The notes beneath the pieces were generated by a model, which did not search any database, had not been told where the DNA came from, and was given only the letters and a program-made list of their open reading frames with translations. Position numbers and translations under genes: made by a program. A DNA stretch of 61,348 nucleotides, counting the filler. It is 8 parts of 8 records of this genome, joined end to end, with 100 filler letters (N's around TTAATTAATTAA, not from the genome) between each part and the next. Parts side by side here need not be neighbours in the genome. Positions count along the whole stretch, not along the records: positions 36,888 to 48,320 come from SRR2962707_3958; 7 more parts are not named here. One strand, given 5' to 3'. Shown piece after piece: positions 1-61,348 of the stretch. Every line of letters starts with the position of its first letter. Positions within the stretch are counted from its first letter, which is position 1.

Positions 1-336
1 GCCATTGGTGACCGAGCGGTGGATATTGACCGTGGGGGCCAGCAGCATGTGGGCGCCCTTGGACTTGACCTCATCGGCCAGCGCCACGCCGACCTGTTTG
101 AGCAGATCGATATTCCAGGTCGCGCCCAGCGCGATGCCCACCGGGAAGCTGGCCGATTTGACGCCGCCGATCAGCGAGCCGCCGCCGCGCGCGCCATTGG
201 GGCCGTCGGTGACGCGCAATTTGCCGATGCCGAGACGATCAATGGCGGGCACCGACCAGAAATCTTCGCCCGAGAGGATGGCGACCTGTTCGTCCAGCGT
301 CATCTGGTCGGCTAGCTGTTCGATGCGGTCAGTCAT
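1..336 (-). CDS. Glycoside hydrolase family 3 beta-glucosidase, N-terminal part (runs off the window start)
   Basis: Not in the ORF track. Manual translation from ATG 336 gives MTDRIEQLADQMTLDEQVAILSGEDFW...RLGIGKLRVTDGPNGARG...FPVGIALGATWN...LLAPTVNIHRS, the typical GH3 N-terminus. Confidence 0.9.
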   Translation of the reverse strand, partial: MTDRIEQLADQMTLDEQVAILSGEDFWSVPAIDRLGIGKLRVTDGPNGARGGGSLIGGVKSASFPVGIALGATWNIDLLKQVGVALADEVKSKGAHMLLAPTVNIHRSVTNG

Positions 337-426
337 GGCAGGCCCCTATGTGTCTGTGGTGGCCTCCACAGATCGCACTGTCCGGGGTCGTGTCAATTCG
401 CCCGGACAGGCAGATCAGTCGAAAAG

Positions 427-849
427 TCAGCGGGGGCTGATTGGCGCCTTTTTGGTGCGGCCCCAGACGATAAAGAGCGAAAGGGCCAGCAGGACCAGAT
501 TCATGGGCAGTACGCTGAACTCTGCACGGCTAATATGGACGCCCATGGCGAGGACCTGAATGACCGAGAAACCAACAGCGGCCAGCGGCGTCAGACGCGG
601 CAGGATGCGGGTCAGCGCGGGCAGGATGAGGCCGATGGCGCCGAGCACTTCCACGGTACCGATAAAGCGGGTCAGCATTTCGGGGTAGTCCAGTGCGTAG
701 CTCATGCCCATGGCGCTGAGGGCTTCCATAGACTGGGTGAGCTTGTTGAAGCCGGCAAAGCCGTACATCAGGGCCAGAAGCGCCTGGGCGACCCAGAGGC
801 CGATATTCCATCCATTGCGGCCGGTGGCGCCGTTGGTCGTGTCCGTCAT
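427..849 (-). CDS. DoxX-family membrane protein
   Basis: 140 aa with 4 hydrophobic segments and the motif FIGTVEVLGAIGLILP; divergent from an HxlR regulator. Confidence 0.85.
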   Translation of the reverse strand: MTDTTNGATGRNGWNIGLWVAQALLALMYGFAGFNKLTQSMEALSAMGMSYALDYPEMLTRFIGTVEVLGAIGLILPALTRILPRLTPLAAVGFSVIQVLAMGVHISRAEFSVLPMNLVLLALSLFIVWGRTKKAPISPR

Positions 850-884
850 GTTGTATCCTTATGGCAGGTGCGACAACTGCGCCC

Positions 885-921
885 TAGGCACAGAAGAGAA
901 CCATGACTATATTTGTGCCTA
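885..921. promoter_or_regulatory. Inverted repeat TAGGCACA-N21-TGTGCCTA in the doxX/hxlR divergent region, candidate HxlR operator
   Basis: Perfect 8-bp arms at 885-892 and 914-921. Confidence 0.4.
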
Positions 922-944
922 AGGAGCGACAAGAAGGCACATTC

Positions 945-1382
945 ATGTCACTGCAAGATGACGAGTTCAAATCGCTGCAAGACACCTCCAAATCATCCAA
1001 CTGCACGGCCATGTCCGATGTGCTCAACCGGATTGGTGACAAGTGGAGCGTGATGGTTGTGGGCATTCTGGGTCATAACGGCACGCTGCGCTTTAACGAG
1101 CTCAAGCGCATGATCAATGGCGTCAGCCAGCGCATGCTCACCCTGACCCTGCGCAATCTGGAGCGCGATGGTCTGGTGACCCGCACCATCTATCCCGAGG
1201 TGCCGCCGCGCGTGGAATACAAGCTGACCGAACTGGGCAAGACGCTGCAGCAGCCGATCAACGCGCTGTGGAACTGGTCCTCGGAAAATCACGGTTCGAT
1301 CATGGATGCCCGGGCCATCTATGATGCGCGTGAGACAGCTGTGGCCGCCGAGCCGCGCAAGGTCGCCTACGTCCGCAGCTGA
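945..1382 (+). CDS. HxlR-family winged-helix transcriptional regulator
   Basis: Motifs IGDKWS, LRFNELKR, SQRMLTLTLRNLERDGLV and PPRVEYKLT. Start could be 903 or 945. Confidence 0.9.
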   Translation: MSLQDDEFKSLQDTSKSSNCTAMSDVLNRIGDKWSVMVVGILGHNGTLRFNELKRMINGVSQRMLTLTLRNLERDGLVTRTIYPEVPPRVEYKLTELGKTLQQPINALWNWSSENHGSIMDARAIYDARETAVAAEPRKVAYVRS

Positions 1383-1495
1383 TCGGGCGCGCCTGATCGC
1401 CACGGATTTGCCAATGCCGGACCAATGCGATCTGCTGGGTCGGTATTGGCAACGCGCCATCCTCGCCTCGGCGACCACACCAGTTGGAGACGGCG

Positions 1496-1810
1496 ATGAA
1501 GCTGTTCGATCACCGCCTGCGCACGGCCTCTGCGCAACACGCCGCCGCCGTGCGGCATTATGAGTTGGCCCGCACGCTGGTCGAGTTTCTGGCGGCTATC
1601 GCCTTCATCGTCGGCAGCGTGCTGTTTTTCTATTCCAGCCTGCTGTTCGCCGGCACCTGGCTGTTTCTGATCGGCTCGATCCTGTTTGCGGTGCGCCCCA
1701 GCATTCGCCTGATGCTCGAACTGCATCTGATGCGCCTGCCCGTCCCGACAGAATTTCAGCCTCTGGGCATGACGCAGCAGAGCGCATCAGACAGCGCATC
1801 TGCCCGATAA
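1496..1810 (+). CDS. YrhK-family small membrane protein
   Basis: GGAGA ribosome-binding site; two TM helices FLAAIAFIVGSVLFF / GTWLFLIGSILFAVRP. Confidence 0.75.
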   Translation: MKLFDHRLRTASAQHAAAVRHYELARTLVEFLAAIAFIVGSVLFFYSSLLFAGTWLFLIGSILFAVRPSIRLMLELHLMRLPVPTEFQPLGMTQQSASDSASAR

Positions 1811-2589
1811 TGATCACGCGCCAGGCGCTGGCTGAACAACTGGCCGGGTTCGGCCTTATGTCTGGTGATGCTGTGCTGGTGCATGCGGGGCTGCGATCCA
1901 TTGGCCCCATTCTGGGCGGACCGGATAGCTTGTTCGGTGCGCTGACTGACGTCGTGGGACCGTCCGGCACAATTTTGGGCTATTGCGACTGGCAGTTCGA
2001 TGATGGCGTGATCGATCGGGCCGAATTGCGCGCCCATATTGCGCCCTTTGATCCGGCCGCCTCCCGGTCGATCCGCGACAATGGCGCCTTTCCTGAACTG
2101 CTGCGCACCAGGCCGGGGGCCCTTCGGAGTGCCAGCCCAGGCGCCTCATGCGCGGCGCTGGGTGGCCGTGCCACCTGGTTCGTGGCCGATCACGCGCTCG
2201 ACTATGGCTATGGGCCGCAATCGCCATTCGGCAAACTGGTTGCCGCCGGTGGCAAGACATTGCTGCTGGGGGCGCCGCTCGACACCATGACCTTGCTGCA
2301 CCATGCCGAGCATCTGGCCGACATTCCCGGCAAGCGGATACGTCGCTATCAGACGCCGATCCTGGTCGATGGGCAAATAGTCTGGCGCTGGTTTGAGGAG
2401 TTCGATACCGGCATTCCGATTATCGACGGGCTGGCCGATGACTATTTCGCGGATGTCGTGGAGGATTTCCTCGCCACCGGACAGGGCCGGCGCGGGCTTA
2501 TCGGGTATGCGCCATCGGTACTGGTGGAGGCTGCCCCAATGGTGGAGTTTGCCGTCAGCTGGCTTGAACGGCGCTTCGGGCGTTCCTGA
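1810..2589 (+). CDS. aac(3): Aminoglycoside 3-N-acetyltransferase (Antibiotic_NAT family, AAC(3)-like)
   Basis: Motifs VLVHAGL, PFDP, DYGYGPQSP, LLLGAPLDTMTLLHHAEH and EEFDT; start overlaps the upstream stop (TAATG). Confidence 0.88.
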   Translation: MITRQALAEQLAGFGLMSGDAVLVHAGLRSIGPILGGPDSLFGALTDVVGPSGTILGYCDWQFDDGVIDRAELRAHIAPFDPAASRSIRDNGAFPELLRTRPGALRSASPGASCAALGGRATWFVADHALDYGYGPQSPFGKLVAAGGKTLLLGAPLDTMTLLHHAEHLADIPGKRIRRYQTPILVDGQIVWRWFEEFDTGIPIIDGLADDYFADVVEDFLATGQGRRGLIGYAPSVLVEAAPMVEFAVSWLERRFGRS

Positions 2590-2695
2590 GGCCGGGATTG
2601 GGCAATGGCTGGTTTTTGACCATATCAGGGCCGCATTGTCAGGCGATCCCCGGGCTGGATCATGCTAGGGGTCTGGGACAACGGAGAGTGTTGCT

Positions 2696-3379
2696 GTGGC
2701 AGACGATTGGGCCGTCAAAGGCGTTTCACGAGATGACGAGCGGCTCGTGCCGGGCGACAGTGGCGCTAAACCGGCCCCGGAACCTGTGGTCGCACACCGG
2801 TCAACGGGTCTGCCCTTGAGCAATCTTGTCAGTATGGCGGTGGGCGTGATCGGTCTGGCGGCGCTGGGCGCCTCGGCCTGGGTCTATGCCGAAACCCAGC
2901 GCGACATCAGACGTGTCTCCACCGATATCGCGCAGATCCGGGTGAGCCTGGAGCTGTTCGGGCGCCAGCAGGGCGCGGGCAGCAGTGTGGCCAGCGATGA
3001 TGGCGTCTTGCTTGATCTATCCAACCGGCTGGCGGTGCTTGAAGCCGAGCAGCGCATGGGCGGGGCGGCCACAGCCCTTTCGAGCTTGCCGGGCCTGCCC
3101 AGCGCTACCGCCGAGACCCCGACCATTGCAACGGGCGGCGACTGTCTGCCCGTGGGCATGCGGTTCATGGTGTCGGCAGGGGATGTCTATCCGGTATGCG
3201 GCACCAGCGGCACGGTGGGCATTGCCGCGGTCGATGATGGCTATATCACGCTGTCGGATGGCACCATTATTGCGCGTGGCGGCACGGTGGGCCTGCCCAA
3301 TACCCAATGCATGCTGGGCGTTGTGCCCAGCGATGGTGGTGGGGTGAGCGACTACGCAGAAATCCGCGTCGTCTGCTGA
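2696..3379 (+). CDS. Hypothetical membrane-anchored protein (TM, coiled coil, Cys-containing C-terminal domain)
   Basis: GGAGA RBS before GTG; one TM helix; four Cys in the last ~80 aa. Confidence 0.6.
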   Translation: MADDWAVKGVSRDDERLVPGDSGAKPAPEPVVAHRSTGLPLSNLVSMAVGVIGLAALGASAWVYAETQRDIRRVSTDIAQIRVSLELFGRQQGAGSSVASDDGVLLDLSNRLAVLEAEQRMGGAATALSSLPGLPSATAETPTIATGGDCLPVGMRFMVSAGDVYPVCGTSGTVGIAAVDDGYITLSDGTIIARGGTVGLPNTQCMLGVVPSDGGGVSDYAEIRVVC

Positions 3380-3389
3380 TCGATAAAAC

Positions 3390-4427
3390 CTAGCGGGCGA
3401 GCCGGGGACGGGGCACGGGTGCGGTCTTGCCGCTCATGACCGGAGTTACCTCTTCGCCGCCAAACAGGCCGCCCAGACCACCAAACAGATTGGTGACGGC
3501 GCCATTGACTGCGCCGTTGACGGCCTCGCTGCGCTCCTTGAGCGCGGCTTCCTCGGCGATGCGCCGTTCGGTTGCCGCCAGTTCGTCGGCCACAGCTTTT
3601 TCGTCGGCCAGCAATTTGGCTTGCAGCGCAGCGCTGCGGGTCACGGCAGGGCAGGGGCCGGCGGCATTGAGCGCACCGCCACCACTGGCGTTGAAGATAT
3701 ACTGGCGTTCGCACACATCCCAGGCCGGCGGCTGCTTGTTGAGCTCGAACAGGTCGTAGCCTTCCTTGATGTCCTTCCAGAAATTGAGGTGCTGGCTCTT
3801 GGCCTGCTTTGCCAGGTTGGTCGAGGTCATCTTGAAGGGGAAGATCTGCAGCTGGAAGCTGGAATTGCCGCCCTTGAAGCTCTCGCGGGCCAGCGCATAG
3901 ATTTCGGCAATGCCGTGATCGGTCATGGCGTAGCAGCCGCGCGAAGAGCAGTCGCCATGCACCATCAGATCCGAGCCCGTGCGGCCATGGACGCGGTCGA
4001 ACTTGTTGGGAAAGCCGGTATTGAAGGCCAGATAATAGTTGGACTTGGGATTCATCAGGCCCGGCGTGATCGTATAGAACCCCTCAGGGCTCTGCCGGTC
4101 GCCTTCCTTGATCTTGGGGCCCAGATCGCCCGAGAAGGCGCAAATCTCATAGGTGCGGAACAGCTTGAACTGGCCGGCGCTGGTGCGCTTCCAGACTTCG
4201 AGCGACTGCTCCTGCTTGAAGATGCGGATCATCATGGCTTCGCCGGGTGACGAGCCCATGGATTTGAGCGCCGAGACGACGCTCGACTGCAGCGGCTGGT
4301 TGTGCCGGTTGCTCGATGATTTGGGCAGGAAGCCACCACAGGCAGCCAGGCCGAAGACGACCCAGAGCAGAATGATCGCAGAGCAGATTTTACGAAGAAC
4401 GGTGGCGGTCACGATGGCGCGGCCCAA
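3390..4427 (-). CDS. L,D-transpeptidase (YkuD/YafK-type) lipoprotein
   Basis: Lipobox LAAC; GPKIKEGDRQSPEGFY; catalytic HGDCSSRGC. Start uncertain (GTG 4412 possible). Confidence 0.88.
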   Translation of the reverse strand: MGRAIVTATVLRKICSAIILLWVVFGLAACGGFLPKSSSNRHNQPLQSSVVSALKSMGSSPGEAMMIRIFKQEQSLEVWKRTSAGQFKLFRTYEICAFSGDLGPKIKEGDRQSPEGFYTITPGLMNPKSNYYLAFNTGFPNKFDRVHGRTGSDLMVHGDCSSRGCYAMTDHGIAEIYALARESFKGGNSSFQLQIFPFKMTSTNLAKQAKSQHLNFWKDIKEGYDLFELNKQPPAWDVCERQYIFNASGGGALNAAGPCPAVTRSAALQAKLLADEKAVADELAATERRIAEEAALKERSEAVNGAVNGAVTNLFGGLGGLFGGEEVTPVMSGKTAPVPRPRLAR

Positions 4428-4596
4428 TTGCGAGAACAGTCGCTGACCTTTAGGGGCCAGTGGTTACCCAAGCATGAGAATTGCTGGTGAATGAAGTCTT
4501 ACCATGGGCCAAAATCCCCAGCTAGTCGGGGCTGATCACACAGATGTGTGGGCAGGGCCCTCGCCCGCATGGGCAAAGGCCAGCTTGCAGACAGGC

Positions 4597-5550
4597 TTAA
4601 AGCGCGGTGCCTATGGCCATGAATTTCTCGCGGCGGTGCTCGCGCACTTCGAGCCGGCTCTTGCCCGAAAAGTCGGCCAGGAACTTGGCAAGCGCTTCGC
4701 GGGTCGAGGCCATGACCGCCTCGGGATGACGATGGGCGCCGCCGGTGGGCTCGGGAATGATGCCGTCGATTACGCCAAAGCCGAGCAGGTCGGCCGAGGT
4801 GATCTTCATATTGGTGGCCGCATCCTGGGCCCGGGCCGCGTCACGCCACAGAATGGTGGCGCCGCCTTCGGGCGAGATGACCGAATAGATGGCGTGTTCG
4901 AGCATCAGCACGCGGCTGGCCGTGGCAATGGCAATCGCGCCGCCAGAGCCGCCTTCGCCGATGACGATGGCGATATTGGGCACGCCCAGTTCGAGCGATT
5001 TTTCGGTGGAGCGGGCAATGGCTTCGGCCTGACCGCGCTCTTCAGCGCCGATGCCGGGATAGGCGCCAGCGGTGTCGACGAACGAGATCACCGGAATATT
5101 GAACCGGTCGGCCATTTCCATGATGCGGACGGCCTTGCGATAGCCTTCAGGCCGGGCCATGCCGAAATTGTGCTTGAGGCGGCTCTCGGTGGAGTTGCCT
5201 TTTTCCTGACCCAGAACGGCGACAGGCTGACCATTGAAGCGGCCAAAGCCGGCCTGAATGGCGGAGTCTTCGGCAAACTTGCGATCGCCAGCCATGGGCT
5301 GCCATTCGGTGATCAGCGTCTTGATATAATCGGAGAAGTGCGGCCGCTGCGGATGACGCGCGACCTGGGTCTTCTGCCAGGGCGTGAGTTTTTTGTAGAT
5401 TTCCACCAGCGCCTCGTCGGCGCGGCTCGACAGGCGGTTGACCTCCTCGTCGATGCTGACGGCCTGATCGGTCGCTGCAAGAGACTTGAGCTCGGCGATC
5501 TTGCCTTCAAGATCGGCTACCGGCTTTTCGAAATCGAGATAAGACTGCAT
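4597..5550 (-). CDS. accA: Acetyl-CoA carboxylase carboxyltransferase alpha subunit
   Basis: YLDFEKP start; ARHPQRP, DTAGAYPGIGAEERGQ, GEGGSGGA. Confidence 0.97.
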   Translation of the reverse strand: MQSYLDFEKPVADLEGKIAELKSLAATDQAVSIDEEVNRLSSRADEALVEIYKKLTPWQKTQVARHPQRPHFSDYIKTLITEWQPMAGDRKFAEDSAIQAGFGRFNGQPVAVLGQEKGNSTESRLKHNFGMARPEGYRKAVRIMEMADRFNIPVISFVDTAGAYPGIGAEERGQAEAIARSTEKSLELGVPNIAIVIGEGGSGGAIAIATASRVLMLEHAIYSVISPEGGATILWRDAARAQDAATNMKITSADLLGFGVIDGIIPEPTGGAHRHPEAVMASTREALAKFLADFSGKSRLEVREHRREKFMAIGTAL

Positions 5551-5724
5551 TCCACCTGCCCGTTAGGGGTCACATTTCTGGACCCATGCATCAGGGCCGC
5601 TGCTGTCGCGCCCTAAAGTGGCCGGAAAGTGACGATGGCGCAATGGCAAGTCAAGCGGAGTCACAGCGATAGGCGCTTTGTGGGGCTCGATGCTAACAGT
5701 CTGTTACCCGATTACCCCCAGATG

Positions 5725-5887
5725 TCATGACTGGTTGAGGGGGTGGTGGGTCTCCACCAGGGTGCGCAGCTTCTCGTCCAGAACATGGGTATAAATCTGG
5801 GTGGTCGAGATATCGGCATGGCCGAGCAGCATCTGTACCACGCGCAGATCGGCGCCGCCGGCCAGCAAATGGCTGGCAAAGGCATGG
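5725..5887 (-). CDS. xerD: Tyrosine recombinase XerD, C-terminal fragment
   Basis: Manual translation [35 protein letters not shown]; xerD-accA adjacency is usual in alphaproteobacteria. Confidence 0.9.
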
Positions 5888-5987
5888 NNNNNNNNNNNNN
5901 NNNNNNNNNNNNNNNNNNNNNNNNNNNNNNNTTAATTAATTAANNNNNNNNNNNNNNNNNNNNNNNNNNNNNNNNNNNNNNNNNNNN
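5888..5987. other. Artificial contig spacer (44 N + TTAATTAATTAA + 44 N); identical spacers at 13277-13376, 21729-21828, 28062-28161, 36788-36887, 48321-48420, 55981-56080
   Basis: Same 100-nt structure with stops in all six frames; genes are truncated at several junctions and composition changes across them. Confidence 0.98.
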
Positions 5988-6179
5988 AATATCCTGAAGC
6001 GTGTTGTTGAAGGCGTGACCGACGTGCAGCGATCCGTTGACGTTGGGGGGCGGGATCATCACGCAATAGGTGTCATCGCGGCTGGCATTTGCACCGGCTT
6101 TGAAGGCGCCTGCGGCCTCCCATGCTTTGTACAAACGGTCTTCAGCTTGGGCGGCGTCAAAATTCTTGTCGAGTGCCAT
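5988..6179 (-). CDS. valS: Valine--tRNA ligase, N-terminal fragment
   Basis: [22 protein letters not shown] (HIGH-type motif). Confidence 0.92.
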
Positions 6180-6363
6180 GATCAGCGTCCTTCTTTAAAC
6201 TTGATGATGATCTAGCGGAGCAAGGCGCAAAGGGGAAGGCTGGCGGGTGGAAAACTTGGGGGCGCGCAGGACGCGGGGTTTTACCCTTGGGCGTCTGGAC
6301 ATCGTGTTTTTCGCGGCTACTGTCTGCGCCAACAGTTGAAGATTTTCCAAAGGATGCGTGTAG

Positions 6364-8661
6364 ATGGATAAGTTCGGGAAAAGCCAGTCGGTCAAACGGG
6401 TTGAAGACGTGCGGTTTTTGACGGGCGAAGGGCGTTATGTTGATGATATCGCACCTGAAAATTCGCTGCATGCCTATTTCTTTCGCTCGCCTGTCGGGCA
6501 TGGGGTGATCACGTCACTTGATGTGTCTGATGCGCGCGAGGCCGAAGGGGTGCATGCAGTGCTGACCGTCGAAGATCTGGAAGCCGCGGGAATGGATATT
6601 TCCATGGCCGGTGCGATTTTGAAAAACCGCGATGGAACGGATGGTGCAAAGCCGTTGCGACCGTTGTTGGCCAAAGGGCGCGTGCGCTATGTTGGCGAAC
6701 CTGTGGCGGTTGTAATCGCCGAAACGCTGGATCAGGCCCGTGATGCGGCTGAACTGATCATGCTGGACGTCGAAGACCTGCCCACCCACATGACGCTGGA
6801 ACGTGGCGGAGAGGCGCTGCACCCCGAGGCCCCAGACAATCTGGCGTTTGACTGGGGGATGGGCGACGAAGCAGCCACGCAAAAGGCGTTTGATGCGGCC
6901 GCCAAGACCATCAGCCTTGATGTGGGCGACAACCGGATCATCGTCAATTCCATGGAGCCGCGCGGCTGTTATGCCGAGTGGGCGAACGACAAGCTGCATG
7001 TGGCCAACAATGCTCAAGGCGTCTGGGTGCATAAGGGCCACCTGAAACGTGCATTTGGTCTGGATGACGACCACGTGCAGGTCACCAACCCGGATACCGG
7101 CGGCGGCTTCGGCATGAAGGCGGCGGCCTACCCCGAGTATTTCTCGGTGGCGCAGGCATCGCGGGCCTTGGGGCGTCCGGTGCGCTGGATGTCCGACCGG
7201 ACCGAAGCCATGCTTAGCGATAATGGCGGGCGCGATCTGACGTCGCTGGCTGAATTTGCCTTTGACGAGAATAACAAGATCACCGCCTACCGGGTTAGCA
7301 CCAAATGCAACCTTGGCGCCTATAACAGCCAGTTCGGCCAGCCCATTCAGGCGACCCTGTTCAGCAAGGTTTTGATGGGTGTTTATGACGTGCAGACCAC
7401 ATGGTTGCAGGTCGAGGGGTACTATACCAACACGGTGCAGGTTGACGCCTATCGCGGTGCCGGCCGGCCCGAAGCGATCTATGTTCTGGAACGTCTGATG
7501 GACCGTGCCGCGCGCGAGCTGGGCGTAGACCCGTGGGAATTGCGCCGCATCAACTTTATCAAGCCCGAACAGTTCCCCTACACCTCTGCCACGGGCGAGC
7601 TGTATGACGTCGGTGAATTCGACCGCTTGCTGACCCGCGCTGCGATTGAAGCAGACCACGACGGCTTTGCCGCGCGCAAGGCTGCGGATGCGGCCAAGGG
7701 GCTGCTGCGGGGGCAGGGGCTTTGTTACTATATCGAGAGTATCCTGGGCGATCCGTCCGAGGGGGCCAAGGTCGAGTTCAACGAAGACGGCACCGTGTTT
7801 ATCTATGTCGGCACGCAGTCGAACGGGCAGGGCCACGAGACTGTTTATGCGCAGTTTCTGGCGGACATGACGGGCATTCCGGCTGATCTGATCTATGTCA
7901 TCCAAGGCGATAGCGACCTGATCAAGCAAGGCGGCGGGACAGGCGGGTCACGGTCTGTGACAACGCAAAGCACGGCGACATTGGCCACGGTGGCAAAGAT
8001 GACCGAAGCCTTCACCGCGTTTCTGGCCGATGAAATGGGGGTGCCTGCCTCCGAGATCAGCTTTGACGATGAACGGTTCCGCGCCGAGGGGTCGAACATG
8101 ACCCCCACGATGCTGGAGGTCGCCGAAATGGCCCGTGAAAAAGGCCGCAGCGATCTGTTGGTCCATCACGAGCGCGCAACCTTGCCGGGGCGCAGCTATC
8201 CCAATGGCGCGCATGTGTCAGAGGTGGTGATTGACCCCGAAACCGGCGTTGTCGTGGTCGAACGCTATACCGTGGTGGATGATTTCGGTAACTTGATCAA
8301 CCCGATGCTGGCAGCAGGCCAAGTACATGGCGGCGTTGTGCAAGGCATCGGGCAGGCCATTCAAGAGCATGTTGTCTATGACGAGGATGGCCAGTTGTTA
8401 ACGGCGTCCTTTATGGATTACGCGGTCCCGCGTGCGGCGGATGTGCCTTACATTGCGTTCAACTCTGAACCTGTGCCGTCAACCGCGAACCTGATGGGGA
8501 TGAAGGGCTGTGGCGAGGCAGGGACAGTTGGAGCCTTGGCCGCGATTTCCAACGCGGTGCAGGACGCGTTGTGGGATCAGGGGGTGCGTCAGGCGGATAT
8601 GCCGTTCACGCCCCATAAGGTTTGGGCCTTATTGAATGATCAGGCCATCGCTGCCGAATAG
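6364..8661 (+). CDS. Xanthine dehydrogenase-family molybdopterin-binding large subunit (CoxL form II-like)
   Basis: RVEDVRFLTGEGRYVDD, GGGFGMK, AYRGAGRPEA, GQGHET, GQVHGG, KGCGEAG. Confidence 0.92.
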   Translation: MDKFGKSQSVKRVEDVRFLTGEGRYVDDIAPENSLHAYFFRSPVGHGVITSLDVSDAREAEGVHAVLTVEDLEAAGMDISMAGAILKNRDGTDGAKPLRPLLAKGRVRYVGEPVAVVIAETLDQARDAAELIMLDVEDLPTHMTLERGGEALHPEAPDNLAFDWGMGDEAATQKAFDAAAKTISLDVGDNRIIVNSMEPRGCYAEWANDKLHVANNAQGVWVHKGHLKRAFGLDDDHVQVTNPDTGGGFGMKAAAYPEYFSVAQASRALGRPVRWMSDRTEAMLSDNGGRDLTSLAEFAFDENNKITAYRVSTKCNLGAYNSQFGQPIQATLFSKVLMGVYDVQTTWLQVEGYYTNTVQVDAYRGAGRPEAIYVLERLMDRAARELGVDPWELRRINFIKPEQFPYTSATGELYDVGEFDRLLTRAAIEADHDGFAARKAADAAKGLLRGQGLCYYIESILGDPSEGAKVEFNEDGTVFIYVGTQSNGQGHETVYAQFLADMTGIPADLIYVIQGDSDLIKQGGGTGGSRSVTTQSTATLATVAKMTEAFTAFLADEMGVPASEISFDDERFRAEGSNMTPTMLEVAEMAREKGRSDLLVHHERATLPGRSYPNGAHVSEVVIDPETGVVVVERYTVVDDFGNLINPMLAAGQVHGGVVQGIGQAIQEHVVYDEDGQLLTASFMDYAVPRAADVPYIAFNSEPVPSTANLMGMKGCGEAGTVGALAAISNAVQDALWDQGVRQADMPFTPHKVWALLNDQAIAAE

Positions 8662-8685
8662 CTGGCGGGTTTTTGTGATGTAGGC

Positions 8686-8750
8686 GGGGAGGGGGCGCTG
8701 CCCCCGGCCCTGACGGGCCACCCCCGGGATATTTTAGAGCCAGAGAAGCG
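8686..8750. repeat. Short palindromic interspersed repeat of Rhodobacteraceae type between convergent genes
   Basis: GGGGGCGCTGCCCCC hairpin, GGCCC-TGAC-GGGCC hairpin, then CCCCCGGGATATTTT-AGAGCCAGAGAAG; a loosely related tail occurs at the contig end (13243-13276). Confidence 0.5.
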
Positions 8751-8755
8751 GCGGG

Positions 8756-9241
8756 TTACTTCACGATTTGCATGACGATGCAGGTGGTGGAGCCAGTGGC
8801 GTAAAGGCGGCCGTCTTCGATGCCGCGTATTTCGCCATGGGAAACGCCGGTGGAGCGACCGACATGGTCAACCGTGCCGATACATTCGATTTCGGTGCCC
8901 AAGGGAATGGCGCGTAGAATGTTGATTTTATATTCCAGCGTTGTGTAGATCGAGCCGCGCGGGATTTTGGTTTGCACAGCACAGGCCATCGCTGAATCAA
9001 GCAATGTGCCATACCAGCCGCCATGCACCGTGCCCAAGGGGTTTGTCACGTTGAATTCAGGGGCACCGCGGAACACGGCGCGGCCTTCCGCGACCTCGTG
9101 AAGGGTATAGCCCATGGTTTGGCCAATGGGTGGACCGGGGTTGGTGCCATCCAGAATTTTTTGCATGAATTCAAGGCCTGACAGCTTGAGCGCTTCTTCT
9201 CGGGCGAGCAGGTCTTGGGGGCCTTTGGCGACACGTGGCAT
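8756..9241 (-). CDS. PaaI-family thioesterase (hotdog fold)
   Basis: NPLGTVHGGWYGTLLDSAMACA. Confidence 0.9.
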   Translation of the reverse strand: MPRVAKGPQDLLAREEALKLSGLEFMQKILDGTNPGPPIGQTMGYTLHEVAEGRAVFRGAPEFNVTNPLGTVHGGWYGTLLDSAMACAVQTKIPRGSIYTTLEYKINILRAIPLGTEIECIGTVDHVGRSTGVSHGEIRGIEDGRLYATGSTTCIVMQIVK

Positions 9242-9314
9242 AAAAAATCTCCGGCAATTGCGTGCCGGAGAAGCTTGTTGAATTTGCGGGCCTAGGGCAA
9301 GCCCGTGTTCGGTC

Positions 9315-10181
9315 TTACGCCACGTCCGACAGCGTCGTTTGTGCTGTGACGTCCAAGGCGCGGCAGACGCTGCGGGTCAGTTCGGGGCGGTTAAGCGTGT
9401 AGAAATGCAGATTTTCAACGCCCTCATCCACAAGGGTGCTGCACATTTCGGTACACAGCGCTGTCGACAGCAGATCGTGACGGTCATCGCGGATCGCTGT
9501 TTCAAAGGCATCATCCAACCATGCGGGCACTTGAGTACCACAGCGCGTGGCAAAACCACGGGCGGATTTCCAGTTGGTGATCGGCATGATGCCGGGTGTG
9601 ATGGTTTTCGTGATGCCAGCCGCCGCGCAATCGTCGCGGAACCGCAGGAAGGTGTCTGCGTCAAAGAAGAACTGGGTGATCGCCTCGTCCGCGCCTGCGT
9701 CAAACTTGCGCTTGAGCCATTCGATGTTTTGCGCCTGATCCGCGCTTTCGGGGTGGGGTTCGGGATAGGCTCCGACGCGCAGGGTGAACTTGCCCGTGGC
9801 GGCCAAGGCTTCGATCAGTTCGACGCTGTTGGCGAACCCTTCGGGGTGGGGGGTAAACACCTTGGCACCGTTTTCGGGATCGCCGCGCAGGGCAACAATA
9901 TCCGTCACACCGATTTCGGCAAAGCTGTTGGCAACTTCCATTGTTTCGGCCTTGCTGGCACCGACGCAGGTCAGGTGCGCAGCAACGGGCAGGCCGGATG
10001 TGCGGCGCAGAACATGGGCAGAATCATGGGTCAGATCGCGGGTTGTGCCGCCAGCGCCGTAGGTGACCGAAAAGAAACGCGGTGCCAGAGGGGCCAGCGC
10101 CTGCGCCGTGTCCCAAAGGCGAAACGACGCATCGACAGACTTTGGTGGGAACACTTCGAAAGAGACGGCGGGGCTGGGCAT
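9315..10181 (-). CDS. metF: 5,10-methylenetetrahydrofolate reductase
   Basis: VSFEVFPPK, SVTYGAGG, AHLTCV, ALRGD, AITQFFF, LHFYTLN. Confidence 0.96.
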   Translation of the reverse strand: MPSPAVSFEVFPPKSVDASFRLWDTAQALAPLAPRFFSVTYGAGGTTRDLTHDSAHVLRRTSGLPVAAHLTCVGASKAETMEVANSFAEIGVTDIVALRGDPENGAKVFTPHPEGFANSVELIEALAATGKFTLRVGAYPEPHPESADQAQNIEWLKRKFDAGADEAITQFFFDADTFLRFRDDCAAAGITKTITPGIMPITNWKSARGFATRCGTQVPAWLDDAFETAIRDDRHDLLSTALCTEMCSTLVDEGVENLHFYTLNRPELTRSVCRALDVTAQTTLSDVA

Positions 10182-10230
10182 TTTTAGTATCCTGTTCTGG
10201 CTTTCGTATCTTGTCGCACAGATTTAGTTG

Positions 10231-10276
10231 TGAAACAAACTCATAACTTTCATCTTCAACATGAGGAACGCCTCAT
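10231..10276. promoter_or_regulatory. Candidate MetR sites: TGAAACAAACTCA (10231-10243) and palindrome ATGAGG-AACG-CCTCAT (10261-10276)
   Basis: Resembles the MetR consensus TGAA-N5-TTCA; lies between divergent metF and metR. Confidence 0.55.
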
Positions 10277-11182
10277 ATGCATATTGAGTTCCGCCATCTG
10301 CGTACCATTCAGGCCATCCACGAGGCGGGCGGGTTGGCGCGTGCTGCCGAGCAGATGAACATTACCCAGTCGGCGCTATCGCATCAGGTCAAAGGGCTTG
10401 AGGATCAGGCAGGCGTCGAGCTGTTTGTGAGGCGGTCCAAGCCCCTTAAGCTGTCGCCGGCGGGGTTGCGGTTGCTGAAGCTGGCGCAGCAGGTGTTGCC
10501 ACAGCTTGAGGCGGCGCAGGCCGAGTTTATGGGGTTGCGGGCAGGCAGCACCGGGCGGATGCACATTGCGATCGAATGTCACGCCTGTTTTGAATGGCTG
10601 TTTCCGGTGCTCGAGCAGTTTCGCAAATTATGGCCGGATGTGGATGTGGATATTCGCCCGGGTCTGGCATTCGACGCCCTGCCTGCATTGCTGCGCGAGG
10701 AAGTCGATCTGGTGGTGTCGTCGGACCCGGAGGAACTGCCGGGGGTCGAATTTGTCGAGCTGTTTGATTACAACCCGGTGTTTGTCGCGGCCAGCACTCA
10801 TCCGTTAGCAGAAAAACCATACGTAGAGGCCAAGGATTTTCGCACCGAAACGTTGATTACCTATCCGGTGGAGCGGACACGTCTGGATGTGTTCAGCCAG
10901 TTATTGATCCCGGCCAAGGTTGAACCATTGGCCATCCGGCAGGTTGAATTAACGGCGGTGATCTTGTTGTTGGTGGCGTCCAATCGCGGGGTGGCGGTGT
11001 TGCCGGATTGGGTGGTGCGCGAGGTCAAATACAGCAGCGACTATGTCACGCGGCCGCTGACGGAAAACGGGATCACGCGCAGGCTGTATGCAGCAGTGCG
11101 GCAGGATGATCTGGGTAAGCCATATATGGAGAAACTGCTGAAACTTGCGGGGCAAGAGGCGCGCAAGCTTCAGCAGAGCTAG
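10277..11182 (+). CDS. metR: LysR-family regulator MetR
   Basis: LysR HTH (TQSALSHQ); MetR signature IAIECHACFEWL; divergent from metF. Confidence 0.93.
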   Translation: MHIEFRHLRTIQAIHEAGGLARAAEQMNITQSALSHQVKGLEDQAGVELFVRRSKPLKLSPAGLRLLKLAQQVLPQLEAAQAEFMGLRAGSTGRMHIAIECHACFEWLFPVLEQFRKLWPDVDVDIRPGLAFDALPALLREEVDLVVSSDPEELPGVEFVELFDYNPVFVAASTHPLAEKPYVEAKDFRTETLITYPVERTRLDVFSQLLIPAKVEPLAIRQVELTAVILLLVASNRGVAVLPDWVVREVKYSSDYVTRPLTENGITRRLYAAVRQDDLGKPYMEKLLKLAGQEARKLQQS

Positions 11183-11185
11183 GGA

Positions 11186-11210
11186 TCGGGCGGGAACGGT
11201 CCCCGCCCGA
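11186..11210. terminator. GC-rich hairpin between convergent genes
   Basis: TCGGGCGGG-N7-CCCGCCCGA, 9-bp stem; no clear U-tract. Confidence 0.5.
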
Positions 11211-11215
11211 CAGGC

Positions 11216-12256
11216 TTAGACCACCTTGACGATGGCCTTGCCGTTGTTGCCACCGGTCAGCAGATCCATGAACGCTTGTGGTGCGTTTTCCAGACCTTCG
11301 GTGATGTCTTCTTGGATGGCGATCGACCCGTCCGCGACCTTTGGTGCGACCTCTTTCAGGAAGTTGGGGAAGTTGGCCCAGTGGTTCGAGATGATGAAAC
11401 CGTTCACGCTGAGGAAGTTCACCAAGATCGTGCGCCACAGTTTGGGGGCGGTCAGCGCTTCTTCGGCTGCGTTCGCGCCCAAACCACCGGCGTTGTACCA
11501 AGCGATCATGCCGCAGATCGGGATGCGGCCAAAGGGGTTCATCAACGGCATCACGGCTTCAAGCACTTTGCCACCGACGTTTTCGAAATAGATGTCGATG
11601 CCTTTGGGGCAGGCATCTTTCAATGCGGCGCGCAGGGATTTCGCATCCGGATAGCCGCGGTGATCCAGACATTCGTCAAAGCCAAAATGTTCCTTGGCCG
11701 TCGCGCATTTATCCGCACCGCCTGCGATGCCGACCACACGCAGCCCGTGCGCCTTGGCGATCTGGCCGACCATGGAGCCAACAGGACCGGTAGCGGCGGC
11801 AACGACCAGCGTTTCGCCAGCCTTGGGGCGACCATATTCCATCAGACCCTGCCAGCCCGTAAAGCCGGGCATGCCCAAGACGCCCAATGATGTGGTGATC
11901 GGCACCTGCGCGGGGTCGACTTTGCGCAGCATTTTGGCGGGTTGCACGCCATGGGTGGACCAGCCGAACATGCCAAATGCGAAATCGCCCGGTTTGAAAT
12001 CGGGGCTGTTGGACGCGATGACCTCGCCGACCGATCCGCCTTCCATGGTGCCACCGATGGGCACCGGGGCCGCATAGGATTTCGCATCATCCATGCGACC
12101 GCGCATATAGGGGTCAAGCGACATATAGTGCACGCGCACCAGTACTTCGCCATCGCCCGGCGTTGGCACGGCGGATTCTTCTAGACGAAAGTTATCGGCT
12201 GTGGGCGCGCCATCGGGGCGGGATGCCAAGACGATATGTTTCATTGTATCGGTCAT
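11216..12256 (-). CDS. NADP-dependent oxidoreductase (MDR, CurA/PTGR-like)
   Basis: LASRPDGAP, SLDPYMRGRM, LGMPGFT, AATGPVGS, YFENVGG. Confidence 0.92.
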   Translation of the reverse strand: MTDTMKHIVLASRPDGAPTADNFRLEESAVPTPGDGEVLVRVHYMSLDPYMRGRMDDAKSYAAPVPIGGTMEGGSVGEVIASNSPDFKPGDFAFGMFGWSTHGVQPAKMLRKVDPAQVPITTSLGVLGMPGFTGWQGLMEYGRPKAGETLVVAAATGPVGSMVGQIAKAHGLRVVGIAGGADKCATAKEHFGFDECLDHRGYPDAKSLRAALKDACPKGIDIYFENVGGKVLEAVMPLMNPFGRIPICGMIAWYNAGGLGANAAEEALTAPKLWRTILVNFLSVNGFIISNHWANFPNFLKEVAPKVADGSIAIQEDITEGLENAPQAFMDLLTGGNNGKAIVKVV

Positions 12257-12441
12257 TTCGGGGTCCTCCATTCATGTCCTCAGGGGGCACCGTATCTGGA
12301 AACCCTTATCACGCAAGGCAGGTTCAACCGACACGTTGCGTCAGAGCCTCGTTTACCATCGTGCGCCTTTGGCAATCAGGCCCTTGGCAATCTGGGCTTG
12401 CGGGCTTAAAGGGAGGGCTGATTGAATGAAGGGCGCGGAAA

Positions 12442-13227
12442 ATGGTTGGCAGTGCAAATCTAAACATCATGATCAAGGCCGCGCGGCGCGCTGGCCGTGG
12501 GCTGGTCAAGGATTTCCGTGAGGTAGAGAACCTTCAGGTGTCTATGAAAGGTGCCGGCGATTTCGTAAGCCGCGCCGATCTGCAGGCGGAAAAGATCATC
12601 AAAGAAGAATTGATGGGCGCACGTCCGACCTATGGCTGGTTGGCCGAGGAAGGCGGCGGCGAAGAGGGCCAAGACCCGACACGCCGCTGGATCGTGGATC
12701 CGCTGGATGGCACAACGAACTTTCTGCACGGTTTGCCGCATTGGGCGATTTCCATCGCGTTGGAGCACAAAGGCCAGATCGTTGCCGGTGTAGTGTTCGA
12801 CCCGGCCAAGGACGAGATGTTCTTTGCCGAAAAAGGTGCCGGTGCGTGGATGAATGACATGCGTTTGCGTGTTTCTGGCCGTCATCGGATGATCGAATCT
12901 ATTTTTGCCACTGGCCTGCCCTTTGCTGGCCGTGCCGATCTGCCCGACACGCTGCGTGATCTGGGGCGCATTCTGCCGGTTTGTGCAGGCGTGCGGCGCT
13001 GGGGCGCTGCGGCGCTGGATTTGGCCTATGTGGCTGCGGGTCGTTATGACGGCTATTGGGAGCGTCGTTTGAATTCATGGGATCTGGCGGCGGGCATGCT
13101 GATCGTGCGCGAAGCCGGTGGCATGGTCGAACCGATGAACCCTGCGGGCGACATTCTGGCCGACGGCGAGATCGTCTGCGCGAACGAGGCGTTGTTCTCG
13201 GGGTTTGCGAAAATCGCACGCGGCTGA
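12442..13227 (+). CDS. suhB: Inositol monophosphatase-family protein SuhB
   Basis: WIVDPLDGTTNFLHG, RRWGAAALDL, WDLAAG. Confidence 0.92.
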   Translation: MVGSANLNIMIKAARRAGRGLVKDFREVENLQVSMKGAGDFVSRADLQAEKIIKEELMGARPTYGWLAEEGGGEEGQDPTRRWIVDPLDGTTNFLHGLPHWAISIALEHKGQIVAGVVFDPAKDEMFFAEKGAGAWMNDMRLRVSGRHRMIESIFATGLPFAGRADLPDTLRDLGRILPVCAGVRRWGAAALDLAYVAAGRYDGYWERRLNSWDLAAGMLIVREAGGMVEPMNPAGDILADGEIVCANEALFSGFAKIARG

Positions 13228-13384
13228 GCGCGTTGCCGGGGGCGGGATGCCTTCGGCGAGGATTTAAGTCCATTTGNNNNNNNNNNNNNNNNNNNNNNNN
13301 NNNNNNNNNNNNNNNNNNNNTTAATTAATTAANNNNNNNNNNNNNNNNNNNNNNNNNNNNNNNNNNNNNNNNNNNNGGCCCCAA

Positions 13385-16300
13385 GTGGGTGCCAACTGCA
13401 CGCTTCCTCTAGAACTACAGATCACGGACGTAACTGTACGGCCTAGGCCGCAGGCGTGGCGCAATGGCAAGCCTCGAAAAGGTTTGGAGGGCGAACGAGT
13501 GTCCGTCTACGTGTCTGGAACCACCGCGGAGGGTTTTGGCGTGGTGCTGGAGGTCGCCGACTTCAAGCCGTATGTCTTCATCCGCGTGCCGGAGGAGTGG
13601 CAGAGTGACGACGCCGCAAATTTCGTGGCAACCCTCAACAAAGCCCACACGCGTGGCCGTGGCGAGCCCATGACGGGGGAGCTGCTGCGCAGGTTCCATG
13701 CGGTTGGGTACCGACCGGGTCCTGATGGGCAGCCGTTTCGCTTCAATTTCGTGAAAGTGGGGTTTCCCACGCTGCGCCTCCGAGATGCTGTCTGCAAGCA
13801 CTTCAAGGCTGCCCCTGGGGGCACCCGGCGACCGGGGAACGATGCCATGTGGACTGGACTGCTCCGGGCAATGGGTATGGCTCACTCGCCTGCAGATCTT
13901 GAAGCACTTGGGGACGAAGTGTTCACTCTCCACCACGACCAGATTCCCCATGCGCAAGCATTCATGAACACCGTTGGCGTATCAGCGTCGGCGTGGCTTC
14001 GGGTCGATGCTGGTGTGTTGGTTGCTGCAACGAAAAGCCCTCACAAGTTCAGCAACATGCAGGTCGAGGTGCAGCGGGTAAAGGTTGCTGACCTGCATCC
14101 TGTTGAGCGGAGCGCCATGGCACCAATGGTAATTCTCAGCTTCGACATCGAAAGCTACTCCGAGTCCCGAGAGTTTCCCAAGTGGTGGAACCCCGATGAC
14201 AAGATTATTAACGTTGGCATGAATTTTGCCACTTGTGCTGGTGCGACCAAGCTCCCTGTGAGCGATGGCGCTGGTGGTGACAAGGTTGAAGCGAAAGTCT
14301 TGGGTGATGGCATCTTGCGGACGGTGCTGTGCCTTGGTGCAACAGGCAACAGCGACGACGTGCACATTTCAACGTTCGACACGGAGGCTGAGCTACTCTC
14401 CGCTTTTCAAGAACGAATAGCAGACCCTGGTCTTGACCCAGATATTTTGCTCGGCTACAACATTTTTGACTTCGACTTCATGTACCTGGCACAGCGTGCT
14501 GCGCTCATCACTCTCATGCGGCAGTTGCAGCAGAAGCCTTGGCCGGAAGTGGACGCGTTGTGGCGCTCAACGCGCAAGAAGGTAGCCGCGTTCAACGGAT
14601 ACGCCGACAGCTATCGGGCTTGTTCTGATTCTGACATCAAGGGCAAGAAAGCAATTCTGCAGCGGATGCACGCGATATTTGAGACCAGGGGGTCACGACT
14701 TCCTTCAATGCCGTCAGAGCCCATGCTGCTTGGCAAATACGAGACTGCCGATGAGCTTCGAGCAGCATGGACCTACTTTGGAGGCCAACCCAGCACGACA
14801 TTTAACAGCTGCAGCCGGCTGGCAGCGGATGTGTGCACACTTCAAACTCACACGTTGGAAAGCTCAGCCATGGGGTCCAATGAACTTCGCCGATTTGACA
14901 TGGCAGGCCGTGTGTGCCTTGATTTGTGGCTGCACCTGAAGAACGGAAACTCCAAACTGAGCAGCTACTCATTGTCGAGCGTGTCCCAGCACTTCTTGGG
15001 ACTTGACAAAGCAGACATGCCCTACAATACGCTCTTTGACTACTACGCAAGCGGAGATCCACAAAAGCGCGCTGAGATAGCAGCGTACTGCAGCCGTGAT
15101 TGTGATCTTCCCATTTTGTTGGTGAACAAGCTCGGGACCATATCCGACCTTGTGGAAATGTCTCGTGTGTGTCGCACTCCACTTCCAGCACTTACAACTC
15201 GAGGGCAGCAGGTAAAAGTTTACTCACAACTTGCGTTCGAGGTTGAGTGTGCTGGAGCTGTCCTGAACACGGTCAGTATAGCCCCGCCATCGACGTACGT
15301 GGGTGCAACCGTCATTGAGCCAAAACCTGGGTACCATGACTTGCCGGTTGCGACGCTGGACTTTGCCTCGCTGTATCCTTCCATCATGCAAGCAAACAAC
15401 ATCGGGCCAGGGTCTTATGTCCTTCCGGGGGACGTTGCACATGTGCGACAAATGGCCGCAGACGGCAAAGTTGAAGTCAACGTGATTTCTACTGCTGCGG
15501 ACAACCCGCAGTCAGCAATTGCAAACCTACACGCCAAGCAGCGTGAGGCCCAGTCACCGTCGACCCCATCCTCCAACTGCTCCGAGGAAGACACTGGAGT
15601 GGGCGCTCTTGAACGTATTGGCAACGATGGGGGTGGAGCAGCTGGTGCTGCAGAAAAGCAGGATGACACCACGCACCTTTTCGTCGCTAGCACAACGTAC
15701 AAAGGTCTGGTTCCAAAGTTGCTGTCCAAACTGCTTCATGCCCGTTCAGAAGTAAAAAAACAAATGAAGAAAGAGAAAGACAAGTTCAAATACGGCATGC
15801 TCAACAGTAAGCAGCTGGCAATCAAGATATCTTGCAACTCTGTCTACGGTTTCTTTGGTGTGAAGGCGGGATATCTTCCGTGCTGGCCTGTTGCTGCTTG
15901 CACGACTGCTACTGGACGACGGTATATCGACCAAACGAAAGAAGCAGTGGAGTCCAAGTACACGAAGGCTAATGGCTATCCGGGCGACGCAGAGGTTGTG
16001 TACGGCGATACAGACTCTGTAATGGTCAAATTTCAGGGGGTTCCACGCAGCATGGACGGAATGAAGCAGGCATGGAAACTTGCCGAGGAAGCAGCTGACT
16101 ACGTTTCAGATGTGACCTTTGCAGCTGAACGTGAAATTGTGCTTGAAGCTGAGAAGGTTTACTGGCCATACATGATTTGGGACACGAAGAAGCGGTACAT
16201 CGGTCGTTGTTTCATGCACCCAGATTATCCACCAAAGATTGACGCAAAAGGTGTCGAATTAGTTCGACGTGATAATGCGAAACTAGTACGTGATATTTAT

Positions 16301-18951
16301 GGCCGCCTTGTCGAGGCTATCATGCCATTGGAGGGCGCTGCGAGAAGTGTCGAAGAGACTCGCGAAGTCGTTGAGCGCCATTTGGAGATGGAGCTCAAAC
16401 GCATTGTCAATGATGAACTTCCTCTCAGTGATTATATTATCACAAAAAGTCTGAAACAAGGCTACAAAAGTGACCATCTTCCGCACGTGCAATTAGTGAA
16501 GAAAATTAACAGGCGCATTAAAACTGGTCAGCTTGTCCGAGAGCCACCGAAGTCTGGCCAGCGCATTCCGTATGTGATTGTGCAAGGCAAAGGGCAGGTC
16601 TACCAGCGAGCGGAAGACCCCGAGTGGATGACTTCGAAGGCTGAATCTGTGGATCACGACGTGCGAAAAAAGGCTCCTAAGCTCGATCGGGTGTATTATC
16701 TTGACCAGCAGCTGAAAAATGCCCTAACAAAGCTGACAATGTATTTTCACACCACAGCCAAAGTGTTTCGAGATGCTGAAGGAGCCGTGTCCCGGCAGCA
16801 AGGTGGCAACCATAGCATCACCAACTTTTTTTGTGCGGGAGCAGGCTCGATTGGCAAGAGGAAACACCCACTAAAGCCCAGTGTGGAGTCAAGCGCAGAC
16901 GTCACCAGCTCCAAGTCGTTGGACGACAGCGAAGCAAGAAAAATGGTGGCCAAGAGGCCCCGCACGGCCGATGAAACCAAATCCGTGGCTGACAAGATTT
17001 CTGCACGGTTGGCCAAGGCGTCTGCCAGCTTAGCAAACCACCGATCTGCAAAGCCGCAATCGAAAAAATCCATTGCAAGACCGAAAACTGCAGCAGCGTC
17101 CAAACGCAAGATCTCGTCGCGGAAAAGCACATCAACAGAGGCGAAGACTACGGTCAAGCGTGTGCGGAAGAAGAAGCACAGTATTCTGGACTCCTCCTCA
17201 GATGAAGATGAGGAGGAGGACGATGAACACAGGCCCATCGACTACGGGCTTGAAGAAGATGATGGGGACGATTTTGACGTCAGCGAAGCGGACACTGCAG
17301 CGCCGATTGGCAGCGATATCGGGATTTCAACTTTTGCCAGTGGCTCGTTAGCACAAGAGCCAAATAGCGCAGACAATAGCCACGACCAAGATACTCGCAC
17401 CTCAAGAGACGAGGGTGCGGCGGACGATGACGATAGCGAGGAAGAATCCAGCGACAGCGACGAGGAGCTTGAAGAAACAGACCCACTTGATCTCGAATCC
17501 CTCGAAAACGTGGCGCAAGAGTGGTTCTTCCGCGCTAGATCCGAAATTTTGTACCCCGCTTCCACGATGCTGGAACAAATCAAGTTTTTTCTTGCTGCAC
17601 CCATTACGCAGGTGAGTTGTCGATGTCGTGTTGCGAGATCGTCCGAAATGCCAACCAGTGCCCGATCCTAACATCTCGACTGTGGTGCGGCCTGCTGCAA
17701 CTAGGCATCCCAAGCTGTGGCCATGATGAGACAGTCGCGTAAAGCAGCTCCGGAGGAAATCGAATTCTGGGACGCTCTTGTCGCAGCCCGGTCAAGCGGT
17801 GACGTGCGTATCCCGACAGCAGCCGAAGTTGCTACGTCCGAAAAGCCCGCATCTGCAATTGCGCAATCGCGGGAGGCGGTCAACACCGGAAGTCCAGACG
17901 AGACTCCTCGCATAGACCCAGGTCAGCTTACAGTGCAAACATTTTCGTCCCTGCAGTGGCATGCATGACGTTTCTTTCCCGTTGGCCGTTCATCGTTGCA
18001 TGATCTGCAGTGCCCGTTGCTTCAACGTATTGTTGACCCGTGCTGATTGTAGGGACCCGCATTGCAGTATTCTGGCCGCTGGACGATGAATGGTACTCTG
18101 GCACCGTCGGTGAATTTGATAACGCGCGCCAGCTGCATTCTATCACCTACGATGACGACGAGCACGCCTGGCTTGATCTTAGTGCCGAAGACTTCAAGGT
18201 GCTTGATACACCAACCCAAAGCAACACAGAAACCAGCAGCGCGGGTTGTTTGGGCAAGAATGAAGGGACGGATGACGCAGCCACAATTGGGTCAATTTCA
18301 TCACTAAACGACAGAAATTGTATCAACAGTGATAAAACGAAGCTCGAGGTGATTGTGGATCCTGTCGAAGCCCTCCGCGCCAAAGAAGAAGCTCTGCTAC
18401 AACAAGATGAGGATGAAAACTCGTTGCTCAATGTGCACATCGCCGTGCATGCTGTGCATGCTGCAGAGCAGAGGCAGATGGAAGACGATGAAAAGCAAGA
18501 CGAAGAATTGAAAGAAGGGCGAAGTCAAGTGCAAGATTCCACGGTTGGTGCTGCCATTGCGACAGCTGAAGCCTGCATGGCTGAATCATCCTCGTCAGGA
18601 GACGAAAACATTGGCAACATCGAATGCGAGCCTTCAACGGCCGACAAGTCTTCTGAGTCCACTCCAACTACTGTCACAGCGGGGGTAGGGGAAATGGACA
18701 AAGCAAATGTTGGGCGTTCCAAATCAGTACTGAAGGTGCTCGCCAAACTCAAAAATTCTGTGGACGTGATACAGCTGAACAACAAGTACAAACAGGACAT
18801 ATCAGCCGCTGCGGCATTAGCTGCAACAATTGCGGCTTATGCTGAGGAAAATGACGACTCAAGTGAATCTAAAATGCTCTCGCAAGAGCAGTCTGAGTTT
18901 GATGACCAATTTGATATTGGGGACATGGACTTTGGCGATGATGTTCTTTAA
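13385..18951 (+). CDS. Family B DNA polymerase of giant-virus type with a long C-terminal extension and Tudor domain; predicted exons 13385-17611, 17705-17921, 18053-18951 (5' end may be incomplete)
   Basis: ExoI SFDIES, ExoII GYNIFDFD, ExoIII YCSRD, motif A DFASLYPS, motif B KISCNSVYG, motif C YGDTDS (16001-16018). Introns 17612-17704 (CAG|GTGAGT...CTAAC...TAG, phase 0) and 17922-18052 (phase 1) join the frames without stops. The PolB call is firm; the splice model is inferred. Confidence 0.85.
18053..18210 (+). other. Tudor-like domain (PDS5/MSH6 type) in the predicted last exon
   Basis: GTRIAVFWPLDDEWYSGTVGEFDNARQLHSITYDDDEHAWLDL matches the VxWPxDxxWYxGxV...HxxxYDDG pattern. Confidence 0.8.
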
Positions 18952-19094
18952 ATATTAACTATGGTCGTGAGTGGCGAACACGATTGTCAACCGTTGGAAA
19001 CGTCGAACAAATTCTGTCTCCGCTCCTTTGTTGTGAGCTTACTGCTTCTCCGTTTGTAGCACACAAGGTAATCACCACGGGGTACTCACAGCAA

Positions 19095-21628
19095 CTACTT
19101 GTGGCGCAACACGGCTGGGATTTCTGGGTCATCGGGCACCTCAACATAATCATCAAAATGTTCAAAGTCAATCGTGCAACGACCTGGATGAAGCAAAAAG
19201 ACAGACAGAGTTGACCGTTGCAGCGCAGGCTGCCTATCATGCGAGAACTACTTCCACATTGTCAAAAACAAGCAAGACCAACACCAATCTCACCGTCATT
19301 TTCAGCACGAGTGCACGGAGCGAAGTCGTGTGAGAACACAAAATCTTGCAGCGAATAAACTTTTCGGCACTGAAGCGTGCATGATGCGTTCGGATCCACC
19401 CCCTCAAGCAAAACCAAGATGGTAAAGTTGCTGAAAGCAGCTAGTTGTTCGCGCAGCTCGTCTGCGTCGCGAGGAGCTGCCGGCACGGTTTGAGTCAGGA
19501 GATAAAAACAAAAAGGCGGTTGGTGAGAGCATGGCATCCAAACAGCCAATATCTACTCCAACAAAAATGCACGCCACGGACCGTGGCGCAAGACGTGCGG
19601 AAGTCTTTGACGGATTTTGGCCCGTGTGCTGTATCGTGGCGATTTCTGAAGGGCGAGTAAAACACAAATTGGTTCTTGTTCAGTGACACAAAGCTTGCGG
19701 CCACGATGCAACACAACCAAGTTCACGCAGCATCGCACCATTGCGCGGCCCAGCTTTGACATCCCGGGCGACGACTTGGAGCTGGAACCGTCCAGCTACC
19801 ACGAACGTCGTTGTGCGATCAGGAAAACAACAGAACACACGGCAAACGCAATTTATTCTGATGGCACCATTGACAGTGACATTTGTTACTCTCATTTACA
19901 AGCCTTCCCGCCCACAAAATACACAGTTTGGGACGTACTGTTGATTGGCGCGAAATCGCTGGGGGAATCTCCAGGGAAATATCGGAATACGAATTCTGCG
20001 AATCAGCTTTTGAGTTGACGAGAGGAAGCGGAGCAATGTCGACAGACTGAGGATCTTTGGGGATCAACGGTTGATACTCTGGACTTTGGGACGGCGATTT
20101 CATCTCATCAATGGTGTCTGGGGAGGATGCACGAGAGTCGTCATTCGCTCCAACTGGCCAGTGATCCCACTTGTGAAGGCTTGCCAACATGGCTTTCGAG
20201 GCCCCTTCCTCTTCGTAGCTGATGAAAACAGCACCGCCATGTTCGATTTTCAACCAAATCAACAACGATTGCATTCAATCCTGTGCAACAGGCTAAGATT
20301 GACCAGAAAAACCAAAACTTACCCAGAATTGGCATCTTGAGCGGCATTGATTCGAATGTGCCGATTCAACAGAGCCTGGGGAGAAAAATAGAGAAGGGAG
20401 AGTGTGAGTTTGTGTTCAATGCCAAAGCAGAAATGGAGGGAGCAGGGAGCAGGGCGTGTATGCATAGTGAAAGGACCAACCTTGGACCGATAAGCCTCCC
20501 CACAAAATTCACAACTGTACAGTTGGCCATCGGATTCGACTGAACTCATGTTACCTCGCTTGTCTGGCCACTTGTAGCTGTTCATTGGGTCATAGCTGCC
20601 CAAAAACACAAAATATACCACCACATAAGCACCCAGTACAGAAAAATGTAGCCTGCATCACTCCATCATTCACCTGCTTCAACGTACTCTTTAGTCGGAA
20701 TGTACAAGAAGTTGCGATGAGACAGCGGGCTCCAGAAATCGATGCGATGGACGACTTGCGACGGCAACATGAGGAGCATCGGGGCGCCTAAATCGTCGTC
20801 GGGATGATTGATGCTCATTGGGTATTGTTGAAACATGAAAGGGATTTCTCGACCAGCATTAAGCATTTCCGCTTCGGTTTCATCCCGGATGCAGTAGCAC
20901 CGCACGTGAGCTTCCAAAATTTGTGAGTGCCGCATTTCGCAGACACGGAACATGAAGTACCACTGTCCGCGGATCTGCCGGATCATCACCTTGTTGCTAA
21001 ATCGCACGGAGTATTTGCGGGTGCCGCCGCGAGCACATTTTGTGTACATGAGTCCGAGCAGAAACGCATTCATCATGAAGCCAATCAAAACCTCGATAGT
21101 GATTACTGTGGTCACGCCGTAACAGCCATTGAAGAACAAGGTGGCACTACCATATCCAACCGTTGTTATTGTAATCGACGAAAAGAGGAACGCATCCGAC
21201 ATGTTCGTGATACCGAGGTGGCAGTCATCATTGGGCACAGCCAGAGCAACAAAAATGCCGGCGAAAAGAATGATCAAGATGAAGTACAGCACACTGTACA
21301 TAAAGAGCACTGATGGCGCTGGCATCTCCACAAGTGTGTGGTAGCAGTCTCGAACGTGAAAGCCCCATCTTCCGGAGTTCCCACACCATCTCTTGCGAAT
21401 GGAGCGCGGGCCTGCTGACAAGATCACGTTGCGTTGCTGCGGCAAGAATTGCTGCAACTCGTGTGCTGCTATCTCAGATTCGACGCCAGATTCTTCGTAC
21501 TCCGAAGGAAACCGCCCCGGTGTTGCGAAGACAGACGAGGTGTGTGCCATGGGCGCGTGCTTGACTTTGAGCTCCGAGCCCACACTTGCATCGTCGTTGG
21601 ACGAAGCCACCAGTGATTGATCGTCCAT
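19095..21628 (-). CDS. Inward-rectifier K+ channel (Kir-like), multi-exon
   Basis: Two TM helices around ITITTVGYG; cytoplasmic motifs VRFSNK, FMFRVCEMR, ILEAHVR, VVHRIDFWSPL and ILVLLEGVD...LQCRKVY. GT-AG introns at e.g. 20687-20596, 20480-20376, 20322-20219; last exon ends IDFEHF...LRHK* at 19095. Middle exons are less certain. Confidence 0.88.
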
Positions 21629-21704
21629 GGTCAGCTGGACTGTGCTTTCTTTTTTAGGCCATTCAGACCAACTACATGCGGCTTCCTGCTTTTTTTTTTG
21701 CCTT

Positions 21705-21728
21705 TCTCTCTCTCTCTCTCTCTCTCTC
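21705..21728. repeat. (CT)n microsatellite at contig end
   Basis: Direct reading. Confidence 0.9.
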
Positions 21729-21828
21729 NNNNNNNNNNNNNNNNNNNNNNNNNNNNNNNNNNNNNNNNNNNNTTAATTAATTAANNNNNNNNNNNNNNNN
21801 NNNNNNNNNNNNNNNNNNNNNNNNNNNN

Positions 21829-21986
21829 ACACACACACACACACACACACACAAACGTGAACGCTCTCATACGCACTCGCCCACTAGATCTACTCTCACT
21901 CACACACACACACACACACTACTCTCTCACCCTCACGCTCACACACACAACAACAACAACGCAACAACAACCAACACAACACAAAC
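21829..21986. repeat. (CA)n / (CAA)n low-complexity microsatellite tract
   Basis: Direct reading. Confidence 0.9.
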
Positions 21987-22145
21987 AGTAGATCCTGCCT
22001 ACAATAGCCTGTACATTTACCAGGCGGCAGGTATCCATAGCCTGTACATACACCCATTTGTGACCCCATTCAAGGCCACGAAAATATACTATCTACTATC
22101 TATCTACTATCAAGGCCACGCACACTCTGCACGCCAAATTTTAAA

Positions 22146-25100
22146 TTAGCTATTCGCTCCTTTTGGCTTGTTTCGTTGCCGTGGTTGTCCAGGGGTACCA
22201 TCAGAGCCTTTCTTCTTCCCCCCACAGAACGACTTGAGCACTCTCTTCAGACGAGATGGGTCAGAGCGTGACTTTCCGCAAGCCACGTCCTCCAAAAAGG
22301 CAAGCTGCCCTGCCGTTTAAAAGCAACACAGGTACATTCACTCATTACCCAAGGAAGAAGCGACATACTCAGGAGCATGCTTGTTGGCGGTGCGCCGGCT
22401 ATTTACCTGCAGCACTGGTCGAAGGAAGTGCACCTGCAGCAAACGCGGCGTTTCCAAGCGATTTGAATGCTGCAACACCTACGGCGCAGACGATTCCATG
22501 GATCACATCTGAAATCTCGGCAATGACCTGCAAAAAAACGCACCGAGGCATGAAATTGGTCACAAATATTTTCAGCGCAACATTCTTTCCACACTGGGAA
22601 AACGCGCAAACGGGCGGGGTGGATGGGTGGCAATCTGCAACAGAGTATTGAAAATGATGCGCACCCAAGACGGCATTGTACCCCCAGCTCCGTCCAGTAA
22701 CTCTTTGAGCAGGGCTACGCCAACACCGCGAACAATACCCGCGAGAGCGCTGCCGAACTCACGCGGTGGAGCGACGCCGCCATTTTTTTTTCCACCAGCG
22801 CCGGCATCATCCGCGCCAGCGGCGGCAGCCGTGTGGAATACTTGAGCCAAAGTTCGCAAAATTGCCTGCAGGAAGCCAAAAGCAACACAGGCCACATTGG
22901 GGCCCACAACAATTGATCGTGACACAAAGACAACAACACTTGTGGGTTTTCTTTTCGCGCCAGTTCTCCACAGCACAGTAATAACGAACTTTTGATGCAT
23001 CTCTGTCTTGCAAATGGAGGTGGCGTGCCAAGAATATGACCAATACTTCCAACAAAGACGCTACAATACCTCCACTGTCGACACTGGAAGCCACTGCCCG
23101 ACCTGCAGATGCTGCCTGTACCGTTGTTCGTGGAACAGAGCGGCAAAACATAGCTGGGATGTGGCTGAGTGCTTCGTCTGCAAATGCACAGAAAGAAGAT
23201 ACAACTGGAGGGTCAATATCGCCCATTCGCGACCCTGGATTGGGAACTTCAGCCGTTGGTGCTGCTTTGTGGCTGAAAATAATTGCACTAAGCAGGATGT
23301 CTTCCAGCGCTCGTACAAGTGCCCCGCCAGCTACAACAAGGGGAAATATACACACCACGCCAAGTGCGGTCATGATGATTTTTTCTGGAATGATAAAAAT
23401 CCTTGCAACAATTCTCCTTGCGGTGTTGCGGAAATGCGAGCAGTCACAAGGCTAGTCAGAGAATGAACTCGACGCACCACCATCAAAACGCGCGGGCACA
23501 ATCAGACCTTCCATGAGTTGCAATGCCTCGGCCATCGGCAATGTTCGGAATTGAGCAGCGGCACACGTTGCCATTTTGCTGTACCACTCTGGTGATAGCA
23601 CGCGCACAGGCATGGCCGCTCCCTGCAAAAAAAAGCACAGCCGATGAATGAGGATGACAGTGTCCCCGAACAGAAATCGATGCTTGCTCACAACAAACGC
23701 AAACAACAGACCTTCGCATGCGAATCAAAGAAGTGCTTGGCCACAATCGAAATTGCCTTTGTCAGAAAACCATGACGTCGGCCACACAGCAGCGGAAGCA
23801 CCAGCTCCGTTGTAGCCTGAGGGCCCGCCCGTGCACAGGCAAAAGCAGCTTGCAAAATCTGGATCGTTGCATCGTCAAGCACAATAGTGAGGAGCAAAGT
23901 AAGCACGTTTTGCGATAGGGCACGAGTCTAACGTCGAAGAAAACCAAATTTACGTACATCGACATGTTTCGCTAAGAACTGCGGGACCAAGGAAGGATGT
24001 TGACTCCAGCATCCGCGGTCGAAGAGTGCCTGGGTAGTGAAGATCAAAGCGACACCGTAAACAAAATCAAATTTTTACACCGATCACGTCAACAAAACCA
24101 ACCCATTCATTCACCGCACCGACATCATACACAACGCTTCAGCGGCGTCGTAGCTAATTTTGAGGATACTGGAGCCGTTTCCAGCTGGCACCAACGCGGA
24201 ACGCAGGACAGTCTGCAGCATGGAGAGCCATGAAAATAATTAGACTCGTTTGATGCCAAATACATCAACGGTGCTCCAACAGGGACAAGTGTTCAATGAG
24301 CGAACCAAATGAGGTGTGAGAAGGTGGCTGAAAATTTTCTGGGTTGATGCAATGTCAGATGAGGCATCTGCGAGGAGGCATAGTCCCGACACAAATGGTC
24401 GCACGACGTGCACCGGCACTGTGCGACGCAGATCGGTATGGCGCTGGGCAAAGCAAACAAAGACAGTCCATCACAACAGGCGATTTTCGCATCTGTCTGA
24501 CAGGCGGCATGAGAACTATCGCATCTTGATGTTGTTCATCTGTGCAAACGAACTCGAAGAATGTTTTCAACAAAACCAGGGTGGGCTGAGGCGATGTAAG
24601 AGGCTGAGTTTTCGCACAGCTTGCGAAAGGAATTTGCGATGGCACTAACTGTTTGGACCTACATTTGGGCATCCAAAGCAAACAGATTACTCGAACGACC
24701 AACCTCCAACAAAGAACCTGGTGACTTGGCTCGATCGGTTGTCCACAAGCAAATCACGGCAACTGCAAGCCCACACCTCTGCAGACTGCATCAGCGCACT
24801 ATGCTTGCCAACAAAGTATTGCTCGTTCATCTCGCGTAGCGCAGCGTCTTGACACCGGAAGTCCACTAGAGCCTGAACATTCGGAGAAAAGTCTCAAAAC
24901 AATCATTACCATGTACCCTATTGCACTTTACTTGAGTTTGTAAGATAGCAATACGACGAGCTGCTGACGGGTAGCGAAACATAGCGCAGCTGCGCGCGCA
25001 CCATAAGCATGAGCTTGAAAATGTGCACCAAGCCTTTAGGGTTCTTAATGAACCAATCACTCATCGTGCCTAAAATATCGTTGCGCAGTGCATAACGCTA

Positions 25101-28019
25101 CCGAAACGGCACCCTCGACACGACAGACACGATTGAATAAGCTGCAACATGCTGTGCCCTACGCACGACTAAGATCAATTGTGGCTGCTCGCACATGGGT
25201 ATTGCCGTCGTGAAGCTGCGAATACCTTGTTTTGCCCATCCAACATTGTCAAATACCGTTATGATGCAAAGAAGCAAACAATGGCTAAATTGCGCACCGC
25301 ACACTCACTTGAGCAATCCGGGGACCACTCTCCCGTCCAGCTTTGTCTCGAGTTTTTCTGAAGCGCACTGTCGAAGCTGGAACAAAAGAACTTCCACAAC
25401 CTGTATTGTTGTGGAGAAAAGCAACTTGAATGTGCGTCGAGGAGCTCAATCTCTATTGAACGTGATCCTCATTCAGAACATCACGACACTGGCACAGGAA
25501 AAAAAATCTTCGTTGATGCATTTACCTGCCAGATGGTGCCGCGGCCTGTAGCATCAGGTAGCTTTTTTACGTCTGGTGGAGACAAAGGACTCGCTGGTTC
25601 AGAACGACCGGACGTCAGCACCGGCTCCAGAAATTTGTGCAAATGTTCACCTGACGTTAGCAACAAGGCACGAATGATTTTGGGTGAGTCACAACCATAA
25701 CACTCGCTGATGGGGACAGCATAATCAGCAACACAGCCTCAGTGTCGTCATCCAAATTGTACATATTTAATCACTGCGAAACCAATTGAGTGGACTTGAA
25801 AACCCTCGAAGCGTGCACACATACCCGAACAAACGTAGTTGAGACTACCAACGTCGAGTGCCAAGGTTGTCATCAGCGCTCCAATCGCCGACGATGCAAG
25901 TTGGCGCAGACGCCGAAATTCATCGACATCGTCCAGAACCATCGCATCCATAAATCCAATATGGAAAGCTATAGGGCCAGCAATGGGAAACATGGTCGCA
26001 CAAAGCACAGCACTGCAGGCTTGCGATAACATTTTGCGAAGGGCAGCTCCGGCAGGGTGCCCCGGCACTGTGTGGCCACTAGGACTTCCTTGCACGGACT
26101 GCGTGCTTGCAGCGTAGCCGCCTCCTTGCCCTGCTTGCTGGCGGCGATCCGGGTTTTTATCTTTGGCCCGCTTTGGCCGACTTTTCTTCCGCACGTTGCT
26201 TCCTGGTGGAAGCGCAACCGCACTCGCAAACGCGGACCAGAAGTCAAACACTGCGTGCTTCAACTCTAGTTCGAGACCAGGAGCAACAGTGGTGCGCACA
26301 ACAGCGCCTAGAATAATTTGTAGCCGAGGCAGGTAGGCTGCCCCATCTGCCCCACCGAGGTGCCTTAACATATTACAGGTAATGCCACTTGAAGCTCCAC
26401 CCGTGAAGCCGCCAAGACCTTGTGCCAGCGCTGACAAAGTAATTTCAAGGTGATCACATGCGCTGGGATCTGAAGCTTCCCCACTAATAAACGAAACAGC
26501 GGAAAAGAGAGTTCACCAACTGCAGGGATGGCCCAAAATGTGACACAAGCAACACCCACAATCGGTAGAAAGACAATAGCACGCGGCACGAACCGCGAAG
26601 AGCGAAAGCTTTGGCTAACCAATTGTGTAAAGTGCGTCAATGCTGGGACAAGATGCGTGAGTAGCGTCAAAAGAGCATCGGTCGCCTTCGGGATTGTGCG
26701 ATTGTCCGTGCAAAGATCGAACACTGACGCAAGAAGCTCCAAAGCATGCTTTTTCAAAGTGAACAGGTCAGCGCTGGATCCCTGCAAAGTAACGACAATG
26801 AAAGATCAGTTTAGACACGCACATCACTCTGGTGCGAAGAGAACAAACTGCATTGTCGCCAGATGAGGCTAAAATCACACCTTGGCTGCCAGAATTTGCA
26901 GTGCCCGCCGGACCGGCAGCGAACTCAGGAGCTGCACAACACCTTCCTCTCTTGGATTCCAGCAATCCAAGTTTATCCAGGCAGTACAGCAACCTAGAAT
27001 CTGCGCAACCTATGATCACAACACGATATGGTATGAATATCACACACAGCCGCATTCGATTTGACTTCCTGGCTGGTCGGCCTGTGGTTTTAGCAGTCCT
27101 GCCCGCAAAAAAAACATTCCTGGACGCACCCTACTTGGAGCTTGGGTCGTCAGGTCTTGGCCACATAATGCCTGCAGCAACGCCATCACTGTTGATGCAG
27201 ACCCTCGCAATGCAGTTTGGACGAGAAGTCGGTGTTTACGAGACTCATGGCATTGTTTCCCGCGGATTTCCTCAGCCAATGATGTCAACACCAGCAGCGA
27301 AAACGCAACGTGTTCACGTCGCTGGCGACAAAACTTGCAAATTTCCTGGCAAACACCCTGTCCACCCGCCACGTTCCAGTCGCTGGACTGGATGGAAAAT
27401 GACGCAAAAGCTCGTGCAATGCGCATGCCGATCAACCGATTCGTCGAGTGAGCCACTCCAACCTTGATTCCACAAATTGCATTGGGGCAACAATTATAAC
27501 AGACGCGGCCACAACGGCAGTTTCACAGACCTTGTACACAAAGCTCAAGGTTCAGCACATCGAAAAGTGTGAGCAAAGCAAAAGCACGCCGATCAGCATG
27601 CTCGTGGCGAGGTTCTGTTGGGGTGGCCAAACCTCAAGTATCGCCTTCTTGAGCCTCAGGCATCCTGCCGCGTCGAACGTGTTCTCCGCGCCCACCCCAA
27701 GCTGCGTCGTCTTCTCATGAAGTGTCTGCGCGTGGAAAAACAGCTCGGTCTGGCTCTTGCACCTCGCTGGGTTGCGGAGGAACGCAAAAGACACGGACCA
27801 CGCGTTGCGAGTTTGCTGGTACTCCCGCAGCCATTTTTGAGCAGAGGCCGTGTACACCTGCGTGCACTTCCCAGAGGACAGGTTGGCAATCGTCGCCTGG
27901 AGCTGCGCAGCGAGGGCTTCAGCGGACGGAGCAGGGCTGTTACCGGTATTCGAACTTGAGACGCCCCTCTGCGCACTCCCTCCTCCTCCGGTGCTCCCAC
28001 CACCAGGAGAGCCAAACAT
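22146..28019 (-). CDS. Importin-beta/karyopherin-family HEAT-repeat protein (transportin-3/importin-13-like), multi-exon
   Basis: N-terminal AQKWLREYQQTRNAWSV...ELFFHAQTLHEK (IBN_N-like), then LLVLTSLAEEI. Many GT-AG-bounded coding blocks; last exon ...KRVLKSFCGGKKK...ANS* ends at 22146. Internal exon borders not fully resolved. Confidence 0.7.
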
Positions 28020-28031
28020 CGTGCTCTTCGT

Positions 28032-28061
28032 CACCACCACCACCACCACCACCACCCCACC
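28032..28061. repeat. (CAC)n microsatellite at contig end
   Basis: Direct reading. Confidence 0.9.
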
Positions 28062-28161
28062 NNNNNNNNNNNNNNNNNNNNNNNNNNNNNNNNNNNNNNN
28101 NNNNNTTAATTAATTAANNNNNNNNNNNNNNNNNNNNNNNNNNNNNNNNNNNNNNNNNNNN

Positions 28162-28206
28162 TTTTAGCCGCAACAGGCGCGATGCAAATAGCGTGAACAG
28201 GCCCTA
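28162..28206. mobile_element. Probable terminus of a MITE-like repeat (minus strand TAGGGCCTGTTCACGCTATTTGCATCGCGCCTGTTGCGG), truncated by the contig end
   Basis: Begins at the TA of the SRPBCC stop codon; the assembly breaks inside it; resembles TA-flanked MITE ends recalled from marine gammaproteobacteria (not verified). Confidence 0.4.
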
Positions 28207-28632
28207 AAACATCGCCGCGAATTCGGCGGCGAAACGGCGATCAAAGCGATGAATCAGTTTACCGAAGGGGAGCGTGAGCAATGTCATGGCGCCCTCGGAC
28301 CATTCTTCCTGATGCAACCGGCAGCCACCCTCGTCGTCGTCAATGAAGGAAAAGCGGTGCTGAATCCGTGCCAGCGGCAACGACAGTCCCCAACTGATGC
28401 GCTCGTTCTCCACCACTTCCAGTACCTTTACCGCCACCGGCGCGGGTGGCAGGCCGGGCAGGTCGATAACGAACAGCAGGGTGGCGCCGGGTCGCCATCC
28501 GCCGAACAATCTGGCATAGCGAACCACCGAACACCAGTCGGCCCAGTCGTCCACCCGGGTGAACAGGGAGAAAGCCTGACGGCGGGAGGCGGCGGTGTCG
28601 GTGACGTCGTCGATGAAATAGCGTTTCAGCAT
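28204..28632 (-). CDS. SRPBCC/polyketide cyclase-like protein
   Basis: 142 aa; DWADW...RISW...HRFSF...CRLHQEEWSEG pattern. Confidence 0.7.
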   Translation of the reverse strand: MLKRYFIDDVTDTAASRRQAFSLFTRVDDWADWCSVVRYARLFGGWRPGATLLFVIDLPGLPPAPVAVKVLEVVENERISWGLSLPLARIQHRFSFIDDDEGGCRLHQEEWSEGAMTLLTLPFGKLIHRFDRRFAAEFAAMF

Positions 28633-28874
28633 GGCAGGCTCTTCAGGGTTTGCGCCAAGATTACCTGTCGTGATGGATCGCGGCCAGTTCAGAGCCAAGG
28701 CGAATCGGGCCATTATCCACTGGAAACTTGACCGAGGGCCGCGTCCTGCCTAGCGTGAACAAAAAATCATAGGGAATGATTTCTGACGTCGCTTGCGACG
28801 GCCCGCAGGGGGACCGCCATGGATGGCAGTCATGAAAAATAACAAAGGCGAAAGCCACTACGTAAGGAAACCAC

Positions 28875-29942
28875 ATGGCGAGCAAATTGTTCCCGGCATC
28901 CAATCTGCCGGCGTTAATGGAGATCGCATTGCGTAGCCGCCTGGACGTGCAGGCGTTGTTTCAGAAAGCCGGGATCGACGCGGACATGGTCGGGCGCGCG
29001 GACTGTTATGTGCGCGTGGAGCAGATCGACACGGTGCTCAGCACTGCCTTTTCCGAAACCCGGGATCCGCTCTTTGGCCTGCATGTGGGCAGGGACAACC
29101 ACTACGGTAATCTGGACATCATCGGCAACCTGATGGCGGCTTCCGCCTCCCTGGATCAGGGACTGGCGTTGCTGTTCCGCTACAAGGACCTGTTGGTGCC
29201 GTACCTGGGATTCGCCCTGCGCCACCAGTCCGATGCCGTGGCCCTGGAAGTGTTCCCGCATTATCCGGATCTGGCGTTCACCCAGACCCGCACCCACAAC
29301 GAACTGGTGGTAGCCACCATCGTCGCCATCGGCCGCTCTCTCACCGGTGGGCATTTCCCGGTACGGGAGGCGGCCTTCCGCCATCCGGCCCCGCCGCCAC
29401 CACAATTGAACGAATACCGAGCCTTCTTTCAGTGTCCACTGGTCTTCGAGGCGCCCTGTAATGCCGTGCTGTTTGATGAAGCGGCGTTGACCTCGCCGCT
29501 GCCTGGTGCCTATCCGGATTACCGGCGCCGTCTGGAACGTGCCGCGGATCGCCTGCTTGGCGCGCTGACCCGGGCGGCGGCGGTGAGCCTGCAGGTACGT
29601 GAGCGGCTGTATGAAACGCTGGGACAAGGCGCCTGGTCGGTGGAAAAGGTGGCTTCCTCATTGAACATGACCACCCGCACGCTGCAGCGGCGACTGCGTC
29701 AGGAAGGGCTGCGCTTCGCCGACTTGCGCGACCAGGTGCGGCACGAGCACGCCTGCCGTAAACTGGTGGAACCGTGCTGTGACATGCAGCAACTGACCCA
29801 GGATCTGGGCTTTTCGGATATCGCCAATTTCTACCACGCTTTTCGCCGCTGGCAGGGTTGCGCGCCGGGGGAGTACCGGCGCCGGCAATTAACCGAACGG
29901 GCCCGCAACGAACGGATGGCGATCCATCAAATGGAGCGCTGA
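28875..29942 (+). CDS. AraC-family regulator (OruR/VirS-like)
   Basis: C-terminal HTH RTLQRRL...LGFSDIANFYHAFRRWQG; N-terminal DPLFGLHVG. Confidence 0.9.
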   Translation: MASKLFPASNLPALMEIALRSRLDVQALFQKAGIDADMVGRADCYVRVEQIDTVLSTAFSETRDPLFGLHVGRDNHYGNLDIIGNLMAASASLDQGLALLFRYKDLLVPYLGFALRHQSDAVALEVFPHYPDLAFTQTRTHNELVVATIVAIGRSLTGGHFPVREAAFRHPAPPPPQLNEYRAFFQCPLVFEAPCNAVLFDEAALTSPLPGAYPDYRRRLERAADRLLGALTRAAAVSLQVRERLYETLGQGAWSVEKVASSLNMTTRTLQRRLRQEGLRFADLRDQVRHEHACRKLVEPCCDMQQLTQDLGFSDIANFYHAFRRWQGCAPGEYRRRQLTERARNERMAIHQMER

Positions 29943-29970
29943 CGCTGGTCCCCGGCGCGCCGGGGATTGA

Positions 29971-30864
29971 TTGCCCGAACCAACAACCCGAACCATCATG
30001 ATCGATATCGACGCCGCCGCCCGGGAACTGGAAGTACTGTGGTCGCTGCCCGGCCGGGACTGCCGGCTGCAACCGCTTGGGCAGAGTGGTACCGGGCTCA
30101 CCGCGATCATCCATACCCCGGCGCAGCGCTTCTTTCTTAAATGGATGCGCGATGGCGGCCCGCTGGAGGCGGAACAGGACGGTCTGATCCGGCTGGCGCC
30201 AGTGGTGAGAGTGCCGGGCTGGCGTTACCTCGGCCCGCTGGCGGGCGGCCAGGCTCTGATTCTGGAATGGCTGGAACTGGGGCAATCCCTTTCCCGTGGA
30301 CAATGGCGGGAGCTGGGCGAGCTGTTGCGGCGCCTGCATTCCGTGCCCGGTGAACAGTTCGGTTATCACCGCGATAACTGGATCGGCGCCAGCCGCCAAT
30401 ATAATGCGCCGTCGGCGGATTGGGCCACTTTCTTCGTCAACCAACGGCTGGCGCCACAATGGCGCTGGGCCTGTCAGCGCGGGCTGCCGGCGGCGGAGGC
30501 GGGCCAGGTGGAAGCGGTGATGGCGCTGGCCATGGATTGGCTCTCCGAAGTGACGGTGGCGCCGTCGCTGGTGCACGGTGATCTGTGGTCCGGCAACCTG
30601 GGCACGCTCACCGACGGCACCGTGGTGCTGTTCGATCCGGCGGTGTACTACGGCCATGGGGAAGTGGATCTGGCTATGCTGGAACTGTTCGGTCCGGTGC
30701 CGGAAGAATGTCATCGCGGTTATGGTATCGACCCTCACGATCCCGCCGTGGTGCAGCGCAAGACGCTCTATAACCTGTATCATCTGCTCAACCACTTCGT
30801 GCTGTTCGGTGGCGGCTACCTCAATGCCATCACCCGCAGTTGTCGGACTTTGCTGTCCTACTGA
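29971..30864 (+). CDS. Fructosamine kinase-family protein
   Basis: FFLK, FGYHRDNWIG, PSLVHGDLWSGN, FDPAVYYGHGEVDLAM, YNLYHLLNH. Start may be 29998. Confidence 0.9.
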   Translation: MPEPTTRTIMIDIDAAARELEVLWSLPGRDCRLQPLGQSGTGLTAIIHTPAQRFFLKWMRDGGPLEAEQDGLIRLAPVVRVPGWRYLGPLAGGQALILEWLELGQSLSRGQWRELGELLRRLHSVPGEQFGYHRDNWIGASRQYNAPSADWATFFVNQRLAPQWRWACQRGLPAAEAGQVEAVMALAMDWLSEVTVAPSLVHGDLWSGNLGTLTDGTVVLFDPAVYYGHGEVDLAMLELFGPVPEECHRGYGIDPHDPAVVQRKTLYNLYHLLNHFVLFGGGYLNAITRSCRTLLSY

Positions 30865-30902
30865 CAGCGCGATCCATGATGCCTTGTTGATGGTGTTGAG
30901 CT

Positions 30903-32069
30903 TTGACTCCCATTCGTATTGTCGCTGATGAAAACATGCCGGGGCTGGCGCCCTTTGAAGCGCTCGGGACGGTGCGCCGTGTGGACGGCCGCCGCCTTAC
31001 CCGGATCGACCTTGCCGACACCGAGGTGTTACTGGTGCGCTCCGTTACCCGGGTGGACCGGGCGTTGCTGGAGGGCACCCCGGTGCGTTTCGTCGGCTCC
31101 GCCACCATCGGCACCGATCACGTGGACCGGGCGGCGCTCAAGGCCATGGGCGTGGCCTTCGCCCATGCGCCGGGTTGCAACGCCCGGGCGGTGGCGGAGT
31201 ATGTGCTGCAGGCGCTGTTGCTGGCCTGCCGGGAACAGGGCAGGACCTTGCGCGACAGCAGCGTGGGAATTGTGGGTCTGGGGAACGTGGGCAGCCGGGT
31301 GGCGCAGTGGCTGAGCGCCCTTGGGGTAACGGTCCTGGCCTGTGATCCGCCGCTGCAACGGGCCGGAGCCGATACCGTGGTGCCGCTGACCGACCTGGAT
31401 ACGGTGCTGGCGGCGGATCTGGTTACCCTGCACGTGCCGCTGACTCGCCAGGGGCCGGATGCCACCTTCCATATGCTCGACCGGGAGCGCTTGTCGCGTC
31501 TCGGCCCCCGGCAAACGCTGCTCAGTACCTGCCGGGGCGCGGTGATCGACAACCAGGCGTTGCGGGAGAGACTGACGGACGCCGACGCGCCGCTGGTGCT
31601 GCTGGACGTCTGGGAGGGGGAGCCACGAATCGATGCCGGGCTGCTGACGCGGGTGCGCCTTGGTTCCCCGCATGTGGCCGGCTACAGCGTGGAAGGGAAG
31701 TGGCTGGGCACCGCCATGCTCCACCAGGCCTTCCGCCTGTGGCGGGGGGAAAGCGCCGGGGTTCCGGTGATGGCCGGGGAGCGGCCGATACTGGAACACC
31801 CGGTGGCGAACGAGGGTGATCTGCTGACGTTGTTAAGGCGGGCGTACCGGATTGACGATGATGACCGACGCCTGCGTGCCAGCGTCGATGATATCGACCC
31901 GGGGAGGGCCTTCGACGCCTTGCGGCGCGACTATCCGCCGCGCCACGAACTGCACCACTGGCGTCACCGCGGAGAGGCGACGCCGGCGCTGGGCGCCTTG
32001 CTCAGCCTGCTTTTCGATCCGCCTGGCGCGGGTAGCGCCATGCCTGCTCCAGCTCTCGACAGGCCTTGA
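30903..32069 (+). CDS. pdxB: Erythronate-4-phosphate dehydrogenase
   Basis: IVADENMP, LLVRSVT, GSATIGTDH, APGCNA, GLGNVG, LDVWEGEP, PHVAGYS. Confidence 0.94.
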   Translation: MTPIRIVADENMPGLAPFEALGTVRRVDGRRLTRIDLADTEVLLVRSVTRVDRALLEGTPVRFVGSATIGTDHVDRAALKAMGVAFAHAPGCNARAVAEYVLQALLLACREQGRTLRDSSVGIVGLGNVGSRVAQWLSALGVTVLACDPPLQRAGADTVVPLTDLDTVLAADLVTLHVPLTRQGPDATFHMLDRERLSRLGPRQTLLSTCRGAVIDNQALRERLTDADAPLVLLDVWEGEPRIDAGLLTRVRLGSPHVAGYSVEGKWLGTAMLHQAFRLWRGESAGVPVMAGERPILEHPVANEGDLLTLLRRAYRIDDDDRRLRASVDDIDPGRAFDALRRDYPPRHELHHWRHRGEATPALGALLSLLFDPPGAGSAMPAPALDRP

Positions 32070-32175
32070 GAATCATCGCTTCGGTGATCGGAATCTCACG
32101 TCCCTGTTCGTCCACCAGGGCGGCGTCGTTGAAATCTCCGGATCCCGGCGAGCGGGAGAGGGAAGTGCGGCTCAT
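32002..32175 (-). CDS. PA1571-family small protein
   Basis: AALVDEQGREIPITEAMILKAC motif; GGAGA RBS; located between pdxB and the ATP-NAD kinase. Confidence 0.75.
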   Translation of the reverse strand: MSRTSLSRSPGSGDFNDAALVDEQGREIPITEAMILKACRELEQAWRYPRQADRKAG

Positions 32176-32277
32176 GGTAGTCTCTCCGTTAATCCGACCC
32201 TCCATGGAGGGCTGACCTTTGGGTTCGGGGTGATCTCCCCCGGCACGGCCATTCTTGTTGTTGGATATGATGATTTT

Positions 32278-33426
32278 ATGACGATGGACGAAAAATCCCC
32301 GCTAACCGTGGGGGTACTGGTCAATCCGTTCGCCGGCATCGGCGGTGCCGTCGGCCTGAAAGGCAGTGACGGTGCCGAAACCCGTGCCGAGGCCCTGCGC
32401 CGGGGCGCACGGCCGATGGCGGTGGAGCGCATGACCCGGGCCCTGCAAGCGCTGGGACCGGCGGCGCGGCCGCTGCGCTGGTTGACCTGGGGCGGCGACA
32501 TGGGCGAACACAGCTGCCGGGACGCCGGTCTCCAGGCGGAGATCGTGGGACAGTCGCCGTGGGCCAGCGAAGCCGAACACAGCCGCGAGGCGGCGGCGGC
32601 TCTGGTGGCGGCCGGTGTCGACCTGCTGTTGTTCGCTGGCGGTGATGGCACCGCCCGGGATCTGGTGGACGCGGTGGGGCAGCGCATCCCGGTGCTGGGC
32701 GTGCCGGCCGGCTGCAAAATGCATTCGGCGGTGTACGCGGTGAACCCGGAAGCCGCCGGCCACTTGCTGGCGGACTTGCGCGATGGTGGGCTGGTGGCGC
32801 TGCAGGAAGCGGAGGTCCGTGACATCGACGAAGAGGCGTTCCGCCACGGTGAGGTTCGCGCCCGTTACTATGGCAGCCTGATGGTGCCGCAAGAGGGACG
32901 CTACCTGCAGCAGGTGAAATGTGGCGGCCGCGAAGTGGAGGACCTGGTGGTCACCGAAATCGCCGCCTGGGTCATCGACACGCTGGAGGATGACGTTTAT
33001 TACCTGGTTGGCTCCGGTTCCACCGTGGCGGTGGTGATGGAACAACTGGGACTGCCGAATACCCTGCTCGGGGTGGATATCATCCGCAATGGCGAGGTGG
33101 TGGCGGCCGATGTAGGCGCCGAAGCGATCCTGGAATGTATCGGCGAAGCGCCGGCGCGGGCGCTGCTGACCGTGATCGGTGGTCAGGGGCACTTGTTTGG
33201 CCGTGGCAATCAGCAGTTCAGCCCGGCGGTGATTCGCCGTCTCGGTAAGGACCGCGTCCAGATCCTCGCCAGCCGGGGTAAACTGGCCACTCTGGAAGGG
33301 CGCCCATTGCTGGTGGACACCGGTGACGCCACACTGGATCAGGAACTGTGCGGACTTTGGCCGGTGACCAGCGGCTATGAGGATACGTTACTGTATCGGG
33401 TGGCGCTGGACGCCGGTGATGCGTAA
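32278..33426 (+). CDS. ATP-NAD kinase-family protein
   Basis: VNPFAGIGGAVGLKGSDG, FAGGDGTARD, GVPAGCKMHS, GGQGHLFGRGNQQ; the real start is near 32278/32284, not 31852. Confidence 0.88.
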   Translation: MTMDEKSPLTVGVLVNPFAGIGGAVGLKGSDGAETRAEALRRGARPMAVERMTRALQALGPAARPLRWLTWGGDMGEHSCRDAGLQAEIVGQSPWASEAEHSREAAAALVAAGVDLLLFAGGDGTARDLVDAVGQRIPVLGVPAGCKMHSAVYAVNPEAAGHLLADLRDGGLVALQEAEVRDIDEEAFRHGEVRARYYGSLMVPQEGRYLQQVKCGGREVEDLVVTEIAAWVIDTLEDDVYYLVGSGSTVAVVMEQLGLPNTLLGVDIIRNGEVVAADVGAEAILECIGEAPARALLTVIGGQGHLFGRGNQQFSPAVIRRLGKDRVQILASRGKLATLEGRPLLVDTGDATLDQELCGLWPVTSGYEDTLLYRVALDAGDA

Positions 33427-33454
33427 ATGGTCGGGCGCCAGAACTAAAAGGCTG

Positions 33455-33527
33455 CTGTAGGAGCTTGCCTTGCAAGCGAATTCGGCATCCGGCGCAAAAG
33501 ATTCGCTTGCAGGGCAAGCTCCTACAG
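33455..33527. repeat. REP doublet (REPIN): inverted GTAG-type REPs
   Basis: CTGTAGGAGCTTGCCTTGCAAGCGAAT (33455-33481) and its reverse complement with 1 mismatch (33501-33527). Confidence 0.85.
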
Positions 33528-33543
33528 TGGCTTCGAACTCCCT

Positions 33544-33569
33544 CTGTAGGAAGCTGCTTTAGTAGCGAT
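33544..33569 (+). repeat. Solo REP-like unit of a second class
   Basis: CTGTAGGAAGCTGCTTTAGTAGCGAT: GTAG head plus imperfect palindrome. Confidence 0.55.
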
Positions 33570-33620
33570 GGCGTGCCAGCGTGTTGCGTGTAAGCGCTTT
33601 TCAAAACAAAGAGGATTGAG

Positions 33621-34418
33621 ATGATGGCTTCCCTGGCGGATCAGGTGATCTGGATTACCGGCGCCTCCTCCGGGATCGGCGAGGCGCTGGCGGCGGAATA
33701 CGCCCGCTATGGCGCCCGGCTGGTGTTGTCCGCCCGTCGGCGGGAGGAATTGGAGCGAGTTCGCGACGCCTTGGTGAACGCCGACCAGCACCTGGTTCTG
33801 CCGCTGGACCTGTCCGACGTCGACGCCATGTCTGCGGCGGTGGAGCAGGTCATGGCCCGCTTCGGGCGGCTGGATCAGGTGGTGCACAACGGCGGCATCT
33901 CCCAGCGTTCGCTGGTGCGTGACACCGGCGTGGCGGTGGATCAGCGCATCATGGCGGTGAATTACTTCGGCGCGGTGGCGCTGACCAAGGCGGTGCTGCC
34001 GGTGTTCCGGGCGGCCAAAGCCGGCCGTTTCGTGGTGGTGACCTCGCTGGTGGGGGAACTGCCGACGCCGCTGCGATCCGCCTACAGCGCCAGCAAACAC
34101 GCCTTGCACGGTTTTTTCGAGGCGCTGCGGGCGGAAGAGTACGATGAGGGGATCCGGGTCACTCTGGTCATGCCCGGTTTCATCCGTACCCAGGTATCGG
34201 TGAACGCGCTGGTGGGCGACGGTTCCGCCCAGGGCACCATGGACGCGGCCCAGGAGCAGGGCCTGGCCGCCGAGGAGTGCGCCCGGCGGGTGGTGGAGGC
34301 CGTGCAGCGTGGCCGCGATCAGGTTATCATCGCCGGCCGCGAGCGCATGGGCGTGTATCTGAAACGATGGTGTCCGCCGTTGTACCGCCGCCTGATCCGC
34401 AAGATCAAGGTCACCTGA
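33621..34418 (+). CDS. Short-chain dehydrogenase/reductase (DHRS7-like)
   Basis: TGASSGIG, HNGG, YSASK. Confidence 0.92.
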   Translation: MMASLADQVIWITGASSGIGEALAAEYARYGARLVLSARRREELERVRDALVNADQHLVLPLDLSDVDAMSAAVEQVMARFGRLDQVVHNGGISQRSLVRDTGVAVDQRIMAVNYFGAVALTKAVLPVFRAAKAGRFVVVTSLVGELPTPLRSAYSASKHALHGFFEALRAEEYDEGIRVTLVMPGFIRTQVSVNALVGDGSAQGTMDAAQEQGLAAEECARRVVEAVQRGRDQVIIAGRERMGVYLKRWCPPLYRRLIRKIKVT

Positions 34419-34460
34419 CCCCTTAACTCACCAATCCGCAGAGCCCGTTCAGAGGTTGCC

Positions 34461-35330
34461 ATGGCAAGCGTCACCGACAGTCTCGATGCCAAGCATCGCA
34501 CTCACTTCAACAAGCTGCAGAAGAAATTGCGGCGGGAAGTGGGCAAGGCCATCGCTGATTACAACATGATCGCCGACGGCGACAAGGTGATGGTGTGTCT
34601 GTCCGGCGGCAAGGATTCCTACACCATGCTGGAGATTTTGCGCAATCTGCAGCTTTCCGCGCCGGTCAGCTTCGAGCTGGTGGCGGTGAATCTGGATCAG
34701 AAACAACCGGGTTTCCCGGAGCACGTACTGCCGGATTACCTGGAGAAGGAAGGGGTGTCTTATCACATCCTGGAGAAGGACACTTATTCCATCGTCAAGG
34801 AAAAGGTGCCGGAAGGAAAAACCACCTGTGGGCTCTGTTCACGGCTGCGACGGGGCAGTCTGTATGGGTTTGCGGAGGAGATCGGCGCCAACAAGATCGC
34901 CCTGGGCCACCACCGTGACGACATCGTCGAGACCCTGTTCCTGAACATGTTCTTCGGCGGCAAGATGAAAGCCATGCCGCCGAAGTTGCGCAGCGACGAC
35001 AACAAGAACGTGGTGATCCGCCCGCTGGCCTACTGCCGGGAAAAGGACATTGTGCGCTTCGCCCGCTACAAGGATTTTCCGATCATTCCCTGTAACCTGT
35101 GCGGTTCCCAGGAGAATCTGCAGCGCCAGACCATCAAGGAAATGCTCAACAACTGGGATCGTGAGCATCCCGGCCGTATCGAGAGCATCTTTTCCGCGAT
35201 TCAGAATATCGCCCCCTCCCAACTGGCGGACACCCGCCTGTTTGATTTTGAACACCTGGAAGACGGCGTGCAGCGAGCAGGGCAGCAAGCCCACCGTCTG
35301 GATGTGGTCAACTTGTTCGGCGGCCATTGA
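34461..35330 (+). CDS. ttcA: tRNA 2-thiocytidine(32) synthetase
   Basis: SGGKDS PP-loop, [23 protein letters not shown]. Confidence 0.96.
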
Positions 35331-35479
35331 TCGGCCTGACCGGTGCGTCACACCGGAAACGGTTGATGGCATGAATCATGGCGGTGTTTCGGGTAAAATG
35401 CCGCCGCTTTCCGGCCTCTGGGCCTCGCGCACCGCGCCGCCCGGGCCTTGTTTTCGACTCGACCAGAAGGTAGGAGCAC

Positions 35480-36787
35480 ATGACCGATCGCATTAAAAAG
35501 GGCGGACTGGAAATCGCCGCTGAACTTCATGATCTGGTAGTCAACGAAGTGGCGCCGGGTACCGGTGTGGATGTGGAACACTTCTGGGCGCAGCTGGAAC
35601 AGATCGTGGCCGACCTGGCGCCGCGCAACAAGGCCTTGCTGGCCAAGCGTGACGAAATCCAGCAGAAGATCGACGGCTGGCATCTGGAGCGCAAGGGCAA
35701 GCAGATCGACCTGCCGGAATACAAGCGCTTCCTCACCGAGCTGGGCTACCTGCTGCCGGAAGGCGATGATTTCAAAGTGGCCACCCAGAACGTGGACGAC
35801 GAGATCGCCCACATTGCCGGGCCGCAGCTGGTGGTGCCGGTGAAGAACGCCCGTTTCGCCCTGAACGCCGCCAATGCCCGTTGGGGCAGCCTGTATGACG
35901 CGCTCTACGGTACCGATGCCATCTCCGAGGAAGACGGCGCCGAGCGCGGTGGCGCTTACAATCCGAAACGCGGTGACAAGGTGATTGCCTTTGCCCGTGA
36001 TTTCCTCGACACCTATTTCCCGCTGGCCAATGGCTCCCACAAGGACAGCACCGGCTACGCGATCCGCGACGGCAAGCTGGTGGTGAGCCTGAAAGAGGGC
36101 GAATCCGGTCTGGCCGACGAAGGCCAACTGCGCGGCTACCTGGGCGACGCCGAGCGTCCCAGCGGCGTGCTGCTGAAGCACAACAATCTGCATGCGGAAA
36201 TCCAGATCGACGATCAACATCCGATCGGTGCCGAGGACCCGGCCAACGTCAAGGACGTGCTGCTGGAATCCGCCATCACCACCATTCAGGACTGCGAGGA
36301 CTCCGTTGCCGCGGTGGACGCCGAGGACAAAGTCGAGGTGTATCGCAACTGGGCGGGCCTGATGAAAGGTGACCTGAAGGAAAGCTTCGACAAGGGCGGC
36401 CGCACCCTGACCCGCGCCCTCAACCCGGACCGTGAATACACCGCGCTGGACGGCGGCAAGCTGGTGCTGCCGGGCCGTTCCCTGCTGCTGGTGCGCAACG
36501 TCGGTCACCTGATGACCAACCCGGCGATCCTGCACAACGGTGAGGAAATCCCGGAAGGCATCATGGACGCCATGGTCACCGTGCTGGCCGCCATCCACGA
36601 TCTGAAGAAGCAGGACGGCGCCGATTTCCGCAACAGCCGCACCGGCTCCGTGTACATCGTGAAGCCGAAAATGCACGGTCCGGAAGAAGTGGCGTTCGCG
36701 GTGGAACTGTTCGAGCGGGTGGAAAAAGCGCTGGGTCTGCCGGCCAATACTCTGAAGATCGGCATCATGGACGAAGAGCGCCGCACC
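35480..36787 (+). CDS. glcB: Malate synthase G, truncated by the contig end
   Basis: [52 protein letters not shown]. Confidence 0.96.
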
Positions 36788-36887
36788 NNNNNNNNNNNNN
36801 NNNNNNNNNNNNNNNNNNNNNNNNNNNNNNNTTAATTAATTAANNNNNNNNNNNNNNNNNNNNNNNNNNNNNNNNNNNNNNNNNNNN

Positions 36888-37686
36888 CGATGAACGGCGC
36901 GTTGCCGCCCAGTTCCAGGGACACCTTCTGGATGTGCTCGGCGCACTGTGCCATCAACTGGCTGCCTACTTCGGTGGAGCCGGTGAAGCTGACTTTGCGC
37001 ACCACCGGAGACTGGGTGATGGTAGTGGAAATGGCGGCGGCGGAACCGGTGATCACATTGATCACACCGGCGGGAATGCCGGCCCGGGTGGCCAGTTCAC
37101 CCAGCGCCAGCGCGGAATAGGGGGTGGCGCTGGCCGGCTTGACCACCATGGTGCAGCCGGCGGCCAGGGCCGCGCCGGCCTTGCGGGTGATCATGGAGGA
37201 GGGGAAGTTCCAGGGCGTGATCGCGGCGGTGACGCCGATGGGTTGCTTGATCACCACGATACGCTGGCCGGGACGGGCGCCGGGGATGGTGTTGCCATAG
37301 GCGCGCCGGGCTTCCTCGGCGAACCATTTCAGGAAGGAGGCGGCATAGGCGATTTCGCCCTTGGATTCGGCGAACGGTTTGCCTTGCTCCAGGGTCATGA
37401 TGGTGGCCAGGTCGTCCTGGTGCGCCATCATTAACTCATACCAGGCGTAGAGCAGTTTACCGCGCTCTTCCGCGGTTTTGTCACGCCAGGCGGGCAGGGC
37501 GTTGTCGGCGGCGGCGATGGCCTGCCGGGTTCCCTCTTCCGCCATGCGGGGCACGGTGCCGATGATTTCTCCGGTGGCGGGATTATCCACGTCCAGGGTG
37601 GCGCCACCCTCGGCATCACACCACTGCCCGTTGATGAAACACTGCTGGCGGAACAGATCAGAGTCCTTGAGGTTGTGCTGGGTCAT
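36888..37686 (-). CDS. gabD: NAD(P)-dependent succinate-semialdehyde dehydrogenase, N-terminal part
   Basis: LFRQQCFING, ITPWNFP, SFTGSTEVG, SLELGGNAPF. Confidence 0.88.
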
Positions 37687-37830
37687 GGTGTGGCTCTCCT
37701 GAAAGCGCATCAAAGGCAAGAGGCGCGGCCTGTGGCCGCGCCCGTGAAAATAGAGGTATAGGGTTACGCTAGCAGAGCCCGGCGCGCAATCCCATCCCTT
37801 GGTAAATCGGATTTACAAATCAGCGTGATC

Positions 37831-37873
37831 GAGAAAAACAGGCGGGCGGCGGGCCCGCCGGAAGCGGGCCCGC
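37831..37873 (-). terminator. Probable intrinsic terminator of suhB
   Basis: GCGGGCCCGC-N5-GCGGGCCCGC stem followed on the minus strand by ...CCTGTTTTTCTC. Confidence 0.55.
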
Positions 37874-37879
37874 GCGGGC

Positions 37880-38701
37880 TTACTGGCGGCGCAGGGCCGC
37901 GGTGAGATGGGGCTGGATTTTCTGCAGCAGGCCCTTGAAGACCTTGGGCGCTCCGGCCACCACATGGCCAAAGTCCAGGTGCCCGTGGCCGCCAGCGAGG
38001 TCGCCCACCAGGCCACCGGCTTCGGTGATCAGCAGTGTGCCCGCGGCCATGTCCCAGGGCGCCAGGCCGATCTCGAAGAAACCGTCCATGCGTCCGGCGG
38101 CGACCCAGGCCAGATCAAGGGCGGCGGAGCCGGGACGGCGCAGGCCGGCGGTGGATTCGGCGATGGACTTGAACATGCCGAGATAGGCATCCAGGTGCTG
38201 GACCTGGTCGGCGCGGAAGGGAAAACCGGTGCCGATCAGGGCGCCGGTCAGACCGGCGCGCTTGCTGACCCGGATACGGCGGCCGTTGAGCGCCGCGCCG
38301 CGGCCGCGGCTGGCGGTGAATTCCTCATCGCGCAGTGGATCGTAGATCACCGCGTGCTCGACCCGGCCTTTGATGGACAGAGCAATGGAAACGCAATATT
38401 GCGGAAAACCGTGGATGAAGTTGGTGGTGCCGTCCAGAGGGTCAATGATCCACTGATAGTCGGCACCTTCTCCGGTGCCGGTGATTTCGCCGCCTTCCTC
38501 GGCGAGGATGCCATGTTGCGGATAGGCTTTGCGAATCACCTCGATGATGCGAGCTTCCGCCGCCCGGTCCACCTGGGTGACGAAGTCGTTCATGCCCTTT
38601 TGATCCACGGTCAGGGGATCGTTGTTCTCCGCCGCGCGGCGGATCAGATTGCCCGCCTGGCGGGCGGCTCGCAGAGCAATGTTCACTTGCGGCGCGTGCA
38701 T
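37880..38701 (-). CDS. suhB: Inositol monophosphatase SuhB
   Basis: WIIDPLDGTTNFIHG, RRPGSAALDL, WDMAAG; divergent from trmJ as is usual in gammaproteobacteria. Confidence 0.94.
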   Translation of the reverse strand: MHAPQVNIALRAARQAGNLIRRAAENNDPLTVDQKGMNDFVTQVDRAAEARIIEVIRKAYPQHGILAEEGGEITGTGEGADYQWIIDPLDGTTNFIHGFPQYCVSIALSIKGRVEHAVIYDPLRDEEFTASRGRGAALNGRRIRVSKRAGLTGALIGTGFPFRADQVQHLDAYLGMFKSIAESTAGLRRPGSAALDLAWVAAGRMDGFFEIGLAPWDMAAGTLLITEAGGLVGDLAGGHGHLDFGHVVAGAPKVFKGLLQKIQPHLTAALRRQ

Positions 38702-38854
38702 GCCGGTATCCTGTCGGTTTAAAAGAGCGGTTCGGGCCGGCGACCTTGAACGGGCACCAGGAGCCATATTGCCGCGAAGTTTAGCAGAGGCGGAGGACTG
38801 TGGGCAGGTGAGAATCTGTTAAACTCCCTTTCTTTCCCGCGATTTGGATACATC

Positions 38855-39622
38855 ATGTTAGACAACGTGCGCGTGGTGATGGTGGGGACCACCCACCCGG
38901 GCAATATCGGTGCGGCGGCTCGTGCCATGAAAACCATGGGGCTGAGCGATCTGCGGCTGGTGACGCCCAAGATCTACCCCAGTGCCGAAGCTACGTCCCG
39001 TGCCTCCGGCGCTGGCGACATTCTCGCCGCGGCCCGGGTTTGCGATAGCCTGGACGAAGCCCTGGAAGGCGCCACTCTGGTGGTGGGCACCAGTGCCCGC
39101 CACCGCCGTATTCCCTGGCCTTGTCTGACACCCCGCGAACTCGGCCAACAGTTGGAGCAGGAGCCCGCCGACGCCCGTATAGCCGTGTTGTTCGGACGTG
39201 AGGATCGTGGCCTGACCAACGAAGAACTGCACCGCTGTAACCTGCATGTTTCCGTGCCCACCAACCCGGAGTATGGTGTGCTGAATGTGGCGTCGGCGGT
39301 GCAGTTGATTGCTTATGAACTGCGTCTGGTACTGGCCGACGACGATACCGTGCCGAAGGCGGCGCGGGCCAATCGCGCCACCATGACGCCACCCCGGATG
39401 TACTGGGACGAGCCGGCGGCCAGTAACGATGCCGTCCAGCACTTCCTCGATCATCTGGAGCGGATCATGGTGCGCAGTGAGTTCCTGGACCCGGAAAAAC
39501 CGGCCCAGGTGATGACACGCATGCGGCGATTGTTCCTGCGCGCCCGCCCCGACAGAATGGAAATCAATATCCTGCGCGGCACCCTGGTGGCCATTGACAA
39601 GGCCCTGGATGACCGCTCATAG
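38855..39622 (+). CDS. trmJ: tRNA (C32/U32-2'-O)-methyltransferase
   Basis: [38 protein letters not shown]. Confidence 0.93.
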
Positions 39623-39651
39623 AGCAGGCAAACAGGCTCTCTGAGGTAACT

Positions 39652-40422
39652 ATGTTCGAGCAGATCAAAGAGGACATCCAATCCGTCTTTCACCGTGACC
39701 CGGCGGCGCGTAACACCCTTGAGGTGTTGCTGAATTATCCGGGGCTGCACGCCGTCTTGTTCCATCGGCTGGCGCACTGGTGCTGGCGGCACGGTATGAA
39801 ACTGCTCGCTCGCCTGATCTCCACCTTCAGCCGCTGGCTGACCGGCATCGAAATTCATCCGGGCGCGCGCATTGGCCGGCGCTTCTTCATTGATCACGGT
39901 ATGGGGGTGGTGATCGGCGAAACCGCGGAAATCGGTGACGACGTCACGCTCTATCACGGCGTTACCCTGGGTGGCACCAGCTGGAACAAGGGCAAGCGCC
40001 ACCCGACATTGGAAGATGGCGTGGTGGTCGGCGCCGGCGCCAAGGTGCTGGGGCCGTTCGTGGTGCATAAGAACGCCAAGATCGGTTCCAACTCCGTGGT
40101 TACCAAGGAAGTGCCGGAAGGCGCCACGGTGATTGGTATTCCCGGACGCGTGATTCGTCAGCCAGCCAACGAGCAGGAGCGCAATCGCCGGGAAATGGCG
40201 GAGAAGATCGGCTTCCAGGCTTATGGCGTCAGCAACGATATGCCCGACCCGGTGGCGGAGGCCATTGGCACGCTGCTGGATCATATGCACGCGGTGGACG
40301 GTAAGCTGGACCGGGTCTGCGAGAATCTGCGCCGCCAGGGCATCCAGGGCTGCGACGAGCAGTTGCCGGAATTGAAGGATGAGGACTTCGAGTCCATCAA
40401 GGCCCGGGAGGGCACCGACTGA
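39652..40422 (+). CDS. cysE: Serine O-acetyltransferase
   Basis: [33 protein letters not shown] hexapeptide repeats. Confidence 0.96.
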
Positions 40423-40475
40423 CACTCCCGCGCGACGGTATCCAGAACAACAACATCAGATAGCGAGGGCAGGGC

Positions 40476-41423
40476 ATGATCGCGAGACTTTTCCCGCTGT
40501 GGGCGGTTTTGTTTTCCATTTTCGCCTATTTCATGCCGGCGCCGCTGGCGGCGCTGTCCGACTGGATCGTGCCGCTGCTGGTGGTGATCATGTTCGGCAT
40601 GGGGCTGACCCTGACCTGGGAAGACTTCCTGCGAGTGTTCAGGGCGCCCGGTGTCATTGGCCTGGGAGTGGTTCTGCAATACCTGGTCATGCCGCTGGCC
40701 GCGCTGCTGGTGGCCAAGGTCCTGGCCCTGCCCACGGAGGTGATGGTCGGACTGGTGATCGTCGGCGCCTGCCCCGGTGGCACCGCTTCCAACGTGATCT
40801 GTTATCTGGCCCGCGCCGATGTGGCGCTCTCCATTGCCATGACCGCTGTTTCCACCCTGGTGGCGGTGTTGGCGACACCGGCGCTGGTCTGGCTGTATCT
40901 GGGTGAAACCCTGCCGGTGCCGGTGGCCGCCATGTTGCTCTCCTTGGTGAAGATCGTGCTGCTGCCGGTGGTCGGTGGCACCCTGATCAATTCCTTACTG
41001 AGAGCGCGGCTGGATCGGGTGCGGGATGCCTTTCCTCTGATTTCCGTGGCCGCCATCGTCCTGGTGATCGGTATCATCGTGGCTCTGAACCAATCCCGCA
41101 TCGCCAGCGGAGGCGCGCTCGTGATGCTGGCGGTGGTGCTGCACAACAGCATCGGCCTGGCCGCCGGCTATGGTGTCGCCAGACTGTTCCGTTTCGACCC
41201 GCGCCGTGCCCGCACCCTCGCCATCGAGGTGGGCATGCAGAATTCCGGTCTCGGCGTGGCGCTGGCGGTGAAGCACTTTACCGCCATGGCCGCCTTGCCC
41301 GGTGCCTTGTTCAGCGTCTGGCACAACCTCTCCGGCGCGGTGCTGGCCTGGTATTGGCGGCGTCAGGAGGAGTCCGCCGAAGCGGCTCAGGCTGACGAAG
41401 ATGCCCGTGGCAATGTCAGATAA
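40476..41423 (+). CDS. Bile acid:sodium symporter-family transporter
   Basis: [28 protein letters not shown]. Confidence 0.92.
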
Positions 41424-42241
41424 ACCCCGGCCAGCATCAATGGGGCGCCAAGCAAATGGTGAAGCCCCAGGGTCTGGCCGAGGATCAACCAGGCGAACAG
41501 GGCGGTGAAAAACGGTGTGCTGAGGCGGATTACCGTGGCGGCCGTGGGAGTGATGCGCTGGCACGCCAGCGGGTAGAGATAGCCGGGGGCGAGGGTGGAG
41601 AACAGCGCCAGGCCCACGAACAATCCCCATTGTGGCCAATCGGGCAACGTCAGTGTCGGCACGGCGAACGGCAGGCTTATCAGGGCGCCCAGCAGGCAAC
41701 TGATCAACACCACGGTCCAACCCTGGCCCTGCAAACGCGGCCCGGCCAATGAATACAGTGCCATGGTCACAGCGGCGCCCAGGCCGCAGAAATTACCGAG
41801 AGCGGGAAGGCGGCCCGCGGTTGCCGCCGCGCCGCCTCCAATCAGCACCAACACGCCGGCAAAAGCCAGAACCCCGCCCACCATCTCCTGGTTGCGTAAT
41901 GCCTCCCGTCGGCAAACACGAATCAACATGACGAAGAACGGTGAGGTGGATACCAGCAGCGAGACGCTGACCACATTGCTGAAATAAAAACCGACGGTGG
42001 CGAACAGATAATAGCCAGTCAGCAGGGCTCCCGCGCCATAGCCATGGCGATTGGGTTTGTGGATACCGCCGGAGAGCAGCAGTGCGGGTGCCAGTAGCAC
42101 GGCGGCGGTAAGGAAGCGGAACAATAGCGTGGAAGACACCGGCAAAACCGTCAGCAGTGCCACCCAGATACCGGTGGCCCCCCAAAGCGCGCTGGTGGCG
42201 AAGGCGTATCCTGTTCCCCGCAGTTGAGTGCGATCCATCAA
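41387..42241 (-). CDS. DMT/EamA-family transporter
   Basis: About 10 TM helices in two EamA repeats; 3' end overlaps the convergent symporter by 37 nt. Confidence 0.8.
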   Translation of the reverse strand: MMDRTQLRGTGYAFATSALWGATGIWVALLTVLPVSSTLLFRFLTAAVLLAPALLLSGGIHKPNRHGYGAGALLTGYYLFATVGFYFSNVVSVSLLVSTSPFFVMLIRVCRREALRNQEMVGGVLAFAGVLVLIGGGAAATAGRLPALGNFCGLGAAVTMALYSLAGPRLQGQGWTVVLISCLLGALISLPFAVPTLTLPDWPQWGLFVGLALFSTLAPGYLYPLACQRITPTAATVIRLSTPFFTALFAWLILGQTLGLHHLLGAPLMLAGVYLTLPRASSSA

Positions 42242-42285
42242 TGAATCTTCCTTCCGGTGCCGGATGGGGCAAAGCAGAGGGGGGC

Positions 42286-42612
42286 TCAGCGCCCGGCCCA
42301 GTGCTTTTCGGCCCAGTGGTTGAGCGCCAGCAGTGTGCTCTCCAGTTCCTCCCCGGCCTGGCTGAGACGATAACCGGTTCCGTCTTCCCGTTGAACCAGA
42401 TCCAGCTCGCGCAGGGTTTTCAATCGATCATTCAGGACCGTGGGCGACACCTGGTCGCAGCGTTGACGCAAGGCTCTGAAGGACAGGGGGGCATCCCGCA
42501 GTTCCCACAAGATACGGAGCGTCCAGCGTTGCCCGAGAATATCCAGCAATACCATGATCGGGCGGCCGGTGGTCGATCCCCGGACGGATTGGCTGACGGT
42601 CTTCCTGGCCAT
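42286..42612 (-). CDS. HxlR-family regulator
   Basis: LLDILGQRWTLRILWEL, SPTVLNDRLKTL. Confidence 0.85.
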   Translation of the reverse strand: MARKTVSQSVRGSTTGRPIMVLLDILGQRWTLRILWELRDAPLSFRALRQRCDQVSPTVLNDRLKTLRELDLVQREDGTGYRLSQAGEELESTLLALNHWAEKHWAGR

Positions 42613-42639
42613 GGCGATTCCTTATCGAGTGACTTGACT

Positions 42640-42689
42640 GCTACATAAAAAGTAGCGGACACTGAGATGTGTGCTACACATATTGTAGC
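42640..42689. promoter_or_regulatory. Two GCTAC-N7-GTAGC palindromes (42640-42656, 42673-42689), candidate HxlR operators
   Basis: Two copies 33 bp apart in the divergent region; TTGACT (-35-like) abuts the first. Confidence 0.7.
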
Positions 42690-42704
42690 GGCCGGGAGAC
42701 GACA

Positions 42705-43277
42705 ATGACACACGATTTGAGGCCCCTTTCGGGACCGCCCTTCGACGCCAAGACTCAAGCGATACTGGACAAGCACTACCCGCAGCGGGACGGCGAGGTG
42801 TTAAGCCTGTTCCGGGTTTTCGCCCGCAGTCCCCGTCTGTTACGCAAACTCGGCGCGGCGGGATTGCTGGACGAGGACAGCCCCTTGCCATTACGGGACA
42901 GAGAAATCGTCATTCTGCGCACCACGGCGCATCACGGGTGCGAGTACGAATGGGGAGTGCACGCCAGGGTGTTCGCCAAAGCCGCGGGGCTGGATGACGC
43001 GCAGTTGGTTGCCACTCGGCACGGGACCGCGGAAGCGCCGTGCTGGACCGAACAGGAACAAGCCTTGATCCGGGTGGTTGATGAACTGCATGGCGAAGGC
43101 AACTTGAGTGAGGAGGCGCACTCGCTGTTCGTCCGGCATTGGGAAACCGAACAGCAGTTGGAAGTGCTTGCTTTGTGCGGGTTCTATTCCACTGTCAGTT
43201 TTATCGCCAACACCGCGCGGCTGGCGCCGGAGCCCTGGGCGGCGCGCTTTCCCAGGGAGGGCGCGACCGGTTCCTGA
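42705..43277 (+). CDS. Carboxymuconolactone decarboxylase/AhpD-like protein
   Basis: REIVILRT...CEYEWGVH motif; GGAG RBS before ATG 42705. Confidence 0.85.
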   Translation: MTHDLRPLSGPPFDAKTQAILDKHYPQRDGEVLSLFRVFARSPRLLRKLGAAGLLDEDSPLPLRDREIVILRTTAHHGCEYEWGVHARVFAKAAGLDDAQLVATRHGTAEAPCWTEQEQALIRVVDELHGEGNLSEEAHSLFVRHWETEQQLEVLALCGFYSTVSFIANTARLAPEPWAARFPREGATGS

Positions 43278-43369
43278 CAGGCCCTAGTCCATTTGGACTA
43301 TGGGAGTGTGGTCTGAATCTCTTTAGCCTTGCTGGAAACAGGGCAGCCGCTGAACCAGGGAATACGAAA

Positions 43370-44458
43370 ATGAAAACGTGGATAGTGACCGCGTTACGCG
43401 TCGGCGCCCTGATGTCCGTTCTTGTAACGGGAAAAGCGGCGGCTTGGGCGGTGCTGTTCGACGAAGAGCTGCCTCCGTCCGCAGGTGACCCGCGGGAGCC
43501 GTCTGCGGCCGTCACGGCAAAGGACGATGCGAAAGAACAACGGCCGCCGCCAGTGCAAAGAGAACGGTACCTGAAAGCGGCCCGCGCCGGCGACACCGAA
43601 GCCCGCTTCCGCCTGGGGAATGCCTATCTGGAAGAGAGCGGTGACCTTATGGAAGCGGTTTCCTGGCTGGACTGCGCCGCCCTGGTTGGCCATCAGGGTG
43701 CCCGGGAAATGCTGCGGGACCTGGGTTTGGCGTTGACCCCGGATAGCGAATGCCGCCATCCAGTGGAGCCGGCCATCCTGGCCCATGATGCCAACGCTGA
43801 CGCGGACCAGCTTTATCAAACCGGTAACGCCCATTACTTTGGCAATGGTGTTCCTCAGGACCACGGCATAGCGTTGGAATGGATGAGGGCGGCGGCGGGG
43901 CACGGTCATGCTCTGGCGATACACACGCTTGGCATCATGTACATGAACGGCGAAGGCGTTGAGCCCGATGCGCACACCGCGTTGACGTTCACCCGTCGCG
44001 CGGCGGAGCTGGGGGTCACCGATGCCCTCAACAATCTGGCCTGGATGTACGAGAAAGGAAAAGGCGTGACCGCGGATCAGACCGTGGCCAACCGCTACTA
44101 TCTGGATGCGGCGCGGGCAGGTGTCGGCAGCAGCCAGGCCCGCTATGGTTACATCCTCGAAACCGGTATCGGCATGGAACCTGACCCGCGGCAGGCAGCG
44201 TACTGGTATCGGCTTGCCGCGGCGCAGGGAGTCTCCGAGGCACAGGTGCGTCTGGGCGCGCTGTATTATGAAGGCACGGGTGTGGATGAGGATCTTGATG
44301 AAGCCTGTTTCTGGTTTGCGGTTGCTGCTGAATTGGGCGATCAACAGGGCATGAACAATAAGGAAATCGCCTGTGCGATGCTGTCTGCGGCACGGCGCAA
44401 TGAGGTGGAGCCGAGAGTGCGGCAATGGCTCACGCAATACCGGGGCGAAACGCAATGA
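43370..44458 (+). CDS. Secreted Sel1-repeat protein
   Basis: Signal peptide; repeated A..LG..Y..G.GV..D...A..W...AA..G units. Confidence 0.88.
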   Translation: MKTWIVTALRVGALMSVLVTGKAAAWAVLFDEELPPSAGDPREPSAAVTAKDDAKEQRPPPVQRERYLKAARAGDTEARFRLGNAYLEESGDLMEAVSWLDCAALVGHQGAREMLRDLGLALTPDSECRHPVEPAILAHDANADADQLYQTGNAHYFGNGVPQDHGIALEWMRAAAGHGHALAIHTLGIMYMNGEGVEPDAHTALTFTRRAAELGVTDALNNLAWMYEKGKGVTADQTVANRYYLDAARAGVGSSQARYGYILETGIGMEPDPRQAAYWYRLAAAQGVSEAQVRLGALYYEGTGVDEDLDEACFWFAVAAELGDQQGMNNKEIACAMLSAARRNEVEPRVRQWLTQYRGETQ

Positions 44459-45630
44459 TCATGGTATGGCGAGCATGCGCGTTTGCATTGCTGATTCTGT
44501 CTCTGGGCGGCACCGCGGCAGCCGATGAATCGACAACGCTGATCTCGTTGAGACCGGAACAAATCATCATCAAACCTGGCCGTAAAGAGCCGGTTGATCG
44601 CCCCCGCTATTATTATGATTTGTATCAGGCGGACATTCCGGAAACGTTGCCGGTGGAGCCGGTCTCCGAGGATGACCGTTATCGAGCCGCGCTCTTCCAT
44701 CTTTATCGTTCCAGTGGACAGAATATTCAGGCGGTGGCTGATGCCCGGACCACTTTGGTGACTCTGGCCGAGGCCGGGCATGCCGCCGCTCAGGTCTGGT
44801 ATGGCGTGCAGTGGGAGTTTGGAAGGTTGCCCCAGGGCCGCGATACGCGAAAGGCGGTGGGCTGGTATCAGCGCGCCGCGGATCAAGAATACGCCGACGG
44901 CTTGCTACTGCTTGGCATGCATCGCCATACCGCCGTCTCCGACGGTGAGGTATCTGAATCCATAAGGCTGTGGCGCCGGGCCGCCGTCGCCGGTGATCGG
45001 CCATCATCGGCCACCGCCGCCTACGCGGTGGGCTGGAGCTATTTCCATGGTGAAAACGCGCCGCGCAATCACGAGCGGGCGCTGCATTGGTGGCGCCGTG
45101 GCCTGGAATTGGGGCACGTACCGTCACGCTACGCCGTGGCGTATATGACGGAATTCGGATTGGCTTCGAAGGCCAGCTTGCGGGCTGCGCTGCCCCTTTA
45201 TCAGCAGGCCGCGGAGGAGGGGGATGGGCGAGCCGCGGTGCGCCTGGCACAAATTTATGAGCGGGGCACGCCTTCCCGGGGGCGGGCCGAACAGGCGTTT
45301 CGCTACTGGATACAGGCGATGGGGTCGGGCCGGCCGGAAGCCCGTTTCCGGATTGCGCGCTATTTCGAGACCGACACGTTACCGGTCACGGAGATCGACG
45401 GCGAGCCGATTCCCGGGATTGCGTTGGCGCAGGTGATCGAGACCTATCAGGCGCTGGCGCGTGATGGTTTCGCGCCGGCTTTGTATCTGCTTGGGACCTT
45501 CTGCGAGCAGGGCCGTTATACAGCCAAGGACCCGGAGCTTGCCGGCCAATGGTATGAACTGGCTCTGGCTTTCGGTAGCGAACAGGCGGTGCTCAAATTG
45601 GGGAAGCCTTTACCACCGGCCTTTCGTTGA
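44455..45630 (+). CDS. Secreted Sel1-repeat protein
   Basis: ATGA overlap with the upstream gene; signal peptide ending AAA; multiple degenerate Sel1 repeats. Confidence 0.85.
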   Translation: MIMVWRACAFALLILSLGGTAAADESTTLISLRPEQIIIKPGRKEPVDRPRYYYDLYQADIPETLPVEPVSEDDRYRAALFHLYRSSGQNIQAVADARTTLVTLAEAGHAAAQVWYGVQWEFGRLPQGRDTRKAVGWYQRAADQEYADGLLLLGMHRHTAVSDGEVSESIRLWRRAAVAGDRPSSATAAYAVGWSYFHGENAPRNHERALHWWRRGLELGHVPSRYAVAYMTEFGLASKASLRAALPLYQQAAEEGDGRAAVRLAQIYERGTPSRGRAEQAFRYWIQAMGSGRPEARFRIARYFETDTLPVTEIDGEPIPGIALAQVIETYQALARDGFAPALYLLGTFCEQGRYTAKDPELAGQWYELALAFGSEQAVLKLGKPLPPAFR

Positions 45631-45642
45631 AGGGAGCCCGCG

Positions 45643-46521
45643 TCAGATGCGAGTAGCGGCGAATCGCTCCCGCAGCCATTTGGCCGCCGGGCCGCTGGGC
45701 CGCTGCTTGTGCCAGACCAATTCCACCGCCACCGGCAAATCAAAGTCATCGAACTGCAGTTCCGGAATCACCAGATCCGCCGCCACCGGCGATGCCTCGA
45801 TCACGTGACTGGAGACGAAGGCCCAACCGATTCCCTGTCGCACCAACTGCAGGATCACCCAGTGGCTTTCCACCCACCACACTTCCGGCGCTACTCGTAA
45901 ACGTTGTTTCTCGGGGCCGTCGCTGTGCGCCGCCACCAGAATCTGGCGATGGCGTTTCAGGTCTTCCCAATCCACCCGTACCTTTGCCAGGGGATGGTGT
46001 TTGCCACAGACCATTTTGATCGGCACCCAGCCGAGGGTTTGGAATCCCAGCTCGGTGGGCAGAATTTCCTGCCGCCACATGACACCAAGGTCGGCCTTGC
46101 CGGTCAATACCAGGCGGCTGACGTCCTCCATCATGGGAAACAGCAACTCCAGCTCCACGTGGGGGAAGTGTTCGGCGAATTCGGCGAACACTTCGGCCAT
46201 GATCCGTTCCGGATAAATTTCGTCGATCGCCACTACCAGACGCTGTTCCACATGAGCCTCGAAACTGCGCGCCACGCCGATCAAATGTTCACGCCGGTCG
46301 AGGATTACCCTGGCCTCCAGTAACAGGCGTTCCCCGGCCGGGGTCAGTGTGGGGCTGCGTCCGGCACGGCTGAACAATGCCAGCCCAAGATCCTCCTCCA
46401 GGTTGGATATCTGGGTGCTGACGGCGGATTGGGCCTTGTGCAAACGCCGGGCGGCGGCGGAGAACGAGCCCGTCTCGGCGGCAATGACGAAGGCCTGTAG
46501 TTGGTCCAGGGAGACAGTCAT
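45643..46521 (-). CDS. LysR-family regulator (AceR-like position)
   Basis: GSFSAAARRLHKAQSAVS HTH; divergent from a PACE transporter. Confidence 0.92.
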   Translation of the reverse strand: MTVSLDQLQAFVIAAETGSFSAAARRLHKAQSAVSTQISNLEEDLGLALFSRAGRSPTLTPAGERLLLEARVILDRREHLIGVARSFEAHVEQRLVVAIDEIYPERIMAEVFAEFAEHFPHVELELLFPMMEDVSRLVLTGKADLGVMWRQEILPTELGFQTLGWVPIKMVCGKHHPLAKVRVDWEDLKRHRQILVAAHSDGPEKQRLRVAPEVWWVESHWVILQLVRQGIGWAFVSSHVIEASPVAADLVIPELQFDDFDLPVAVELVWHKQRPSGPAAKWLRERFAATRI

Positions 46522-46523
46522 CT

Positions 46524-46538
46524 ATCTGTTTTTAAGAT
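46524..46538. promoter_or_regulatory. LysR-type T-N11-A box ATC-N9-GAT
   Basis: ATCTGTTTTTAAGAT immediately upstream of the lysR start codon. Confidence 0.55.
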
Positions 46539-46610
46539 GGTATCTAACTTTATTTCCGCAATATTGAAGATAGATTAGGCGCCAGTCAAACCAGTGAGGA
46601 GTGTTTCATC

Positions 46611-47048
46611 ATGGCATTGCGTACGACTCAGGACCGGGTCCGTCACGCGGTATTGTTCGAGCTGATCGGCCTGGCAATCATGGTCCCGGTGGGCGCTTAC
46701 CTGTTTCAGTTGCCAGTCGGCCATATGGGCGTGCTGGGCGTGGTGGGCGCCACTATCGCCACGGTCTGGAACTTTGTCTTCAATCTGGGGTTTGATCACG
46801 CCATGTTGCGTTGGTTGGGCCATACCAGGAAAACCCTGCGTATGCGGGTAGGGCATGCAGTGCTGTTCGAAGGCGGCCTGCTGGTAATGCTGCTGCCGAT
46901 GGTGGCCTGGTATTTGGGGATCGGTTTGCTGCAGGCCCTGCTGATGGACCTCGCCATGGTGTTGTTCTATCTGTTCTATGCCTTCAGCTTCAACTGGGCT
47001 TATGACCGGGTGTTTCCGGTGTCACCGATGGCGAAAGCGGCGGTATGA
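46611..47048 (+). CDS. PACE-family efflux transporter (AceI-like)
   Basis: RVRHAVLFE, WNFVFNLGFD, RVGHAVLFEGG, FNWAYD. Confidence 0.92.
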   Translation: MALRTTQDRVRHAVLFELIGLAIMVPVGAYLFQLPVGHMGVLGVVGATIATVWNFVFNLGFDHAMLRWLGHTRKTLRMRVGHAVLFEGGLLVMLLPMVAWYLGIGLLQALLMDLAMVLFYLFYAFSFNWAYDRVFPVSPMAKAAV

Positions 47049-47059
47049 CGATGAGAGGC

Positions 47060-47086
47060 GGCCATGCATCATACTGGTGCATGGTC
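47060..47086 (+). terminator. Hairpin downstream of the PACE gene
   Basis: GGCCATGCATC-ATACT-GGTGCATGGTC, 11-bp stem with GU pairs; weak U-tract. Confidence 0.4.
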
Positions 47087-47140
47087 GGTTTCCGTATTAA
47101 CATGGGTACCGTTAAATCCTGAACGAACGGATCCTCCCCC

Positions 47141-47287
47141 ATGAACGTGATCGCACGCCTTGTCGCTGTAGTTGCCCGCTTCCCCGGCGACCGCGTACGC
47201 GATCATGGCATGTCCCCACCGGTTTCCTCCGTCGTCACCGCGGTTCGGACATCCGTTGCCGTAGTACGCCAAGTCGTTCGCGGCTGA
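47141..47287 (+). CDS. Putative valine-rich leader peptide (48 aa, 14 Val)
   Basis: MNVIARLVAVVARFPGDRVRDHGMSPPVSSVVTAVRTSVAVVRQVVRG*; followed by a structured spacer and a DMT gene. Confidence 0.55.
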   Translation: MNVIARLVAVVARFPGDRVRDHGMSPPVSSVVTAVRTSVAVVRQVVRG

Positions 47288-47381
47288 TACCGCTGATTTA
47301 CCTCCCTGACCTGCTTTAACGGCTTCGCCGCCCGGTTTCCGCGGCGTCAGGTCGGGACCGTTCGTATTCGATGGATGAGCT

Positions 47382-48251
47382 TTGATGAAAACGGAAAATA
47401 CCTTTTGGGCGGCCCAGGGCGCCATGGCCACGTTCGTGTTGCTGTGGGGCAGTGCCGCCATCGTCACCCGTTGGGGTTTGGACCACGGCTCGGTTCTTGC
47501 CCTGTTGATTCTGCGCTTTGCTCTCGCGCTTGGCGCCCTGCTGTTGATTCGTGGCGGTCGTCTGCTGCCTCCGCGAGGACAGCGTTTGCCCGTGGCTGGC
47601 GTCGGCCTGCTGCTGATCGGTTTTTACACTCTGTGTTACTTCCTGGCTTTGGAGCATGAAGTCACGCCGGGGCTCCTGGCCACGGTGCTGGGGGCACAAC
47701 CGATTCTCACCCTGGTGCTCACCGAGCGGCGCTTCTCGCCGTGGCGTCTGGCGGGACTGCTGCTGGCTTTGCTTGGGCTGACGCTGGTGGTCTACCAGAG
47801 TCTGGTTCTGGCCAGGTTGTCCTGGACCGGTATGGCGTTTGCTCTGGGCGCTTTGCTTTGTGTCACCGTCGGCGCGTTATGGCAGAAGCGTATCGCGTTG
47901 CCGCCGAGCGAGGTGCTGCCATTGCAATACGCGGTGACGCTGCTGTTGTGCGCTTTGCTGATCCCGTTCCAGCCTTTCCATTGGCAATGGAGTGTGGGGT
48001 TCCTGGTGCCGGTGGTATGGATGGGGCTGGGGGTGTCGGTGGCGGCACAGCTGCTGCTCTATCGGATGATCCGCTCCGGTAATCTGGTCAATGTCACCAG
48101 CCTGTTCTATCTGGTTCCGGTGGTGACGGTACTGCTGGATTACCTGGTATTCGGCAATGCTCTGTCGGCAATGTCGCTGGCCGGCATGATCGCGATCCTG
48201 GCCGGGTTGGCGGTGGTGCATGGCCAGCGGGAGCGGGTGCCCGCCGAGTAG
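47382..48251 (+). CDS. DMT/EamA-family transporter (possible amino-acid exporter)
   Basis: FVLLWGS, LRF, QPILT, VTSLFYLVP; two EamA repeats. Start may be ATG 47385. Confidence 0.9.
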   Translation: MMKTENTFWAAQGAMATFVLLWGSAAIVTRWGLDHGSVLALLILRFALALGALLLIRGGRLLPPRGQRLPVAGVGLLLIGFYTLCYFLALEHEVTPGLLATVLGAQPILTLVLTERRFSPWRLAGLLLALLGLTLVVYQSLVLARLSWTGMAFALGALLCVTVGALWQKRIALPPSEVLPLQYAVTLLLCALLIPFQPFHWQWSVGFLVPVVWMGLGVSVAAQLLLYRMIRSGNLVNVTSLFYLVPVVTVLLDYLVFGNALSAMSLAGMIAILAGLAVVHGQRERVPAE

Positions 48252-48477
48252 AGAATGGGAGGTTCGGTCGAGGACGCGGATCCGTGCGCCGGCCTTCCGG
48301 GATCGCCGTAAATACATCCCNNNNNNNNNNNNNNNNNNNNNNNNNNNNNNNNNNNNNNNNNNNNTTAATTAATTAANNNNNNNNNNNNNNNNNNNNNNNN
48401 NNNNNNNNNNNNNNNNNNNNGAGCAACAGGAACGGCGAAGGCGAGAGTGCGCTGCCAATGCCTCCATCGCCGTTTTC

Positions 48478-50996
48478 GTGGTGGCGTTCGTGGTCCTGGT
48501 CTTCGTTCTTGTCCTGAATCGGGACGCAATCGTAATAGCCCCCGTGCCCGTGGACGTGCAATTGACTGACGGTGACGAGAATAATAGCGGGTCTCCTCCC
48601 CTGTCTCCTGCAACGTGCGCGGCAGCTGCTCAGTTGTCGCCTCACCAAGCTTGCGGTGATTTCGGAGCTGTGTCCACGACGCACTACCTCGCGACGAAGG
48701 CGGCAGTTGATGTTCTCCAGGCTGGTGGCAATGCAATCGATGCCTCGGTCGCTGCTCAGCTTATGCTAGGAGTTGTCCAGCCAGAGAGTACAGGGCTGGG
48801 TGGGGGTGCCATGTTCCTCGTGTACAACAACAAGTCCAACGAGGTTCTTGCTTACGATGGCCGCGAGGAGGCTCCCGCTTTGGTCACTGACACTGCCTTT
48901 TGTGTCGATTCTCCCAGCTGCACGAGTGTTTGGCCGTACAGACCCGAGAGGTGTACAGGCGGACTGGCAGTAGGAGTTCCCGGAGTATTGGCGGTGACCG
49001 ACCGTGTTCTGCGCGAGCACGGAACGGTTTCAATGGCACAGCTGGCTGCACCAGCAATCACCGTTGCTCGCGAGGGTTTTCCTATGACTGAGCACCTGCA
49101 CCACCACATCGGTGACAATGCTGAGAGACTGGCGCTGTTTCCTGCCTCTCGACAACTTTGGTTGAACTCCTCCGGCACAGGGCCTCGAGTCAATGTTGGA
49201 GAGACATTCTCCAACCCCGACCTTGCTGCAACGTACGAACTTTTGCTCTCTGGTGATGATGGAGTCGCGAGTTTTTATGGCGGCAGCTTTGGTCAAGAAA
49301 TAGTTGCCGCGCTGAGCGGTGAGGCGGGACGGAATCCTTGGACCAACACGACAGGAGTGATGCAGTTGGAAGACCTGGCTTCCTATCGCGCCGTGCGTCG
49401 CCGCACATACAATACATCGTTCAGAGGAAATACCGTGTTTGGTCACGCTCCGCCCACGAGCGGTGGCCTGATCGTGCTCATGGCGTTGAACCTTCTCGAG
49501 GCGATGGATGCCTCTGCACAGAGTATGGGCACTTTATCACCCTCAAGTCCCGAATGGGTAGCACGTCTTATCAATGCACAAAATCTAGCTTTTGCGGACC
49601 GCAACACTTGGATTGCCGATTCTGACTTTGTCAGCGTGCCAGGCGATGGTCTACTGGACAAAGCATACGCTGCAAGCCGCGTTGCTGAACTTGTCAGCCT
49701 GGTACCTGAGTCAACAATGACGGCAGTACCCATTGCCGCGGGAAGTCCGCCGGGAACGACTGGCCAAACCCGTTGGCGCGCAGGTCCACTCGAAGAAAAG
49801 ATTGCCACCACACATTTCAGCGTGGCTGACCAATTTGGCAACGTAGTGAGTTGGACCACAACCATTGAGGTGAATCTTGGGTCAGGGATTACAGTGCCAG
49901 GCGCGTTTTGGGGCAGCGAGCGCCTGCTAATTTTGCCATGAGACTGACCTTTCATGCACCGATTGACGAAGTGTGCATTGTTCGCATGTCGTTACCTCCT
50001 TTCCCTGTTGTTGCTTCCTGTGAATTTCTTCTGCAGGACGTGGACTTCTCTTAAACAATGAGATGACTGACTTCGATCCTCTCCCTTTCGAAGAAAGTGC
50101 TGAAGGCAGCATGCTCACAGCAAACCGCGTTGAAGGCGGCAAGCTACCTCGAACAACAGCCATCGGTTTGTCACTGTCCTGTTTTTGATCTCTTTAAAAT
50201 CGCCAGGCTTTCTCGCCACACCCACCAACGACTCATCTGTGTTTGTTTTCAAACAGGTGAAGGAGATCGCGAAACGAGTGGTGGAAAGCGTCCTCGTTCG
50301 TCCATGTCTCCAATGATTTTCTTCGAGGATGGTGGAGCGGCTGCACACGGAGATGTGGCTGATCTTCGACGTGCCCGGGCTGTTGCGGTTGGCTCCCCTG
50401 GCGGGTCAAGCATTATTGGCACGGTTCTCAATGTTGTGCTTGATATGATTGTGGTGAGTGCGCCTTGCCCAGTGGGCTGCAAGCAGTCTGTAGTTGTGTT
50501 GTCGACTGGCACTATTCTCAATGTTTGTCTTTCGCCGCATGCTTAGGCTCAAGATACTGCGTTTGCGGCAGTGGAAAGGCCGCGTGTTATCTCAAAAAAT
50601 ACTGAGGCAGCCTATGTCGAGGATCCGCTCTTCACCCAAGTAAAGGATGAGATGCAAACTCGAGGGTTCAGCGCGACCAACGAGTGGGGCCATATTTCGA
50701 TGGGCTTTGTTCAGGTGGGCAGAAAACGCCGTTTGAACTCTGCCAGCAGTATTTCTTGGCCGCCGCTAACCACCTGGTGGTCAAAATGTGTGTTGCAGGT
50801 TGCGGAGCGGTACACGTCTGGTGGATCTGGGGACCTTGGCATGTGCACCTGCGCAGTCGCTGATTCGTTTCGGTTGGACACAGCCAATGCAAGTGCTGCT
50901 TCAAGCCGTGGCAGTGCCGCGCCCACAGCTCGCCGTCAAGCACGCAGAAAGTTGGGCTCGCGATCAGAACCCCCAACGTTGCGGCCAAGAAAGTAA
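48478..50996 (+). CDS. ggt: Gamma-glutamyltransferase; predicted exons ~48478-49900, 50037-50165, 50257-50453, 50547-50714, 50799-50996 (5' end uncertain)
   Basis: GGNAIDA, PESTGLGGG, YDGREEAP, nucleophile TTHFSVAD, spliced GSGITVPGRGLLLNNEMTDF, KRPRSSMSP, GSPGGS. Confidence 0.88.
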
Positions 50997-51238
50997 TCGT
51001 ATCAACCGCTATTTTTTCTGTTGACCTGATTACGAATCATTTTGAATTAAGTTTTTACATGTTAGCTTATTTTTTGGCACAACGCATTCGCTATCAATGT
51101 GTTGCTTTCACACCGCAGCGTTGACTTCCACAGCTAAGGATGGGGATGTGCCTGTGCGATTGTTGCGCAGGGTGTGGCACAACCGATCCAACATCATGGG
51201 CTCGACTGTCAATCACAAAACGTCAATATGTTGAGAAC

Positions 51239-54200
51239 TCATGACGAAACTTGTGCAAGGACTGCTCCAAGCAGTCCTGCTGCAACGTCCTTAGAGAGAA
51301 CGTCTCCGAATCGTGACACTGGTTGAGATGCTTTTCCTGCATTGATTTTACTAGGTGAACTGCTCGATTGAGAGCTATTGTTGCTTGGCGCTGCATTTTC
51401 GGAGTCCTCCTCAACATGGTGGTGCTGCTGCTCAGCTGAATACTGTGGATTCATCCACGCTCTGACGTTCGCGATGGTGCTTCGCACCTCGGCTTGCTGT
51501 CTCGCTGTTAGATGCGGCACAATGTTGGTGCTGTCATCGCCTTCATCGTTGCCGACGCCACAACCTTGGGCAATAACTTTTGTTAGCAACCGACACGCTG
51601 CGTTAATGTGCGAAGCTTTACCGCCATCCGCCGCCAGTCTATCTGCCAGGTCAGTCAATGCATTGCAGGTGGCCTTGAAAACCATCGAGTCCTTTGCTGC
51701 ATGCGCAAGAATTTCCGCTGTGATTGCGTTTGTCTGTTCTGACGCACACCGTGCTTGAGCAGACGAGCGCTGTTGCTGTGAAACTCCCGCACATCCACTG
51801 CTTCCACGAATGGCAATAGCAAGGATCACAGGGACAAAGTGTTCGGTAATGACAGATTGAGAGAAAGCAAGCTTGGAAATAAATCCGCGCAGAAGCTGCG
51901 ATGAACCAGCTACAATTGCAGTTTCGTTGATCCCAAGCACCCCAACCAGTGCTCGTTCCACCAAACCTGCATGCTCGACGCGCCATTCTGCAAGGGACTT
52001 GATAATTGTCGCCTGCGGATCAGCCAGAACAGCCAAGGCTGCGGCAGTGTGGCGATAAATGGCAGCAGTCTCAACAGCGAAAGCATGCGCCGTTGGTGTT
52101 GCAGCCGTTGCGGCTGCCACTGCTTGAGTGGATTCAGAGAAAAATCGAAGCAAAATTGTCTGGCTGGAAGACGTCGACACTAGTCGAAGCGCTTGGTAAT
52201 CGTGTGCGGTTGCCGTTGCAACGGCAACCACAGACCAAAGCAGTTGTTGCGCTGCACCTTGCGCCGGGCGCATATTGGTTGCAGCTGCAAGGCGTGCTGG
52301 GGTGTGTTCTCCCGACTCTTTCTTGCGCCGGCGCTGGCGTGCTGGCGTCGACGACGATTTTGAGGAAGAAACCGACGAGGCAGCCTCACCCTCAGTGAAA
52401 GAGGCAAAGAAAGGCACAATGGTTTGAGTCACTGCATTCAACATGGTGCAGAAGTTGTTCAGTGAGGCTGCCTCAGGCACTTCGTCGCTAGTGCCGTACA
52501 CCTGCCTCTCGTAAATCTCGACGTGGATTTGCAACTTGAAAGCACACAATACAAGGTTGACCAGTGCCTCATCTGTCAATAGCGGACTGGTCGTGGTATT
52601 GAGGTTGTAGGCACTCTCAAGGCGCTGAGCGACTTCTGGAAGAACGCGCTCAAAGCATTGGCGCAAACGCTCCACCGTGGCGGTGGATTCGAGGACTCGG
52701 TCGCGTGCTCCACTGAAATTTTTTGAGAAGATCAGGAGCAACAGGTGTGTTGAAAATGTCGGCGAAAGCTTGCTTGCAGCATATGCGCCACCGGACTGCT
52801 TCTTGTTGTTTGAGCCTTTGAGGCTTCGCTTGGTTGCTTTTCCTTTGCGGCTGCCTGGTTCTTCAAGGGAGTTTGCTGAAAGTGCCACTTCAATGGCGGA
52901 TAAAGCATCGTCGATTATCTCTCCCTCTAGCTCCCACTGGCAGCTCAGCTCCACAAGCGGGGTGAATTCCGCTTCACTGGGCATGCGGCCGGATTCTGCC
53001 AAAGCAGCGAGCTTGGGCAAAATACCCGCACGGAAATCGCCACAATCTTCAGCATCCAGGAGGGCAGCAAGTCGGCACAGCAACGCCTCGACGACTCCAG
53101 GGGGGAAAAACGGCTCCAAACCACGACGAGCCGTCTGGCAAAAGTCACCGGCAAGTGTAGCGCGCAGGTAGGCGGCGGCCTTGGCGCCTCCGCGCTTGCC
53201 AAGATCCTTTGCAATGCTTTCCCAGGTAGCAGTAATCACATGGAGGAGAAGGAGAACCTTGGTGGCATGACCTTTCAGAGCCACGGTGACGTCTTCAGCT
53301 TGATCTTCATTTCCATCTTCCTCTTCACTGTCACCTCCCAGGGATCGTTTGCGACTGCTCGCCTGATCACCTTGGCGTGATGACATAACCTTCAAAATTG
53401 TGACTGTGCACTTGTTCAAAGCGTCAAGCAGACTGCAAACATCGGGCAAAGCCACGTGCTGGCGGAGATTTCCGTAAAAGGCAACCGCAGCAGCTGGATT
53501 AGTTTCCATGAGCACCTTGGCACGCGACAGGCGTTCACGCACACCTCCTTTCTCTGGAAAGTACCTGCGCGAACGAAAAGGCAGGACCACATGACAAGTA
53601 CGCACGACACAGAACGGAGACCTTTTCTCTCGTAGAACTGCTCTTTTGCAGTTCATTTCCATTGCACCAACATTCACCAACGTACGAGTTCAAAAGAAGG
53701 CTCGTCAGCTTTTTTGCAAGTGTGTGCTTTCCAGCGTCACAGGCGAGGCGCTCCAGCAGATCCTCCACGGGAACCACGTCAAAAAATCGAATGTCGCGAA
53801 TACGTTTGACTTGGAGAAGCATGTCAAGGAAGCGTCCGCGAACACGTTCCGACCGATCATGAATGCAGTTTGCCATTGATGGCAAAACTCGCTTCATGGC
53901 GCTGTGGCACAGACGATTGTCCAAGACAAAAGTCAATCCCTCAAACACTGCCGCACGAACGGCTGCCGAACTTTGGTCGTACACAAGGTCCTTGGCAAAA
54001 CACGTTAGGTATTGCTTCTTGAAGGATTCGGGAATAATTTCCCAGAAAGTACCTAAGGTGGCAGATGATTTTGAAAACAAAAAACAGGAGCTGCTGTGAA
54101 AACGAGAGCAAACATCCGTTGGAAGTCGGCTCGACCATGAAAAATACAAAAACTTGTCTACGTACCGAGAATACGGCAGGCACCCTCAATGGCAACCACG

Positions 54201-55447
54201 CGAACTTCCGGACTGGGATCCATCAAGGCAGTTGCAAAGGCAGTGTGCTGGCGCGTAGCCAGCTCCTCAATCTCCACGTGCGCAGTCAGGGACGGCTCCT
54301 GAAGAGGGTAAAGATCGGCGAGCAGAACGATCGCATTGCGGCGGACAGTGGATTTTGCGACCTCCATTGAACGCCACAAGAAAGGTCGGTACAAGCGAAG
54401 CAGCATCGAGTCCACTGCAGCGCCGCCGCCACCCGTATCACGCTTGTGCTCATGGATGGGCGCAAGCACACGCATTAAGTTTTTGAACACATCTGCGTGT
54501 GCGTGAACTGCGAGGAAAAAAAAGTCTTGCAAGCATTTGGTCTCAAAACGGTCGCGCACAGCGTCGTTGCCACTGCGATTGGCGGTATCCCACACGGAGT
54601 AGTACAACTCGCCGTATCGAACAAGCAGGCCTTTTGCCTTTGTGAAAGGGATCTGGTTCTTCACCGCATTGTGCACATCGCTCATCATACTGGGCGACAA
54701 GCTGAAGACGTGAACCAAAAATTTGGTACCGATCTTGTCTTCAAGGAATTTTGGGCTAATGAAGCAGTTCAACAGCTGGCCACGCAGAGACTCACTCGAG
54801 GTGTCGTCAATGTCAAAAATGCTCAGGACATTGCGCAGTGCGTACAATCGCCGCACATCAACCTGGCGCGCGTCCTCTGCCAAAGCCGCGTAGAGCAAGA
54901 GGGGGATGAACCTTGGCGCGAGATTCTCGAAGCCCTCCATCTGCTGCAAGCACCAGATCTCGCAAAACTTTCCGATGGTCTTCTGCAAGGCAATTTCAGT
55001 GTCATCGTTTGCAGAGAAATTGAAGATGAGGTCGTGGAGGTTGCACGCCAGCGAGAAGCAATCTGCGGAGACGTTCTTCGGTTGGCATCCTTGGACATAT
55101 TGCACAATACATGTAGCAATCGCCGACAAGCAAGCGACACTCTCCGTACGAGACTCAGTGCCGTGAGTGTCACTCGGAAGAGTTTGCAGTTCATCAAACA
55201 CCTGCTCTACAGGGATGCCCTCGATGTCACTGATCGAAGTTGCAAACCAGCGGCGCTGGATGATGGATGTCCAGAGCTGTTCGTTCTCGGCCTTGCTCAG
55301 CACAGACATAAGCTCAGGGAGACTCAGACCACCAGCAGTCGAACTCTTCTTGCCGCTCAGAGAGTGCACAAACTCCGCAAAGGCGGACGCAGCTCCATCG
55401 TGAGCGAGCTGGAGAAGCGACTCTTTCAGATTGACAGCGGATGCCAT
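51239..55447 (-). CDS. NCAPG2: Condensin-2 complex subunit G2; exons 55447-54166, 54052-53686, 53564-51239
   Basis: LLRLYRPFLWRS...VRRNA..LLADLYPL, spliced RILGTFWEIIP, IHDRSERVR, LLLNSYFP; both introns have GTACGT donors and AG acceptors in phase. Confidence 0.85.
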
Positions 55448-55719
55448 CACGTCGGAGCAGATAGAAGGAAGTTGTCGCCACAAAAAAAACGAACAAAAAA
55501 GTTCTGAAGCCTAGAGGGTCGCAGTCGCAGTCGTGATCACTTTGCTCTATCTCCGGAATCACGGAAAAAAGAAGTGGCGTAGCAACAGTAAGCACAGCGA
55601 GAAAAAATCGGCACCCTCCGCACAAACAGCGCTCACAAGCACCAAAGATTCCAATCGGTTGCTGGACACCCTTGATCACGATGCCCACCCGCCGCTCAAC
55701 GCACAACAACGCACCACAC

Positions 55720-55980
55720 ACAGTCACACATCCCTCACACACACACACACACACACTGACACGCCACCCTCTCTCTTTCCCTGTACCGCTCTCTCAAACA
55801 CAAACACACACACAACAAACACACAGACACAACACACGACCGTGACCCGAACCCTCACTCACACATACCAACAAACACTCCGAGAGTCAACTCCACTGCT
55901 CTTCGTCTCTCTATCTCTGTCTCTGTCTCCCTGTCTCGCTGACCTCTCCCCTCTCGCTCGCTCGCTCTCTCGCTCTCTCG
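55720..55980. repeat. (CA)n/(CT)n low-complexity tract at contig end
   Basis: Direct reading. Confidence 0.85.
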
Positions 55981-56080
55981 NNNNNNNNNNNNNNNNNNNN
56001 NNNNNNNNNNNNNNNNNNNNNNNNTTAATTAATTAANNNNNNNNNNNNNNNNNNNNNNNNNNNNNNNNNNNNNNNNNNNN

Positions 56081-56677
56081 CAGATCCATCATGGCCTGGG
56101 CAAAATCGCCAGCACGCTTTGGCACGGCGTGTTGCACCGTGGCTCGGACCAGCGGCTTTTCTTCACGCACCGGCCTAGGCAGCGCGAGATAGCGGGCGAC
56201 CACACGATCGACATTGCCGTCGACCACGGCGACAGGCTCATCATGGCAGATGGCAGCAATCGCCGCGCTTGTGTAATCGCCGATGCCGGGCAGATCGCGC
56301 AGGGCGGCGGCAGTTATTGGGAATACCCCGCCATGATGGTCCATCACCGCGACGGCACAGGCGTGGAGGTTTCTCGCGCGGGCATAGTAGCCAAGGCCGG
56401 CCCACTGCACGAGCACGTCATCGAGCGGAGCGGCGGCCAGATCATGGACAGTAGGCCAGAGGGTCGTGAAGGCCGCAAAATATTTTCGCACGGCGGCGAT
56501 TGTCGTCTGCTGGAGCATGATCTCGCTCAGCCAGACGAAATAGGGGTTTGGCCTTGTGCCTCGGGCCCGCTCGGCTGGCGAAACGCGCCAGGGCAAATCG
56601 CGCGCGTGGCGATCATACCAGGCAAGCACGGCATCTGTATCAATTGGGGAGTGTTGCACTGAAGCGATCTGGGCCAT
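56081..56677 (-). CDS. mutY: A/G-specific adenine glycosylase, N-terminal part
   Basis: RDLPWR, WLSEIMLQQT, WAGLGYYARARNL, LPGIGDYT, VDGNV. Confidence 0.95.
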
Positions 56678-56715
56678 ATCAATCCCCTACAGAGCCAAAG
56701 GACATTGGCGCAAGC

Positions 56716-57219
56716 ATGGCCAGCAAATCTTCAACGCCAAAGCGCAGCAATCGCACTGTGCAACTGGGCGACATGATCGGCAAGACGCTCGATCCCGCGC
56801 TGAAAAAGCGCGGATTTGCGGGCCGGGACCTGATCGCCCATTGGCAAACCATCGCACCGCCGCCCTGGGACAAGATTTCCATGCCCGACAAGTTGGTGTG
56901 GCCGCGCCGCGACCGTCCCGATCCTGAGGGGGCGATATTGCATCTGCGGTGCCTTGAGGGCCACGGACTGGCGCTGACCCATGAGGGCCAAGCCATTGCT
57001 TCGGCCATAAACCGCTATTTCGGCTATCTGATCGTGGGGTCGGTCCGCCTTTCGCCAATGCCGCTGACGGCCGAAACCAAGCCCCCCACGCCGCCGCGAC
57101 AATTGCCGCGTGCCGCGATTGACAGCATAAGGGCGCAAACGGGCGCCATCGAAGATGAGGGGCTGCGCGAAGCGCTGGAGAAACTGGGGCGCGGTGTTCT
57201 GGGGAAACGGGGCAGATAG
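56716..57219 (+). CDS. DUF721/DciA-family protein
   Basis: KRGFA...LIAHW..I...P.KLVWP...INRYFGY...LREALEKLG; conserved mutY-DUF721-dsbA-smc order. Confidence 0.8.
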   Translation: MASKSSTPKRSNRTVQLGDMIGKTLDPALKKRGFAGRDLIAHWQTIAPPPWDKISMPDKLVWPRRDRPDPEGAILHLRCLEGHGLALTHEGQAIASAINRYFGYLIVGSVRLSPMPLTAETKPPTPPRQLPRAAIDSIRAQTGAIEDEGLREALEKLGRGVLGKRGR

Positions 57220-57358
57220 TCGCCTCCTGCCCTGCGGAGGGGATGACCGGGCGTTTTATGGCCGATTTCACCGGCATGTGAACGTCTTGCCCCCTTGCCG
57301 CCGGATTCGCCCCGTGTAGTGTGCTCCATAATTTGTTGAGACATTAAGGAGCCAACCA

Positions 57359-58072
57359 TTGTCGCTTAATCGCAGAAACCTGTTGCTCGCGGGGTCCAGC
57401 GTCGGGCTCGCCACGCTCATCTACGGATGCAGCGACTCCAGTGCCGAGGCTGAAGTCACGGCCAATGTCGTCAACGACGCCGAGCCCATGGCCGATGGCG
57501 ACGTGGCGCTCTATGACGGATCGGCGATCGAACCGATCAATGGCGACGCGATCAACAATCCCCCCCTGGCCGACCGCCCGATGGGCGGCGTCGATGCGAG
57601 CGTGACTGTGGTCGAATATATCTCCCCCACCTGCCCGCACTGTGCCGCCTTCCACGCCGGTGCTCTCCCCCAACTGGAAGAAGAATACATCGAGACCGGC
57701 AAGATCCGCTTCATCCAGCGCCCCTTCCGCCGCAACGTGCTCGATCTCGCCGTTTTCATGGTCGCCGAAGCGGCTGGCGAGCAATACAACGAGGTCATCG
57801 GGGCCTATTTCGACACCCAGACCGTGTGGGCAGCGAGCGAAAATCCGCGTCAGGCGATCTTCGAAATCGCGGAACAGTTCGGGTTTACACAGGAAAGGTT
57901 CGAGGAAGTCTTGACCGACCAGGAAATGTTGGCTGCTATCGAAGCGACACGTGAGCAGGCACTCAACGATTTTGGACTGCAGGGCACGCCGACTTTCTAC
58001 ATTAATGGGGACAGGTTCGAGGGCACACCCGATTATGCAGGGCTTTCAGCCGAAATCGAGAATCGCCTCTAG
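57359..58072 (+). CDS. DsbA-family thioredoxin-fold protein with a Tat/lipoprotein-like signal
   Basis: NRRNLL twin-Arg, IYGC lipobox-like, CPHC active site, GTPTF. Confidence 0.88.
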   Translation: MSLNRRNLLLAGSSVGLATLIYGCSDSSAEAEVTANVVNDAEPMADGDVALYDGSAIEPINGDAINNPPLADRPMGGVDASVTVVEYISPTCPHCAAFHAGALPQLEEEYIETGKIRFIQRPFRRNVLDLAVFMVAEAAGEQYNEVIGAYFDTQTVWAASENPRQAIFEIAEQFGFTQERFEEVLTDQEMLAAIEATREQALNDFGLQGTPTFYINGDRFEGTPDYAGLSAEIENRL

Positions 58073-58096
58073 TTCTGCTCCTCTTCGAGGCGCGGA

Positions 58097-61000
58097 ATGA
58101 AATTTTCGCGCCTCAAGCTCCTTGGCTTCAAATCCTTCACCGATCCCGTCGAACTGATCCTCGAACCCGGAATTACCGGGGTCGTCGGGCCCAACGGGTG
58201 CGGAAAATCGAACCTCGTGGAAGCCCTGCGCTGGGTGATGGGCGAAAGTTCGTACAAAGCCATGCGCGCCTCGGGCATGGATGACGTTATCTTTTCGGGC
58301 TCGGGCAACCGTCCGGCCCGGAACTCAGCCGAAGTCACTGTCGTGCTCGACAATTCCGACCGCACGGCGCCGCAGGCTTTCAACACAGCCGACACCATAG
58401 AGATATCCCGCCGCATCGAGCGCGAGCAGGGCTCGGTCTATCGCATAAACGGGCGGGACGTGCGGGCCCGTGACGTGCAGTTGATGTTCGCCGACGCTTC
58501 GACTGGCGCGCACTCGCCTGCCCTTGTACGGCAGGGCCAGATCGGGGAGCTGATCGCCGCCAAGCCGACCCAGCGCCGCGCGCTGCTCGAAGAAGCGGCC
58601 GGGATTTCGGGCCTGCATTCGCGCCGCCACGAAGCCGAGTTGCGTTTGCGGGCTGCCGAGCAGAACCTCGAACGGGTCGATGACATCATCGCCCAGGTCG
58701 AAGTGCAGCTTGAAACGCTCAAGCGTCAGGCGCGGCAGGCGACACGCTACCGCGCCCTGTCGGGTGACATAAGGCGGGCCGAGGCGACGCTTTATCATAT
58801 CCGCTGGGTCAAGACGCGCTACGCAGAAAAGGAAACCGAGGCGCAGCAGGGCCGATTGATAAGTCAGTTGGCAGACGCCTCCCATCTCGAACACCAGGCC
58901 AAGAAGCTGGTCGAAGCGATGGATGCCGAACTGCAGCCTCTGCGTGATGCCGATGCGGCGGCAGGAGCGGTGTTACAGCGGCTCACCATTTTGCGGGGGC
59001 AGCTTGAGGACGAGTTGCGGCGGGCCAATTCGCGACGCGCCGAACTCGATGACCGGCTCAAGCAGATCGATACTGACATTGCCCGCGAGACGGCGCTGAT
59101 CGGAGATAGCGAAGGGCTGATCGAAACGCTTGAAGGCGAGCGTGTCGAACTTGCCGAAGCGGCAGAAGCGGAAAGTGAAGCCAGCGAAATGGCCCGCGCG
59201 CAGGCTGACGAGGCGCGGGCGGCGCTCGATGAGGCGGAAGCTGCGGCCCGCTCGGCTGCCGATGCGGTCGCGGCGATACGCGCGCAACGCACGCAGGCGA
59301 CCCGTGCCGCCGAAGAGGCCGGTCAGCGCGTCGCACGGCTGCAAACCCAGCAAACCGATATCACCCGAGATGTCGCCGCGCTTGAAGAGAGCCTGGCGGC
59401 CGATCACACGGTTGCGGAGCGCCAGGCTGCGCTCGACGAGGTCCTCGAGGCTTTCGCCGCTGCGGAAGCGGAAGTGGAAACCGCCGAGATCGAAACAGCA
59501 GAAGCGGTTTCTGCACTTGAGGGCGCCCAGCCGCAACTCGCCGATATGGAAGGCAGGCTCAACCGGCTCGAAAGCGAGGCCGAAACGCTGGCTCGCGTGC
59601 TCAACGTCGACGGCGGATCGCTGTGGCCGGCGATTGTCGATGCGCTGCGAGTGGCGCCGGGCATGGAAACCGCGCTTGGCGCCGCGCTGGGCGATGATCT
59701 TGAAGCCTCCGACGATACAGCGGCTCCGCTTTATTGGACCGAGAGCGCGGGACCGGAAGATCCGGCGCTGCCCGAGGGTGTGACCGCGCTTTCGAGCCAC
59801 GTTTCGGGCACACATCTGCTCAAGCGCCGTCTCGATCAAATTGGCATTGTCGATAGTGCCGCGGACGGCGCACGGCTGATGGCCCTGCTCAAGCCGGGGC
59901 AGCGGCTGGTCAGCGCCGATGGCGGGCTGTGGCGCTGGGACGGGTTCGTTGCCAAGCCCGACGCGCCAAGCGCTGCGGCGCAAAGGCTGGCACAGCGCAA
60001 CCGGCTTGCCGAACTCGATAGCGAGATCACCGGACTGCGCGGGGCGCGCAACGAAGCTCAAGCAACAATCTCGGGTTTGCGGACCCGGGTCGAGGCCGCT
60101 CGGGAAGCTGAGATCGCCCGCAGGAGCGCGTGGCGGGACGCGCAACGCGGCATCGCAGCGGCACAGGCAGGTGTTGATTCGGCACAGAAAAATCTCGCGG
60201 AGTTGACCGCTCGCCGCACGGCATTGGCCGAATCTCGGGCGCGGATCGAGGAAAATCTGGCCGAAGCCATTGCCATTGCAGAAGAGGCGCAGGCGGCTCT
60301 GGAAGAACTCGGGGCCGAGGGCGACGCCGTACGCGAGGCCGAAACGCGCCAGCGGGCGCTTGCCAATTTGCGGGAGGCAGCCGAGCAGGCGCGGGTGCGG
60401 CTGGCCGGGTTTGAAAGCGCGTCGCAGATGCGAACCTCGCGGCTGTCGCGAATCGGGCAAGAACTGGAAAGCTGGCAGCGGCGGCGCGCCGGTGCGCAGA
60501 GCCAGATCGAAACGCTCGAGCGCCGCAAGGGCGAAATCGAGGGCCAGATTTCCGAACTCAATGCGACCCCCGATGCCTTCGATCTCAAGCGCGTCGAACT
60601 CGAAGACCAGATCGAAGATGCCGAATATGCCCGCAAGCGTGCTTCGGACAAATTGAACGAGGCGCAGGGCGCGTTTCGCGAGGCGGACAAGGCTGCACGG
60701 CTGGCTGCCGAAGGGTTGGCCGATACCCGCGCCGAAATGGCGCGCGTCGAAGAGCGGCTCAAGGGCAACATCGCCACCCGCCAGCAGATCGAACGCCAGA
60801 TCGCTGAAACGCTGGGAATATCGGCTGACAAGACGGCGGAAGCTGCCGGGATCAAGCCCGAAGCCGCCCTGCCCGAAGAATCGGCCACCGAGGCCCGCGT
60901 CGACCGGCTCAAGGCCGAGCGCGAGCGGCTGGGCGGGGTCAACCTGATGGCCGAGCAGGAGGCCGAGGAGGTTCAGGACAAACTCGACAAGATGGTGGCC

Positions 61001-61348
61001 GACCGCGAAGATCTGATCGCGGCGATCGCCAAGTTGCGCACCGGCATTTCCAACCTCAACCGCGAGGGCCGCGCGCGGCTCAACGAGGCGTTCGAGAAGG
61101 TCAACAACCACTTCCGTGACCTATTCACCACGCTGTTTGGCGGCGGCACGGCGGAACTGACGTTCGTTGAAAGCGACGACCCGTTGCAAGCGGGCCTCGA
61201 AATCATCGCCAAGCCGCCAGGGAAAAAGCCCCAGACGATGACGCTGCTTTCGGGTGGCGAGCAGGCGCTGACGGCAATGAGCCTGATCTTTGCAGTGTTT
61301 CTTACTAATCCTGCCCCTATCTGCGTGCTCGACGAGGTGGATGCGCCG
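58097..61348 (+). CDS. smc: Chromosome segregation protein SMC (runs off the window end)
   Basis: Missing from the ORF track. ATG 58097 gives MKFSRLKLLGFKSF...GPNGCGKSN (Walker A), a long coiled coil, the signature LSGGE and Walker B LDEVDAP at the last codons, in the same frame. Confidence 0.96.
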   Translation, partial: MKFSRLKLLGFKSFTDPVELILEPGITGVVGPNGCGKSNLVEALRWVMGESSYKAMRASGMDDVIFSGSGNRPARNSAEVTVVLDNSDRTAPQAFNTADTIEISRRIEREQGSVYRINGRDVRARDVQLMFADASTGAHSPALVRQGQIGELIAAKPTQRRALLEEAAGISGLHSRRHEAELRLRAAEQNLERVDDIIAQVEVQLETLKRQARQATRYRALSGDIRRAEATLYHIRWVKTRYAEKETEAQQGRLISQLADASHLEHQAKKLVEAMDAELQPLRDADAAAGAVLQRLTILRGQLEDELRRANSRRAELDDRLKQIDTDIARETALIGDSEGLIETLEGERVELAEAAEAESEASEMARAQADEARAALDEAEAAARSAADAVAAIRAQRTQATRAAEEAGQRVARLQTQQTDITRDVAALEESLAADHTVAERQAALDEVLEAFAAAEAEVETAEIETAEAVSALEGAQPQLADMEGRLNRLESEAETLARVLNVDGGSLWPAIVDALRVAPGMETALGAALGDDLEASDDTAAPLYWTESAGPEDPALPEGVTALSSHVSGTHLLKRRLDQIGIVDSAADGARLMALLKPGQRLVSADGGLWRWDGFVAKPDAPSAAAQRLAQRNRLAELDSEITGLRGARNEAQATISGLRTRVEAAREAEIARRSAWRDAQRGIAAAQAGVDSAQKNLAELTARRTALAESRARIEENLAEAIAIAEEAQAALEELGAEGDAVREAETRQRALANLREAAEQARVRLAGFESASQMRTSRLSRIGQELESWQRRRAGAQSQIETLERRKGEIEGQISELNATPDAFDLKRVELEDQIEDAEYARKRASDKLNEAQGAFREADKAARLAAEGLADTRAEMARVEERLKGNIATRQQIERQIAETLGISADKTAEAAGIKPEAALPEESATEARVDRLKAERERLGGVNLMAEQEAEEVQDKLDKMVADREDLIAAIAKLRTGISNLNREGRARLNEAFEKVNNHFRDLFTTLFGGGTAELTFVESDDPLQAGLEIIAKPPGKKPQTMTLLSGGEQALTAMSLIFAVFLTNPAPICVLDEVDAP

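Follow-up and report, generated by a model that had tools for sequence, protein, structure and literature searches.

Does a family B DNA polymerase gene (PolB) lying beside the spliced genes of a protist derive from a giant virus, and has the protist kept it as a gene of its own? The window, i.e., the whole 61-kb stretch of DNA analysed here, contains seven artificial 100-nt linkers (each 44 N + TTAATTAATTAA + 44 N; 616 N counted), and therefore consists of eight separate contigs, which come from bacteria of at least two kinds and from a eukaryote. The original prediction had placed PolB in one long protist contig, which was not borne out: the PolB contig (13377-21728) comprises 8,352 bp and lacks the first few codons of the gene, while the contig preceding it is unrelated and bacterial, with LysR, ADH-like and inositol monophosphatase genes. 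As the window is a patchwork, adjacency across linkers is meaningless, and such joining of sequence from several organisms is a warning for the scan. The PolB contig closes with a GA-type microsatellite directly before the next linker.

Table 1. Features of the PolB contig and its bounding linkers (window positions)
Feature	Position	Strand	Basis
Artificial linker (bacterial contig to PolB contig)	13277..13376	.	sequence
PolB coding exon, 5' end cut by contig start	13377..17611	+	Pfam, alignment, model, P0001
Exo+pol core, 1152 aa	13385..16840	+	Pfam, AlphaFold model
Candidate 93-nt intron, GTGAGT...CTAG	17612..17704	+	inferred from the sequence and from the orthologue match ending at the donor
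Tudor-like gene, exon 1 (first ATG 17723)	17723..17921	+	sequence, run X2
Tudor-like gene, intron (131 nt, GT..AG)	17922..18052	+	spliced out in run X2 contig (joint 17919->18051, cut +2)
Tudor-like gene, exon 2	18053..18951	+	Pfam (weak), P0280
Kir-type potassium channel gene, convergent to PolB	18934..21728	-	Pfam, transcript contig, splicing
Seven Kir introns (GT..AG)	20596-20687, 20376-20480, 20219-20322, 19796-19938, 19646-19738, 19477-19581, 19184-19293	-	run X2
Artificial linker (after PolB contig)	21729..21828	.	sequence

PolB Is a Family B Polymerase without a Zinc-Finger Tail

The open frame of PolB (13385-17671, plus strand) translates into 1428 aa and matches the Pfam families DNA_pol_B (residues 603-1092, E = 6.3e-100, 335.5 bits, cut-off 23) and DNA_pol_B_exo1 (residues 193-377, E = 1.8e-22, 80.4 bits, cut-off 23). 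The translation contains FDIES, YNIFDFD, YCSRDCD, DFASLYPS, KISCNSVYG and YGDTDS, tested against the patterns Exo I (DxE), Exo II (NxxxFD), Exo III (YxxxD), Pol A (DxxSLYPS), Pol B (KxxxNSxYG) and Pol C (YGDTDS), and in an alignment of 31 sequences the columns occupied by these motifs vary little or not at all. An AlphaFold model of the exo+pol core (pLDDT 84.9, pTM 0.81), with disordered inserts at residues 287-307 and 707-758, was compared by Foldseek and matched both EhV-86 PolB (E = 5.7e-69) and the yeast Pol delta structure 3iay (E = 8.6e-65, target TM 0.85). By domains, motifs and fold PolB is a family B DNA polymerase, and the exonuclease and polymerase motifs first read from the sequence are confirmed by Pfam and translation.

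In the numbering of the window frame, an N-terminal domain is followed by the exonuclease (about 250-600) and the polymerase core (about 600-1100), C-terminal to which lie a PIP-like NHSITNFF, a basic and then acidic/Ser-rich tail and a conserved C-terminal block. The reported absence of CysA/CysB holds: Pfam gave no match to zf-C4pol or to POL3_N in PolB, and no CxxC pair occurs in its last 200 residues, compared with two to three in the Pol delta rows. PolB had also been called complete, but the window copy is truncated, an identical database protein (P0001) being five residues longer at the N terminus; these residues would fall under the linker, so the 5' end of the window copy is cut. The description of PolB as an intronless exon stands in the parts covered by transcript-like contigs; at the far 3' end, a textbook splice donor (CAG/GTGAGT, 17611/17612) coincides exactly with the point at which similarity to the orthologue stops. 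If the candidate intron is left unspliced, PolB would terminate at an in-frame stop (17669-17671); no transcript contig was seen across the intron.

PolB Groups outside Pol Delta

Three trees were calculated, using FastTree (84 rows), IQ-TREE with LG+G4 (58 rows) and LG+C20 PMSF (34 rows), in which the named Pol delta references were fungi, animals, Euglena, Percolomonas and Diphylleia, with no stramenopile, and which contained no mirusvirus sequences. In all three, the zinc-finger-bearing Pol delta sequences formed one clan (100% SH-aLRT) that excluded PolB, whereas PolB and its orthologue fell within a clade of 17-20, 19 and 12 zinc-finger-less rows, respectively (support 98-100). Forcing PolB into the Pol delta clan costs 128.6 lnL (AU test, p = 8.7e-5). 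The trees and the AU test thus place PolB outside Pol delta and support the original prediction of a viral-type polymerase. The motifs proposed as viral fared unevenly, since ESSAMG.NEL..FDM.GR and CWP.AACTT..GR discriminate while EKVYWPY...KKRY and RRDNA.LVRD score about equally against Pol delta.

The clade of PolB is known only from metagenomes and contains no named virus. Several features suggest that it is viral, be it of Nucleocytoviricota or of Mirusviricota: 6 of its 17 other rows contain inteins (precomputed Pfam), the zinc-finger tail is lacking, the frames run without interruption, and Atlas labels and fold matches point the same way; all of the 12 top organism-named BFVD matches are giant viruses, the best being Emiliania huxleyi virus 86, Pandoravirus quercus and Heterosigma akashiwo virus 01. 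The one relative with a readable gene context is L041, on whose contig an NCLDV capsid gene lies at a distance of 2 kb from PolB; L041 is basal to the clade in the FastTree tree (support 97) but unresolved or elsewhere in both IQ-TREE trees. No IMG/VR contig was found to belong to the inner clade, as 0/6 motif matches were PolBs.

PolB Lies beside Spliced Host Genes

The eukaryotic contigs of the window belong to the marine flagellate Incisomonas marina (MAST-3), as a GGT exon on another contig than that of PolB is identical to a EukProt protein of this species at 474/475 positions. GC and GC3 of the PolB contig match those of condensin and GGT genes from this organism, with a GC3 of 0.576 for PolB, 0.549-0.643 for host-like genes and 0.66-0.76 for bacterial genes. 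In a separate ENA assembly, PolB (P0001) and the exact 303-aa Tudor frame (18040-18951; P0280) share a contig of 1,710,162 bp, and GGT lies on a contig of 1.22 Mb. A Logan contig of 7,161 nt (run X1, record 5) covers 13722-20884 and thereby bridges PolB, Tudor and Kir.

Run X1 is DNA, whereas run X2, from a second study, consists of transcript-like contigs that we take, by guess, to be RNA. All 12 aligned run X2 contigs are at least 99% identical to the window, and all eight of their joints have GT..AG ends (seven in Kir and one in the Tudor-like gene); run X1 showed no splice joints. The Kir coding sequence opens with an ATG at 21628, closes with a stop that ends at 19095 and, once spliced, forms one open frame of 593 aa, in agreement with the convergent multi-intron Kir gene originally predicted, and its transcript contig extends beyond the end of the PolB contig. 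Kir homologues of 32-49% identity occur on short, separate contigs from metagenomes or transcriptomes. The distance of 143 bp given between PolB and Kir was wrong, as the Tudor-like gene intervenes. The PTM_DIR17_Tudor match of the latter is weak (E = 0.0029, under the Pfam cut-off), and at E <= 0.001 its domain finds 794 relatives, many of them in long multi-repeat proteins.

Together, the splice joints, the Kir frame and the GGT match bear out the claim that PolB resides in eukaryotic nuclear DNA beside spliced genes. The physical junction to host genes by which an endogenous viral element is recognized is found on the 3' side only, and the statement that the contig holds no other viral genes rests on 4 kb downstream of PolB, with nothing upstream of the gene in the window. 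Contigs of run X2 cover parts of PolB (13377-13778, 14734-15564 and 15988-16524), which suggests that the gene is transcribed there, although their word depth is low (4-5) and DNA carry-over is possible for PolB.

An Orthologue Suggests Long-Term Retention

A related organism encodes an intact orthologue of 1412 aa (P0002) that is 79% identical to PolB, with 87-92% identity in the polymerase core, 79% in the exonuclease and 45% in the tail. It also has an orthologue of Kir exon 1 (P0257; 70% identical), and as the longest contig of either protein measures 148,816 bp, the two appear to lie on one contig. The long basic/acidic tail is common only to PolB and P0002 and is absent from the other nine aligned sequences, eight of them clade members. 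From the genetic code, about six changes to a stop codon should accompany every 100 that alter an amino acid; hence, under neutrality, the at least 360 amino-acid differences should have come with roughly 20 stops, and none is seen. Intact frames, a conserved core, Kir linkage and transcript-like contigs are suggestive of selection on PolB as a host gene. Of the predicted endogenised viral polymerase under selection, the viral type and the eukaryotic location are thus supported, and selection as a host gene is suggested rather than shown.

Origin and Possible Role of PolB

On balance, we lean towards an endogenised, giant-virus-like, Pol-delta-related PolB that stands intact in the nuclear genome of the heterotrophic stramenopile Incisomonas marina, directly upstream of spliced host genes. 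Its integration would predate the split of the two carriers, the frame having since been kept open by selection. With all Exo I-III and Pol A/B/C residues present, PolB may act as a single-subunit, proofreading, replicative-type polymerase that, because it lacks the CysA/CysB domain, would be unable to dock onto the Pol delta B-subunit. It would be tethered to PCNA, probably via the PIP-like NHSITNFF after the thumb domain, and would enter the nucleus, probably via basic clusters of the ~300-residue tail, which is basic and then acidic/serine-rich.

Alternatively, a larger giant-virus or mirusvirus genome, possibly still inducible, could be integrated upstream, with PolB as its outermost gene and serving the virus rather than the host, a reading we hold possible but doubtful. 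The contig begins inside PolB, everything 5' of it lies outside the window, and a latent virus, too, would keep its replicative polymerase intact and transcribed; giant-virus elements have integrated widely among protists, according to the portion of the preprint cited (10.1101/2025.04.19.649669). The available part of a mirusvirus study supplies arguments on both sides, as some mirusviruses, integrated or episomal, carry spliceosomal introns, but the intron-rich orders are without PolB altogether (PMC12768974). The apparent Kir linkage in a relative with 21-30% protein divergence speaks for a single old insertion and against two recent ones, the codon composition of PolB is host-like, and its tail is limited to the two orthologues. 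Between service to the host and to an as yet unseen integrated virus, we tentatively favour long-term retention in the host. That the 8.35-kb contig is itself a free or episomal large DNA virus with intron-rich, host-like Kir and Tudor genes is very unlikely. Potassium channels are present in some algal giant viruses, which would suit such an origin. Mirusviruses reach 0.65 introns per kb and have many host-like genes in the same part of that study (PMC12768974). Against a free virus stand seven introns within 2.5 kb of Kir and the scatter of its homologues over separate short contigs, the many multi-repeat relatives of the Tudor-like domain, the match in GC and GC3 to host genes and the megabase ENA contigs.

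A divergent cellular Pol delta paralogue, or a sole POLD1 that has lost its zinc-finger tail, is less probable still. Among solved structures, Pol delta matches PolB best, both by sequence (E = 1e-107) and by fold, but the three trees and the AU test contradict this origin, and the nearest relatives of PolB score 660-685 bits compared with about 400 for Pol delta. In addition, run X1 contains a second PolB-like contig at similar word depth (36.8 versus 45.2). Its translation reads PIATLDFAS and VFVKFGCET around the conserved motifs, which hints at another family B polymerase in the same sample. An assembly chimera at the PolB-Kir junction has the least to recommend it: the window is itself a patchwork of organisms, and run X1 may be the data from which the PolB contig was assembled, but a separate Logan contig spans the junction, PolB and the Tudor frame recur together on the 1.71-Mb contig and the same PolB/Kir pairing is implied in the relative.

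Returning to the endogenised polymerase, it is tempting, if only tentatively, to speculate that a MAST-3/Nanomonadea lineage of heterotrophic marine stramenopiles domesticated the replicative polymerase of an uncultured clade of large marine DNA viruses, adding a basic/acidic tail like that of nuclear proteins and perhaps an intron, and gained an extra PCNA-dependent proofreading polymerase. If so, PolB would be a living example of delta-type polymerase traffic between large DNA viruses and eukaryotes, and would provide the first host link for its viral clade. Giant-virus genes are common in protist genomes, and most of them are eroding. Viral leftovers of this kind are already known, but PolB looks unusually well kept; an intact, transcribed replicative polymerase that seems to keep its host neighbour in a diverged relative would be a domestication candidate. 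Our literature search found no report of a viral polymerase gene in MAST-3 flagellates. As these are a culturable host group, tying an otherwise metagenome-only clade to them makes the virus-host link testable.

Comparison with Known Polymerases and Viral Elements

PolB shares with POLD1/yeast Pol3 the fold, the domain order (N-terminal, 3'-5' exonuclease, palm-fingers-thumb) and the Exo I-III and Pol A/B/C motifs, and its mode of action is most likely that of the Pol delta catalytic core. Pol delta binds its B-subunit (POLD2/Pol31) through the C-terminal domain. Where POLD1/Pol3 carries this CysA/CysB zinc/iron-sulphur domain, PolB has a 300-residue basic/acidic tail instead. The polymerases of Nucleocytoviricota are, like PolB, delta-like and without a zinc-finger tail, and an S/I-t-x-f-F motif after the thumb is common to PolB and the viral rows. 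However, the named viruses are only 23-25% identical to PolB over fold-alignment columns, and PolB has spliced genes for neighbours in a host chromosome. Mirusviricota PolBs from marine plankton metagenomes are monophyletic and fall between giant-virus orders or near delta/zeta in the section cited (PMC10132985). Herpesvirus PolB, placed next to mirusviruses in the cited portions of these papers, matches PolB with an E value of 1e-37, compared with 1e-107 for Pol delta.

Endogenous viral elements, including giant ones (GEVEs), are described from Chlamydomonas, Euglena gracilis, brown algae and Rhizophagus in the parts consulted of four reports (PMC9693826, PMC12455990, PMC11890097, PMC10640383). 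As in these, a viral hallmark gene sits in a eukaryotic chromosome. In contrast to them, PolB is the only viral gene visible in 8.35 kb. Its frame is intact rather than eroded, transcript-like contigs cover parts of it, its tail is specific to the lineage, an intron may lie at its 3' end, and a diverged relative apparently has the same host gene beside its own copy.

Composition of the Window

The polymerase gene had been assigned to one long protist contig, but seven identical 100-nt linkers, each consisting of 44 N, TTAATTAATTAA and another 44 N (616 N in total within 61,348 bases), split the window into eight pieces of 5.3-11.4 kb each and show that eight contigs have been joined. The record thus strings together contigs that come from a mixed culture or bin, and any feature crossing a linker is an artefact. 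Five pieces have a GC content of 59-64% and encode bacterial proteins, namely LysR, an ADH-like oxidoreductase, inositol monophosphatase, AraC, fructosamine kinase, molybdopterin oxidoreductase and SMC. When the window was compared with the bacterial genome G001, the matching contigs were two bacterial ones only: 28162-36787 and 36888-48320 show 97-100% identity to separate G001 contigs, C38 and C27, respectively. As these two are near-identical to G001 and the pieces before 13277 are merely 64-72% similar to it, at least two bacteria are represented. Approximately 2.3 kb of 36888-48320 (roughly 43278-45642), coding for two Sel1-repeat proteins, is absent from G001. Two stretches of ~80-120 nt at about 28760-28841 and 33440-33570 match dozens of G001 sites on both strands with 75-95% identity, and are palindromic repeats dispersed through that bacterium's genome.

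The PolB contig (13377-21728) and two further eukaryotic contigs have a GC content of 52-54%. Of these, 13377-21728 and 21829-28061 have a microsatellite at one end or both, and their frames outside PolB are short and broken, as in intron-bearing DNA. An N-terminal frame at 27552-28061 on the minus strand appears importin/transportin-like by eye, with no Pfam match. The 813-aa frame of the seventh contig matched no Pfam family, and a protein-language-model Atlas gave weak leads to it, HEAT/condensin-like only.

Coordinates of linkers, eukaryotic contigs and the candidate intron
Feature	Position	Strand	Description
Linkers	5888-5987, 13277-13376, 21729-21828, 28062-28161, 36788-36887, 48321-48420, 55981-56080		
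Candidate PolB intron	17612-17704	+	93 nt, GT..AG; size and splice sites fit proven introns
Eukaryotic contig	21829-28061		starts in CA-type and ends in GTT-type microsatellite; several minus-strand exon-like frames
Eukaryotic contig	48421-55980		gamma-glutamyltranspeptidase (GGT) exon, condensin-II subunit exon (Condensin2nSMC, E 2e-39), 813-aa frame

The PolB Gene and Its Product

A single frame is open from the first base of the 8,352-bp PolB contig to 17671, giving 1428 aa from the GTG at 13385. The only Pfam families identified are DNA_pol_B (E 6.3e-100) and, for the exonuclease domain, a match at E 1.8e-22. The six catalytic motifs of the original prediction are all present and occupy columns that are invariant, or almost so, in an alignment of 31 sequences; no CysA/CysB domain was detected, again as predicted. 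The AlphaFold model of residues 1-1152 is of high confidence, with a pLDDT of 84.9 and a pTM of 0.81, and has disordered inserts at 287-307 and 707-758. A putative PIP motif, NHSITNFF, recognized by sequence, is located after the thumb domain and is followed by a stretch of ~300 residues containing basic clusters as well as runs of acidic and serine residues, and then by a block conserved in the orthologue; no Pfam domain was found in this tail.

The database protein P0001 is identical to the window PolB at 1,427 of 1,427 compared positions and has five extra N-terminal residues, which would fall under the linker, so that the true start is missing from the window copy. Two public sequencing runs, both of one organism, contain the PolB contig, and a third, X3, gave no contig that could be placed on it: X1 is a DNA run from 2025, possibly the source of the contig, and X2 is a 2019 run from another study, whose kind was guessed to be RNA. 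Contigs of X1 and X2 both extend upstream past the start of the PolB contig, the window showing neighbours of PolB on its 3' side only.

Neighbouring Genes and Transcripts

All eight joints found in X2 have GT..AG ends and none of them occurs in X1, and X2 was therefore taken to be transcript-derived. Its contigs cover parts of PolB, and the 12 that were placed are all at least 99% identical to the window. On the minus strand, seven joints outline the convergent, multi-intron Kir-type channel gene that had been anticipated; with the seven introns spliced out, it is one open 593-aa frame from the ATG at 21628 to a stop ending at 19095, with Pfam IRK and IRK_C in exon 1. The eighth joint excises 17922-18052 from a plus-strand gene carrying a Tudor-like domain in its second exon. 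Although the Pfam match of this domain is weak, 794 relatives were recovered (E <= 0.001), many of which carry multiple repeats. The order from PolB is thus the Tudor-like gene and then the convergent Kir gene, and the gap of 143 bp originally placed between PolB and Kir is wrong, as the Tudor-like gene stands between them. A 7,161-nt DNA contig of X1 spans 13722-20884 and bridges PolB to Kir.

Because similarity to the orthologue ends precisely at CAG/GTGAGT (17611/17612) and two near-identical orthologues diverge from each other past this point, the comparison suggests a candidate 3' intron in PolB. No X2 contig lies over 17283-17840, the span that holds it. Splicing from 17611 to 17705, at well-formed splice sites, would join PolB in frame to the Tudor-like gene. 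We consider such a fusion unlikely, since the Tudor-like protein has a homologue that stands alone (P0297, 427 aa, the match beginning at its residue 103), and no fused PolB-Tudor form of 785-2499 aa was present among the PolB protein matches.

Relatives of PolB and Relationship to Pol Delta

Among solved structures, Pol delta is the best match to PolB both by sequence (E 1e-107; the herpesvirus and Pol zeta enzymes reach 1e-37 and 1e-34, respectively) and by fold, which raises the possibility that PolB is itself a eukaryotic Pol delta. Protein searches gave a different ranking. The nearest protein is the orthologue P0002 (79% identity), followed by proteins of ~1,100 aa with 38-41% identity and 660-685 bits, all without a zinc-finger domain, whereas Pol delta proteins reach only ~400 bits; inteins occur in 8 of the top 25 matches. 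In BFVD, EhV-86 and Pandoravirus quercus give the best fold matches; further giant viruses come next, with herpesviruses only from rank 25 on, and the Atlas points to clusters labelled mostly Nucleocytoviricota. Two of the motifs named as viral do lie closer to the viral clade than to Pol delta (61% versus 34% and 60% versus 38% identity); the other two do not discriminate, and the EKVYWPY pattern is common to all PolB groups.

For the phylogeny, we assembled 257 full-length PolBs, with no named virus among them; fetched loci supplied 139 and the protein search 118. Thinning at 65% identity left 80 rows, and restoring four gave 84. These were aligned with MAFFT FFT-NS-2, and L-INS-i was then used for 58 hand-picked rows, the 26 omitted being two long branches and otherwise, for the most part, redundant rows of Pol delta and giant viruses. 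In the FastTree analysis (84 rows, 880 columns) the zinc-finger-bearing Pol delta proteins form one clan with an SH-aLRT support of 100, comprising 36 rows, 32 with zinc fingers and four without by the CxxC rule. Pol delta was likewise recovered as one clan by IQ-TREE under LG+G4 (58 rows, 892 columns; 20 of 20 Pol delta rows) and under LG+C20+F+G4 PMSF (34 of the 58 rows, 853 columns; 10 of 10). In all three trees the group nearest to this clan consists of IMG/VR giant-virus contigs, and the query pair (P0001 and P0002) stands apart from it, within a clade of zinc-finger-less metagenome PolBs that holds 17-20 (FastTree), 19 (LG+G4) or 12 (PMSF) rows with an SH-aLRT support of 98-100. When the query pair is constrained to group with Pol delta, the log-likelihood drops by 128.6 units (AU p 8.7e-5). 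The separate clan in three trees and the AU test reject membership of PolB in Pol delta, and the gene groups outside the eukaryotic enzyme, as originally proposed. In one published account, mirusvirus PolBs form a clade of their own, placed between orders of giant viruses or close to the delta/zeta types (PMC10132985).

With regard to the host's own Pol delta, X1 contains a second PolB-like contig, which was placed at 15372-15393 and 15985-16017 through the two most conserved motifs only. It codes for PIATLDFAS and VFVKFGCET at a word depth of 36.8, compared with 45.2 for the PolB contig, and from these short matches could be the host Pol delta. Among 10 proteins checked for names, none of the six Pol delta (PolB) matches came from Incisomonas.

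We also searched for further members of the query's clade. A locus search of IMG/VR with the single PolB protein found nothing; alignment-derived patterns of universal PolB motifs returned, among the matches listed, generic giant-virus and Pol delta loci only, and none of 19 further loci that were re-checked belongs to the clade. The clade-specific pattern ESSAMG.NEL gave six matches in IMG/VR, none of them a PolB, and thus no inner clade member there; its seven matches in prokaryote genomes, all in bacterial records, were taken to be chance. In the related IMG/VR giant-virus contig L041 (IMGVR_UViG_3300002307_000053), an NCLDV major capsid gene lies 2 kb away from the PolB; the link of L041 to the query's clade is unstable. 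Around that PolB, 4900-7392 and 15666-17036 of the locus include a collagen-repeat protein (Pfam E 4e-58), glycosyltransferases, a YqaJ-like recombinase and the capsid. In the cluster of the protein P0020, P0281 (705 aa) and P0284 (176 aa) are fragments of a same-clade PolB on one 220,086-bp ENA contig, and other members are on contigs of 703-711 kb; these copies may be further chromosomal, split or intron-bearing PolBs in other eukaryotes.

Host, Chromosomal Setting and Retention

The records place P0001 and P0280, the latter matching the Tudor ORF exactly, on an ENA contig of 1,710,162 bp, and the GGT protein P0137 on one of 1,215,950 bp. As P0001 and P0137 are longer than the window pieces can encode, there is a second, long assembly of this organism, at ENA, in which PolB lies within a megabase-scale contig. 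The GGT exon is identical at 474 of 475 positions to a EukProt entry from Incisomonas marina, which belongs to the stramenopile group Nanomonadea (MAST-3); GGT homologues alone were uninformative for placing the host. The bacterial pieces, too, would be accounted for if the culture was that of a bacterivore.

P0001 and P0002 are 87-92% identical in the polymerase core; the figure is 79% for the exonuclease and 73% for the N-terminus, and it falls to 61% for the insert, 45% for the tail and 31% past the putative donor. By our own estimate from the genetic code, ~6 stop-creating changes arise per 100 amino-acid-changing ones, so that some 20 stops would be expected at this divergence without selection; both frames are open. 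P0257, the best match to Kir exon 1 (70%), and P0002 are recorded on longest contigs of equal size (148,816 bp), and a 75%-identical relative of the Tudor ORF was found. The GC3 of PolB (0.576) lies within the 0.549-0.643 of host-type genes and is unlike that of the bacterial genes. Together, the open frames, the core identity, the contig size shared with Kir, the Tudor relative and the host-like GC3 favour an insertion that would predate the split of the two carriers, with the frame probably kept open since. Endogenous giant-virus genes are well documented in protists (PMC9693826, PMC12455990, PMC11890097, PMC10640383), and we have filed PolB as a further endogenous gene of giant-virus type, with some unusual features.

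What the first reader, a model, noticed from the sequence alone, without database searches (positions are those of the whole stretch)
17612..18951. The virus-like polymerase appears spliced onto a chromatin-reader Tudor domain
Seen: CAG|GTGAGT at 17612 with a CTAAC branch point and TAG acceptor at 17704 (phase 0), then a phase-1 intron 17922-18052. These join the PolB frame to ...RIDPGTRIAVFWPLDDEWYSGTV...HSITYDDDE, giving ~1780 aa with basic NLS-like (KRVRKKK) and acidic linkers. Established: this Tudor type occurs in plant and protist MSH6 and PDS5, where some members bind methylated histones. Inference: a PolB-Tudor fusion could target DNA synthesis or repair to marked chromatin. I do not know of this architecture being described. 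Introns occur only in the added tail, consistent with a viral core that acquired host exons.
Basis: partly seen in the sequence, partly recalled or inferred. Interest (0 to 1): 0.8.

Follow-up and report, generated by a model that had tools for sequence, protein, structure and literature searches.

The report
Virus-type DNA polymerase fused to Tudor reader
A marine protist carries an intact, expressed DNA polymerase of the large-DNA-virus type whose gene continues through two short introns into a histone-reader (Tudor) domain, an architecture that could aim DNA synthesis or repair at marked chromatin.

Summary
The window is eight short contigs joined by N spacers. The 13377-21728 piece is eukaryote-like and lies among bacterial pieces. 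It carries an intronless family-B polymerase exon with all catalytic motifs and no Pol-delta zinc-finger tail, then GT-AG introns at 17612-17704 and 17922-18052. Intron 2 is spliced out in an RNA contig. Intron 1 had no RNA cover. A 70%-identical ortholog (L002) has both introns at the same codon and phase with different lengths (71 and 67 nt). Its intron 1 shifts the frame and its exon 2 has no Met before the conserved motif, so that exon is readable only if spliced.

Exon 3 opens with a Tudor barrel. The profile hits PDB 7de9 (Arabidopsis RDM15/PDS5C Tudor with H3K4me1) at E 2.9e-23, and the model fits it at rmsd 0.8 Å. The Trp/Tyr/Tyr cage and acidic pair are kept; the H3R2 pocket is not.

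The polymerase groups with zinc-finger-less, partly intein-bearing metagenomic PolBs, not cellular Pol delta (AU p 5e-6). The flanks are host-like and syntenic between species, and pN/pS is 0.17.

Best reading: a domesticated virus-type polymerase with a chromatin reader. I found no description of this architecture in print. Histone binding and function are untested.

The parts
13377..17611 (+). Exon 1, cut at its 5' end by the contig end (5 codons missing). It holds an intronless family-B DNA polymerase: exonuclease and polymerase core to about aa 1150, then a linker of about 260 aa with basic and acidic tracts and a conserved C-terminal helix-like motif that ends ...QIKFFLAAPITQ at the donor.
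   Evidence: Pfam DNA_pol_B E 6e-100 and DNA_pol_B_exo1 E 2e-22, with no zf-C4pol. P0001 is 100% identical and adds MVSIR. The ortholog P0002/L002 is 70% identical, and its homology stops exactly at the donor. X2 RNA contigs are colinear with the exon and show no joints.
14141..16198 (+). Catalytic motifs: ExoI FDIE 14141-14152, ExoII NIFDFD 14459-14476, ExoIII YCSRD 15086-15100, motif A DFASLYPS 15359-15382, motif B KISCNSVYG 15824-15850, motif C YGDTDS 16001-16018, KKRY 16187-16198.
   Evidence: Regex scan of the translated exon. The motif definitions are recalled general knowledge of family-B polymerases. All are invariant against P0002.
16808..16831 (+). PIP-box-like motif NHSITNFF just after the thumb. 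Inferred to be a PCNA-binding site.
   Evidence: Similar GN(Q/R/H)S(I/L)xxFF motifs stand at the same place in P0002, P0011, P0013 and P0023. Binding was not tested.
17156..17227 (+). Basic NLS-like cluster KRVRKKK followed by the Ser/acidic tract SSSDEDEEEDDE.
   Evidence: Conserved in outline in P0002 (RKKKKKSILDSSSEEEDE).
17612..17704 (+). Intron 1: 93 nt, GTGAGT...CCTAAC...TAG, phase 0. It is in frame but holds two stops (TAA 17669-17671, TAG 17702-17704).
   Evidence: Sequence. L002 has a 71-nt GT..AG intron after the same Gln codon, which shifts the frame. There was no RNA cover here.
17705..17921 (+). Exon 2: 72 codons plus 1 base, with the conserved motif EEIEFWDALVAARSSGDVRIPTAAE.
   Evidence: tblastn against L002 gives 46% identity in another frame. 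The motif is present in 4 of 4 orthologs (window, L002, P0161, P0187).
17922..18052 (+). Intron 2: 131 nt, GTCAGC...TAG, phase 1. Removed in RNA.
   Evidence: X2 joint 17919->18051 'skips 131, GT..AG (cut +2)', depth 4.7, 1 contig, 75 nt on the shorter side. L002 has a 67-nt intron in the same Gly codon.
18053..18210 (+). Single Tudor domain of the RDM15/PDS5C type. Cage residues are W7, Y14 and Y32; acidic residues are D34 and E36 (numbering from 18055).
   Evidence: PDB profile hit 7de9_A E 2.9e-23. AF2 pLDDT is 92-95 with five strands. Foldseek top hit is 7de9_A, rmsd 0.8 Å, 36% identity. Residue roles come from PMC8184781. Pfam PTM_DIR17_Tudor scores only 17.8 bits against a cutoff of 27.2.
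18211..18951 (+). Acidic, poorly conserved tail. It ends in the conserved motif KYKQDISAAAALAATIAAYAEE (about 18784-18849) and an acidic/aromatic end ...FDIGDMDFGDDVL, with stop TAA at 18949-18951.
   Evidence: Alignment with L002, P0158, P0161 and P0187. Weak Pfam Ribosomal_60s hit, E 0.009. No atlas hit.
18934..21728 (-). Context: a convergent inward-rectifier K+ channel gene with 7 RNA-verified GT-AG introns. Its transcript end abuts the Tudor gene's stop codon.
   Evidence: X2 joints at depth 303. Relatives carry Pfam IRK and IRK_C, and P0317 lies on the same 148,816-bp contig as P0002. Colinear with L002.

Best explanation
This is a chromosomal gene of an uncultured or little-studied marine protist. 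It encodes a protein of about 1,787 aa.

Parts of the protein:
- An intronless first exon supplies a complete proofreading family-B polymerase of the large-DNA-virus type. It is delta-like but lacks the CysA/CysB zinc-finger tail that ties cellular Pol delta to its B subunit.
- Next come a PIP-like box and a basic/acidic linker.
- Two short spliceosomal introns then join it to a conserved helical segment.
- After that comes a single Tudor domain of the plant PDS5C/MSH6 kind.
- The protein ends in an acidic tail with a conserved terminal motif.

Likely mechanism (inferred): the basic cluster takes the enzyme into the nucleus. The Tudor aromatic cage docks on a low-methylated lysine of a histone tail, H3K4me1-like. 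The polymerase, probably held on PCNA, then carries out repair or gap-filling synthesis preferentially in chromatin bearing that mark. This parallels the way Tudor-MSH6 and Tudor-PDS5C are thought to bias repair towards gene bodies in plants.

Likely history (inferred): a polymerase gene captured from a large DNA virus was kept under selection and extended with host-type exons.

What is shown: the gene structure (one junction by RNA, the other by comparison), the intact motifs, the Tudor fold with conserved cage, purifying selection, host-like syntenic flanks, and low-level transcription.

What is inferred: the exon 1-exon 2 splice in this species, nuclear import, PCNA use, which histone mark is read, and the biological role.
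For: Gene structure:
- The X2 RNA contig removes 17922-18052 exactly.
- L002 has both introns at the same codon and phase, with lengths 71 and 67 nt against 93 and 131 nt. Its intron 1 changes the frame. Its exon 2 has no in-frame Met before the conserved EIxFWxxLVxAR motif, so that exon can be translated only when spliced to exon 1.
- Homology between the window ORF and P0002 ends at the Gln codon before GT.
- P0161 and P0187 carry exon 2 and exon 3 in one ORF.

Polymerase:
- Pfam E 6e-100 with no zf-C4pol. All exonuclease and polymerase motifs are present.
- The nearest solved structures are Pol delta (3iay, E 8e-107).
- In a 56-row tree it sits (SH-aLRT 100) in a 23-row clade of zinc-finger-less metagenomic PolBs, apart from 15 cellular Pol delta rows.
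- Forcing it together with Pol delta costs 99.7 lnL, p-AU 4.7e-6, in a 27-row subset.
- Several clade members carry intein domains, and one cluster holds Tara 0.22-0.45 µm fraction sequences.
- The top BFVD fold matches are all giant-virus polymerases, with EhV-86 and Pandoravirus first.

Tudor:
- W7 is kept in 4 of 4 orthologs that cover it. Y14, Y32, D34 and E36 are kept in 5 of 5.
- The tail profile finds 1,054 proteins at E<=1e-3. Of the 6 long hits I scanned with Pfam, 5 had Tudor-family domains in chromatin-protein architectures.

Host gene:
- The contig is colinear with L002 through a 7-intron, highly expressed IRK channel gene.
- A 3-repeat Myb gene lies upstream in L002 and L004.
- There are 9 introns in 8.35 kb. 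The mirusvirus paper reports at most 0.65 per kb for any genome and 0.042 per kb for the PolB-bearing order.
- GC3 of the polymerase (0.58) lies within the range of the neighbouring eukaryotic ORFs, 0.51-0.63.
- P0001 is listed on a 1.71-Mb contig.

Selection: pN/pS is 0.17 for the core and 0.30 for the Tudor domain, with synonymous sites saturated at pS about 0.82.
Against: - No RNA covers the exon 1-exon 2 junction.
- In the window intron 1 is in frame and ends the ORF at 17671 if retained, so a Tudor-less isoform is possible.
- In 3 of 4 orthologs (window, P0161, P0187) an in-frame Met stands at the same place early in exon 2. A stand-alone Tudor protein could therefore start there.
- Pfam's own Tudor model is below its gathering score, 17.8 against 27.2 bits.
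- The two RDM15 residues that hold H3R2 (E647, Q654) are Ala and Glu here, so the mark that is read may not be H3K4me1.
- None of the nearest polymerase relatives carries a virus name or was seen in a viral genome context. The 13 of the 80 IMG/VR loci I put in the tree form a different clade. 'Viral origin' is therefore indirect.
- Only about 15 kb of flank was seen, so a large integrated element is not excluded.
- The AU grouping was chosen after the first tree had been seen.
- The tail search of 1.84 billion representatives found no long protein with the whole tail, so no independent gene model shows the fusion.
Confidence: 0.62

Rival explanations
1. There are two adjacent genes rather than one. 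The polymerase ends at the TAA at 17669-17671. A separate small Tudor protein is transcribed from its own start inside or just after 'intron 1' and begins at Met 17726.
For: No RNA bridges 17611/17705. An in-frame Met is present at the equivalent place in 3 of 4 orthologs. ORF callers list the polymerase and the tail as separate proteins (P0001/P0002 and P0157/P0158).
Against: L002 has no Met before the conserved exon 2 motif, and its exon 2 lies in another frame than the polymerase ORF. Amino-acid conservation starts right at the acceptor (A-x-x-A-V in the window, L002 and P0187), upstream of the Met. Polymerase homology stops exactly at a GT after the same Gln codon in both species. Both exons keep matching phases (0, then 1) despite different intron lengths. 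The separate ORF calls come from prokaryote-style gene finders that cannot splice.
Confidence: 0.15
2. The locus belongs to a large DNA virus that uses the host spliceosome: an integrated or episomal mirusvirus or nucleocytovirus. The Tudor domain would tether the viral replicase to host or virus-encoded nucleosomes.
For: The polymerase is of the viral, zinc-finger-less type. Mirusviruses carry many GT-AG introns of about 80 nt, encode histones, and have a WCTAAC branch consensus in the PolB-bearing order (PMC12768974, sections and passages). Intron 1 here has CCTAAC. Persistent viruses in protist cultures exchange genes with hosts (bioRxiv 10.64898/2026.07.28.741200, sections and passages).
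Against: No viral hallmark was seen in the 15 kb of L002, the 9.3 kb of L004 or the window contig. The neighbours are an IRK channel with 7 introns and a Myb factor. Intron density of 1.08 per kb exceeds the highest genome value in that paper (0.65) and is about 25 times that of the PolB-bearing Demutovirales. In that paper the intron-rich orders lack PolB. The neighbour's RNA depth is 303 against about 4.5 for the polymerase. P0001's listed contig of 1.71 Mb is larger than the 650-kb MAG ceiling used there.
Confidence: 0.15
3. The gene is a divergent cellular Pol-delta paralog of this protist lineage, never viral, that lost the zinc-finger tail and gained a Tudor domain.
For: The closest solved structures and the closest named proteins are Pol delta catalytic subunits. 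Named giant-virus polymerases in BFVD are only 18-25% identical.
Against: Scores to unnamed zinc-finger-less PolBs (642-692 bits) are far above those to Pol delta (about 397 bits). Pol delta is monophyletic without it, and the AU test rejects the union. The 4.3-kb exon has no intron, while the neighbouring gene has 7 in 2.7 kb.
Confidence: 0.06
4. The gene is a decaying endogenous viral fragment. The Tudor ORF and the splice signals would then be chance.
For: Endogenous giant-virus polymerase genes are common in protist genomes (search listings and abstracts).
Against: The 1,429-codon frame is intact with all catalytic motifs. pN/pS is 0.17 at saturated pS. The region is transcribed and spliced. 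The tail is conserved in at least five lineages.
Confidence: 0.02

Closest known systems
Arabidopsis RDM15/PDS5C Tudor domain (PDB 7DE9) and the Tudor domain of plant, brown-algal and cryptomonad MSH6
   Same: It has the same small five-strand Tudor barrel: profile E 2.9e-23, rmsd 0.8 Å, 36% identity. The Trp/Tyr/Tyr cage and the acidic pair that coordinates a monomethyl-ammonium are kept. The design is also the same: a reader joined by a long disordered linker to a DNA-maintenance enzyme (bioRxiv 10.1101/2024.10.15.618488 and 10.1101/2025.05.08.652912, passages).
   Different: The partner here is a DNA polymerase, not a mismatch sensor or a cohesin regulator. The Tudor domain is C-terminal. 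D645 is Glu, and the H3R2-binding Glu647/Gln654 are Ala/Glu. Neither preprint mentions a polymerase (0 occurrences in each).
Cellular DNA polymerase delta catalytic subunit (POLD1/Pol3)
   Same: It has the nearest solved fold and sequence (E about 1e-107). The exonuclease and polymerase motifs are the same.
   Different: It has no CysA/CysB zinc-finger C-terminal domain. It lies outside the Pol-delta clade. It carries a linker, a Tudor domain and an acidic tail instead.
PolB of nucleocytoviruses and mirusviruses, and endogenous giant-virus elements in protist genomes
   Same: It is a delta-like core without the zinc-finger tail. Its closest relatives are unnamed marine metagenomic PolBs, some with inteins. 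The BFVD top matches are giant-virus polymerases. Viral genes resident in host genomes are well known (listings).
   Different: Here the gene stands alone between cellular genes. It is conserved in synteny between species with saturated synonymous divergence. It is under purifying selection, spliced and extended by a reader domain.
Actinobacterial Y-family polymerase DinX/DinB1 with a C-terminal Tudor domain
   Same: It is a DNA polymerase with a C-terminal Tudor-fold domain (PMC12926913, one passage).
   Different: DinB1 is a bacterial translesion polymerase of another family with no histones to read. No homology between the two was tested.
Metazoan MSH6-PWWP
   Same: It shows convergent use of a methyl-lysine reader to place a DNA-repair enzyme on marked chromatin.

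Membership tests
Family B DNA polymerase | Pfam DNA_pol_B and DNA_pol_B_exo1 above the gathering score | tested here: met
   335.6 and 80.4 bits against cutoffs of 23
Family B DNA polymerase | Exo I-III and polymerase motifs A, B and C intact | tested here: met
   FDIE, NIFDFD, YCSRD, DFASLYPS, KISCNSVYG, YGDTDS and KKRY are all present. The motif definitions are recalled.
Cellular Pol delta catalytic subunit | C-terminal CysA/CysB zinc-finger domain (Pfam zf-C4pol) | tested here: not met
   No zf-C4pol hit at E<=1 in exon 1, exon 2 or exon 3. The named Pol delta hits do carry PF14260.
Cellular Pol delta catalytic subunit | Branches within the eukaryotic Pol delta clade | tested here: not met
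   The 15 Pol delta rows form one group (100) without it. AU p 4.7e-6 against the union.
Large-DNA-virus PolB (nucleocytovirus/mirusvirus type) | Clusters with viral PolBs | tested here: inconclusive
   It sits in a 23-row clade of unnamed zinc-finger-less PolBs, some with inteins. The 13 IMG/VR giant-virus rows form another clade. Named viral polymerases could only be compared by fold, at 18-25% identity.
Large-DNA-virus PolB (nucleocytovirus/mirusvirus type) | Lies in a viral genome beside hallmark genes | tested here: not met
   The flanks hold an IRK channel and a Myb gene. No hallmark appeared in the ORFs scanned. Only about 15 kb was seen.
RDM15/PDS5C-type Tudor (Pfam PTM_DIR17_Tudor and kin) | Pfam model above the gathering score | tested here: not met
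   17.8 bits against 27.2, E 0.003, covering 27 of 48 profile positions
RDM15/PDS5C-type Tudor (Pfam PTM_DIR17_Tudor and kin) | Sequence-profile homology to the solved domain | tested here: met
   The 19-sequence profile against PDB gives 7de9_A at E 2.9e-23, gapless over 58 residues
RDM15/PDS5C-type Tudor (Pfam PTM_DIR17_Tudor and kin) | Five-strand barrel fold | tested here: met
   pLDDT 92-95 with five strands. Foldseek top hit 7de9_A, rmsd 0.8 Å, TM(target) 0.82.
RDM15/PDS5C-type Tudor (Pfam PTM_DIR17_Tudor and kin) | Aromatic cage Trp616/Tyr623/Tyr641 | tested here: met
   W7, Y14 and Y32 stand at the aligned places. They are kept in 4 of 4, 5 of 5 and 5 of 5 orthologs.
RDM15/PDS5C-type Tudor (Pfam PTM_DIR17_Tudor and kin) | Asp643/Asp645 pair that selects monomethyl-lysine | tested here: inconclusive
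   D34 is kept. The second position is Glu in 5 of 5 orthologs. The effect of Asp to Glu is unknown.
RDM15/PDS5C-type Tudor (Pfam PTM_DIR17_Tudor and kin) | H3R2 pocket Glu647/Gln654 | tested here: not met
   Ala38 and Glu45 stand at these places in 5 of 5 orthologs
RDM15/PDS5C-type Tudor (Pfam PTM_DIR17_Tudor and kin) | Binds H3K4me1 peptide | not testable with these tools
   Needs ITC or a peptide array
Spliceosomal introns joining the exons | GT-AG ends, local size range, removal in RNA | tested here: met
   Intron 2 is removed in an X2 contig. Both introns are GT-AG and within the 92-143 nt range of the 7 verified neighbouring introns.
Spliceosomal introns joining the exons | Intron 1 removed in RNA | not testable with these tools
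The comparative evidence is positive.

The most novel reading that the evidence does not exclude
A replicative-type polymerase captured from a large DNA virus has been domesticated by a protist lineage and wired to the histone code. Its PDS5C/MSH6-type Tudor domain would recruit a proofreading polymerase to H3K4me1-like chromatin. That would add a DNA-synthesis arm to epigenome-targeted repair and shape local mutation rates. A bolder variant: this host-encoded, chromatin-tethered viral-type replicase is what nuclear large DNA viruses lacking any polymerase gene depend on, or what the host uses against them.
Probability: 0.3. Interest if true: 0.85.

Novelty: new variant of a known kind. Interest (0 to 1): 0.65.

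Why it matters
Reader-domain fusions to MSH6 and PDS5 are the main mechanistic evidence that eukaryotes bias DNA repair towards marked chromatin. So far they involve a mismatch sensor and a cohesin regulator.

A proofreading family-B polymerase carrying the same kind of Tudor domain would extend that principle to DNA synthesis itself, in a lineage far from plants. It would also be a clear case of a viral replication enzyme kept and remodelled by a host. The gene is conserved in synteny, under purifying selection and spliced.

It gives a direct experimental handle: a small domain for peptide binding and a polymerase for activity and localisation assays. My four literature searches on this point and the two Tudor-fusion preprints I queried gave no description of a family-B polymerase fused to a Tudor domain. 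Supplementary tables of those papers could not be read and might list such architectures.

Tried and rejected
- RNA for intron 1: run X2 has no contig over 17283-17840, and no listed holder is on record as RNA (X2 is a guessed RNA run). The junction stays unseen.
- Whole genome: none is held. The nearest genome, G001 (bacterial), has no match to the contig.
- Earlier findings of this scan: nothing by place, words or sequence.
- Viral-contig scans: the polymerase gave one distant locus (32% identity) and the tail gave none.
- First genome-contig scan: nothing.
- Second genome-contig scan: 15 loci, none orthologous. L089 turned out to be a eukaryotic Pol delta with zf-C4pol on a contig labelled as a bacterial MAG. 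The neighbours of L092 were uninformative.
- Word-based search for long proteins with this Tudor domain: none at E<=0.01, which is weak evidence.
- Names for the closest polymerases and tails: none of use.
- Host taxon from the IRK neighbour: 6 hits, none named to a species.
- Protein atlas on the acidic tail: no usable hit.
- Variant genetic code or stop read-through across 'intron 1': rejected. The L002 intron is 71 nt and shifts the frame, and the ORFs end in TAA or TGA.
- Global identity of the introns between species (48 of 71 and 54 of 67): not meaningful at these lengths and not used. The '<' dN/dS figures printed by that script used an arbitrary divisor, so only pN/pS is reported.
- The X1 joint 15393->15985, with 22-nt sides and loose ends, is a different polymerase-like contig touching conserved motifs. 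It is not a deletion.
- First attempt at the AU test returned no answer. It was repeated on 27 of the 56 rows.
Full report
**What the window is.** The 61,348-base window is not one molecule. Seven spacers of N44-TTAATTAATTAA-N44 cut it into eight pieces. Pieces with GC near 0.6 carry bacterial genes such as a LysR regulator and a quinone oxidoreductase. The piece 13377-21728 has GC 0.47-0.53 and eukaryote-type genes. No whole genome is held for the window, and the nearest held genome, a bacterium, does not contain this piece. Another low-GC piece encodes a condensin II subunit. The assembly therefore mixes bacterial DNA with nuclear DNA of a eukaryote.

**The observation.**
- Donor CAG|GTGAGT at 17612, CCTAAC about 33 nt before the acceptor, and TAG ending at 17704.
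- Donor G|GTCAGC at 17922, and TAG ending at 18052.
- Phases are 0 and 1.
- Joining the three exons by coordinates gives a 1,782-codon frame with a single terminal stop.
- The identical database ORF P0001 shows that only five residues (MVSIR) are lost to the contig end.

**Are the introns real?** One public run that holds the locus, X2, is labelled as a guess at RNA. It behaves as RNA: its contigs remove seven CT..AC (minus-strand GT..AG) introns of 92-143 nt from the neighbouring gene at depth 303. In the same run one contig skips exactly 131 nt with GT..AG ends between 17921 and 18053, at depth 4.7 and with 75 nt on the shorter side. This matches the depth of 4-5 seen in patches along the polymerase exon, which show no joints. 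Intron 2 is therefore shown. X2 has no cover between 17283 and 17840, so intron 1 was not tested by RNA.

The comparative evidence for intron 1 is good. A seawater metagenome contig, L002, encodes a 70%-identical polymerase.
- Homology to the window ORF ends at the same Gln codon, followed by GT in both species.
- L002 then has a 71-nt GT..AG intron that changes the reading frame.
- Its homologous exon 2 is 46% identical.
- Its 67-nt intron lies in the same Gly codon.
- Its homologous exon 3 matches at E 7e-24.
- L002's exon 2 has no in-frame Met before the motif EIxFWxxLVxAR, which is conserved in 4 of 4 orthologs. That motif can be translated there only through splicing.
- Conservation begins directly at the acceptor (A-x-x-A-V).
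- Two more distant orthologs, P0161 and P0187, encode exon 2 and exon 3 as one ORF.

Against this, 3 of 4 orthologs have a Met early in exon 2. In the window a retained intron 1 would end the protein at 17671. A Tudor-less polymerase isoform or a stand-alone Tudor product cannot be excluded.

**The polymerase.**
- Exon 1 scores 335.6 bits on Pfam DNA_pol_B and 80.4 bits on the exonuclease domain, with no zf-C4pol.
- All exonuclease and polymerase motifs are intact.
- The nearest solved structures are Pol delta catalytic subunits, E about 1e-107.
- The nearest sequences after P0001 and P0002 are unnamed marine metagenomic PolBs of about 1,100-1,550 aa without the zinc finger. Several have intein domains, and they score 642-692 bits. 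Named Pol delta scores about 397 bits. One such cluster includes Tara 0.22-0.45 µm fraction sequences.
- In a 56-row tree the window and P0002 form a pair on a long stem. The pair sits inside a 23-row clade of these PolBs (SH-aLRT 100), apart from 15 Pol delta rows and 13 IMG/VR giant-virus rows.
- Forcing the pair into Pol delta costs 99.7 log-likelihood units (p-AU 4.7e-6) in a 27-row subset. The grouping was chosen after the first tree had been seen.
- A model of the core (mean pLDDT 77.9) finds giant-virus polymerases first in BFVD: EhV-86, Pandoravirus and Heterosigma akashiwo virus, at 18-25% identity.

I could not place named viral sequences in the tree. The IMG/VR relatives are no closer than 39% to the nearest clade. 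The donor group, nucleocytovirus or mirusvirus, stays open, and 'virus-type' is an indirect inference.

**The tail.** After a PIP-like NHSITNFF come a basic cluster, Ser/acidic tracts and a conserved segment that runs across the exon 1/exon 2 junction.

Exon 3 opens with a Tudor domain.
- Pfam's PTM/DIR17-like Tudor model is below threshold.
- A profile of the window tail and its ortholog finds 1,054 proteins at E<=1e-3 among 1.84 billion representatives. Most have several Tudor repeats.
- Of six long hits scanned, five carry Tudor-family domains in chromatin-type architectures (bromodomain, PHD, DDT), and none has a polymerase domain.
- A 19-sequence profile hits PDB 7de9_A at E 2.9e-23.
- The AlphaFold model has pLDDT 92-95 over residues 1-50 and five strands.
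- Its top Foldseek match is 7de9, the RDM15 Tudor domain bound to H3K4me1 (rmsd 0.8 Å over 50 columns, 36% identity). RDM15 is PDS5C (passages).
- The paper behind 7DE9 names Trp616, Tyr623 and Tyr641 as the cage, Asp643 and Asp645 as the monomethyl selectors, and Glu647 and Gln654 as the H3R2 pocket (passages).
- In the gapless alignment these correspond to W7, Y14, Y32, D34, E36, A38 and E45. All are constant among the orthologs that cover them.

Methyl-lysine reading is thus plausible, and the exact mark is uncertain. The rest of exon 3 is acidic and poorly conserved. The exception is a terminal motif (SAAAALAATIAAYAEE...FD.GD.DFGDD), which has no informative match.

**Host gene or virus?**
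- The window contig and L002 are colinear beyond the gene, through a convergent inward-rectifier K+ channel gene.
- Upstream in L002 and L004 lies a three-repeat Myb gene.
- No viral hallmark was seen in the ORFs scanned.
- Synonymous sites between the two species are saturated (pS about 0.82). pN/pS is 0.17 for the core, 0.30 for the Tudor domain and about 0.5 for the linker and exon 2.
- GC3 of the polymerase is within the range of the neighbouring eukaryotic ORFs.
- Intron-rich mirusviruses are a real alternative (PMC12768974). However, that paper reports that the intron-rich orders lack PolB, and that the PolB-bearing order has 0.042 introns per kb. This contig has 1.08 per kb.

I therefore favour a resident nuclear gene. 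An integrated or episomal element is a minority rival, because only about 15 kb of flank was visible.

**Comparison with what is known.**
- Tudor or PWWP fusions to MSH6, and Tudor fusions to PDS5, are described as epigenome-targeted repair. Neither preprint I queried mentions a polymerase.
- An actinobacterial Y-family polymerase with a C-terminal Tudor domain is mentioned in one paper.
- Searches combining polymerase, Tudor, giant-virus and endogenous terms gave nothing on this architecture.
- Supplementary tables could not be read.

The finding is best filed as a new variant of a known kind: a reader domain fused to a DNA-maintenance enzyme. The enzyme here is a domesticated virus-type family-B polymerase.

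**Verdict.** Two steps remain open: the exon 1-exon 2 junction in RNA, and any biochemical proof of histone binding or of the enzyme's role.

Noticed in passing
window 5888-5987, 13277-13376, 21729-21828, 28062-28161, 36788-36887, 48321-48420, 55981-56080: The window is eight contigs joined by N44-TTAATTAATTAA-N44 spacers. Bacterial pieces (GC about 0.6) and eukaryotic pieces (GC about 0.5) are mixed, so the assembly or bin is contaminated one way or the other.
   Followed up: partly
window 18934-21728 (-): Inward-rectifier K+ channel gene (Pfam IRK and IRK_C in relatives) with 7 RNA-verified introns of 92-143 nt. Its RNA contig depth is about 303, roughly 65 times that of the polymerase. Its transcript end overlaps the Tudor gene's stop codon.
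   Followed up: partly
window 16036 and 19399: The DNA contig of run X1 lacks one base at each place. 16036 lies in a G5 run inside the polymerase. The RNA contig of X2 and the ortholog agree with the window, so this is probably a homopolymer error in that run's contigs.
   Followed up: partly
window 15372-16017: An X1 contig touches only 22 nt at the motif A and motif C regions and then runs on unlike the window (loose ends of 255 nt). This points to a second family-B polymerase gene in the same sample, possibly the host's Pol delta.
   Followed up: no
window 54158-55510 (-): ORF with a condensin II non-SMC subunit domain (E 2e-39) on another low-GC piece. A gamma-glutamyltranspeptidase ORF lies at 48421-49941.
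   Followed up: no
window 18784-18948: The conserved C-terminal motif SAAAALAATIAAYAEE...FDIGDMDFGDDVL resembles the acidic tail of ribosomal P proteins (Pfam Ribosomal_60s, E 0.009). It is invariant in its core in five lineages. Its function is unknown.
   Followed up: partly
window 15500-15660 (aa 708-761 of exon 1): A low-confidence, Ser/Gly/acid-rich insertion lies between polymerase motifs A and B. It differs in length and sequence from the ortholog.
   Followed up: no
L089 9614-12612: A eukaryotic Pol delta with zf-C4pol, split over two ORFs, lies on a 314,690-bp contig filed as a Deltaproteobacteria MAG. It sits next to a homeobox gene. This is another eukaryotic contig binned as a bacterium.
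   Followed up: partly
window 21690-21728: A GA-rich simple repeat (translated as RERERE) stands at the contig end. The read-laying tool skipped reads here as repeats.
   Followed up: no

Follow-up and report, generated by a model that had tools for sequence, protein, structure and literature searches.

The EamA gene and its leader ORF

The analysed DNA, a joined stretch of 61,348 nucleotides from Alloalcanivorax that is referred to here as the window, carries a transporter gene of the EamA/DMT type, which is preceded by a short upstream ORF (uORF) and a predicted RNA fold (Table 1). The gene had been called an EamA exporter in the preliminary description, and the assignment to EamA/DMT was borne out by a match to PF00892 (E 4e-18) over two stretches, i.e. 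two EamA repeats. No NCBIfam model reached its cut-off with this gene; the best, TIGR00950, scored 57 bits where 230 are required. The ATG at 47385 was taken as the start codon in preference to the TTG at 47382, because relatives read TTC at the latter position.

Table 1. Features of the EamA leader and gene, with positions counted along the window
Feature	Position	Strand	Description
Leader ORF (uORF)	47141-47287	+	48 codons plus TGA; upstream of the EamA/DMT gene
Codons for S-P-P-V-S-S	47213-47230	+	Form taken in the window by the family core motif PPP-x-SS
Match to covariance model R1	47273-47387	+	uORF end, P0, P1, P2 and start codon; 53.2 bits, E 6e-14
P0	47280-47293	+	Predicted small hairpin GCGG/CCGC with the uORF stop TGA (47285-47287) in the loop
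P1	47304-47357	+	Long-range stem, arms ~47304-47313 and ~47348-47357, enclosing a variable inner hairpin (47326-47346)
P2	47358-47379	+	Small hairpin directly 3′ of P1; CCGT (47358-47361) pairs with ATGG (47371-47374)
EamA/DMT transporter gene	47385-48251	+	Pfam PF00892; proposed regulated gene

Genes flanking the pair differed between loci (sigma-54, OYE reductase, integrase, LysR, MFS, IS66 and others), so that the uORF and the EamA gene form a self-contained unit with non-conserved neighbours. The neighbouring genes were considered as a hint to function and, varying by locus, gave none; two single cases, an editing domain of the YbaK/ProX type upstream in locus L030 and, in locus L049, a downstream FKBP prolyl isomerase, were taken as coincidence. 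RNA-seq contigs of runs X1-X3 were unbroken from 46300 or 46557 to 48242; such contigs show neither transcript ends nor levels. A contig boundary of run X5 at 47280/47293 adjoined the uORF stop and likewise shows neither an end nor a level.

The uORF of the window encodes 14 valines in 48 codons, with VV pairs at residues 10-11, 31-32, 41-42 and 45-46. The valine codons were GTA (four), GTT (five), GTC (four) and GTG (one), so that GTA and GTT account for nine of the 14. The totals of valines, VV pairs and GTA/GTT codons agreed with the preliminary description. Only three prolines are present, two of them as a single PP, and the SPP of the core motif is a candidate ribosome-pausing site. With one PP only, this copy may pause ribosomes weakly. 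When the window was aligned with four related genomes, the ORF was kept in all five Alloalcanivorax sequences, two of which showed a 3-nt insertion that left the frame intact. Variable columns numbered 9, 11 and 23 at codon positions 1, 2 and 3, respectively. It is this comparison, together with compensatory changes in the outer stem (see below), and not the single sequence, that places the ORF and the hairpin above chance expectation. Judged by the alignment, the ORF is a conserved leader ORF rather than a chance frame, and it is apparently translated. The Shine-Dalgarno-like sequences ahead of the uORF starts were weak and the starts themselves are assumed, which counts against a leader model. 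Two of four scanned regions had promoter-like sites 35-45 nt ahead of the uORF start; the remaining scanned regions, the window among them, showed none on the uORF strand.

A family of proline-rich uORFs

Homologous uORFs of about 45-65 codons were observed upstream of EamA orthologues (50-71% identity) from Pseudomonas-like, Bordetella and Ottowia genomes and from many metagenomic loci, with 151 species genomes sampled. Of the check put forward in the preliminary description, a search for conserved valine-rich ORFs upstream of the orthologues, the conservation of the ORF was thus borne out across lineages. When translated upstream regions were searched by jackhmmer with the window peptide, the four near-identical copies alone came up; the uORFs were instead defined by rules and by an RNA model, because the peptides are too short and too low in complexity for jackhmmer. 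Among 5.8 billion proteins, a single-protein search with the window peptide returned only the peptide itself, and a profile of the uORFs gave nine matches only. No Pfam or NCBIfam family matched the uORF peptide. A few uORF copies are annotated as hypothetical proteins.

Three peptide motifs were common to the family, i.e. M-x-x-x-A-R/H, then PPP-x-SS-V-APP and then VAG-x-PP-x-A-x-V-x-G before the stop, and they lined up across 26 uORFs (that of the window and 25 from other loci). The N-terminus of the window uORF, MNVIAR, fits the first of them. PP was present in 54/54 and PPP in 44/54 uORFs, the final residue was glycine in 37/54, and TGA was the stop codon in 50/55 distinct spacers. The uORF set used for the stop, C/G, codon and PP counts and for Shine-Dalgarno masking was selected partly on its proline, valine and alanine content, and its composition figures are therefore partly circular. 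A control set of 19 loci was defined by the RNA model and includes several near-identical loci; here proline made up 21% of the residues in the uORF frame, the two others having 6% and 12%. An ORF with the proline motif was found on the gene strand in 66 of the 82 loci with at least 150 nt of upstream sequence and on the opposite strand in 16 of the 82; counted by segments, the figures were 75/268 and 16/497, respectively. Locus L049, which is AT-rich, still encodes a run of five prolines, followed by the valine runs VVVV and VVV.

The Ser-Ser pair was encoded by TCN codons in most lineages and by AGT AGC in the Pseudomonas-like lineage, and since the codons differ (TCN versus AGY), its conservation lies at the level of the peptide. 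An excess of changes at third positions was also seen in two further clades (10/11/17 at codon positions 1/2/3 in seven Pseudomonas-like sequences and 6/5/10 in six sequences of another group). Proline and valine codons ending in G were depleted in the uORFs (GTG 25% versus 55%; CCG 45% versus 57%). The copy in the window is the most valine-rich and least proline-rich of the family. The valine enrichment put forward earlier was not upheld as a hallmark, as the valine fraction ranged from 2 to 31% and valine was often replaced by alanine; on the sequences compared, the hallmark of the family is the proline motifs together with the Gly-TGA end. Conceivably, the tuning of the Alloalcanivorax copy has shifted from proline to valine.

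Conserved RNA helices between the uORF and the EamA gene

A covariance model (R1) comprising the end of the uORF, three helices and the EamA start codon had one match only within the window (Table 1). Among 90 sources it gave 49 matches with E up to 0.0011, all of them on the EamA strand and directly upstream of the gene. Pairing was scored in an alignment of 44 loci (A5) which had been fitted to the structure of the model; in it, 87% of cells were paired for the whole fold, compared with 32-48% when partners were slid, and compensatory changes were present in 14 of 20 pairs. RNAalifold recovered P1 and P2 independently, with ten of 11 pairs compensatory.

P1 corresponds to the nested hairpin at about 47305-47356 of the preliminary description, whose arms could be located as described. 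In its core, CCTGACCTG (47305-47313) pairs with CAGGTCGGG (47348-47356), and the inner hairpin is formed by CGCCGC (47326-47331) and GCGGCG (47341-47346). Across the 44 aligned loci, eight of nine P1 pairs showed compensatory changes and 88% of cells were paired, as against 32-48% for slid partners. P1 began 18-21 nt past the uORF stop in 33 of 37 rows, and the EamA ATG followed P1 at a distance of 27-36 nt; the part enclosed by P1 varied from 26 to 130 nt. The 3′ arm of P2 overlaps the Shine-Dalgarno-like GGATGAG (47373-47379). The window P2 was aligned with CCTGT-N8-11-GACAGGTGA of other loci, and P2 was 91% paired in the 44 loci, with two of five pairs compensatory; the P2 of RNAalifold includes a change from C-G to U-A at one Shine-Dalgarno G. 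In minimum-energy folds of 53 leaders, 18% of the Shine-Dalgarno region was unpaired. P0 was about 82% paired in its columns, with four of six pairs changing on both sides in the same model-fitted alignment, and was not predicted by RNAalifold, which makes it the weakest of the three helices. By these comparisons P1 and P2 are conserved, covarying RNA helices, and the covarying stems that had been suggested as a check on the orthologues are present.

The folding energies of the window leader and hairpin did not differ from those of shuffled sequences (z +0.19 and -0.25); a shuffle test on one sequence is uninformative and does not speak against structure. With E values up to 10 allowed, Rfam gave nothing relevant for 46400-48000, and with E up to 1 nothing for the leaders of 14 other loci. 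The element of uORF and hairpin is thus absent from Rfam and Pfam, and literature searches gave no description of it. The lack of a U-tract after the hairpin, likewise reported earlier, agreed with a consensus scan, which found no terminator-like site there in the window. A terminator-like site using the 3′ arm of P1 was found in one case, locus L029. Thymidine made up 43% of the 12 nt after P1 versus 23% overall. An alternative pairing of the 3′ arm of P0 with the 3′ arm of P1 looked possible in loci with GGCTGGAGCC and not in those with GGCCGGGGCC.

Models for control of the EamA gene

Ribosome-coupled control, Rho-dependent or translational, appears the most plausible type of regulation at this locus, and not a classical U-tract terminator. 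We think it probable that a translated, stalling-prone uORF sets EamA expression via RNA structure, Rho or both. The cis-acting leader of the EamA mRNA would consist of two parts, a Pro/Val/Ala-rich uORF of about 50 codons and the conserved RNA fold, with P0 round the stop, P1 at a fixed distance beyond it and P2 pairing with the EamA Shine-Dalgarno sequence. The speed of ribosomes through the uORF, and how far they reach, would determine the level of EamA expression. Slow points would be the PP and PPP motifs (SPP in the window) and possibly termination at Gly-UGA.

Two routes seem the most likely. In the first, by polarity, a ribosome lagging at the proline motifs would uncouple from RNA polymerase and bare C-rich, G-poor RNA (the 3′ half of the uORF and the first ~45 nt after its stop) to Rho, which would stop transcription short of EamA. 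A Rho-dependent loss of expression has been reported where polyproline stalls were combined with rut sites (PMC5021804). Polyproline with rut-like, C-rich RNA, as treated there, would be the physical basis of this route; that work deals with ordinary E. coli genes and constructs, unlike the dedicated conserved leader found here. In the family uORF set, the C/G ratio was 1.9-2.3 at +10 to +40 past the stop and 2.45 at -70, compared with 0.98 in the EamA coding sequence; in the window it was 1.47 over 47200-47335 versus 0.78 in EamA. These ratios are compatible with a Rho loading site and indicate compatibility only. Against polarity, the spacer of about 100 nt between uORF and EamA is mostly structured, which is less than ideal for Rho loading. 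In the second route, by coupling, P1 would loop out the variable insert and bring the uORF stop near P2, so that ribosomes completing the uORF would open P2 and EamA would be translated. In both routes the transporter would depend positively on smooth translation of proline and valine codons, as would be fitting for an exporter that is produced at times of ample amino acids or translation capacity.

A more far-reaching version is offered tentatively. The ~50-residue leader may belong to a new family of nascent-peptide sensors that read either a small molecule in the tunnel (the transporter substrate) or the capacity for translating proline and valine codons (Pro-tRNA, Val-tRNA, EF-P). It would license an amino-acid or metabolite exporter at high supply and so act as an 'inverse attenuator' via Rho or P1-mediated coupling.

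Leader peptides that sense a ligand offer one alternative. TnaC and SpeFL are leader peptides sensing tryptophan and ornithine, respectively, which arrest at the stop codon and act through Rho. The uORFs resemble them in having a conserved peptide and C-rich RNA by the stop (a Rho loading site in TnaC and SpeFL), and differ in that the peptide is longer, low in complexity and variable. In such a case a small molecule in the exit tunnel, perhaps the transporter substrate, would arrest the ribosome near Gly-UGA, and the arrested ribosome would block Rho or remodel the leader. The conservation of specific motifs and not of composition alone, the prevalence of UGA and of a final glycine, the C-rich RNA directly 3′ of the stop and the fixed spacing to P1 all fit such an arrest, and a self-contained unit with variable neighbours would suit a device that senses its own substrate. 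However, the terminal GGC and the TGA belong to P0, so that they may be conserved as RNA, and many exchanges among V, A, I and S are tolerated in the low-complexity sequence. We consider ligand-dependent arrest unlikely. Recoding or read-through of the UGA was rejected, as the reading frames run for only a few codons past the stop (two in the window, eight in L029) and the distance from stop to EamA start is not constant modulo 3.

The preliminary description had proposed ribosome-coupled valine sensing, in which scarcity of Val-tRNA would stall the ribosome and alter termination or translation of EamA, a putative valine carrier. The attenuators of ilvGMEDA/ilvBN, trp and his have a short translated 5′-leader ORF rich in particular amino acids, followed by hairpins, by which ribosome progress is sensed, and the known ilv leader peptides are likewise valine-rich. 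The present leader shares this arrangement. In contrast to those attenuators, no canonical terminator U-tract was found in the window, with only the T-enriched tail after P1 in the family, and no antiterminator alternative was found; its ORF has about 50 codons versus 14-32, its conserved residues are proline motifs and its target is a transporter and not a biosynthetic operon. In the 19 loci defined by the RNA model, valine made up 23% of the uORF frame, compared with 4% and 1% of the two others; VV pairs occurred in 35/54 uORFs, and GTT and GTA made up 28% of uORF valine codons versus 15% in EamA genes. The valine and GTA/GTT content of the window copy and the valine runs of the AT-rich member point the same way. 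Nevertheless, the median valine fraction in 47 distinct uORFs was 17%, the window and its close relatives being the extreme, and some members have only one to three valines, with alanine instead (one in L042, two each in L030 and L064). The valine positions of the window were occupied by alanine or isoleucine in orthologues, valine columns were not conserved in the alignment of 26 uORFs, and no run of valine codons had a fixed place across the family. Minimum-energy folds of 40 leaders likewise gave no antiterminator/terminator alternative. Of the proposal, the conserved leader ORF with conserved RNA structure before EamA stood, while valine as the signal was not supported, and a valine-sensing attenuator is distinctly improbable. 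Valine codons may contribute to the signal, because valine is enriched family-wide in the uORF frame.

Stalling could also open the ribosome-binding site, as in CutF, SecM and MifM: a pause at the proline-rich C-terminal part would unfold the stem-loop hiding the Shine-Dalgarno sequence and turn the gene on. CutF is a small upstream ORF with a proline-rich C-terminal part and a stem-loop masking the next gene's Shine-Dalgarno sequence; CruR, also a proline-rich small upstream ORF, works by Rho-dependent termination over a long intergenic region of 162 nt. The uORFs have a proline-rich, candidate stalling-prone C-terminal part and, in P2, a conserved hairpin sequestering the Shine-Dalgarno region, which was 82% paired. 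They lack the signal peptide and the Cys metal-binding motif of CutF/CruR, no sequence relation was detected in a Pfam search, their target is an EamA transporter, and about 100 nt separate their stop from the hidden Shine-Dalgarno sequence. With the stop about 95-110 nt (range 88-156 nt) from the EamA start, a ribosome at the stop would still be about 75 nt short of P2. In masked folds the footprint of a stalled ribosome did not reach or expose the Shine-Dalgarno sequence: ribosome masks at nine uORF positions left it hidden in 53 leaders (0.18-0.25 unpaired versus a baseline of 0.18), including masks over the final 60 nt of the uORF. Nor did masks in these final 60 nt dissolve P1 (0.59-0.71 of pairs present versus 0.68, n = 40, minimum-energy folds), and no mutually exclusive fold linking stalling to P1 or P2 was found in masked minimum-energy folds. 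This mode of control is very unlikely.

Least probable of all is that the ORF encodes a free-standing small protein, e.g. a partner of the transporter, with the RNA helices as unrelated features of the mRNA: the conserved length and three motifs and the few annotated copies would fit such a protein, but the sequence is of low complexity (Pro/Val/Ala/Ser) and belongs to no Pfam, NCBIfam or other family, hardly any proteins match the profile, and the tight stop-to-P1 spacing and the stop within a hairpin tie the end of the ORF to the RNA fold.

Among proline-codon leaders, mgtL and mgtP of Salmonella are leader ORFs of Mg2+ transporter genes. A further proline-codon leader ORF of a Salmonella Mg2+ transporter gene is mgtQ (PMC8092293). 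The Salmonella leaders resemble the favoured model of a translated, stalling-prone uORF in that proline codons are coupled to RNA structure controlling a transporter gene; the Salmonella ORFs, which show no sequence relation, are far shorter, and an overlap of ORF and alternative stem-loops, present there, was not found here.

As judged by comparative analysis, the uORF and the two conserved hairpins P1 and P2 probably form an undescribed control region of one group of EamA genes. Together with a promoter and a single EamA gene, the uORF and the P0-P1-P2 fold would make up a compact, portable unit, which occurs in many metagenomes as well as in genomes of Alloalcanivorax, Bordetella, Ottowia and Pseudomonas-like bacteria and is mostly missed by gene callers. 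The covariance model and the peptide alignment make its annotation possible. To our knowledge, few leader peptides control transporters and not biosynthetic operons, and each case studied has been instructive on ribosome-based sensing. The element may serve as a natural system for the regulatory use of polyproline pausing, EF-P and Rho. It also offers a handle on an uncharacterised EamA subfamily, as the factors that bring about or lift stalling should give a clue to what the transporter carries.

Leader ORF family upstream of EamA genes

The valine-rich ORF (uORF) upstream of the EamA/DMT gene was found as the preliminary description had given it, with 48 codons, 14 valines, four VV pairs and GTA or GTT in 9 of the 14 valine codons, and the nested hairpin behind it was likewise recovered. 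The EamA start was taken as ATG, since the TTG at 47382 chosen by the ORF finder is TTC in relatives. Folding of the window leader alone equalled that of shuffles (z +0.19 and -0.25), i.e. a single sequence gave nothing above chance, a consensus scan of this leader called no terminator and no plus-strand promoter, and an Rfam search of the region gave no match. The uORF and hairpin rise above chance because of comparison, not single-sequence statistics. The whole stretch was present in 4 of 41 related genomes at 86-99% identity, and the leader was absent from every other genome among 70 searched in the family. The nearest genomes, with 97-99% EamA identity, were Alloalcanivorax (A. xenomutans, A. 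balearicus and 'Alcanivorax xiamenensis'). In a five-way alignment the uORF start, frame and stop were kept in all five sequences, two copies carried a 3-nt in-frame insertion, and the 43 variable uORF columns were distributed 9/11/23 over codon positions 1/2/3. T to C and C to T changes in the outer hairpin arms preserved G-U or G-C pairs in the plus-strand RNA.

EamA orthologues were found in three Bordetella sp. MAGs and one Ottowia MAG (65-66% identity) and in a Pseudomonas-like genome, G464 (53%); in all of these the gap of 340-380 nt before EamA contained a similarly placed ORF built around a PPP-x-SS core. A metagenome scan by EamA alignment added 80 loci at 50-71% identity, which are not independent of one another, and a further copy of the type seen in the window. 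Where 150 nt or more of upstream sequence was available, closed ORFs that contain PPP or two PP and stop 60-330 nt short of the EamA start were present on the EamA strand in 66/82 loci and on the opposite strand in 16/82 (by segments, 75/268 versus 16/497). Loci lacking such an ORF came mainly from an AT-rich set with the most distant orthologues, whose identity is near 50%. Neither a proline-rich uORF nor a match to the RNA model was found in L053, L058, L063, L066, L068-L070, L082, L092, L096 and L045 (EamA 49-55% identity); the AT-rich locus L049 is an exception, with a uORF of five consecutive prolines followed by valine runs.

Alignment of 26 uORFs, typically of 45-65 codons with assumed start codons, revealed an N-terminal motif M-x-x-x-A-R/H (window MNVIAR), a central (N)PPP-x-SS-V-APP (window SPPVSSVVTA) and a C-terminal VAG-x-(H)PP-x-A-x-V-x-G-stop (window VAVVRQVVRG-stop). 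The Ser-Ser pair was encoded by TCN TCN in most lineages versus AGT AGC in the Pseudomonas-like lineage, and a third-position excess was also seen in two further clades (10/11/17 and 6/5/10). These substitutions indicate that the uORF is conserved as a peptide. Among 5.8 billion predicted proteins, a profile search returned only nine members, the named ones being 'hypothetical protein' of Pseudomonas, and a single-peptide search of the same set with the window peptide returned nothing beyond the peptide itself; gene callers therefore mostly miss the uORF. In the Ottowia MAG locus L022 (2700-2958, RNA element 44.7 bits), PPP-I-SS and the ...IALG-TGA end lie in different frames, which may reflect decay, faulty assembly or another cause. 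The spread is patchy: of 400 genomes sampled in the class, 2 had the EamA orthologue, and of 151 sampled for the RNA element, 1 had it.

RNA structure between the uORF and EamA

Features of the window locus and helices of the leader
Feature	Position	Strand	Remarks
Two Sel1-repeat protein genes	43139-45630		Sel1 by Pfam on 44425-45630; frame 43139-44458 similar by eye only
LysR-type regulator gene	45643-46521	minus
PACE/AceI-type efflux gene	46611-47048	plus	divergent from LysR gene; NCBIfam PACE_transport, 141 bits
Inverted repeat	47063-47083		CATGCA-N9-TGCATG, perfect 6 bp, between PACE stop and uORF
Gap, PACE gene to EamA gene			about 335 nt
uORF	47141-47287
Match to covariance model R1	47273-47387		53 bits; sole match in 61 kb
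Hairpin, outer arms	47305-47313 / 47348-47356
Hairpin, inner arms	47326-47331 / 47341-47346
EamA/DMT gene	start 47385	plus	ATG
P0			small hairpin enclosing the stop codon; typically GGCTG-AT(C)-CAGCC, window GCGG-CTGATA-CCGC
P1			long stem enclosing a variable GC-rich insert
P2			small hairpin CCTGT-N8-11-GACAGG; 3' arm within Shine-Dalgarno AGGTGA

The spacers shared a common plan, in which the stop lies in P0 and is followed by a short linker, P1, directly thereafter P2, and the ATG. The stop was TGA in 50 of 55 distinct spacers. An attractive rival reading is ligand-dependent arrest at Gly-UGA, as in the leader peptides TnaC and SpeFL; the GGC-TGA end is, however, also part of P0, so the meaning of its conservation is ambiguous. 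The stop-to-P1 distance was 18-21 nt in 33 of 37 rows and the P1-to-ATG distance 27-36 nt, with 26-130 nt enclosed by P1. The window segment CCGTTCGTATTCGATGGATGAG aligned base for base with the P2/Shine-Dalgarno segment of other loci.

The preliminary description had proposed testing for covarying stems upstream of orthologous DMT genes, and these were detected. In a seed alignment of 20 sequences 86% of cells paired, versus 31-51% with slid partners, and 8 of 9 P1 pairs showed compensatory changes. R1, which spans the uORF end, the three helices and the start codon, gave 49 matches with E values no higher than 0.0011 across 90 sources; every match, the Ottowia locus included, lay on the EamA strand and immediately preceded EamA. 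In 44 aligned matches, an alignment fitted to the model, 87% of cells paired versus 32-48% when slid, and 14 of 20 pairs were compensatory. RNAalifold, which predicts its own structure, recovered P1 and P2 but not P0; 10 of the 11 pairs were compensatory, and one Shine-Dalgarno G showed a C-G to U-A exchange. An Rfam search of 14 other leaders gave no match. P1 and its T-enriched tail (43% T versus 23% overall) may form a weak intrinsic terminator, and one terminator-like call in locus L029 uses the P1 3' arm; the consensus scan called none in the window leader.

Genomic setting

The uORF and EamA form a unit that stands alone, with neighbours varying by locus and integrases or transposases among them. 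Two single cases of proline-related neighbours were a gene with a YbaK/ProX-type aminoacyl-tRNA editing domain upstream of the unit (L030, 252-854) and an FKBP prolyl isomerase gene downstream (L049, 2464-3234). In the window the LysR/PACE pair, an AceR-AceI-like arrangement, lies directly upstream of the leader, and the Sel1-repeat genes lie upstream of LysR. The inverted repeat is intact in genomes G001 and G009, and its copies in G007 and G006 each have a single mismatch. It may serve as an operator or as a weak PACE terminator.

Promoter-like sites in Pseudomonas-like and Bordetella loci preceded the uORF start by 35-45 nt; the scan found none in L029 or the window leader. RNA-seq contigs of three runs, starting from about 46557, spanned the PACE gene, leader and EamA unbroken, which is compatible with, though no proof of, a read-through transcript from the PACE gene in Alloalcanivorax. 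Contigs of four runs diverged from the window at 48242, shortly ahead of the EamA stop, with other letters beyond, and a stretch of N occupies about 48330-48375 of the window and is followed by different-looking sequence. The divergence at 48242-48376 reflects either a strain difference or two pieces joined in the window.

Peptide composition and possible routes of control

In 19 loci chosen solely by the RNA model, several of them near-identical, the uORF frame encoded 21% proline and 23% valine, versus 6%/4% and 12%/1% in the two remaining frames. The expected conservation of a valine-rich ORF held for the ORF and for family-wide enrichment, but not for valine as a fixed feature: its fraction ranged from 2 to 31% (median 17%), with alanine or isoleucine in exchange. 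Sensing of valine alone, which had been proposed, is not supported. The window and its relatives have the most valine-rich (29-31%) and least proline-rich (4-6%) uORFs. PP occurred in 54/54 and PPP in 44/54 uORFs, a partly circular count since the set was selected partly by composition. The window uORF retains one SPP, which PMC12407103 names as a stalling motif.

In minimum-energy folds 82% of the Shine-Dalgarno region was paired. When a ribosome footprint was masked at any of nine sites along the final 60 nt of the uORF, this region was not freed and P1 did not dissolve; therefore, no classical alternative-hairpin switch was found. Stalling that opens the EamA binding site, as in CutF or SecM, is unlikely because of the distance of about 100 nt, and the masks left that site paired.

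Searches of openly available full texts turned up no leader peptide and no arrest peptide reported ahead of an EamA/DMT gene. The closest known systems include classical attenuators, TnaC, SpeFL and the Salmonella proline-codon leaders mgtL and mgtP. CutF and CruR (PMC9973294) and the Salmonella proline-codon leader mgtQ (PMC8092293) also belong among them. The general principle is already known; no account of the EamA leader family, of its three-helix architecture with a hairpin around the stop codon, or of its target turned up in these searches.

Two routes fit the leader anatomy. Rho polarity could act on the C-rich, G-poor 3' half of the uORF and the first ~45 nt past its stop, where C/G reached 2.45 versus 0.98 in EamA (in the window, 1.47 in the leader versus 0.78 in EamA). 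The uORFs avoid G-ending proline and valine codons, and polyproline stalls together with rut sites are known to lead to Rho-dependent loss of expression (PMC5021804). Alternatively, P1 would place the uORF stop beside P2 whatever the insert size and so allow coupling, which would explain the fixed spacing. We infer uORF translation, pausing, the signal and the direction of control; on both routes, smooth translation of the uORF would turn the transporter on.
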